64,000 bases of DNA from Tubiluchus corallicola (taxonomy: Eukaryota; Animalia; Priapulida): positions 1-64,000 of the forward strand of contig JAQGDQ010000787.1 of the NCBI GenBank assembly GCA_030141605.1. Reading direction: 5' to 3'. The translations under genes and the position numbers were made by a program. This document shows, piece by piece, positions 1-64,000 of this stretch (within the stretch, counting starts at the first letter, position 1; each line of letters starts with the position of its first letter). Under the pieces are notes generated by a model. That model was given only the letters and a program-made list of their open reading frames with translations, did no database searches and was not told the origin of the DNA.

Positions 1-14
1 ATTAAAAAGGCCCT

Positions 15-15
15 A

Positions 16-48
<33 letters not shown>

Positions 49-65
49 CTCTCTCTCTGCCTCTC

Positions 66-127
<62 letters not shown>

Positions 128-151
128 CCTCTCTCTGTCTCTCTCTCTCCC

Positions 152-184
<33 letters not shown>

Positions 185-187
185 GCC

Positions 188-232
<45 letters not shown>
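15..232. repeat. (CT)n microsatellite
   Basis: Direct inspection. Confidence 0.97.
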
Positions 233-234
<2 letters not shown>

Positions 235-603
235 TTCTTTCTTTCCTCATGCACATAAAAAAAGGATATGTCACAGGGTGCACATAAATCTTAAAACCAT
301 AAAAATATTTGAACCGTAAAAGTACATCAACACAAATAACAAAATGAGGATTTGTACTCTCATTTAGTTTTACGGTTCAAAAATTGTTTTTGTGTCCAGT
401 TCAGTTTGTCCTTTTTGCACTTTAATTGTAATTTTATTACGGCAAATTAGTTGTTACGCTGTTATAAGAATTTGCCGTTGTTGGTTTTCCTGTATGTGCC
501 ATGAAGTTTTTCAAAATTTCGTTCACTGGTCAGCGGTCAGTACGTACTGTCCGCATGTATCATCTGTACACAAGCAGCAAAAAGTAACGATAGTCTCTCA
601 TAG

Positions 604-5056
<4,453 letters not shown>

Positions 5057-7879
5057 TCCCCCTTCAATAAACAGCGAGTTATTGACAGATACCCTTTCTA
5101 CTAATGTAGGCCTATTTATTTTTGTGCACATGGAACAAGGAAGAAAAATTAAAAATAATAATGACAATTGTAAAAGTAAAGTGCGACTGTAACCTTCTTA
5201 TGGATTTTTCTTATTTTGGTAACTTAAACACGTGACCCCAATTAACGGTGGTTGGAAGGAACTGTGGAGCTCATTAAATTTTTAATTAACGAATATAATT
5301 TAAATTTAATACAACTATTTAAAGTTGATAATTTTTAGCACTAGCACTAGCAAATGTGAATAAAACCTATTAAGATTAGTTAACCAATCATAAGGCATGT
5401 ACTACTGGTAGTTGTATAATACTGAAAGTGATATTGGTTTGCATGTACACCATATTACTTGAAATTGCCAATCAATAATTTAAAAAAATTCATTTACTTG
5501 CATCATATTGTAATCTACTCTAACACAGAATAAAACCCTTAGATGTAGAACATGTTCCTGGCGTTCTTGAATTAGACTTGCATCTACTGCACGTGAAAAT
5601 TATACTATTTTTCCAGGTATATTTTTACAGGCTAGCATAAATTCATATTTTCCAATAGTAAAAGCCTGCAAACAGTTTATTTGTCAACATACACGTGTCT
5701 ATTATATATATAATTTGACGTTAGTGCACTTTGAAGGGATTGTACACGCTTATCGGTCCGCAAAACAGCTCAATCATTTAGTTAGATGAGAAATAGGAGT
5801 TGGCCAAGAACTGAACCTTGATGCACAACTGCATGCCACGGCTAATTGCTGTTAAATGAAAATTTGTTGATAGGATATGAATCAGTCGTTTTATACTGAC
5901 ATGTTTGACCCCTAATGTTATGTAGCGTTGGACAGTGTCAAATGTTTATGCCTAATAAAATGCTGTACATTTTTAATTTGTTGTCCTGCAGTAACAGATT
6001 ATTTCAAATAACTTGTGTTCTGCAATTATCAGCACCGTGAAATAAAATTTACAAGGTTTCATTTATGCAGTAAGCGAAATCCCAGTTTATTTCAGCATTC
6101 ATCAATCCAACTTACAATCCAACTACTAATGTCAACAGCCCACTAATGTCAATAATGTGAGTGCACTTCACTTTCCACGTAGTGGCCCAGGCAGTAATCC
6201 ATTGAAAAGAAATCGAAAAACGTTTTTACCAGTAAAATTGTAGTGATGCAGATGTGTTATACGTATTGTACCTATACACTAATTACAATACCTAGTGAAC
6301 ATATATCTGTCTTTAAATAAATGGCATAGCCTCTCTCTGTTTGAGGAAAATTATCTGTGGTTAACGAGCAAATGACATTGGGCTAAAATACCTAGTTGAT
6401 TTTATAAGTATTTTGTCCTCGTCTATTTAATTGAAAGCAGCAAATTCAACAATGTGAAAAAACAACTGGTAGAAAAATCATCATAGATAATTACACGAGC
6501 CCATAGCGATACGTAATGCCAACGTCTGAACAGTAAGGCAACCAATACTTGTTGTACTAATGAAATTGTGTACAGTGATTTAAACGATAGCCATCAGCCA
6601 AATCTAATATCCATTAGCATACAGTAAATCAATAATCTAGTCAATGTTATTATAATTGTGAGCAAGTAAATAAAATCAGTTGACATGACACTATCGGAAG
6701 CCTTGTATGAAAACAGAATAATTCCAGCATACAAATAAAATTTTTTTCTGTGTCCATACATAGCATACATATTTTGCTGTGGGCAGTGAATTTGTGTAAC
6801 TGCATTTTGTATCACCATAGAGGAAGATTGTTTTCCCTTCCTTGTTATTCCTTTCTTTGTGAGATGTGTTATTACATATTCTTTTCTCACAAGAGTAAGC
6901 AATGCTACGCAGTACCAAAAAGCATAAAAAAAGAATTATCTTTGTTAGGCCTACATACGCTTATTATGATGCCCTGTATGGTAATGATTACAATTAACAT
7001 TCTCCGTCTATCATTCCATGGTGGACAGTCAGAAGAAAACTTGGTCGCCGCACGGTAAGTGAACTTAAACAACCCGAGCTTTTCAGTAACTGGATGGGAG
7101 ACTAATGGGGATTTCTCTACTCTCCCCCCACTTACATCGTTTGGGGGAGATTGTATGCAAATCTTGATTTAGCCTCTTGTCATAGAAGACTTGTACAAGA
7201 TGATGAGCAAGATTCGAATCCTGATAGAATCATCTAGGTTCGTGCTTTGTATTGAGTCCAGGACCACCTAACTGCAGTAAGCAAGTGTAAAAAGCAGTTA
7301 TACTCTTCAAAGACTTGCAAAATTTAAAACAAACCAGCTTAAATCATTCAAACTGCAAAAACGCAAAGCAAAGCATTTCTAAATACCAACTCAGCAATGT
7401 TTCCCATTCATTAATCTGGTATTTTAAAAACTTTCGCAACTTTGTTCAGCCAAATGTATGAATAGGATGTGGATATTAATTGCGTTTGTTCCGTATGATT
7501 CACCTGTATGTTGTAAAAGAATGTACTGCAGGTTTATTAATATTAATGTACTGCATATTTAACAGTGGCGTAAACTACAGTTTTAAATTTTTAACTGTTG
7601 AAAGTGTTAATTCTGCAAGATCTGTTACTGTTTATTAGTATTCTTACTACGTGTTCTTAATTCAAGGCGAATTTGTCAATCTTCATACACGCACAATTAT
7701 ATTAATTTTTGTTTAAAAAATCAAATTAAGGAAATTTTATGCTGAAAAGGCGGTTGTATTTGATTGTTTATTTATATAACTTGGTATTAAAATGACATTA
7801 AACGTTTTTGGGAAAGCAAACCAATTTAATGTGCATAATAAATACATTTAAACTGCGTCAGAGCAGACCTTATGTATGT

Positions 7880-7950
7880 ATATATATAAGGTTAAGCTAT
7901 CACAGTTTATATATCACCGTGGCACAGTTTCCACAAAGCAGAAAGTAAGT
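7880..7950 (+). promoter_or_regulatory. Putative TATA box and non-coding first exon of gene B
   Basis: TATATAAG at ~7883-7890 and a GTAAGT donor at 7945; the ATG exon has its own acceptor (ttttttgcag, 8822). Confidence 0.45.
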
Positions 7951-8843
7951 TTTTAAAACAGTTTTTTAAATAATTTAAGTTTCTACTTGTTCAAATGATG
8001 AAACAATTTTTCATAATACTTACTTAAGTTAATAAAGCAAAGTTACTAAACGGAATCATGGATGTTGTGATAAAAGAGTTGTAATAAAAGAGATGTAGTA
8101 GAAATAACGAAATACACTACACCATTATGCGTGTGCCGAACTACTTTATTTACAATGCGGTCTCACGCATTAATACATAACAATGGGTTACGAAATATCC
8201 GTTCGTCAGCAAATAAAATCCTAACTCCTTTAGCAGAACATTTATGATTCTGTTTATTCACTTTGCTTAAATTGCTTTATTAACTTTATGAACTCAATTA
8301 TCATAACACTCACGCTTCCGTCTATAATTTTGTTAAAACATCTGTTTAGAACTGTCCGATTTCTCTTGCTCATGGAACTACTAACTTCGCTTACTGTTTT
8401 GTTTACTGTTTTCTTAAACCAAAAACTTGGGGGGGGGGGGGGGTTGTATTTGTCACGACCTCTCCCATTAGGAATTTGTTGGTATACTTTGAAAAAGCAA
8501 CCGAACATCTGTGTTTCAAAACAGTGAAATAATGCTACACACAGTATCTCTAAATTACACGTAGGAGTTTATTTATTTATTTATTGTGATCATTACGCAT
8601 CTAGCACATCATTTTGTTCAACTTTTTCCAACTTGTTCCTTGTATGTAGGCAGATTCGTTTACTAGTGTTACTAATTTCATCTAAACATTGAGATCTATC
8701 AATGGAGAGGATTTGTGTTTAGTTGTCCACTTTTGAGTGTCCTCTGTAACGTAGTTGTACATGCTTAGGATAGCGTCACGTTTGAAGCTAGCGGGAAATT
8801 CATTTCTAATTATTTTTTGCAGTTATAGAAGAGCAAAGTTACA

Positions 8844-17083
<8,240 letters not shown>

Positions 17084-18742
17084 TCCCCCTTCAATAAATA
17101 GCGAGTTATTGACAGATACCCTTTCTACTAATGTAGGCCTATTTATTTTTGTGCACATAGAACAAGAAAGAAAAATTAAAAATAATAATGACAATTGTAA
17201 AATCAAAGTACAACTGTAATCTTCTTATGGATTTTTCTTATTTTGGTAACTTGAACACGTGACACGAGCTAACGGTGGTTGGAAGGAACTGTGGAGCTCA
17301 TTAAATTTTTAATTAACGAATATAATTTAAATTTAATACCACTATTTAAAGTTAATAATTTTTAGCACTAGCACTAACAAATGTGTATAATACCTATTAA
17401 GATTAGTTAACTAATCATAAGGCATGTACTACTGGTAGTTGTATAATACTGAAAGTGATATTGGTTTACATGTACACCATATTACTTGAAATTGCCAATC
17501 AATAAATTAAAAAAATTCATTTACTTGCATCATATTGTAATCTACTCTAACAAAGAATAAAACCCTTAGATGTAGAACATGTTCCTGGCGTTCTTGAGTT
17601 AGATTTGTATCAACTGCACGTGAAAATTATACTATTTTTCCAGGTATATTTTACAGGTTAGCATAAATTTATATTTTCCAAAAGTAGAAGCCTGCTGACA
17701 GTTTATTTGTCAACATACACCTGTCTATTATATATATAATTTGACGTTAGTGCACTTTGAAGGAATTGTACAGGCTTACCGGTCCGCAAAAGGCAAAACA
17801 GCTGAATCATTTATTTAGATGAGAAATAGGAGTTGGCCAAGAACTGAACCTTGATGCACAACTGCATGCCACGGCTAATTGCAGAAAATAAGCGGAAAAT
17901 TTGTTGCTTAAGTGTCATCAGTGGTATTTTGACAGTGACGTAATACAATGCATAGTTTAACCTACACCAATTTCATATGAAACAAAACAGATTTTCTAAA
18001 TTTGAAATATAATTTTATTATTTTCGAATCACAGCAATCTGCCAACAGGTATAAAATTTTGGGAATAAATTTAATGAGAGATCATTAAGCGTACAATAAA
18101 TCAGTTCATAATCGTTATTTGAAATAAATTGTCTGAGAAACTGGAACTTGCAATAACGTTAATAATGGCTGCACAAGCAGCAGCTTTTTATTTAAAATTT
18201 TATCACACTCATAGGAAGACATTAAAAAATGACAATCATGCTAAATCATAGGCAGGTGTCTAACAAAAACTATCAAGTATACTTTTGTGTAATTTTACCA
18301 AACCACAGTCCTCGTAACTGCAGTCTTCATAAGCAGATGATGTGCACATTAGCTTTTTGCCGTACCGAGCAGTTTAAAACTAGTTTAGTAACATATGCAC
18401 TTTTTAATTATACCAATATAAGCTTGTTACCACAGTATAAATAGTGACACCGAGATTTTAATAAATTTTAATAAGGTTAATGTTAAAGAAAATTGTTGTC
18501 TTTTTAATGTAATGTAATTTAGCATTTTAATAAGTTTATTGTTATTATTACTATTATTGTTATTATCATTATCATTACAATTACTATTACCGATATCATT
18601 ATTATAATAAGATAAAAATATCAAGAACAATGATTCATGTATCAAATCACAGTAGGTTAATTTCAAATCATCAAATCAATTCTTCTATTTAAAATATTCC
18701 ACCAGATATGACAATTATTTTACTAGTTGATCATCAAGTCTT

Positions 18743-20235
18743 CTAACATCGTGCACAATAGCAATCATATCTGCAGTCACAAAATCCAGTAAAGTAACCT
18801 CTGCGTCTACATTCAGAGTGGCAGCGTGGGGTGTGTCCAACTAAATCAAATAAAAAAATCAAGTTATCATTTAATAATGTTAATAATCGTTTTTTTCCAA
18901 ACACAGTTACCAAAATTCAATTCAACACGTTAAACTTTGGTAACGTTTCAAATCTGAATGAACACAATATGTGTAACGTCCTGACAACATTTGTAACTTT
19001 GTTAGAAACTTTATAGAACATTTAACATAAATCTTTCTTGCTTATTAATCTGTTTATTCACAAAGACTGCTGCCATGATAAGTCTAGAGGATGTAACACC
19101 TCGTGGTTTTGCCCGCTAGAAAACAGTGAGGGGGAACTTTATTGAGCACAAACATTAAAATATAAACCATAGATAAGAACACGTCACAATATGCATGGAT
19201 AAGCATCAATCAACTTGTTAATGTTGTCAAAACAAATCGGTTTTATGATTTTATATTCATAAAAAGTATAATTGTTAACTTCTTGAAGCTTTAAAAGGCT
19301 TTACACTGAAAGAAGTCTAATTTAATACCATCTATTTTGTGAATATCTAGTTTACTTACCTCTACAATAATAGCTGCTTCGCTCCTGGGGAGGGTCGACA
19401 TTCTCAAATGCAAATTGTTTTTCGGTCACATCTAAAAATAGAAACAACGCATGTAGAAATTGTAAAGCTTTGATCGATTGGAAGATGAACATTATCAAGT
19501 ACCTTTTGTTACTAGTTAGGCAAATTAGTTGGGTCTTTTAAATTAACTGCAAGAAATAAGAAACTACTGCAGGCTGTCTTGGCTCAAAGTGTAAGGCCTA
19601 ATGTTTCACATAGATCTCTCTGAATCATACGAAGTCTCGATTGATTTTGAAAAGCTTCAATAAATTTTAGTTTTAGTAAACCGCCTGCAGAACTTGGTGA
19701 GAGCGTGGTGAATTCTAACAATCAGTAACATTTAAGTTGAGCTAACTAAAATAAAAATGATATTTTCTGCTTTTCGTCTTTGATTGTTGGAACTTATAAA
19801 GGAAACAATCAGTTACGAAAAGCAGGAACAATCATTTTTATTTTAGTGAGCTCAACTTAACTGTTACTGATTGTTAGAATTCACCACGCTCTCACCAAAT
19901 TCTGCAGGCGGTTTACTAAAACTAAAATTTAGTGCAGTTTTTGATAATCAGAAGAACACAGGCTTATAGGTAACGTTTTAGTTTAGTTGTAAATAATAAC
20001 AAACACACCAGGGTTCTGTGAGAACGTTTTGGTTAAAATAAAATCACTCCATTGGCATATTAAGAGAGTACTTTATCTGGGATGTTAGGCCTTACGTGAT
20101 GAGCTGAGAGTCTGCATTTTTGAAACTTTAAAAATGAATTTTTTTGAACTCACCCACATCGTTCACATCTTCAGCATGGATAGCAGCAACTACAGCCATG
20201 ACAACAATCAGTGCAATGATTATGCCGGTCTTCAT
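18743..20235 (-). CDS. Gene C: 83-aa prepro-defensin-like peptide (CS-alpha-beta type, 8 Cys)
   Basis: Exons 20235-20154, 19431-19360, 18840-18743, with canonical phase-1 GT-AG introns. Protein MKTGIIIALIVVMAVVAAIHA-EDVNDVDVTEKQFAFENVDPPQER-SSYYCRVGHTPRCHSECRRRGYFTGFCDCRYDCYCARC*: signal peptide, acidic propiece, and a cationic domain with C...CxxxC...GxC...CxC. Confidence 0.9.
19661..19931. repeat. Long inverted repeat (~100-bp arms), MITE-like, in an intron of gene C
   Basis: 19661-19761 is a near-perfect reverse complement of 19832-19931. Confidence 0.85.
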
Positions 20236-20503
20236 TGTAAATCCAAATGTTGCAATAGTTCTGCAAAATATGACGAAATTTTCATTCATTTATTACACAG
20301 CCTGGTAGCCACATTTAAATTTTTACAGAATTCTGTAAATAACGGAACATAATCGTGAAAATCTGACTTCTAGTGATACAAACTACAACAATGACTGCAG
20401 CAGCCACAACTTCAGTGACAGTGACAATGACTATGACAACATTATAACAACAACAATTATAAGTACCGATGTAAATAGTTATGAAAAAACTAAATTGTTT
20501 TAC

Positions 20504-20587
20504 CTTATGCGTCCAAGTGATCTTTGTAAGCTCGTGTCTTGTTCCTAGAAACTTCTACACAACTCTGACTTTAGAAGGCTTTTTATA
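20504..20587 (-). promoter_or_regulatory. TATA box and non-coding exon 1 of gene C
   Basis: Minus-strand TATAAAAA at 20587-20580 and AAG|GTAAAA donor at 20504/20503; acceptor ttttgcag at 20261, 25 nt upstream of the ATG; AATAAA at ~18540, downstream of the stop. Confidence 0.6.
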
Positions 20588-21240
20588 TCTATAGATGACC
20601 TCTTTTTAGAAGGAAATGACACCATAAAGTTTTATAAAACAATGTCGAGTGCGAGGTTAAATATTTTGTAAACTGTTTATAAAATGTTTAAACAATTTGT
20701 TAATAAACATGAACAAGCGTAAACACTTGAAGAGTCATTGATTTTGTAAACAAAATTAGGAGCAGCAAACTTTTCAGTCCAGAACTCAATACTATGATGG
20801 TTAATATAGTTTTCACTGTGTCAAGCCCAAAACGTAAGACTATAATAATGAATTGTTTCCAATAAGCCAAACATGTCAAAACTTAGAGGAAGATTTAGAA
20901 GTTTGCCTCCATTACAAGCAGAGTGTCAGTGTTAGTCTGTGAGAAAGAGAGTGCCACTCAGTCTGTTCCTCTCCCTGCCTCAGCTCTCTTTTTATAAATA
21001 ACCACTACGCCTCATCAAACCTGAAAATACCTCAATACCCTGTCCCATTGAGGTATGCATATAAGATTGTAATTTAAAGCATATAACTGAGACATACAAA
21101 ATTGTAGGGAAAATCAATAACCCCATAATAATATTTCATATATTGATGTTTGGAATTCAGTCAAAGATGAGAAACCAATTATTATTCTATGCGTATGGAT
21201 AGATTCTTTGAATGCCACAAAATATTCTTAAATAGCATGT

Positions 21241-21249
21241 AACAACAAT

Positions 21250-21281
<32 letters not shown>

Positions 21282-21283
21282 GC

Positions 21284-21359
<76 letters not shown>

Positions 21360-21530
21360 GCAGCAGCAACAAGAACAACAACAACAACAACAAGAACAAC
21401 AAGAACAACAGCAACAACAGCAACAATAACAACAACAAGAACAGCAACAACAGCAACAATAACAACAACAAGAACAACAACAACAAGAACAACAACATTT
21501 AACAACAGCAACAATAACAACAACAACAAG

Positions 21531-21572
<42 letters not shown>

Positions 21573-21590
21573 AACAACAATAACAATATT
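21241..21590. repeat. (AAC)n microsatellite
   Basis: Direct inspection. Confidence 0.97.
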
Positions 21591-22099
21591 AATAAAAGTA
21601 ATAATAGTAATAAAAGAGCAAGAAAACGTAGTACCGTTATTCCAAAAAAACCGTCACTCAATCCCTTAATTACGATGTTTTTAATTGCTGTTTTGAATTT
21701 TTTATCGTCATAATGTACCGAATTGTAGTTTTGTCGTTTACATTTGCCTGTTGTCAGCTCTCACAATAAAATATGTTAGCAAATGTCCTCAAATCTGGTT
21801 TGTTCACTAAATTTAGTAACAAGTATAATAAGTACATTATGGATATGTGAAAAGTTCCTAGACCCACCTTTATTTTGATAATATATTTGTATTAGACATA
21901 ATTATACTTTATACACAAGGTGAATCAGTACGACCCTAACAGCTGAATGTTATCACAAATTTAGTAAACACCTGCAGCTATAAAGTGACTATTGACGTCA
22001 CAGTAAACAAACTACAGTGGTTTTGTTTATTTATTTTGATTAGTAATTTCCTGTTTGCATTTTATTTCAATTTACAAAGTGACAACAGGCTATGCAGGG

Positions 22100-22665
22100 C
22101 CATTACACTCTACGTTAAGTACCGGCAAGTAACATGGTCAACGATGGGTAGTCAAAGGACCACTGGACAATGGACCACAGGCCAAAGGACCACAGGCCAA
22201 AGGATCACAGGTCAAAGAACCACAAGACAAAGGACCACAGGTCAAAGGACCATAGGCTAAAAGTAAAAAGTTAAAGGACCACAGGTCAAAGAGCCACAGG
22301 ACAAAGGACCACAGGCCAAAGGATCACAGGCCAAAGGACCACGGAATAGGCACCGCACAGGGACTTATCTACACTAATGTAATTACACTCTACATTAAGT
22401 ACCGGCAAGTAACATGGTCAACGATGGGTAGTAAAAAAACCACCGGACAATGGACCACAGGCCAAACGACCACAGGCCAAAGGACCACAGACCAAAGGAT
22501 CACAGGTCAAAGAACCACAAGACAAAGGACCACAGGTCAAATGACCATAGGCTAAAAGTAAAAAGTTAAAGGACCACAGGTCAAAGAGCCACAGGACAAA
22601 GGACCACAGGCCAAAGGATCACAGGCCAAAGGATAACGGAATAGGCACCGCACAGGGTCTTATCT
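22100..22665. repeat. Two ~280-bp tandem units built of 15-bp AAAGGACCACAGGYC subrepeats
   Basis: Direct inspection. Confidence 0.85.
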
Positions 22666-23069
22666 AAGTTCGAAAGTTAGGGGGAGCAAGCACATAGAAA
22701 GGCACAACATTTTAACACATTTTGACTATAAATTTCAATTTTGTGTTAAAAATCAAAACAAGAGCAAGATTTAGTTTTAAAATACGTAATTGCCACTACT
22801 AAAGGCCTGCTACTAGACAAAAAATAACTTCCCAGAAAAAATGAGAGAAAAATTTATTCCCAGAAAACAATTTTTTCTACAAAATTCGTTTCACAGAAAA
22901 ACATCTCCCAGAAACATTTTTTAACGGACAAATCACGGTTAAATATTTAATTGATAAATCTGTTAATTTAGCATTCGACTTCTCTTTTTCTGTTTGCTTT
23001 TCCCTCTGTATCTCCCTCCCTTCCTAGCCTCTCTCCCTTTTCCCTTTTCACTTATTATCTGATACAGGT

Positions 23070-24225
23070 TAGGCTTGTGAAGATGAGATCACACTTGCTT
23101 GAGAAATTAAGTGAGCCTTGCGAGGGTGAGATCATTACACAAGAGAAAGAGTGAGACTTGTGAGCATGGGATTATTACACAGGAAAGTAAGTGAGGTTTG
23201 TGAGGGTGAGATCATTACACAAGAGAAAGAGTGAGACTTGTCAGCATGGGATTATTACACAAGAGAAAGAGTGAGACTTGTGAGCATGGGATTATTACAC
23301 AGGAAAGTAAGTGAGGCTTGCGAGGGTGAGATCATTACACAAGAGAAAGAGTGAGACTTGTGAGCATGGGATTATTACACAAGAGAAAGAGTGAGACTTG
23401 TGAGCATGGGATTATTAGACAAGAGAAAGAGTGAGACTTGTGAGCATGGTATTATTGCACAAGAGAAAGAGTGAGACTTGTGAGCATGGGATTATTACAC
23501 AAGAGAAAGAGTGAGACTTGTGAGCATGGGATTATTACACAAGAGAAAGAGTGAGACTTGTGAGCATGGGATTATTACACAGGAAAGTAAGTGAGGCTTG
23601 CGAGGGTGAGATCATTACACAAGAGAAAGAGTGAGACTTGTGAGCATGGGATTATTACACAAGAGAAAGAGTGAGACTTGTGAGCATGGGATTATTACAC
23701 AGGAAATTAAGTGAGCCTTGCGAGGGTGAGATCATTACACAAGAGAAAGAGTGAGACTTGTGAGCATGGGATTATTACACAAGAGAAAGAGTGAGACTTG
23801 TGAGCATGGGATTATTACACAAGAGAAAGAGTGAGACTTGTGAGCATAGGAGTATTACACAAGAGAAAGAGTGAGACTTGTGAGCATGGGATTATTACAC
23901 AAGAGAAAGAGTGAGACTTGTGAGCATGGGATTATTACACAGGAAAGTAAGTGAGGCTTGTGAAGGTGAAATCATTACACAAGAAACCAAGTGAGGTTTG
24001 TGTGGGTCAAATTATTATGCAAGAAAGTAAGTGAGACCCGTGTGGGTGAGACCATTACATGAGAAAGAGAGTGAGAGTTGTGAGGGTGAGATCATAATAC
24101 GAGAAAGTGAGTGAGCCTTGTGAGGGTGAGATTATTAGACAAGAAAGTAAGTGAGGCTTGTGAGGGTGAGATTATTACACAAGAATCTAAGTGAAGCTTG
24201 TAAGAGTGAGAAAATTATATGAGAA
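23070..24225. repeat. 40-bp minisatellite, ~28 copies, two variants
   Basis: aagagaaagagtgagacttgtgagcatgggattattacac interspersed with aggaaagtaagtgaggcttgcgagggtgagatcattacac. Confidence 0.95.
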
Positions 24226-24699
24226 ACGTGAGATGTAGACGACGGGCTGTCAGCCTCTCAGCATCTTCATGTGTGTGATTCACTTATAAAGAGGCTTTGA
24301 GTTAGCGCACCTGCGCGCTCCTTACCTGTTTAAATCAGTTCCCACCTGAGAACTCAATCAGTCATTACCTGCATGTCGTACCGAGGCATCTACACTTCTC
24401 CTTCGCCTCCTCTTCATCAGTCCAATTCTATTGATTCTGGATTAGAGGCAGACGAATCAGCAGGTGCCAAAGCTGTTCATCCCGTTGCCATAACAACCAG
24501 CATAGGTAAGTATTTTCGAGTTTTTGTAGGCATACGATACCATTGTTGCAACAGTACAGAATATATACAAATACTAATATTTTAATTATTAATAATTAAT
24601 TATAATTATAATATTGAAATGTTCTGGAACTAATTATTTAGTGTGACATCTATTATAAAATCTAAAAACAGACAACCTATTATTATGTTTTGGGTGAAT

Positions 24700-25110
24700 A
24701 CAGATTAGTGCCATTTGCAGTGACGTCAGCAGTACAGATTAGTGCCATTTGCAGTGACGTCAGCAGTACAGATTAGTTCCATTTGCAGTGACGTCAGCAG
24801 TACAGATTAGTTCCATTTGCAGTGACGTCAGCAGTACAGATTAGTGCCATTTGCAGTGACGTCAGCAGTACAGATTAGTTCCATTTGCAGTGACGTCAGC
24901 AGTACAGATTTGTGTCATTTACAGTGACGTCAGCAGTACAGATTATTGTCATTTGCAGTGACGTCAGCAACACAGATTAGTGCCTTTTGCAGTGACGTCA
25001 GCAGTACCTATTAGTGCCATTTGCAGTGACGTCAGAAGTACATATTAGTGCCATTTGCAGTGACGTCAGCAGTACATATTAGTGCCATTTGCAGTGACGT
25101 CAGCAGTACA
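24700..25110. repeat. 34-bp minisatellite, ~12 copies, each with TGACGTCA
   Basis: Unit acagattagtgccatttgcagtgacgtcagcagt. Confidence 0.95.
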
Positions 25111-25314
25111 AGTTTCCATTTTTTGCTATTCAAATTTTATCTGACATGAACTTAAATACCTAAAATGGTTCGGAAGTGGTGCTGACAAGTCAATGGCTTA
25201 GCTGTGTCTAGGTTTTTTACTGGTTTAATTGCTGTGTTTACCTGTCTTGAGAAGAAGATTTCTTTTATTTTAGAATATGTGTGCACAATGTTTACAGTAG
25301 ACATAACGTGCGTA

Positions 25315-25463
25315 TGACGATAATGATAATGATATGATGATGATGATGATGATATGATGATGATGTTGATAATGATGATGATGATATGATGATGATGTTG
25401 ATAATGATGATGATGATGTGATGATGATGATGGTATGATGATGATGATATGATGCTGATGATA

Positions 25464-25508
<45 letters not shown>

Positions 25509-25572
25509 GTCATGATGATATGATGATGATAATGATGATGATGATGATATGATGATGTTGATAATGATGATA
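25315..25572. repeat. (GAT)n microsatellite
   Basis: Direct inspection. Confidence 0.95.
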
Positions 25573-25879
25573 TTACGTTGTACTATGCTCCGTTTACATT
25601 CCTATTCAAATCTCCAAGAGAAATTAAGCGCATAAAGAAAACCAAACGATGTCTTTTCATTTGTGTGGAACTCCTCTGGTTCACTGTAGAATTGTTAAAG
25701 TATTGACAAAACACAAAGAATAGAGCAAGTCATGCGTTGCGTGCAGACAGAATGATTTCAGGTATAAGTTCTATTCAACCTGCATTTTCTTCCCAGTATT
25801 CTGACTTCCAACATTTGATCAGTTGATTCAGAATTTTCAGGTGACGGAGAAATGAACGACTCTGTTGCACGTGAGTTGT

Positions 25880-26520
25880 AATCAAAGTTAAGCAGCGCCG
25901 AAGTTCATTAGTGCATGGATAGGTGGATTGGCGGTTTCACTGTTACTGTGTTTCTTTAGTGATCAAAGTTAAGCAGCGCCGAACTTCATTAGTGGATAGA
26001 TAGGTGGACTGGGCGGTTTCATTGTTACTGTGTTTCTTTAGTGATCAAAGTTAAGCAGCGCCGAAGTTCATTAGTGCATGGATAGGTGGAATGGGCGGTT
26101 TCATTGTTACTGTGTTTCTTTAGTGATCAAAGTTAAGCAGCGCCGAACTTCATTAGTGGATAGATAGGTGGACTGGGCGGTTTCATTGGCTACATGCTCG
26201 CTGCTTTTCTCGTCGAGAGAGGTCGCTTTTATATTTGAATGTTACTGTGTTTCTTTAGTGATCAAAGTTAAGCAACACCGACGTTGGTCAGTGAATGAAT
26301 AAGTGGATTTGCCAGTTTCATTGGCTGCATTCAGGTTGTTTTTCTCGTCGAGAGAGGGCGTTTTTACATTTGAATGTTACTGTGTTTCTTTTAATGATCA
26401 AAGTTAAGCAACACCGACGTTGGTCAGTGAATGAATAGGTGGATTTGCCAGTTTCATTGGCTGCATTCAGGTTGTTTATCTCGTCGAGAGAGGGCGTTTT
26501 TACATTTAAACGTTACTAAG
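25880..26520. repeat. Tandem repeat of ~82-135-bp units
   Basis: Recurrent gatcaaagttaagca(g/a)c(g/a)ccga...tgttactgtgtttctttagt, 6 units. Confidence 0.85.
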
Positions 26521-26899
26521 ACCACTTTACCAGTTCCGTGTCTCGTCTTAGAAGTGTATTGATGATGATAATGAGCTATGTTCCAGTCACGCCATACACC
26601 CTGCCTTGAATGCAGGATTCTGCTCTACAGAATGATCGTTACTGTAAGACACGTTAATTTTCACGTATCATCAAGTTTCTCTCTTAAATTGCAACTGTTT
26701 GATCTCTTATTTTAACAGATTAATGCCTTTTATTTTTCTTAATTAATGCAAATGCAGAAACCGGTAAACAGGAAAAGACAAAAATGGCGGAAGAGAAGAA
26801 GAAAAAAGCGAAGAAAACGGATAAAATGGAAAAGGAGATTGACAAATTGTCTCTTTCTGATGATGTGAGTTTTTGATACACAAATTTAAATCATTTTTA

Positions 26900-28090
26900 A
26901 AGTGATGTTAATAATGATGATGATGATGATGCTAATGCTAATAGCGATGATTATGACGACGACTATGATGATGCTAATAGCAATGATTATGATGACGACT
27001 ATGATGATAATGATGCCGATGGCGACATATGATGTTAATAATGATGATGATGATGACGATGATGCTAATAGCAATGATTATGAAGACGACTATAATGATA
27101 ATGATGCTGATGGCGACATATGATGTTAATAATAATGATGATGATGATGCTAATAGCAATGATTATGACGACGACTATGATAATAATGATGCCGATGGCG
27201 ACATATGATGTTAATAATGAGGATGATGATGCTAATAGCAATGATTATGACGACGACTATAATAATAATGAAGCAGATGGCGACATATGATGTTAATAAT
27301 GATGATGATGATGACGATGATGCTAATAGCAATGATTATGACGACGACTATAATGATAATGATGCCGATGGCGACATATGATGTTAATAATGATGATGAT
27401 GATGACGATGATGCTAATAGCGATGATTATGACGACGACTATGATGATAATGATGCTGATGGCGACATATGATGTTAATAATGATGATGATGATGATGAT
27501 GCTAGTAGCGATGATTATGACGACGACTATGATGATAATGATGCCGATGATGCTAATAGCAATGATTATGACGACGACTATAATGATAATGAAGCTGATG
27601 GCGACATATGATGTTAATAATGATGATGATGATGACGATGATGCTAATAGCAATGATTATGACGACGACTATAATGATAATGATGCCGATGGCGACATAT
27701 GATGTTAATAATGATGATGATGATGATGATGACGATGATGCTAATAGCAATGATTATGACGACGACTATGATAATAATGATGCCGATGGCGACATATGAT
27801 GTTAATAATGATGATGATGATGACGATGATGCTAATAGCAATGATTATGACGACGACTATAATGATAATGATGCCGATGGCGACATATGATGTTAATAAT
27901 GATGATGATGATGACGATGATGCTAATAGCAATGATTATGACGACGACTATAATGATAATGATGCCGATGGCGACATATGATGTTAATAATGATGATGAT
28001 GATGACGATGCTAATAGCGATGATTATGACGACGACTATGATGATAATGATGCTGATGGCGACATATGATGTTAATGATGAAGATGACGG
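26900..28090. repeat. ~91-bp satellite built from GAT/GAC/AAT triplets
   Basis: Unit ...gatgctaatagcaatgattatgacgacgactataatgataatgatgccgatggcgacatatgatgttaataat..., about 12 copies; the reading frame shifts at each unit. Confidence 0.9.
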
Positions 28091-28991
28091 ATACTGCGTT
28101 TTTTTGGAAACGTTTAAAACGAAAATAATATGACAAAATTTACTCCGAAATTAAACACACTTCAGATATTTTAAGTCTCCAGGTTTACAATTAATGCGTA
28201 CGATGCAGAAAAACGCATGTAAACATGAACGCCCCCTATGTGTAGAAATTCGTATTACTGTCCCCTAATTGTACAACGTGTATGAACGTGTAAAACGGTA
28301 TGAATCGATAACTACAATATGCGGTTAGTAGATTCACCTGGGATTGTTCGCTTTATGCACAGTAAACGTGTAATATATGAGGCTTCATTCCTGCGTAGTG
28401 GAGTAATTAATACGGCGTAATTAAGCCACGTCTTGAGAAGCCATGCGCTGAAGGATTCAATTAGATGCGGTCAGTGCAGGGAGAAACTAACAAACCAAGC
28501 TTTTCGTGGTCTTTGCTAGATTACTAGAATATAATTAGAAACTTTGTTTCAAACTGTGACAAGGCCTTAGTTTTGAATATTGTTGAACAACTTGGCTAAA
28601 TCTTAACCCCCGTTCAATGGCGTTTATAGGAGAAAAACTCTTTGTAGAGTACAGGTTTTGATAACACCATTGTGTATTCAGTGCTGCAGCTGCTGCCACC
28701 TACACGCTACAGTGAACACTCAAAACAAGCGTAAGAAAATTAATGATAGCGATAGAAAAGAACATCGCAGGTAAAAGTCACTAAGGACATCTTAAGGAAA
28801 CGCAAGGACAACGTTGAATGTCTGGAACGGAAAGAGGGACAAATTTGACTTATTCATGGTAAACCAAGCATGTAAGCCATGATGCTGTTTGCTCACGAAA
28901 GTTTGAAGCTTTTTGCTTTGCAACGAATCTACAGATCGATACACACGTATTAAACAATCTTTTATGAGTAAAATGTTAGTAGCAACTGCAA

Positions 28992-29484
28992 AACCTAGCC
29001 ACTGGGGGGGGGGGGGGGCAAGCCGTGCCGGTCCCAAGCCCGGATAAATAGGAAGGGTTAGGGTCAGGAAGGGCATCCGCCTGTAAAAACTGTGCCAAAA
29101 CCTTCTATGAATGAGTCGGTGAGACTTAAAGGGAAAGTCCACAAAGAAGTGGTCAGACCCGCTCTAATCTATGGGCTGGAAGCAGCTTCTCTAAAGAAGA
29201 CCGAAGAGAAGAAAATGGGTGTGGTGGAGATGAGGATGCTAAGATGGATGGTGGGAATAACAAGAAGAGATAAAATTAGAAATAATCATATCAGAGGAAC
29301 AGTAAAAGTAGTGGAAGCCTCGCAAGATTGAGATGGTATGGACACCTGAAAAGAAGAGTCGGTGAAGATCATGTGGGAAGGGAAGACATAAATGAAGAGA
29401 TGGTCAGCAACAGGAATGCGTGGAGAAGACTCGTTCACAATGGCGACCCCGACTAGGGAAAGCTGGGAAGAAGAAGAAGAAGAA
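28992..29484 (+). mobile_element. Non-autonomous bipartite RTE retrotransposon, copy 2
   Basis: Same family as 11133-11746 with a further internal deletion; 17-bp TSD gttagtagcaactgcaa (28975-28991, 29485-29501). Confidence 0.87.
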
Positions 29485-29594
29485 GTTAGTAGCAACTGCA
29501 ATAACATTGAAGATCTTTCTGAATTAAGTAAAGTCAAATCCCACGATGATCTAAATTGATATAAATTAATTTAATTGGAAAATGTACGAAATCA

Positions 29595-30367
29595 GTTAAT
29601 TATTTAAAAAATGTAAAACAATGAGTAATTTTACATGTTGGTACGTAACTCTGCTGCAGAAGTAATGAGTAACAATGCATAATTTATTACATCAATGTAT
29701 TGCTGAAACAATGGATAAGCATAACAATGGACAATGCTCTCAATGTTAATTAATTATCTAAAAAATGCAAAACAATGAGTAATTTTACATTGTTGGTACG
29801 TAACTCTGCTGCGGAAGTAATGAGTAACAATGCACAATTTATTACATCAATGCATGGCTGAAACAATGGATAAGCATAACAATGGACAATGCTCTCAATG
29901 TTAATTAATTATTTAAAAAATGTAAAACAATGAGTAATTTTACATGTTGGTACGTAACTCTGCTGCAGAAGTAATGAGTAACAATGCACAATTTGTTACA
30001 TCAATGCATGGCTGAAACAATGGATAAGCATAACAATGGACAATGCTCTCAATGTTAATTAATTATCTAAAAAATGTAAAACAATGAGTAATTTTACATT
30101 GTTGGTACGTAACTCTGCTGCGGAAGTAATGAGAATAACAATGCACAATTTATTACATCAATGTATTGCTGAAACAATGGAGCAGCATAACAATGGACAA
30201 TGCTCTCAATGTTAATTAATTATTTAAAAAATGTAAAACAATGAGTAATTTTACATGTTGGTACGTAACTTTGCTGCAGAAGTAATGAGTAACAATGCAC
30301 AATTTATTACATCAATGTATTGCTGAAACAATGGAGCAGCATAACAATGGACAGTGCTCTCAATGTT
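29595..30367. repeat. ~154-bp tandem repeat, 5 copies
   Basis: Unit contains aaaatgtaaaacaatgagtaattttacatgttggtacgtaactctgctgc. Confidence 0.92.
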
Positions 30368-30857
30368 TGGTGTCTCATGCATCTCTCACTGCCTGCAATC
30401 TTGAGAGGTATGATAGGTGATGAAGATGATTCAACACATAAACTTGTGAGACATCTGCAAGATGAGATGTGTTGGTAGATTTTGAGTTCAGTCATGCTGA
30501 CAGTGTAGAACGTATGAAGCTTTTACACAAAGTTTTGTGAGCTTCATAGATCCGTTCTGTTGTTTAAACTGTACTTCCATATAATAAATAAGCCATCTTA
30601 CAGTTTTGCTCTGTAGCTCAAAGGTATAGTAGCCAAGGCAACGCGTCTTAAATACAACCGTCACATGACATGTAGGTAAAGCAAAGCCGTCTGTCGTAAC
30701 GCTGCGTAATTTTAGTTGTTTTATGTGGACTTTACTACTACTAGTCTGTGTGTAGAGTGATCTTGCTTGGGAACATGAACTAGGTAAAGTTCTAGGTTAA
30801 TGTTGTTACTGTTACAATAGCTTAGGCTGCTAGACATTGTCAAGTGTACACAAACGC

Positions 30858-32156
30858 TGTAATGACCCAGAATAAATCATTGAACCGTACTCTAAGATAA
30901 ACATTAGGCTTTATTTTCATATTTTGACACCAGCTTCCCTTTACTTATGTTCACTAAATGAAATTGTTTTTAGATTGTTATGATCAACTAGGTAATACTA
31001 TTTGTTAGTTTAGGGAAGGTTATTCCCCCCCCCCCTGGGTTGGGTTAAACGTGTAACTGTACGTTTGTGCATTTAATCGCATTGAAGCCAAACGCATGGA
31101 TTTCTGGACGTTCGTGACACAGATTTCACGGACAGGATATGCAACTTGAGTTTGGTTGGTGAAACTGCGTTTTTACGTTTTACCTGATTGTCCATTAGCT
31201 GACGTTTGAAAAGCTAATGATCTATTTGTGGTGGTGGAAGATGTCCACTCTTTGGTTTACATGGCTTTGCTGATCTTACCATGCCGGGAAGATGTCGTTT
31301 CGGATCATGTGAGAGCACCGTCGTGCAGTTGGAAAGGTGCCCAGCTCAATACTCCATCGCATGGGACGGAGAAGTCGTCACTGCCCGGGTAGGAACTTTA
31401 TGCCAATAAACCGGAAGGCAAAGGTACCTGTTTACTTACGTTATCGTTAATTGGCGCCAGAGGGAGAACTTGTTTTTGATGTGAATTTCCGAACGCATGT
31501 GTGCCTACAACTACGTTCACACGTCACCCTTTGATAGACTTACGTTGAAACATTTAGCTACGCTTCTCTCAGACTTTTTGCGTCATCACTGTGGGAGTTG
31601 TGAACCCGTTAGATGAAGTTTAAACCACACTTTAGTCGTCCTAAAGGACTATGGCCACAATCTACACGTGTCTGGAGAATATACTATGCTAGCGTACGCA
31701 TTTTGGGGTGGCTGGTAGAGTAAGTAGGAACCATTTAAATAGTTAGGAACACTGTATGATTTTTGTATGTTTTGTCATTGCATTTAATTCGTGCCATGCT
31801 GTTTAGTAGCGTTTTCAGACTTACTTTTGCTTATTACTAATTTCCATTGTTTACAAAAAGCTCAACTATACAACTGTTTTTGTTTGTGTCATTAAACTTA
31901 ATATTTTGTCATTTATTCGTCTGGTTACAGTTGGTTTTTGGGGTATAGATGGAAAGCCTGTTTTCAATCAATCCCACCACAAAAGAATCCATGCTATTTA
32001 GGTAGAGCCCCGTAGCTGCCTACGCTCAGCTATTGTCTGTTTCTTTAGTGGGCAGTTGGTTAGTGCCCCTAGCTCGGCCAAGGAACTGATCGAACTTAGC
32101 AGCGACTACCATTAATTGGCCCCTATGGTCTGCCCCTGTATGCACGGGCCATTACA
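30858..32156 (+). repeat. 5' LTR (~1.3 kb)
   Basis: TG...CA with 11-bp imperfect inverted termini; directly repeated at 34869-35962. Confidence 0.9.
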
Positions 32157-32158
32157 GA

Positions 32159-32177
32159 TGGTGGCAGCGGTGGGATT
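32159..32177 (+). promoter_or_regulatory. Primer binding site, tRNA-Leu type
   Basis: TGGTGGCAGCGGTGGGATT, 2 nt after the LTR end, complementary to the tRNA-Leu 3' end AATCCCACCGCTGCCACCA. Confidence 0.85.
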
Positions 32178-32583
32178 GATTTAATCAGGTTTTCTACTCT
32201 GTGCGTTTATTTCAAAAATTTAAGTTTAATACAAAGACCTTGGGAAGAAATTTAGCACTCGCACAAGAAAGTAGGTGCGAGAAACTAGGTCACTTTACAC
32301 TTATATTTCAGTTCTATAACCTTGCGCGGAACGTATACCAGGTTTAGTTGTTATAACTTTGTGCAGTATTACGGTAATACGAAATTTTTGCTGCGCTTTA
32401 ACGTACTTTGTTCTCGTGGCTTCCATAGCAAAATCTTGTTGCAGTTATAGAAGCCAAGTTTTGTGCAGAATCCGCTGTCGCGAATTACACAATTTAAACA
32501 ATTCGCACAGTTGACATTGCTTGGCAAAAGTCGAATAATAAATTTATTCACACTCACAGTATTATAATACTACATTAATAAAC

Positions 32584-34911
32584 ATGGAAGACGAAGACAA
32601 TATTTATACAAGAGAACAGTTGGACACTTTGCCAATGTCCAAGCTTCGAGAAATAGCTAGATCATTGGATATGATCTCTTTGTCCAATAGGCGGGTAGTT
32701 CTTATTGACACAATATTAGAAATTCAGGCCCAGCGCCCAGTACCATCTGAATCCCAACAAGGAATGGTTTCGCCCGTCACTTCACTACTGTCAGCAGTAC
32801 AACAGACAGTCGAGAAAGCACAAGCTACGAAGTTAGCGCCGCCCTCTCCCGACTTGAGTCCGCCGCAGCTTACCTTGCACCAAACACCAGCAAAACAGCT
32901 TAGCGACCCTAGCACACAAATAAGTACTAGTAATGAGACAGGCATGTATGATTTAACCGGGTTGCCCCCAGATGATAAAATTAAATTAATTTTACAACTG
33001 GAGGAGTCCAGAGCGAGAGAGAGAGAGTTAGCGAGAGACAGAGAATGGCAGGTGCGTGAATTAGAGATAAAGGAACGTCAACGGGAGCGTGAAGAGAGGA
33101 GGATGGAGAGAGAGTGGGAAGCAATGCAGGAAAGCAAAAGACATGACAGAGAGTTGCAAAGAGCACGTCTTTCATTAAATACATCAAACGCAAATGCAAA
33201 CTCTACATCTACTGAATTCACACAGCATATTAAACTCAAAGTGCGACCTTTTAAGGAAGGTCAAGGTGAGTCGATCCTGGAGTACTTGACTTATTATGAG
33301 CGTTGTTGCCAAGTGAATGATATACCAAGGTCACAGTGGTGTTGTTCTCTTGCCCCTCATCTCTCGGGTAAGGCTAGTTATGCCTTCCAACTTATTGAAG
33401 GGGAGGATATTCGTTCTTATATCAAAGTCAAGGAAGCCATTCTTGCAGCTTATATGGTGACTCCTGAGAGTTACCGCATAGCGTTTAGGGACCTTTCTAA
33501 ACGTAAAGATGAGACGTGTACGCAGACAGTGGTACGTCTCAGGCAGAGCCTACGGGACTGGGCAGATGCTATGTCGGTCACCAGTAAAGATCAGGCCCTA
33601 GATTTAATAGCCTATGAGCATTTCATGACAATAATCCCTGCAGAGGTCGCTTTGTGGCTGAAGAAAAATAGCATCTACAAACTTGACGAAGCTGCTCAAA
33701 AAGCTGACGCTTATATTTCAGCTCAGAATCCCAGAGCAACCTCTAGTAAATTCTCTCCATCACCAGCAAATCGTAAACCTGATGTAAAACCTGCAACACA
33801 CAAGGGAGGAACTGCACCAGCCAGAGTGCAATGTTACCATTGCGGCCAGCAGGGCCATTATTCTTCCTCTTGCCCAAGAAAGAAGGCCTCTCCCACTGAA
33901 AGGCCTAGATTAGCACCTAGCGTGAGAGACAAACCATCGTACAAACAACTTTTGGTCCCTTGTGCTCCAGATATGGCGACTTTAGTCACTGCTGGAGCAG
34001 GAACCGAAGAGTGTGTGTCTGGTCAACCATGTTTTCGAGCCGTCTTGAATGGAAAAGACGTCACCGGGTTGCGAGACACTGGAGCCTCAAAGTCTGTTGT
34101 CCACCCAGACCATGTCCGCCCTGAACAATACGTGAAAGGTTTGTCCAACCAACTGTCTTGCATACATAACTGTGACAAATCTTGTCCCGTTGCTATTGTT
34201 GAAATAGAATCGCCTTACGCTACAGGCTATCTGACAGTCACCGTCGCAGTTGATTGTCCAGTTCCACTATTATTGGGGAATGACTTTGAAACTGAAATCT
34301 CTCCATTTTTGTCAAAGAAAGACAAATCTAGTGGGACAAACAAGAAACAACCCAAGCAACCTGGGAAAGGTCTCACACTCAGACACCAACCATTAACTTC
34401 GGGTGAAGGTTGGGAGACACCCAAGCTGTACTCTCAGGTAGTTCAGTCTACTGAGCAAAAGAACGTGTCTGCCCCTCAACCCAGTTGGGAACCTCAGCCG
34501 GTAGCTGATGCAGAGGCTGCCAAATCTGTTGCATTCCCAATAGGAACTAGAGCTAAGGCAAGGGCTCTAAGTGAACAAGAAAAACATGATGCAGAAATAC
34601 AGCACCAAGCTAGTTCTGATACACCCCTACCTGTCTTAAATGAGAAACAGGCTAGGAAACAACAGAACCTTGCAGAATTGGTGCAAAGAGAACACTTAAT
34701 AAGTGAACAGAAAAATGATGTTACTTTGCGCAACTTACTTGACCATGTGCAAGCAGAGGCTGAATGCAAAGCCCAAAAGGTTGGCTACTTCTTAAAGCAA
34801 GGAGTACTTCACACAGTGCGCCGTAATGCAAGAGGAGGCCACACTGACCTTCTAGTAGTACCCTCAGTCTGTACGTTTGTGCATTTAATCGGATTGAAGC
34901 CAAACGCATAG
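32584..34911 (+). CDS. gag-pro: Gag (SCAN-like capsid C-terminal domain, CCHC knuckle)-aspartic protease polyprotein, truncated at the start of an integrase-like region
   Basis: 775-aa uninterrupted ORF with a coiled coil, PESYRIAFR...DLIAYEHFMTIIP...DEAAQKADAY (SCAN-like), CYHCGQQGHYSSSC, LRDTGA, and EQKND..L...YFLKQGVL...LLVVP. The last ~14 codons come from the LTR. Confidence 0.9.
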   Translation: MEDEDNIYTREQLDTLPMSKLREIARSLDMISLSNRRVVLIDTILEIQAQRPVPSESQQGMVSPVTSLLSAVQQTVEKAQATKLAPPSPDLSPPQLTLHQTPAKQLSDPSTQISTSNETGMYDLTGLPPDDKIKLILQLEESRARERELARDREWQVRELEIKERQREREERRMEREWEAMQESKRHDRELQRARLSLNTSNANANSTSTEFTQHIKLKVRPFKEGQGESILEYLTYYERCCQVNDIPRSQWCCSLAPHLSGKASYAFQLIEGEDIRSYIKVKEAILAAYMVTPESYRIAFRDLSKRKDETCTQTVVRLRQSLRDWADAMSVTSKDQALDLIAYEHFMTIIPAEVALWLKKNSIYKLDEAAQKADAYISAQNPRATSSKFSPSPANRKPDVKPATHKGGTAPARVQCYHCGQQGHYSSSCPRKKASPTERPRLAPSVRDKPSYKQLLVPCAPDMATLVTAGAGTEECVSGQPCFRAVLNGKDVTGLRDTGASKSVVHPDHVRPEQYVKGLSNQLSCIHNCDKSCPVAIVEIESPYATGYLTVTVAVDCPVPLLLGNDFETEISPFLSKKDKSSGTNKKQPKQPGKGLTLRHQPLTSGEGWETPKLYSQVVQSTEQKNVSAPQPSWEPQPVADAEAAKSVAFPIGTRAKARALSEQEKHDAEIQHQASSDTPLPVLNEKQARKQQNLAELVQREHLISEQKNDVTLRNLLDHVQAEAECKAQKVGYFLKQGVLHTVRRNARGGHTDLLVVPSVCTFVHLIGLKPNA

Positions 34912-35962
34912 ATTTCTGTACGTTCATGACACAGATTTCACGGACAGGATATGCAACTTGAGTTTGGTTGGTGAAACTGCGTTTTTACGTTTTACCTGAT
35001 TGTCTATTAGCTGACGTTTGAAAGCTAATGATCTATTTGTGGTGGTGGAAGATGTCCACTCATTGGTTTACATGGCTTTGCTGATCTTACCATGCTGGGA
35101 AGATGTCGTCTCGGATCATGTGAGAGCACCGTCGTGCAGTTGGAAAGGTGCCCAGCTCGATAGTCCATCGCATGGGACGGAGAAGTCGTCACTGCCCGGG
35201 TAGGAACTTTATGCCAATAAACCGGGAAGCAAAGGTACCTGTTTACTTACGTTATCGTTAATTGGCGCAGAGGGAGAACTTGTTTTGATGCGAATTTCCG
35301 AGCGCATGTATGCCTAGAGCTCCGTTCACACGTCACCCTTTTGTTAGACTTACGTTGAAACATTTAGCTACGTTTCTCTCAGACTTTTGCGTCATCACTG
35401 TGGGAGTCGTGAACCCGTTACATGAAGTCAGAACCATACTTCAGTCGTTCTAAAGGACTCTGACCACAAACTACACTTGTCTGGTGAAGATATTATGCTA
35501 GCGTACGCATTTTGGGGTGGCTGGTAGAGTAAGTAGGAACCCTTTAAATAGTTAGGAAAACTGTATGATTTTTGTATGTTTTGTCATTGCATTTATTTCA
35601 TGCCATGCTGTTTAGTAGCGTTTTCAGATTAGCTTTTGCTTATTACTAATTTCCATTGTTCACAAAAAGCTCAATTATACAACTGTTTTTGTTTGTGTCA
35701 TTAAACTTAATATTATGTCATTTATTCGACTGGTTACAGTTTGGCTTTTAGGGTATAGATGGAAAGCCTGTTTTTGATCAATCCCACCACAAAAGAATCC
35801 ATGCTATTTAGGTAGAGCCCCCGTAGAGTCTGCCTACGCTCAGCTATTGTCTGTTTCTTTAGTGGGCAGTCGGTTAGTGCCCCTAGCTCGGCCAAGGAAC
35901 TGATCGAACTTAGCAGCGACTACCATTAATTGGCCCCTATGGTCTGCCCCTGTATGCACGGG
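34869..35962 (+). repeat. 3' LTR, missing the first ~200 bp and last ~8 bp
   Basis: Collinear with 31057-32148, with scattered substitutions and indels. Confidence 0.9.
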
Positions 35963-37249
35963 TATCTGTATGAATAACATGAACTATAGAAATGTAAAAA
36001 TTGACATAGCCAGCAACACAATTTTTACTTTTACTGCGAGTCTACTAATTTCTTCTAATTGAACCACTTATATAACTTAACTGTACATGTGTGTCCGAAA
36101 AGAAACTATGTTAATAATAATAATAGCAAATCCTGTGCACTTTATTTAAAAAAAATAAGTCAAGAACTAGGAGAAGATGAACTCTAAAATTTCGCATAAA
36201 TCCGCTCATCACAAATACTGAAGTATTTTTGAAAAATTTTTCAAGCAAATCTTAGAAGGTCACCTGGGAAGTTCTTAAAAATGTAGGTGAATTGACATGG
36301 GCTAACCCTAGTGCAAGCCATAAGGAAATTTTGAAACTACAAATTAAGTTTCAGAAGTTCGTGAAGCGTACCGCTTAAACTTTTTCGATGAAATCACTTT
36401 AAATCAAGGTAGCGAATTTTTTGAGGTTAAGCTGTATTACAGTTTAGAATCCCTTGAAGAAAAGACTTTATTACTACATGATATTTAACCCTTTCACTAC
36501 AGAAGGTGCCTATGTTTTTCATGCAAGGGACGGAACACAGTAGACTGTTGTTTAAGATCAGCACTAAGCGCAGTCACTCAGGTCTGTTTATTTCAGTGCT
36601 ACGGCCATGCAAAATATTGCAGAAAAGTTAGACAGCCATGGGATTGTAGTTGCAACCAGTAAAGCTAACCAGCCAATCAGCGTCTGAAGCCAGGTGCATT
36701 TCGCAGTACTTTACTGTATGGTATTTTGGGTCTCACTTGCCTTCAACTGACCCCTCCCACAATGTGTGTGTGTGTGCGCATGTGTGTGCGTGCATGTATA
36801 TGTGTGCATGTGTAAAAATAAAACTAATATTTAATATTAGTACTCAGTAACGAACAACTATTTGTTTATTTATAAGGTTCTGTTTTACTAACACACCACA
36901 AGTAGTTACTGTCAAATGTGTAAATGTCAAATGTGGCCCAGTTATAAAGCAAAAGCAATAACGTAGTGAAAGAGTTAAATATATACCTTTTTTTGTGGGA
37001 ACATCTTTACTCCGCTGAGTGCGGAACAGTCGCAGGTGTTGCTTGATGAAGGAACATCTCGTTCGCCATTGGAGAAAATTTCTCTTGCAGCATCCATAAC
37101 TGCTAACTTTGGTAGAAAATAATTTGCCACTAGGTCTTAATTGAAATCTGAAAAATTTAAATGATGTTACTGTTAAATAAGTGTATTGGAAACTAGTGTT
37201 GGAAATCGACAGTTTCCAATTCATAACGACAAAATAAAATAGACACATG

Positions 37250-37600
37250 TAAGCCAGAAGAGGTTAAAGATATATTGAAAATAAGACTGAATATGATTAA
37301 AGTTAAAGGGAGCTACAAGAATGAGTTTAAGGATCAGTTATTATGCCCAGTGTGTGGGGAAGATGATGATACTACTGAACATATGCTTAGATGTGACGGA
37401 TATAGAGAATGGAAAAAAAATTTGAACTCAGATATATTAATGAACAGTAAGAAGGAAGGATTGCTAGAAATCAGAAATCTAGTGAACGAATGCATAGAAT
37501 ACAGGATAAAGACAAATAAAGACATTAAACTTGGAAAAGACAACTAAAAGATCAGCGTTATAGAAGAATAGACTTTGCACCCTAATAAAGCAGTTAATGA
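37250..37600 (+). mobile_element. LINE C-terminal zinc-finger remnant
   Basis: KIRLNMIKVKGSYKN...LCPVCGEDDDTTEHMLRC (CCHC finger typical of ORF2 ends). Confidence 0.6.
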
Positions 37601-38284
37601 AAAAGCCATGCATGTCTATAAAAACAGTTCATGAATCCGGAAAATGGCACACAGCGAGGGAAACAGGGAGAAGTTATCTAGGCTACATTTTACTGTTCAA
37701 TCATTGAAAAATTTGGCTAAAAACATTAAAAATCGGTGCAAAATATTAATCGTCATATCGAATTACAAGACAAAGGTCATAGTTGAAATAGAAAATTTCA
37801 AAATTGCCCATCACTAGGCCTATTGTATCCATTACATTCTGAAATTGAGATGTTATTCATAGTCTTTCCAAAGAGTTTCTAAATATATATATATATATAG
37901 GCCTGTACTAACTCCCTAGTTAATTAAGGACTTTATTAATTTACGAAATTAATGCTGATGGCAATGACTTTTAATTGTAACGCATGATTTTTAGACATAG
38001 GGTCTAAAATGTAGAACGAACTTAGAGAAAAAGACTGTTTCTAAGCAGGTATGCTTATCGTTAGTTAGTCTAATGTGTAGCTGTTTTGGTTGTATTTTCC
38101 AAGTCTTTCTATGTCATGGAAGGTAGCAAGTTAGGATCTACGTAATCGTTCATATTCACGTTGCAGTATTGTTTTAATTTATTTTGAAGCGTTTGCCCTG
38201 TAAGACAGTTCTCAGTCCAGTTGTTAACGCTACTTGGATGGCTTCCAGTCTAAACCCGTTCTGTTTGTTCCCCTATGCAAATGA

Positions 38285-38635
38285 TGTGGAAGTTGTAATT
38301 GTACATTTTAGGTGCTGCCATCTATGAACTAATCCTTTTACATTTTACTAGCTAAACTCACCCCCAGTATAATTGTACGGCCCAGTGAATGCATATTCAC
38401 TGGATCTCTCCCTATTTTACAGTAATGGTTTTGTGAAGCCAAGTCTGCATAGGTTACCTATACCTATATATATTGACTGGATTTACTTTCTAGTCACTGT
38501 CTAACTCTCAGTGATCAGTGCAGGACACTCTCGTTCTCAGTGTTCAGTGCAGCAGTCATTCTACTCATGTGTCTGTAGTTTAATAAACACTTTTCTGTGC
38601 AAATATGCAGTATAGTTTTTTATTCTTGTTCTACA
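38285..38635 (+). mobile_element. Probable solo LTR
   Basis: TGTGGAA...TTCTACA termini, gccatct motif, TATA tract, AATAAA ~50 nt before the end, flanks aaatga/aagtga. Confidence 0.5.
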
Positions 38636-39099
38636 AAGTGAGTGATCTACAACTTTAAACATGACTTTCACAAATGAGTTGCAATGCAAACGTCACATCA
38701 ATTTGGTAAAATGTCAGTTTGTAACACTTGACAATTGTAACATAGACTTGAACTTTTTGAGGAGCACGATAACCTTTGATTAACGTAGAGTAGACATGTG
38801 CAGCATCACAACTGCAGATCACACTTTGATTTTCAAAAAAAATGATTGAGCTGTCCACCAATAAGCTCTAGCATGAAACAGAGAATGTTATTACATTTGA
38901 ATTATTTTATTTTATGAGAGCTGCAAAGAAGAAACACAAAAAAGCAATTAGTTCAACCAGTATTTTGATCCTCTCTTTTATACTATGAATATTCGAATAC
39001 GTTTGCTAACTGATTCAGTCAGTTAAATGAATGAAACACACGGCTTCAATTAAATTAAGCGGCGCCTAGCAGCCTACACATACTAAGAATTTTAAAAAT

Positions 39100-40105
39100 A
39101 ACTGATATCTATAACCTAGAAATGGCTAAAATTGTTTTCAAATTCAAGAATCATAAGCTACCCAAACTATTTAATGGATACTTGAGCGAACCTTCAGCTT
39201 TGCATAACTACCAAACGCGCTTTGCATCAAGTAACATCTACAGTGTCAAAAGATGCAATACAACCAAAGCTCATTGTTCGCTCAAGTACCAAGGTCCACG
39301 AATTTAGAACTCTATTCCTCAGAAGTTCAAAAACAAATCTCTTAATTACCTTGTGTCAAACTACAAAAACATGCTTATTTCTCTTTATACCTAGTCTTGG
39401 AATTGTTTACATAACTAAAACTTAAACTACTATTTTCCACTCAAGTTGAACTAATCAAAGCGTATATACATATGAACGGTAAAAACTCACTTACAGTGAT
39501 ACTAACCATGAATTTTGCTTTAGAAATAGTAATAATGCCATCTTTACATATATTATTGCACTGCTACTTCTGAAATTGTACTTTATGTTATAAGTCTATA
39601 CCCCATTCGCTCGTTAGTCTTAATAACTTTGGGTTTTTTTCTGCTAGGTATTCATAGTTATGTGTATATGTGTGTGTATGTGTATGTGTGTATGTATATG
39701 CATATCAGCATTATATGTATTTATTATGTCTTCATGTCCTTGATATTTATGTTCAAATTTAAACCTAAATCTCGTATTATCTTAATACACTCACCATTCC
39801 TTTACTTACTTAAGCAACTTGGTATGCTCCAAATGTAAACTTTATGCTCCATTTATCATACCTTTTTGGGAAATTTTCGTCAAGGTTATTGTGCATATCA
39901 CTAATAACAACATTACTTACAGGGTGGTTGACTTTGGTAACTTTTAGTTTTTCGCCACCCTTTCACCAATCACTTGAATATCATTAACTCAGATAATTTA
40001 TTCATTTAATAATCTTGTCACTTTGCATCATACTATCATATTATCGTTTCATGCTCTGTGTTTTTCTTGTAAAAAGGCGATAAATAAAGATACTTACTTA
40101 CTTAC
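39100..40105 (+). mobile_element. L2/CR1-group LINE 3' fragment with 3' UTR
   Basis: NHKLPKLFNGY...HNYQTRF...SLKYQGPRI; ends with aataaataaa and a (TACT)n tail. Confidence 0.6.
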
Positions 40106-40994
40106 ATTGTACAACTACTAGCAGTTAGCACTATAAATAAGGTTATAATACTTAATATAGTATAGTTTATTTATTCCAAGAGCCAAGTACAATTTAACAA
40201 TATGTTACACAAAAATGCAAAATATAAAAATCACATGAGAAAGATATAGCCAAACGATTAATGCAGCGCAGACGATTACCGGCTCAAATCGGATAGTGAA
40301 CTTAACCATTCAAACTATATGCGTATTTTAATAAACAACTCCATGCATTATCTTACTTATTAAGTAATGATGTCCGTATATGTGTTTGAGAAATCCGTAA
40401 AAGACAAACTTTGCACAAGGCCGCCATCATGTAACTACTTCAGATCAGCAAAATGGAAACGCACAAGAGACATAACATGCGTTCTTGGGCATTCTTCGTG
40501 ACCACCACTATAGTAGCGATGGTTTGTTTTCAATAAAATTAATGACAATCGGGAATAGGGAAAAGAGAAAATGCTAAATATTGAAGAAAAATATGCAAAG
40601 AATCAATATAAATCAGCAAACGACTAGGTCGTGCAGTGAAACAACCGTAGAGAACCTTGATCACGGATTTACATGAACTAAGGTAATAAAAGGGCATCTA
40701 GCTGTAAGAGAAGTTTTGTCAACTTTGGCAATAATACTGCAAATAAAGAGTAAATTGTCTGAATACCCGAAAAATGTCCCACTACAAATTGAGGTATTAT
40801 TGGACATGGCTCTTTCTTTTCTCTAATTTGGGTGATTGTATTATTTGTACATGTAGTAGGTCCATGCCACCAATCGGTAATTGGATCTTGTAACCTTTCG
40901 ACACACATCCGTATAGCTTCCCAGTTGCAACCTTTTCAGCAAGCAATCTTTCGATGTAAAGCTGACTAAGATTCCTTTTGCTCCTTTTGACGAT

Positions 40995-41376
40995 TAAGGG
41001 TGAGCATCGAACGTTCCAATTCAATATAAACGAGTTTTTTTTAGTTAGAATTCGAATTATTCAGATCTTCAACCACATAAGTGCTTTATCAATAAAACGC
41101 TTGAAACGTTATGCAATTAGCGTAATTTAGCTGTGATTTCTGTACACAATTTTAAAATAAATTATTAATATTTTTACTGCAGAAAAAAGTCTCTAATATG
41201 CATGATCTTTGTAAGTCGAATTTTTATTGGTGGTTCCAAAACTTGTTCGAAAATTTTTCATCCTCAATTCGAATTCGATTGGAATTTGAAATACTGAACT
41301 TCGGTTCGATTCAAATTCGAAAGTCACAAATTTGATTCGATTCGAATTAGCTTACTGGTAGAGAACGCTCACTAAT
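40995..41376 (-). mobile_element. hAT-like MITE (same family), inverted
   Basis: Reverse-complement similarity to 45902-46357. Confidence 0.7.
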
Positions 41377-41959
41377 ATTGTTGATGTGACCCTGGCATCA
41401 TTTCACTTGACACTTCTCAGCTGCAGTTAATTTGTCAATGGTTCATAAGGGTTTCGATCATACCATATTGCGTACATTTCAGCTATAGTCAAAGTCCCAA
41501 ACTTAATAATTAATTGCATACTCAGTAATATGCTGCTGTTATTGTTCAGGGAAACCATTTTTTGAATCTGTTAAAGAAGCACTATGACATAAAAGAGTAA
41601 TGTTGCTTAGCTTGCAATATTAGGCATAAATGCAAAAAAATCACAGATTCAGTTCAAGAGTTCAATAATTTTCCAAAAAATTATTAGACGCTAGAGACTT
41701 CTGGCTCATTTCTAATACAGCCTTCGATCAATTGTTGCAAATCTAGTATTCCTATATTTTTGCTCAGTGGATGCAGAATCAATGTTTTGGTGAAAATTCT
41801 AACAGCAATAACGATGTAAAGGCAGCTTTTATATTACCACCCCTATATTCTTTAATTAAGTATTCAATATCTTATATTTGCATCGCACCTTATATAAAAG
41901 TTACTTTCATGATTGCATCATCACATTTATAGACTGGTTTATAGTGTACTTCTGTTCAT

Positions 41960-42600
41960 AAACGTATTATTTATTTTATTTATGTATTTTATTCACACCC
42001 AATAGTAAAATGCAGTCTACAATAAAAACAGTATAATATAAAACACTTTGGCAAAAACATACAAATAAAATATTTACAAGAGTGCGGTAAAGAAACAAAT
42101 AGATTAACTGCTTATATGTGTCTATTGTGTACAAAGAATTTATGCAAGTTAACTTTATATAAGCGGCTTTTAAATAAGTTAATGTTTTGTGCAGTTATGA
42201 GGGGTGCACCATCAACATATGCAGCCAGTGAGTTCCAAATCGGTACAACTCGATTTGAGAGAAATTGACCAAATGATACTTTAGCTGTTCGACACATGAA
42301 AAGCTTTAGAGAGTGATTTTGCCTTGTTCTACTTGGGTAAAAAATTTGTCAAAGTCAACATCAACTTCTCTATGAATAATTTGGTAGCATAAAGTTAAGT
42401 CTTTATGAATGCGTTTCTCCTCTAAAGACTTTAGATGTAGAATATCAAGACGCTTAGGATATAGCATATACATTAAATTACATCTATAAAACAGGCGTCG
42501 AGTAAAGTATCGCTGTACACTTTCTATACGGTCAACATTACCTAATAAAGCAGGATTCCAGACTGGCGAGCAATACTCTGCAATAAGTCTTGTGTATTTT
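41960..42600 (-). mobile_element. CR1-like LINE 3' fragment
   Basis: EYCSPVWNP...IESVQRYFTRR...RLDILHLKSLEEKR..DL; FLSNRVVPIWNSL; AATAAA-rich tail. Confidence 0.8.
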
Positions 42601-43322
42601 TTCATATTTTTGCGATGTCCTAATAACAATCTCATATTCATTCTCATCCACGTCATTTCACTAACCTAATTCTACTAATTCCCATCTGCTTCACTCTCCA
42701 ATATCGTTCCATCACTTTTTATCACCCCAACACCGGCACCATTAATTGCATTACAGACAAACAAGTAATGCTTCTGACCATAATGCAAGCAACAATTTAT
42801 ATAGATATCACGAATTACACCTCTTGGCTTAACCTGGACAATGACCTATGCTGGCAAAACTATATTCAGCATCTCCGTCATCGGCACAAGTTTTTGGTCT
42901 TCTTGGAAATTATATTGGCTTCAATTATCCATTCATATAAAAACATCGCTGAGAAACCATGTCAGTGATCAGTGTAGTCTTCGAAGCGAAACTAGATGAA
43001 CATTTGTTGCGATTCACGGACAATAACAATTTCTTGCCGATGTACGGCTTCTGCATGACTAGGGGCGTATTAACCAATAAGCTAACTAGGCTGCAGCCTA
43101 GGGCGCCGAAGTTTGAGGGGCGTCACATTTTAGAAAGAATCTGATTCTCCCCGGAAAATGTGTATACTTTTATATTTATGTAAAGCGCGCATTTTATAAC
43201 ACACCACAGGCAGTTACTGAGCAAAGCTTCTATATAAAGCCATATAACGAACAGGGGCGAAGTATTACACACAAGAAGCAGTTGCGCGGCGTGCTTGTAT
43301 ATAACCGCTATGCAAATATATG

Positions 43323-44625
43323 CAGGGCACTTTATTTATGACTTTTCTTGCAAAATAGTCATAAATAGTCATAAATAAGATTTCAAATTTGTCATAAATA
43401 ACGAAAGAAAAATAATCACTTCCCGAAGAATGGAACAAAAAATTCAGTACAGAAAACTGTTTCCACCGTCTCTCTCTCTCTCCCACACACACAGGCAGTC
43501 CATAAGAAGCTTGCGCGTGACTGTTTGGTGGACTAACACAGTAACTGAGACTGTCTAACTGATGCGTTTATCTGTCATTAACTCGTCTAGAAGCAACCTA
43601 AATAATAAAAAGTAAATGAGCGCGTTACCGCGAAAAAATAAATAGGCACCGACAGAATTCTCCATCGAAAATTTGAATTAAAGACAGCTTACCTATTTTA
43701 ATGTCCTAAAGTTCTACCGCCTCAAACCTACGCTCTGCACAATAACAGAAATCTACACTTCTAATTCTTTTCTTTGCACGTTCATTTCAGTGCCTTTCTC
43801 ATCCTAACGGCGTTAGGGGTGAGCATTCTCTACCAGAAAGCGAATTCGAATCGAACCGAATTTGTGACTTTCGAATTCGAATCGAACCGAACTTCGATGC
43901 TCACCCCTAAGCGGCGTAAGTCAATGGCTTGGGTGTAGGTTTTAGCTCGAGTTTGCCGCAAGCGTTTCCCGTGCCTTACTGCCTCATCCTCAAGAAATAA
44001 GAATAATGCCGTCTGCTAGAATTTGAGCATATTTTATCTTTGGGAGAATTTGCTGCTTCATTGTCATTAAAATTTAACTGTTTTTCTTGTTTAGTTATTT
44101 TGCTTAATGCAATTTTAATTAGAAAACATACGTGACGGTTCCCTAGAAAGATGTAATAGCCAATAGTATTTTCCAACATTAAATTTAAAATCGATATTTA
44201 AAAAAATACATTATTTACTTGTACTAATTGTGGCTACGAATTGTGACTGTACGAATTAATTAATAGATTGATTTTTATGAGCAGTAATTTTATAGGTCAT
44301 CCTAAACAAATTAAAACCGATACTATAATTATTATAAACACGATCACGGATTTCAGTCTGGAGGGATGCCTGCATGCAAAACAATACGAGAAACTTCAGG
44401 CCTTGGAATGATGAAAGTAGACATTTTTATTACATTTTAATGTAATGAAGAACGAAGAAAGGCAAAATACAAGATTCTGATTAAAAATATGTATTTCTTT
44501 TAGCTCAGGATGGCATTTTTGGTCAAAATTTGACACGTCATAAATAGTCATAAATAAAATCTGAAATTAGTATTAAATAAGCTATTTATGCAATTTATGA
44601 CTAAAGTCATAAATAAAGTGCCCTG
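43323..44625. mobile_element. Non-autonomous DNA transposon with 23-bp TIRs (P-like?)
   Basis: CAGGGCACTTTATTTATGACTTT...AAAGTCATAAATAAAGTGCCCTG; flanks atatatg/ttatatg; subterminal GTCATAAATA repeats. Confidence 0.75.
43814..43909. mobile_element. 96-bp hAT-like MITE
   Basis: TIR TAGGGGTGAGCAT; 8-bp TSD aacggcgt/agcggcgt; internal TTCGAA repeats. Confidence 0.8.
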
Positions 44626-45154
44626 TTATATGTAATTGATAATGGCCACATAAAAACTAGGTAAATAGTGTTTCTAATACACCACTAGTAATTGTTTCAA
44701 CTGCTCATTACATAAGCAACCATAAATTCACAATAGATTTGAGCGGGACAGAACTACCAGCCTAGGTCGCCATAATTTCTTGATACGCCCCTATGTAGTC
44801 TTTCACTACTCTACTCGATGTGCTGTACTTAATCATTCACTTTATTAATTAAGGTTCAGTCAGCCAAGGTCTGATGAAGCTAGCAGATTAGAAATTCCTC
44901 AATGCGTCAGATTACCCAATGAGGAAATGGAAATTAAAAGCGACAAAAACGTACACTACATATAGACATGGATTAGCAAATATGTTAATATAAAAATATC
45001 ATAAGCTAATATTACCTGTAAGTCAGAGAAAATTAATAGACCTGCGTACACACAATTAACTATTGTATGTAAAACTAAAATCATAATATATTGTGCAAAA
45101 ACCATTAGATATCAATTCAAAAGTCACTGCTTTATGTCCACATTAAATTTTTAA

Positions 45155-45488
45155 CCCTTTCATATCCGTTGTATCCCGTGGGATACGAGAATATTTTCTG
45201 CCTTTAAAATTAATAAAATTTTAAAACTGACAGTCATTTGATCTGTTAATAGTTATTTTGATTTAAGCCAATAAAGGTAAACTAAAAATGGTGATAAAAT
45301 GGCAAACTAGAAAGTCTTACATAGCATAAAAAACTGTGCAAGGTACAGTACTTTAGAGACGACTTTGTACAGATCAGCATAGCGTGCATACTGAATGTCT
45401 TAAATACTTTAAAAAATTATCAGCAGTTGCAAAATGAAGCACGTTTTATGCTTTTGTTGTGTTTTTAAAAAAGTCGGGACTGAAAGGG
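45155..45488 (-). mobile_element. piggyBac-like MITE, copy 3
   Basis: TTAA|CCCTTTCA...TGAAAGGG|TTAA, reverse orientation. Confidence 0.85.
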
Positions 45489-45725
45489 TTAATTAACTAA
45501 AAAGGCTACTTTATAGCGTCTTCGTTGTCAGAAGTCAAGCAAAGCTTAAAAACAAAATAGTCATTAATCGTTGCACGCTGATAGTTTGGACAGGACATGG
45601 AAACCAATTGAGTTTCGGTCCATAAGGTCAAAGGTTAAGTTTAATTTTAAAATTATGTGACGTCATGTGAGGGCGAGGGGAGGCCTCTCTCTTGTGTGTC
45701 CTGCAGAATATTAACCCATCGCTAC

Positions 45726-46357
45726 TAGGGGTGAGTTTTTCCTACCAGACAGCGAATTCGAATCGAATTTGTGACTTTTGAATTTGAATCGAACTAAACT
45801 TCAGTATTTCGAATACGAATCGAATTCGAATTGAGATCGAAAGATTTTAGAACAAGTTTTCGAACCACCAACAAAAATTAGTCTTACAAAGATCATGCTA
45901 TTAGGGGTGAGTTCTTTCTACCAGACAGCGAATTCGAATCGAATTTGCGACTTTTGAATTTGAATCGAACTAAAGTTCAGTAGTTCGAATACGAATCGAA
46001 TTCGAATTGAGATCGAAAGATTTTAGAACAAGTTTTCGAACCACCAACAAAAATTAGTCTTACAAAGATCATGCACATTAAAAGACTTTCTTCTGGGGTA
46101 AAACTACTAATATTTTGTTTAAGAATTGTGCACAGAAATCACAGCTAAATTAAACTAATTGCATGATGCATTAAGCGAATTAGCGATGATAAAAATTAAC
46201 TTTAATGATAAACTTTAATGTGGTTTAACTTTTAAAACTTTAAAAACATATGTGGTTGAAGTGCTGAATAATTTGAATCTATAATTTTATGTTCGAATCG
46301 TTTTCTAACTAAAAAAACTCGTTCAAATCGAACTTGAACGTTCGATGCTCACCCCTA
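45726..46357 (+). mobile_element. hAT-like MITE (same family) with an internal ~176-bp tandem duplication
   Basis: TAGGGGTGAG...CTCACCCCTA; flanks atcgctac/atcgattc. Confidence 0.75.
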
Positions 46358-48094
46358 ATCGATTCTAATAAGTCAAAATGAATGCAACGAAGTAAAGACA
46401 ACTGCTGATCATGAGTGAATTCAAAGATCATCAACGGGTGCCATATGGAGACGAGGAGAGGAGGAGGAGCAGGAGGAGGAGGAGAGAACTATGGCTGAAC
46501 AGAAGCAATGAGATGGTAAACTTTTTCTAACGAAATATATAGAAAATTGCTACAAGATGTCGCAAAGTATCATTAACGCCCCAAGCATTTTGGTAACATA
46601 AATTGAATGTTTGTACAGGGATGGGGCCGGACACGTTACGGTCTGTGACAAGGTCATTGAAGGCTGAAACACAGTTTCCGAGAAAAGAGATTTACATGCC
46701 TACAGCTGAGCTAATAACCATTGTATGTTAAACTTCTCGACAGTAAAATAATTCGTTGTATTGGTTGTGTGAAGCTGATTATTGGTGTTTTAGGGATGGC
46801 AAAGCTATGAAGAGTCCGATTATAAAACTACACGTTTATTGAACATCAAACAGAATAAATATAACAGACAGTAATGCCAAGCCTCCTGATCTAGTGTGCT
46901 TTCCTTCAGCTCCCAGACTCAATCCCCTGAGCTGGCCGCATCACAAGGCTTATATATCGTGCGTTGAGGTTCGACGCCTTGACGCCTACGCTTCGGTTCT
47001 GAATCACTTGCTCTCGTGACACCACTCCTTCACTGGCTTCATGCCAGCATTCATCAATATAATTATCTATCATAATCTAACGCTTTTAACATAGTTTAAC
47101 AGGTCCTCTTTACTTCGACGCTTCACTGGAGAACCCCGAGTGAAAGAAGCAGCGAGCAAACTTCTTTAGTTTGTGCAACCCTGCCGGGAGATTACTGGGA
47201 AACTGTAGCAGAGAACCGCGTAGAGATTACGGAAGGATATTACACCAGGGATTGCATTTATTAGCATCAAGGACTGGTTGACACTTAAGCCTATGATCAA
47301 ATTAAACCTATACTGCATGTATGGCGCCATAACAGCCCATTTATTATAGGGGGTAGGGTGTGAAAAATGGGAGAAATAAAATTGTTGCTCTGTAATGTAA
47401 TGCTAATGTCAGTGCAGTTTATAATGGTAACTTACAAAGTAAAACGTTATCCCTTCATCATAAATTGTAGCCTGCACATTATGATAAATACAACCATTTT
47501 AAACTGACTTAAAGCTTATGCTGCAAAAGGAATCGCTGAAATTTATTTCTGTAAAAATTACTGATGTACAAAAAATGGTCGCTACTTAGGCTGTTGTATT
47601 AGAGCTGGTAAAGAATTTTGTACTGACGTCATCAGACTTGAAGGGAAAGAAAAGGAAATTTTCAAACATATCTCAGAAAACTTTCCATATAAAGTCATAT
47701 TATATTACTTAGCATTACGCTTAACTGTTTCATAAGACTTATGTTATTGGAAAGGAAAATTCTTAACAATTTCGTAATCAATAATAATTCGCACTAACAG
47801 GTAAAATGATACTGCATCGCAATCCCAGTATGCACCACTGATTCACCGAAAAACACATTGATCTTATTGACAATCTAAAGTAATTTAAAGGTTTGAAATA
47901 CGAGATAGCTCTCCTGAGATTTGTCGTCGGTAACAGAGAAAAACGCAATGCACTTTATTCTCTCGAACATTATAATATTTATTCAGGAGCTTTTGCCCTA
48001 GCGGGCCTCATCGGCTGAAGAGAAACAGCTGGTGACCTGAGAGTGCTGGTAACACAGCACGTATAATAGGTATAGAAAACCAATAAAAAATGGA

Positions 48095-48400
<306 letters not shown>

Positions 48401-49098
48401 AGCAATAAAATTACAATACAGGAACAATGGTAAACACAGCACGTATAATACATATAAAAACACAAAATGCACATTCACACACATACAGGCACACGCGCAC
48501 ACGCACACACGCACGCACGCACGCATATACATATATAAGCAATAAAATTACAATACATATAAATAAATGTGTTGGTACAGTGTCTGGACTGATGCAATAC
48601 AATAGCGTCATATTGTCAGTAAACTGTACACGACTAAAAACTTTATGATGCTGATGATCCGTACAAAAGGGTCAGCAACAATAATTAGGGATCTAATAAT
48701 GTCAACGCGCGCGCACGCACGCGGCCTCATATTCTCTGAGCAATACTAGAAAAATAAACGCCTCTAATTGCTTGCACGTATGCGCTAATGATTGCTCGAC
48801 TAAACAAGCATCAGCTCAGATCGATGAAACAAATTACCGAGGGCGATATTCCCGGTATAGGCTAAGTACGATTTCGCTATCCAGTTCTAAGGAATGTGCG
48901 CTTTTAACCGGTTTAGAAAATTTACAAGTTTGGCCTTGGTATAGAGCGGGGATGCAGCTGCTTGTGTATGCCACTGTAGCTACCACACCTTATCAGTTTC
49001 ACTGTCAGTACCAGCAGTAGACGGCAGGGAGGGATAAGTCACTAAATTTGCAATCTACGTGTGCAAATATAATCCATTTGGAATATTAATTTGGCAAC

Positions 49099-52000
49099 AT
49101 GAAGCTGCAGGTAGCGGGATTACTCCTGAGCGTGCTGTTCACAGTTGGTAAGTTTATAGTTATCGATTTATGTCAAACATTTTGCGTAAGAGAAAACGAA
49201 TCTCATATCGAGTGTTGAGAAGAGATTGATTGACACGAGCTGTCAGATTAACAACGTATTTGCATATAAATCGATGAACTTTATTAAGTTGTCATACTTG
49301 AAGGAATTATTTTTGTTCACTGTCTGACGAAATGTCGAATTTCTGCAAAATTGTGTTTTCTAGATTCTATCAGATTGAATTTCTGAAGTGGCGTTTATGT
49401 ATAGCATGCGGTTGCGGGCGCGTTTTCTAATACAGAACGGTTTGCGGGAAAAAATCAATAGGAAATAGTTGCAGAAAAAGAATAACGCATACGCAGGCTG
49501 CATAGACGGGTGCATTGAAAACAATATAAACCGATTTTGTTTGCTCCGTACCCCCAAAACTCATCCGCATCTATGCAAATGCCACTGAACGCCGCATTCT
49601 AACTAGCGAGTTTTCTCTCTGACAGCTAACTTGCAAATTGAACTGCTTTGTGAGTTACTGTCGGTAAGTTATTGCAAACTCTCCCACAACTGCTGCGAGT
49701 TGATTTACATTTACTGCCTAGTGTGAACGCCACAGCGAGTTACTCTCGACACTTTTCTCAGTGAATAGAGAATTGAGTGTCAGCTCGCGCTTACTGTTGG
49801 AGAGTAACTCACAGCAAGTTTTGCTCTGTAGCGAGAATTGAGTGTCAGCTCCTGCTTACTGTCGGAGAGTAACTTGCAACAGGTTATTCTCTCTAATCTG
49901 AACACGCGAGTTACTGGCTGTCAAAATAAAATAACAATCCAATCTAATCTTACTTTTCGAGTTAATTTGACAAAAAGTCTTGTTAGCTTGAACACGCCGC
50001 AACTAAAGTTATGATTCTACGGGTTTACAGTAGTAATGGACTTTATGTATGATTTTATAACACTGATTTTAATAAATAGAACTTCGCTGCTGTATATTTA
50101 ACTTTCTGTTGTGAGATTAAAGAGGCGTCGGCTTGTAGCATTGACGCTTTCTTGCGCGGCATGGCTGCACTGATTATTTGCAATACGTAAAGTTTTTTTT
50201 AACATGTGTTATTCATCAAAATGATTATTATTTTTTGGCATGATGTAAGCTACACAGTGTAAGGACCGGCTGTAGAACGTATTTCTTAAGCAAGCACGTA
50301 TCAAGACATTACGACGCCCCTTGACTGATTATGGTTAATTTCATTTGCATACCTATTTTATCCAAGTAGGCTGCACAACTGCTTGTTTTGTACTACCTTT
50401 TATGAAATAATTGTACTGTTTTGTCATGTGCCCTTTATATAGAAAGTGTACACAGTAATTGCTTGTGGTATTTTACAAAATACACACTTTATTTGAATAT
50501 GAAAGGCATTTTCCGAGGAGAATAAGAGTTTTTTAACACTAGCCCCTAAAATCTGGCTCCCAATCACAATTTGGCACCGTATACTGTGGCGTACTTATCC
50601 TGTTGGTAAATATCACCTGTTGCTAAGATCATAGCATCTGATAAGTTAATATAGGTTCCCAGCTCAAGCAAGATTACTTGAAGCAAGGTTAGGCGAAGGG
50701 CGTTGTTAGAAAATTTGCGTCTCGCTTGGTCTCCTTCGCGAGCGATTATGCTAATGACAAAGGGACCAATATAGCAATAACAATACAGCAGTACCAACAG
50801 TGCAATCACAATAACTGTAGCAGCAGCAGTAGTAGAGCAGTAACAATGGCTGTAGACATAGTAACAGCATTAGTGCGATGACAACAGCTGTAGCAACAGC
50901 AGCAGCAGTCGTGCAATAACAATAGCAGTAGCATCATTAGTGCAATAACAATAGCAGTAGTGTTATCAGTGCAATAACAATAGCAATAGCTTTATTAGCG
51001 CAATAATATTAGCAATAGCATCATTAGTGCAATAACAATAGCAGTAGCATCACTAGTGCAATGACACTAATAATAATAGTAGTAGTAGCAGCAGCAGCTG
51101 CAGTGCAATAACAATAGCAGTAGCATCATTACTGCTATAACAGTAGCAGTAGCATCATTACTGCTATAACAGTAGCAGTAGCATCATTACTGCAATAACA
51201 ATAGCAGCAGCAGCAGGAGCAGCACAGCAGTGGTAGTGTAATAACAATAGCAGTAGTGGTAAAAGTAGCAACAGCAGCAGCAGCAGCAGCACAGTAACAA
51301 TAGCAGTAGTAGCAGCAGCAGCTACAGTGCAATAATAATAGCAGCAGCAGTATAGTAACCATAGCAGCAGCATTATCAACAGCAGCAGCAGCATTACCAC
51401 AACCAATGAAACCACTAACCATTAAAATGTTGAATATTTCACCACTTTTATCTTACGTAAAAAATGTTTGAATGCTCCTGTTTCATTATTCTTATTCGTC
51501 AGTTTTTATAATGTAATTTTTTGCACTCTATTTATCAACGATAAATTGTTATTTTAGCTGTGGCAAAGAAGTGCTATAACTGTCAATATACCAACTCGCC
51601 AGCTGGCGACAAGGTCTCTGAGCTTCTTACTACTATGTTTGGTAAGTAAATTTATTTATTTTATTACACAAATTCATACCGCCTGTTAATTGTTTTAAAA
51701 CATATTTTTATTTATTATTTTCACATATAATGTGGCCTTTGGTTAACAGCAAAGCTGATGTAAAGACCTCAGGTAAAATAGAAAATAAATTTTAACCCTT
51801 TCAGTCCCAAATCGTTTTTTTAATAAGAAAAATTTTTTGGCTTGGTACTTTTGTTCAGTATCTCCATCTTGTTTACACATAATAATTATTTTTTTCTACT
51901 TTCATTCTACCTACCTACATACACAACATTCTTTGTCATGTGCAAAAAGTCCGACTTTTTTAAAAACGCAACAAAAGCAAAAAATGTGCTTCATTTTGCA

Positions 52001-55000
52001 ACTGCTGATAATTTTTCAAAGTATTTAACACATTTAGTATGCACGCTATGCTGATCTGTACAAAGTCGTCTCTAAAGTACTGTACCTTGCGCAGTTTTTT
52101 GTACTATGTAGATTTTCTAGTTTGCCATTTTATCACCATTTTTGAGTCTATTGTTATTGGCTTAAATCAAAATAACTATTAACAGATCAAAAAACTGTCA
52201 GTTTTAAAATTTTATTAATTTTAAAGGCAGAAAATATTCTCGTATCCCATGGGATACAACGTGTATGAAAGGGTTAAAAGATTCTGCTAGATGCAATCCA
52301 TAATAAAATGTGGCTGCATGATCAAGAGATACAAGTCTTACTTTCCTTACTTTTAATCTACCAGTATTCTTGGTGAACTTCTGAACTACTTCAAAAAGTG
52401 CAATACTGTGGTCATAGTTTAACAAAGGACTGCCGTTTAAAAGAAGAAAAATTAAAGACTCGGTCTCTAAATTGAGCACATTGATTGATATTATGTTATT
52501 TTGAAATATGGTGGACAAGCTGTGCACAAGTTGCTCTATACTTACATTATAATAAATGGAAATATATTATGTCAGAAGAGAATGTCCTTAGGACTGCAAA
52601 ATATGCTTATAAGATTTTTAGAATGAGGCAAAGCAAGATATATATTTAATACATGACTTGTCCATTCAGGTATATGTTAAAATTCCATATTATATATTTT
52701 CTTTTATTTGATATTCTATGTAAATGAACTGCACAGTTATTATGTGATAAATTTTCATGAAATTGACTTGTAAGCCCAAGTGGGCTGGAAACAGCTTTAA
52801 TAACATTTTACAGTATTAATTAACACATGAATTATTACATTGTTATTATCATATGTTTATGTCAATAAAGATATTCAATCATTCAATCAAAATAAAGAGG
52901 TCCCCAGAGTGGAGCCCGTTAATTACACTTAGTATTGTATGGTGCATAACATGATGATGTTCGTCCTTCGAATCAAAGACGACCATAGTAACAGGGATAA
53001 AAGGTCAGTTTGGGGGGTTGTCATTCCTTTGATGAGCTCGAAGGTGACTGACTAGGCCAATTCTGGCCTGGAAACTTCTTTGGCATTTGGCACAGGTGAG
53101 GCTGGGTATTTGGACCTGTTGTTGGGCAGTGTCACATGCCTTGCATCTCCTGAGCTTCTCCTCTGCCTCCTCAATTCTTTTCGCCTCTGCTGTCTTAGCC
53201 CCTGTGGTGATGGCACTCCATCATGCTGAGCGATCTTGTGCAAGGGTTTCCATTGAGCAGATATCCATGCTGAGCTCCTTGAGTGAGGCCTTCTGGCTGT
53301 CTTTGAAGCATTTCTTTGGTCGTCCAACCTTTCTCTTTCCAGACTCAAGTTCTCCATAGAGCATCTTCTTTGGTATGCGGTTGTCTGGCATGCGAATCAC
53401 ATGTCCTGCCCCCCAAACTTGTGTTTTGAGGAGGAGTGTATGGATGCTGGGGAGGTCAGCTCTTTTAAGTACCTCTGTGTCTGGCACCTTGTCCTGCCAC
53501 TTGATGTACAAGATTTTCCTCAGACAGCCCATGTGAGAGTGGTTAAGCTGTTTTACGTGTCTCCTATATAATGTCCAGGATTCAGAGGAGAGTGGTGATG
53601 ACGACAGCTCTATACACCTTCAATTTTGTGGGGGTTCTAATGCCTCTCCTGTCCCATACGTTGGAGCGAAGTCTTCCAAATGAAGCGCTAGCCTTGGCAA
53701 TTCTGTTGTTGATTTCTGTACCGATGTTGGCAGCTGTGGTAAGGGTGGTCCCTAGGTATGTGAAGTTGTCAACAGAGATAAGTTCTTGACCATTCACTAA
53801 AATCTTTGGCGTCTAACTGACATCGCTGTTATAATTCTCATCATTATCGGCATTATCACCATTATTATTGTCAACAGCGTTGCAATAATCTGTCATTGTC
53901 ATCACTGTTGTCATAGTCATCATCATCATCATGATTACTATATTTGTGGTCATCACCATGATCATAAGCATCATCATTATTCTTGTTACCATCATCACTA
54001 TCACCGTCATAATCATCATTTTGTAGTAGTTGTTTGCATAAATTAAACAGAAGTATGTTTTTTATGATAAATGTTACAAGCTGCTGTTTTCCACTGCAGA
54101 GGCTCTAGAAGCGGACCTTGATATAAACTCATTGCCAAAAAGTGATATGTGTGCAGACAGCGATGACGGTGAAGATGTTATGGGACTCAAGGGCAACAGA
54201 TATCGAACAGACTGCAACGGGGCCTGTCACAAAATGAAGATCCTCAGAGGTTAGTAGATCATTACTGGACTTGATAGATGTGTTCTGCGAAGGCCTTTAT
54301 TAAGGCGCGTTCAAGCTAGAGAATATCTGTTTTCTTTTTGACAGCAGACTTGCAAATGTGAACTGAATACCTTGGTGAGTTTCTCTCGACAGTTCTTGCA
54401 GTGACCAGAGAAGTGAATGTCAGCCTCGCAGCGAGCTAACTTGGTGTCATAACCCACTAGTCTGAACGTGCCTTTGATAGTAATTTGTACACACACGAGG
54501 ATTAGAAAAAAGTGATACATTTTTCGCATAAGTTTGTTCACATATTAGCTGAAAAAATACTCACATACCTTATGATATACCTTATCCTATATCTCATGTT
54601 GCCAACCTTGCGTTGCCTCACCTAATATTTCACATGTGACACCTAACATTACTTTACATGACCTCACTTCACTTCTCTTTATCTAACACTTCAGCAACTC
54701 CTCTCGCCTCACCACGCCTCACTTCACATCACCTTTCTTGTTCTCACCATACCTCACTTCACATCACCTTGCTTGTTCTCACCATGCCTCACTTCACATC
54801 ACCTTGCTTGTTCTCACCATGCTTCACTTCACATCACCTTGCTTGTTCTCACCATGCCTCACTTCACATCACCTTGCTTGTTCTCACCACGCCTCACTTC
54901 ACATCACCTTGCTTGTTCTCACCATGCCTCACTTCACATCACCTTGCTTGTTCTCACCGTACCTCACTTCACATCACCTTGCTTGTTCTCACCATGCCTC

Positions 55001-55736
55001 ACTTCACATCACCCTGCTTGTTCTCACCATGCCTCACTTCACATCACCTTGCTTGTTCTCACCATACGTCACTTCACCTCATATCATCTCTCTTCTAATA
55101 GCCTCACGTCGTATCTCCATACTTCTTGTTGTACCTAACCTCACATCAACCTGCTCGCATGTCACTTCATATCGTCTCTCCAGCCACCTCACCTCACTTC
55201 ACTTGGTTAATATTTCTCACTTTGATTCAGCACTTTTATCACCTTACATCATCTCTCCTCACTTCACTTTAGTTCCTATGTCACCTTACCTCACTTCACC
55301 TCACCTTACATCACCTCACCTCACTTCACTTCATCTCCTATATCACCTTAGTTCTTTTCACCTCACCTTACCTCAATTCACCTTACCTCACCTCACCTCA
55401 CTTCAGTTCAGTTCCCATACCACATTTCCTAACATCTTCCTTAGTCTCTGGCTTAAGTAGTGAGTAATTCTTGAGTAATTTTGAGTATTGAATAATTATT
55501 TTAGGCTCATACTCACGTCTTCTCTTTCTTTGTTTTTAGACGATATTGAATGGGTTGCACGTGGCTGTTTTAAGAATGTTCCAATCCAAGAAGATACTTG
55601 TGAAGAACAAGAGAATAGTGGCACAAAATCCTTCGTGTGCATGTGCAAGGGCAATCTCTGTAACGGGGCAGGAACAATCAGCATCTCTCTTTTTTCATTG
55701 ATTTTAGTTTTTCTGGCTCTTTTTAATTCCATGTAA
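49099..55736 (+). CDS. Gene D: GPI-anchored Ly6/uPAR (three-finger) protein, quiver/sleepless-like family, ~159 aa
   Basis: Exons 49099-49147, 51558-51641, 54100-54249, 55540-55736, all introns phase 1. Signal peptide MKLQVAGLLLSVLFTVAVA, then KKCYNC...C...CNGACHK...RGC...TC...CMCKGNLCNGA (10 Cys) and a hydrophobic C-terminal GPI signal. Confidence 0.9.
50770..51400. repeat. Degenerate (AGC/AGT/AAC)n low-complexity tract
   Basis: Direct inspection; intron 1 of gene D. Confidence 0.85.
51796..52273 (+). mobile_element. piggyBac-like MITE, copy 4 (longest)
   Basis: TTAA|CCCTTTCA...TGAAAGGG|TTAA. Confidence 0.85.
52950..53810 (-). mobile_element. 5'-truncated RTE-clade LINE (RT C-terminus) in intron 2 of gene D
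   Basis: VDNFTYLG...EINNRIAKASASFGRL...TKLKVYRAVVITTLL; CLRKILYIKWQDKV...WGAGHVIRMPDNRIPKKMLYGEL..GKRKVGRP; frameshifted; (CAT)n tail. Confidence 0.9.
54720..55410. repeat. 35-bp minisatellite (~10 copies) grading into degenerate (CCTCA)n
   Basis: ttgttctcaccatgcctcacttcacatcaccttgc; intron 3 of gene D. Confidence 0.9.
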
Positions 55737-55778
55737 AATTTTTCTAGGCATTTTAGTAAGCTAGGTGCTGCCATGGTC

Positions 55779-56076
55779 ATAACCTAAAAAAGTCAAAATT
55801 CCCATTAAGTCTTAAAAAAAATTATTTTTCTTTGAAGCTTTTCACCCTCATGGACTTCATCAGCAGAAATCAACTTGATATAGCCAAGATCTTCAAAGGT
55901 CTTATCTGTATCTTGAAAGAGATCTATTTGTATGAAGGCATTTGTAAGATTATTGAAGATCTCGGCTGTATCAAGTGAATTTCTGCTGATGAACTCCTTG
56001 AGGGAGAAAAGTTTCTCAGAAAAATAATGAATTTTTTTTGAGACTTAATGGGAATTTTGACTTTTTTTACAGTTAT
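55779..56076. repeat. Long inverted repeat (~120-bp arms) in the 3' UTR of gene D
   Basis: aaaaaagtcaaaattcccattaagtct...aagatcttcaa pairs with ttgaagatctc...agacttaatgggaattttgacttttt. Confidence 0.85.
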
Positions 56077-56364
56077 AGGCAAGCTAGTTTGATGTATGTA
56101 GTTATATTAATCAGCTTTACTAGCCTCACTGATTTAAGTTTTAAATTTTCATATTCATGTTAATGTTGATTAGTTTTTATAGATTTATAATTTACCTCAT
56201 ATAGCTCAGTTGTATGTAACCTACCTATGGCAATTTAGAATTTTAGAAAGAATTTGATTAGTTTTTATGAGAGCTATTTTAAGTTATATAATATGTTATT
56301 ATGTGCATGCCGCTAAGAGTTTGTTTTCAAATTTGATGTCATGCAGGAAATTTTTTGTTTGAGA

Positions 56365-56552
56365 TCACATTTGAAATTTGTACGGCGTCATGTTTGAGGT
56401 TTGTATGACGTCATGTTTGAAATTTGTATGTCGTCATGTTCGAAGCTTGTATGTCGTCATGTTCAAAATGTGTATGACGTCATGTTCGAAATTTGTATGT
56501 CGTCATACTTAAAATGTGTATGACGTCATGTTCGAAATGTTTGTATGACGTG
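56365..56552. repeat. ~23-bp minisatellite with TGACGTCA/TGTCGTCA
   Basis: Unit tgtttgaaatttgtatgacgtca, about 8 copies. Confidence 0.8.
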
Positions 56553-59500
56553 TGCTGGAAGGCAGGGGCATCACAAGGCCAAGGGGTTGCTAATGTAAAC
56601 TAATAGATATTTATTAACTGACTCTTAACACTGGAGTCTCTAGATTTACTTTTAAAAGTAAAATTAAAGTTACTTTACCACAGACGTTTGAGCGGCAATT
56701 GTCATCGTATTGTAGTGACCTTTATTTCGTAAGATTTGTTGTGTGGATCCATTTTTCACAATGTTCAAGTATACATTTGAGTTATCGATAATTGTGTAAA
56801 CTAAATCTTTTATTTTCTTCATAAAATATAACAAATACATAAAACTGGTAAACTCGGGCATTATTTTTGTTTGTATCTCGTTAGTGAATCTTCTTTTTTA
56901 AAGGCTGTACGCATAGCGTACGGAACGTACAGAATATAAATATACTGTATATATATATTTTTTTTAATATATACGTACAGAACGTGTGGGGCTACTGTTC
57001 AGAAAGAACAACTACTGTAGTATCATATTGTATGATGCAGTCAATAATGCAGGTTTTGCAAAATGCTGATTATCGTATTGAGGGGGGGGGGGTTTAAATA
57101 TGATCGTATTTTCTACACTACATCGTGATTTTGCCCTAATTCCAAAATTATTACGATATTGCAAGCAAATTAATATTATTTTATAGATGTACTTAATATA
57201 AGTAACTATAATGACAGAAGGTGGAATTGTGTAAAATAAAATTTATCAAAACACAACAAATGGTCGTTGTGTAGACTCAAGCCTTATTTTCGTCATCTTG
57301 AGGATTGTTTTTTCAAAATTACTCACCTTCTTCATGGAACTATGACCAGCATGCTTCAGACTACAGTGAAATCAACGTTCATTTACTTTTTTTAGTTTAT
57401 TATTATCACATTCAGTACAATATAATGACATTAAGCACACAGTGACATCAAAATTATTACATCTACTGTATTAAGTTATTATGTTTCGTACACTAACGTT
57501 ATCATAAAAGAATAATTGTACTGCAGTGGGCTAGAGAAGCAACAGACACAGTGACATCATAATTATTACATCATACTGTATTAAATTATTATGTTTCGTA
57601 CACTATCGTTATCATAAAAGAATAATTGTACTGCAGTGGGCTAGAGAAGCAAAGGCTTGTATAAGCCCACTGTCATGTGAACCCGATAAAAAATGATGGA
57701 TGAGTGAACAAAAAAAGAACTGGGAGAAAGGTTAGATCACACAGGAAGGGTAGAAGCATGTGTTAGTGGAAATGGTAGGAAGAAAGATAATAGATTGCGC
57801 TATGTTGACATCAGCTCTAAAGATTTATCAATCATGAACACTTCCTAAGAGTTACCAGGTTGGATTTTATTTCGTATCTAAATTATTGTAAAATTACCGA
57901 CTACCGTATAGTCTGGTTTTGTACGGTATGAAGGTTCGAATTAGCGTATTTTCCGATGATTGTCCTATAAACGTTAACCCTAGATGCACTTCAATCGCAT
58001 CACGCAACTTCTGGGAATCACAGTTCAATCTCATGACGTCACGTAACTTCCGGAAATGTTGACTGACGAAAAATGATCACGGGCCTATCTATTTAATGTC
58101 TAATTTTGGTGTCCACTGGTCTAGAATCATTTTCGCTGCTTGATTTTGCTGTGCAAAATCCTTTTAAGATTCTTATGACAATTGATGCTTGGTTAGTTAG
58201 TGAGTTAGTCATAGAATTAATAATTCAATTTGGCAGTCAGTTAATTAAAAAGTCTCAGTGAGTGGGTCAGTCAGTCAGTCAGTCAACAGCTCGCCAAGTA
58301 CTCATCTATGTTACATGTTATATAACCAGCCGTGACGGTCAGTCAGTTAATCGGGGAATCATTTAATGTGCAAACAATGTCAGTTAATCAGCTTTGCGAC
58401 TAGCGAGTTACTCAACCGTGACGAATAAATTCTAAGTGAATTGAATGGCATACAGCTAGTGAGCGTACATTAGGTGAGAATTCATATTATATTGCTGTTC
58501 CTAATGTCATTTAAGCCGTGTTTACCTGGCATCCGGATTGCGTTACTATGTATCCAGCTGCGTACAAAAAAAAACTAATGGGGATAGCTGCAGAAGAAGA
58601 AGCTGTGGGCAAGGAAATAGGGGGGAGAGCTGTTACCGAATTAAGTTTGCTCATAATTATTAAGCCTGTTAGCTTTTACAATCAAAGAATCAAACAACAC
58701 AATCTTTAATAAGTCACGAGGAATTATATTATAATAACTATACTAGCAGGTACAATCACAGAGTCAGACAACGTAATTATTATCAATACTAAAATACCAC
58801 TATACTAAAACACAGCGGAACAATTAGCCTAGCTAGCCCACAGGTCTAAATGTTCAAGGTAGACCTGTCTTACACAGCTTAAACACAGAAAACTAGAACA
58901 TTATTAATGTAAAAGGTCATTCAGAAGCAAATAAGTACAGTAAGATTAGAGGGAAATTTAAGCTATTTCAATGTTATAACAAGCCTAAAAAGGAGGGAAT
59001 GAGATGAAAAAAATTATGAAAAAGAGATGAGCAAGAAGACAAACAATGTAATATTCACAAGTCAAGTTAATCAAACGCAAAGTAATTATGAGACGAACTT
59101 CGCGACAGGAGACGTAGGTCTGCTAACAGGTTCGTTGAAAACAATACCAAGCGATTTTTACCCAATAACGCATTTTGATTATCAGGTAAAAACCGCTTAA
59201 ATCAACCAACCAGCGAATTACTTTGCTAACTCATGCCTCTCTTAATTAAACAATCAGTCAGCACATATATACATTTATTTTTTATTTATTTTTTATTATT
59301 ATCACATTCAGTACAATATAATGAATGATTATTAAGCACACAGTGACATCAAAATTATTACATCTACTGTATTAAATTCTTATGTTTCATACACTATCGT
59401 TATCATAAAAGAATAATTGTACATACATATATATATATATACCCACATTCAGGGAAAGTTCTTGAAAATAGAAGCTATACAGCCTATACTGGAAAGTCAT

Positions 59501-60834
59501 TATCAAAATAATTTATATTAAATATTGTACAGATGAACTAACTTAAGATTGCAATTGTGTAAAATGTAATATTTACCGTTTTGCGAAGGGTACCTTGCCC
59601 TAATACATTTATTATTGTATTAATTATTTATATATCACTTTGTTAATATTCATTAAGTAACTGACGCAACAATTTTGTTAAGCAAAATGTTCTGTCTTAA
59701 AGTCAAATTATAATCGTTTTTACAGAATAACAATTATATTAACAATTGCCCAATGTGATGTTTGTTTGGTTCATTTTTGTTTATTTTTGATAAATCTGTA
59801 AGAAGAAATCAAAACTATTTAATACATAAAACAATGGAAAAGGATAATTTGATAAAAAGTCATGGAAATGATGATTTGATAAAAAATCAGGAAAAATGAT
59901 GAAAGCGTGGTAAAAAATCGGGGAAGTTGGAAATTGTTGCAAAAATCACCGGGAATTGATATTTTCCAAACATATTTTTCAGCAATTCGTGTTCAAATGA
60001 AATTTTGCTATGGCAGGCTCCTAGTTTCGATTTCTGTTTCAAAAATAATGATTGGATTAAGAAAGTTTATTTAATGTGATTAGTGTAATTTCTTTAGCAC
60101 TACTGCAACTGTGTCGACACATTATATATCAGTATATGTATGAATGTCCATACACAGAAATGTTTGAATATGTATACTGATAATGCAATTTCTGCTTATC
60201 TTGGTCATGGAAAATCAATATTTGGTCAGGGAAAAGTCATGGAAAGGCAGGGAAAATTATTTTAAAATTCTATGGGAACCTTGTATATACTTTATTGGCT
60301 ATAAAATAGATTAGAATAAAGTCACAGTCCTCAGTGTTAAAAATATTTTTAACACTAAAACACTGATAAAGGCAAATGCATATGGAGCAAAACTATAAAT
60401 GTAAATTACTCAGCGCATAACAATTAAAACTAAAAGCAATTACATACATAGATACAATACATAGATACAATACATAGATACATAGGCACCGTACGATTAG
60501 TAAAGGCGATTACAATATTTCCCCTTGATGTATAGCTATAATACAAAAAGTAATATACGTAATAAATGCAAGACAAAATTTTCTTCCATTATCACAGTAC
60601 AACAAATATTACTTGTACTGATTGCCGTTTAATTTACTAATTATGAATTGCGAAATTATAATTATTCACTTTCGGTTATTGGGGACGTGGATATACAAAA
60701 TTTGAATAAAGAAGTTAACGTCATTTACATGAGTTGGTATTTGAAATCTACTTAGTTGGTATTGTTTTAATTTCTTTTTAATTGTAGTTAATGATTCTGA
60801 TTGTTTGATAATAGACTGGCAGCAGACATTAATA

Positions 60835-61104
60835 ATAATAATAATATAACAATAATAATAATAATATTTATTTAAAGTCGGCTTTTGGGTGAACAATTAA
60901 CATTAGCTCAAAGAGCTATTATCGCCGACTGTAGATAACAACCTACAACTACATAACACAGATTATTATAACCCCACTTTTACCCTAAATACCACGCATC
61001 AGGCAGGGCTAAGCAGGTACCATTTTTAAAGTCACGAGTGGTTCGAACTCACGACCTCCCAGACGGAAAGCAGACGCATTACCACTAGACTAAACCGTCT
61101 GGTC
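60835..61104 (-). mobile_element. tRNA-derived SINE
   Basis: Minus-strand A box TAGTCTAGTGG and B box GAGTTCGAACC, body aaaaatggtacctgct, (TAT)n tail. Confidence 0.7.
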
Positions 61105-61679
61105 TAATTAAGTCAACCGGTCAGCTAATCGCGTCCATCATTCTGCTCAAATACAAAGTCAATCGATGAGTTGGAAAGTGAAGAAAACTGGTAATGAGTC
61201 AATCAGTCATTCAATCAGTTTATGAGTTACGTGCTTTTCAGATTCAACGTATAGTCAAGATTATTTATTATACGGTCCCCAATTATAATACCAGCCTCGC
61301 CAAATGCAAGCCTCTTCTGAATTTCCGTCTAGCTTTAATTACTTAAGAGTGCAGTTGGGTAATCTGCTGTCTCAAATTTCCATTACTGCATTACAGACAG
61401 AGAGGCAAACTGAATAATCGAGTAGTCACAGCGTGTGTCTAACTGAATTAAAACCGGTCCTACATCGTGGAATTTTACTGTTTTTATGAGCAAAGCCCTG
61501 AGGCATTTTTATGGATGTGAAGGCTAATAAATTAACATCATGTTATAGTATAAAGATGACTCAGGACAATAGATTATTGTTGAAGCCTTATGATTGCCTA
61601 CCTCTGCTAATGCCGTTGTCATTATTGCCATATTCGCTATCGCTGCTGTCGCCATGTCATTATCATAAACATGGACTCC

Positions 61680-61841
61680 GTTATCATCATCATCATCATC
61701 ATCGTCGTCGTCGTCGTCGTCGTCGTCATCAACGCTGTTATAATTGTCATCATTACCGTCATTATCACCATTATTACTGTAAACATCATTGCCGTAATCC
61801 GTCATTGTCATCATTGTCGTCATTATTGTCATCATCATCAT

Positions 61842-61876
<35 letters not shown>

Positions 61877-62155
61877 TCATAATTATGCTCATCCTCATCA
61901 TCCATCATCATCGCTGCTATAATTGTCATCATCAGTGTCATTATCACAGTTATTATCCATTATTATTGTCAACATCATTACTATAATCCGTCATTGTCAT
62001 CATTGTCGTCATTATTGTCATCATCATCATCGTCGTCATCATAATTACGATCATCATCATCATCACCATCCATCATCATCACTGTTATAATGGCCATCAT
62101 TGTCATTATCACCATTATTATTGTCAACATCATTACAATAAGCCGTCATTGTCAA
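61680..62155. repeat. Degenerate (CAT/CGT/CAG)n tract with ~190-bp higher-order repetition
   Basis: Direct inspection. Confidence 0.85.
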
Positions 62156-62374
62156 CTTATGAGAAGTCACGAAGTCCACCAGTTACGTCATAATTTTCAA
62201 GCGAATTGCTGCTTTCATCGTACTTTAAATTTCCATACAGTTGTAGTTTATATTAATTTTATGCCTTGTAGGCAGTTTTTTTCCAAATTTTAACAGCAAA
62301 TAAACACAACACGCTGTATGCCATGTCCTATTAAAATGTCGTCCGCAGCGAGACTGCAGCAAAGAAAAGATTCA

Positions 62375-62720
62375 GATGGGCCTCAATGTTTGGGCTTCTG
62401 ATATATGGGCCACATGTTTGGCTCCCGAATATTGGGCCCCAGACATTTGGACTCTAAATAATTGGAGCCAAGATGTTTAAGCTCGAATATTTTGGGCCTC
62501 AGATATTTAGATCTTAGATATTAATTCGGGCCCAGATATTTGAGCCCCAAATAATTTATACCCTGGACATTTGGGTCTTCAGGTATTCTGGGCCAAATTG
62601 TTTGGAGCCGAATGCCCCGGTGCCCAATTGTCGATCCCAAATATCACAGGTCTAAATATCTATAGAGCCCAAATAACTAAACGTGGTGCCCAACCACCAG
62701 ATGCCCAAACACTAGGGCCC
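62375..62720. repeat. Degenerate ~19-bp repeat array (gggcccagatatttgg-like), probably a transposon subterminal region
   Basis: Recurrent gggcc/ccca...atatt motifs. Confidence 0.55.
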
Positions 62721-64000
62721 GAGAGTACTAAAATCATTTGAATCTTTTATTTCCTACGCTGTCGTTGCGAAAGCAAATTTTATATGCAGCTCGTGTTACA
62801 GCGGGTTTGACTTTTTTATAATATTCATTTCTCTTTTATTTGTTTATTAATTTATTTATTCAAGTCAGTGTAGTTTAAGCCGAATTCTTTGGTTTCAGCT
62901 AACTGTGTAAATGTTATTGAGCTTTCTAGCCTGCGATTGTAAAATGCCTGCAGTAATTTGATAATTGTTAGTCTGCTGCGCTGGAAACAGCTACAAAACT
63001 CACAAAAACGAACGCCAAACAAGATAAAAAAAAGATAGGCGTTAACAGCCATCACTGCTTGCTTACACAGTTCAAGGCCAAAGGGAAATCGATGAAACTA
63101 TCAGTAGCGGCTTCATAACTGGTTCTGGCAGCCAGTAAAGACGGCCTGGATTTTTTATTCTCACTTGCTGAGCAACCTATAAAGAGGATCTGCTGCACAG
63201 TTATCCCTTCTTGTTGCTGTTCTTCTATTCGCGGTATCGTGAGCTCGTTGGTTATCGTTTCCTTGAAGGAAATTTGACCGTTTTCGTCGATGAAAACCCA
63301 TCTTACTTGCAAAATTCCTTTGAAAATACTTCTCATTAATGCTCCAGCAACAAAAGAATGCCACTAATAATTATTATTATAATTTTTATTATAATATCTT
63401 CGGCAAACATTTTGCATTTATAGCAAGGCGACACAACAGACCAAAATCTGTTTGCATCATTAATACAATCGTAATGATTATAGCAATATTTTTAAGGCTT
63501 AATTACCTATCATGTTGTCTAGCTGAAGCCTAGAGACCCTGCGTTAAAGAAAAACCGGATGATTGTGTAAACATCAGCCCAGAATAAAGAATGCTCTCAA
63601 ATATTGAAAACTACAATTATTATTTTTACAATAATAATCAAAGATTAGATTAAATAATAATTACCTCAGATACTCAAATTTCGTTCAGTGGATCTACTAA
63701 GATTGGCAGCGGCGCCTTCTTGTCACATTCGCGTGGCCGACAAATAGAAGGCGGTACCGTGATAAGCATGATCATGAACTGCAGTGTTGGTTTCTGACGT
63801 TATATGATGTAGAGCCCATTTTTCGTGACATCATGCGTTTAAACAGTACTGTAACACTTATGCAAACGTGCTCGACGCGCAAGCGAAGACGCCTGCCATT
63901 GCACAAACTGTGGTTAGTTTCTGACGTAAGCAATAGCTGCGTTCGGTTGCCGTTAATTAACTTTCTAAGCTAATTATTCAAATATAAGGAACAATTGTTA

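Follow-up and report, generated by a model that had tools for sequence, protein, structure and literature searches.

Gene structure and precursor

A probably spliced gene on the minus strand, with three coding exons of 82, 72 and 98 nt (20235-20154, 19431-19360 and 18840-18743), was identified in the window, i.e., the whole 64-kb stretch of DNA analysed here, and its predicted product is a small secreted peptide rich in Cys. The features of the locus are as follows:

20581-20587 (-), candidate TATA box (TATAAAA), seen in the sequence and weak alone
20504-20556 (-), exon 1, predicted to be non-coding, with an approximate start some 30 nt past the TATA box and a GT donor at 20503
20154-20260 (-), exon 2: rest of the 5'UTR, ATG at 20235, predicted signal peptide and start of the acidic propiece
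20235-20173 (-), predicted signal peptide, aa 1-21, from hydropathy
19642-19950 (no strand assigned), MITE-like foldback element in intron 2, with 147-nt arms that are 90% complementary; outside the CDS
19360-19431 (-), exon 3: remaining propiece to PQER, then mature residues 1-6 including Cys5
19381-19379 (-), Arg45, last residue of the PQER motif, from the translation
18743-18840 (-), coding part of exon 4: mature residues 7-38 with seven Cys; predicted helix and beta-hairpin
18794-18796 (-), Tyr22 (TAC), at the site of the partner of the C-terminal Cys in ABF/myticin-type peptides
18773-18775 (-), Cys29, the extra Cys two residues past the GxC Cys; predicted hairpin tip
18746-18748 (-), Cys38, the C-terminal Cys without its usual partner
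18535-18540 (-), first AATAAA past the stop, candidate polyA signal; a common hexamer in the window

The spliced CDS of 252 nt translates into 83 aa without internal stops and ends with TAG at 18745-18743. The two introns that interrupt the CDS (722 and 519 nt) lie in phase 1 and are of the GT-AG type, with the donors GTGAGT and GTAAGT and pyrimidine-rich AG acceptors, and the intron between the UTR exon and exon 2 is predicted at 243 nt. The reading frame is intact, and, judged by these signals, the gene is likely to be spliced. The TATA box, UTR exon and polyA signal that an earlier note on this DNA had listed are present, although each is weak evidence singly because such elements are common in the AT-rich DNA of the window (TATAAA occurs 45-49 times per strand, AATAAA about once per 620 nt, and the AATAAA at 18540 is the end of an AAT-type repeat). 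All three coding exons are shorter than 100 nt, a type of gene that is overlooked by ORF-based annotation.

A generic CS-alpha-beta core pattern, drawn up after the sequence had been seen, matched once in the six frames of the window and in none of 200 dinucleotide shuffles, and a chance ORF was rejected on this count. The exact codon pattern also occurred once in the window and in none of 100 shuffles (a circular test, as the pattern was taken from the gene itself). An alternative acceptor that would add a Cys was likewise rejected, because the in-frame intron stretch 5' of exon 4 contains no Cys.

The precursor comprises a hydrophobic leader of 21 aa, a propiece with a net charge of -6 that ends in PQER (its length of 24 aa assumes cleavage of the leader behind residue 21, a position taken from hydropathy alone, with a maximum of 3.6 in 11-residue Kyte-Doolittle windows) and a mature peptide of 38 aa. 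The mature peptide contains 7 Arg, 3 acidic residues, 2 His, 7 aromatic residues (Tyr/Phe) and no Lys (net charge +4, pI 8.7, 4582 Da reduced). Its Cys are located at positions 5, 13, 17, 27, 29, 33, 35 and 38 (spacing 7-3-9-1-3-1-2), and codon 22 is TAC. The same layout of signal, acidic propiece and cationic mature part is found in insect defensins. PQER fits the XXXR-with-Glu type of cleavage motif, which was defined for spider venom precursors (PMC6468893). The exons and their in-phase joins as given in the earlier note were reproduced exactly from the window sequence, and the translation agrees with its signal peptide, acidic 24-aa propiece ending in R, 38-mer with 7 Arg and 3 acidic residues, and Cys array (C-x7-C-x3-C-x9-C-x1-C-x3-C-x1-C-x2-C).

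Predicted fold and sequence relatives

Fold and sequence searches were conducted with the 32 aa encoded by exon 4, the contiguous part of the mature peptide, from which Cys5 (exon 3) is absent. Among solved structures, the best sequence matches were ARD1 and heliomicin (E 6e-4 to 3e-3; 13 matches at E<=10); a scorpion peptide and Dg3b, a venom peptide of robber flies, ranked next. Single-sequence AlphaFold predicted a helix (5-13) and two strands (18-21 and 27-30, exon-4 numbering) with a pLDDT of 88.7 (70.6-88.7 in the five models). All 46 matches listed by Foldseek for this model are defensins, thionins or scorpion-type cystine peptides by title, the best being lucifensin (probability 1.00, rmsd 0.6 over 26 columns, E 0.11), and none of the matches of the 32-residue query reached E<=0.001. 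The VIA wide search returned 40 chains with Z>=2 and none with Z>=5 (best: NsD7, Z 4.0, rmsd 2.4, 32 aligned; Dg3b, Z 3.9, rmsd 1.8, 31 aligned), and the first 28 of these chains we take, judging by their titles, to be defensin-like or scorpion-type. Weak absolute scores in both fold searches are expected at a length of 32 residues. In the Atlas, the nearest clusters were scorpion short toxins at 0.83-0.84, which is under the lead threshold of 0.9 and serves as a lead only, and Pfam assigned no family to the 32-aa exon-4 fragment.

The Cys that characterize CS-alpha-beta peptides, i.e., C3 and C4 (CxxxC), C8 and C9 (CxC), C2 and C6 in the reference numbering (PMC5116183), are found here as Cys13/Cys17, Cys33/Cys35, Cys5 and Cys27; the gamma-core GxC reads Gly25-Phe-Cys27, and the helix and hairpin are predicted for 32 of the 38 residues. 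The mature peptide is thus predicted to adopt the CS-alpha-beta defensin fold, without a close relative found. The CS-alpha-beta defensin signature that the earlier note had recognized is borne out by the core Cys pattern, the GxC and the predicted helix and hairpin, and the structure prediction and fold search that it had suggested yielded this fold and defensin-type matches.

No relative was detected by a word search with exon 4 among proteins of 71-2000 aa (with a 40-aa query that included 8 intron-encoded residues), nor by phmmer with exon 4 against 1.84 billion representatives at E<=0.001; both searches are weak, given a query of 32 aa and mostly microbial data. Scans of metagenome and viral contigs with degenerate Cys codons revealed no open frame with exactly seven Cys among the matches listed (at least 267, in at least 241 loci), of which the top-scoring ones were low-complexity repeats. 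The gene is single copy within the 64-kb window, with no paralogues there. One same-species run (X1), searched at 88% and 80% likeness, had no contigs on the gene and none on the neighboring CUB exon either, and is uninformative.

The cysteine array compared with known arrays

The array was compared by eye with Tarr's ten-Cys scheme of 2016, used as the reference, and with the 533 rows of its supplementary file 1 (PMC5116183). On this reference C2, C3, C4, C6, C7, C8, C9 and C10 are present and C1 and C5 are absent. The spacing 7-3-9-1-3-1-2 was found in none of the 533 rows (PMC5116183, supplementary file 1), and it is undescribed in the literature as far as searches with terms, which cannot match spacing patterns, reach. 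The six-Cys core (7-3-9-5-1) is ordinary and identical to that of drosomycin, the Ruditapes philippinarum defensin AEK78067 and Hypsibius defensin 8 (PMC5116183, supplementary file 1); the only odd members of the array are Cys29 at the hairpin tip and Cys38 at the C-terminus. The usual partner of C10 is C1 in drosomycin and plants and C5 in MGD, myticins and ABFs, and in macins C7 is bonded to C1 (PMC5116183); in the peptide, both C7 and C10 lack these partners.

Heliomicin/ARD1 (1I2U, 1P0A) and lucifensin (2LLD) have the core CxxxC-x9-(GxC)-x5-CxC in common with the peptide, and heliomicin also the helix-end motif; compared to the six-Cys invertebrate defensins, the peptide adds Cys29 and Cys38, and an intron divides its mature part after the first Cys. 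When Cys29 is ignored, the spacing from the first to the last Cys (7-3-9-5-1-2) is that of drosomycin (1MYN, also a fold match) from C2 to C10, which gives the C-terminal Cys a second possible history, namely as a Cys that lost its N-terminal wrapper partner. In contrast to drosomycin and the plant defensins, the peptide lacks the N-terminal C1 for the wrapper bond (the precursor contains no Cys before mature Cys5) and carries the extra hairpin Cys.

The CxCxxC ending is shared with MGD-1, Cg-Def, myticins, ABFs and maurotoxin-type peptides, the distance of nine residues from the helix Cys to the GxC Cys with ABFs, myticins and Cg-Def (4-4), and a gene of four exons, the first of them UTR only, with the myticins (PMC7356231). 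The eight-Cys mollusc/nematode group differs in that its hairpin loop comprises 7-8 residues (5 in the peptide) and its acidic piece is C-terminal, whereas that of the peptide is N-terminal and the mature part spans two exons; in the place of C5 the peptide has Tyr, and there is no Cys between positions 17 and 27. The spacing from the helix Cys to the GxC Cys is 4-4 in ABFs, myticins and oyster defensins and 6-3 in MGD-1 (PMC5116183), and the corresponding partner sites are occupied by Tyr22 and Phe23, respectively. The earlier note's placement of Tyr at the partner site accordingly holds for the 4-4 peptides and not for MGD-1.

Mytilins K, L and N share the C1-x7-C2 loop with the peptide, and mytilin K also has an extra Cys near the hairpin, with two Cys near the C5 site, a Cys that mytilins shift between strands (PMC7168163). 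Mytilins keep C4 (four residues past the helix pair), the C4-C8 bond and a C-terminal anionic extension (PMC7168163), whereas the stop of the peptide directly follows Cys38 and its array differs. Extra exposed Cys occur in 13 of 15 Perna mytilins, for which the authors proposed dimers (PMC7168163), so odd extra Cys with proposed dimers have a described precedent. A deuterostome host, which the earlier note would have found more notable, is not supported, and it would be less new than implied, as three starfish macins are listed in Tarr's table (PMC5116183). Macins have a C1-C7 bond and a 14-residue loop; the peptide has a C7-like Cys, lacks C1 and differs in its spacings.

The nearest precedents of the array are the mytilins, Bj-xtrIT and a 12-Cys velvet-worm row in the table, which has the C6-x-C7 step of the peptide (PMC5116183, supplementary file 1). 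The signature KCxN of potassium-channel toxins (PMC5004176), found in the scorpion alpha-KTx, is absent from the mature peptide, which contains no Lys and reads F-C-D-C at that place. AmBRI-44a and the paralithocins are other four-disulfide invertebrate peptides (PMC11767717, PMC12466427, PMC13208793); AmBRI-44a is derived from a BRICHOS protein, and the 83-aa precursor is too short for BRICHOS. The core six Cys with an extra Cys just past GxC and a terminal Cys, and neither C1 nor C5, were found in only one other row, that of the excitatory scorpion toxin Bj-xtrIT ('10-3-10-C3-1-19'). The extra Cys of this long-chain toxin is adjacent (CC) and its tail comprises 19 residues, compared to 2 in the peptide. 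In Bj-xtrIT the extra Cys and the C-terminal Cys pair with each other. The interpretation in the earlier note, possibly an undescribed subfamily, is supported only in part: the array is absent from Tarr's table, but as no relative was found, the gene counts as a single gene and the idea of a subfamily is weakened.

Geometry of Cys29 and Cys38 and possible connectivities

In the model, Cys29 lies in the inter-strand loop and Cys38 two residues beyond the end of strand 2. Whether the two could pair was calculated on idealised hairpins with an assumed type I turn plus bulge, without helix and side chains, in which the tail was sampled; this covers the standard register, a rewired fold via Cys5 being outside its reach. 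The 60 hairpins of the first run yielded 106,841 clash-free tails, none of which brought CB29 and CB38 within 4.6 A (closest 8.0 A). In a control run (64,700 tails, 40 hairpins) Cys38 reached position 22 in 689 tails (22 of the 40 hairpins) and position 23 in 976 (29 of the 40), the partner sites of ABFs/myticins and of MGD, and reached neither Cys29 (closest 8.9 A) nor Cys27 (closest 5.2 A) in any tail. As Cys38 reaches neither Cys in these models, an intrachain Cys29-Cys38 bond as a simple new fourth disulfide in the standard register is unlikely, and interchain bonds or free thiols appear more likely. The earlier note had left the choice between a different fourth disulfide and an interchain bond; the former is weakened by the geometry and the latter is now the more likely of the two.

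We hold with moderate confidence that the gene encodes a secreted prepro-peptide of the CS-alpha-beta antimicrobial type, with three core disulfides and two extra Cys that bond between molecules. By analogy with the family, the peptide would be secreted, with the signal peptide cut after residue 21, and would be stored as a precursor in which the acidic propiece (-6) masks the mature part (+4), to be released by a protease that cleaves after PQER; the core disulfides would be Cys5-27, Cys13-33 and Cys17-35 (C2-C6, C3-C8 and C4-C9). Bacteria or fungi might then be killed through binding of surface lipid or lipid II by the Arg- and Tyr/Phe-rich surface. On geometrical grounds, the hairpin tip with Cys29 and the far end of strand 2 with Cys38 would not meet within a monomer, and the two Cys would most likely close a covalent dimer, either head-to-tail (29-38' twice) or through 29-29' and 38-38'. 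An antimicrobial role is likely from the family likeness, and the target is not readable from the Cys array, because heliomicin is antifungal (PMC5116183), oyster defensins bind lipid II (PMC3390580), and Dg3b, among the fold matches, is a venom neurotoxin; that the target does not follow from the array is also Tarr's view (PMC5116183). The Perna mytilins are a precedent for the dimer, which in that paper was proposed only (PMC7168163). Against the dimer, eight is an even number of Cys that suits a fully paired monomer more simply, and joint conservation of Cys29 and Cys38 is without support, as no relative was found.

An arrangement in which all eight Cys are paired within one chain, in a pattern that would be new to the superfamily, is in our opinion rather unlikely; e.g., Cys5 could wrap to Cys38 with Cys27 and Cys29 paired or metal-bound, or a shifted register could join Cys29 and Cys38. 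Apart from the even Cys number, it could draw on the mobile C5 of the mytilins and the two Cys of mytilin K near this site (PMC7168163), on the extra and C-terminal Cys of Bj-xtrIT, and on the N-terminal wiring, which is outside the scope of a model that lacks Cys5. However, Gly25 is at the standard-register GxC position, the model superimposes on lucifensin with an rmsd of 0.6, the tail of two residues is far shorter than that of Bj-xtrIT, and Cys38 in the standard register reaches neither Cys29 nor Cys27 in the idealised hairpins. Alternatively, the peptide may be a private or transitional variant of an ABF/myticin- or drosomycin-type defensin that lost the partner Cys and gained another by drift (or through an allele or consensus error), with spare thiols that are free or capped and have no special role. 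We consider this doubtful: two separate changes that keep the Cys count at eight would be needed, and neither the frame nor the splice sites nor any core residue is damaged, even though Tyr22 at the ABF/myticin partner site is one base from a Cys codon, the gene is single copy in the window without a relative found, and Cys are known to have been lost or gained in pseudomyticins (PMC7356231), drosomycins of D. takahashii (PMC4999892), mytilins (PMC7168163) and ASABF-6Cys.

A venom or defensive neurotoxin on a defensin scaffold, instead of an antimicrobial peptide, is very unlikely, since the best sequence matches are antifungal insect defensins, the KCxN signature is absent (PMC5004176), with F-C-D-C in its place and no Lys, and no toxin gene cluster was found within 64 kb; features that would suit a toxin are the acidic propiece, whose terminal XXXR-with-Glu motif is also known from spider venom precursors (PMC6468893), the presence of Dg3b and scorpion peptides among the sequence and fold matches, and the scorpion short toxins as nearest Atlas clusters, a lead only. 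For the interchain-bonded defensin, a tentative extension, which we think improbable, is that the gene is the founding member of a lineage-specific defensin family, in which the intrachain fourth bond has given way to two bonds between chains, one at either end of the hairpin, and obligate covalent dimers or short chains are the active antimicrobial form. Few scaffolds of innate immunity are better known, so that the gene by itself is ordinary, and its wiring is the possible point of interest. Covalent dimers of mussel CS-alpha-beta peptides have been proposed and, in the mytilin paper, not demonstrated (PMC7168163), and a 38-mer whose hairpin is predicted to carry one free Cys at either end would be a direct test case for disulfide-linked dimer defensins or a new four-bond topology.

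Genomic surroundings

The opposite strand carries, immediately downstream of the defensin gene, a cluster of secreted/receptor genes made up of tandemly repeated CUB and CUB-Ig exons (1003-17080, +), which are 72-93% alike in pairs; no relative of the CUB-Ig exon was found in the database search. Examples of these exons are:

1003-1581 (+), CUB/CUB-Ig exon
2717-3220 (+), CUB/CUB-Ig exon
12249-12896 (+), CUB/CUB-Ig exon
14305-14970 (+), CUB/CUB-Ig exon
16847-17080 (+), CUB/CUB-Ig exon

NF-kB-like sites number 36 in the window, vs 41 expected, and there are none between 10458 and 25665. A Quiver/Ly6-like gene with four exons is located at 49099-55736 (+) and has a close Logan homologue, P0004 (92% identical), whose nearest Atlas clusters are mostly from arthropods or nematodes. 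These clusters do not delimit the range of the family and are a weak hint at a protostome; the 5S-derived copy listed below looks protostome-like as well. With its CUB-Ig repeats, Quiver-like gene, SCAN-bearing Gypsy and 5S-derived copy, the window is animal DNA, likely that of an invertebrate. The match to its third exon (54066-54248) is only 68% identical, lacks one codon and has no obvious in-frame acceptor where expected; this exon may be divergent or broken.

Several repetitive elements were also identified in the window. A diverged copy of 5S rRNA (10092-10210, +) scores 91 bits and has no T-run after it; it may represent the head of a SINE derived from 5S. Two minus-strand fragments (42309-42665 and 53224-53619), without a Pfam match, resemble what we take to be the C-termini of LINE reverse transcriptases. 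An LTR element at 31057-35962 (+), with LTRs of 1.1 kb that are 94% alike, contains a 789-aa frame with gag, SCAN, zinc knuckle and protease, i.e., a SCAN-bearing Gypsy, with no reverse transcriptase seen inside. Minisatellite arrays are located at 22990-24233, 26903-28089, 29596-30367 and 54640-55138, with units of about 40, 91, 154 and 40 nt, respectively.
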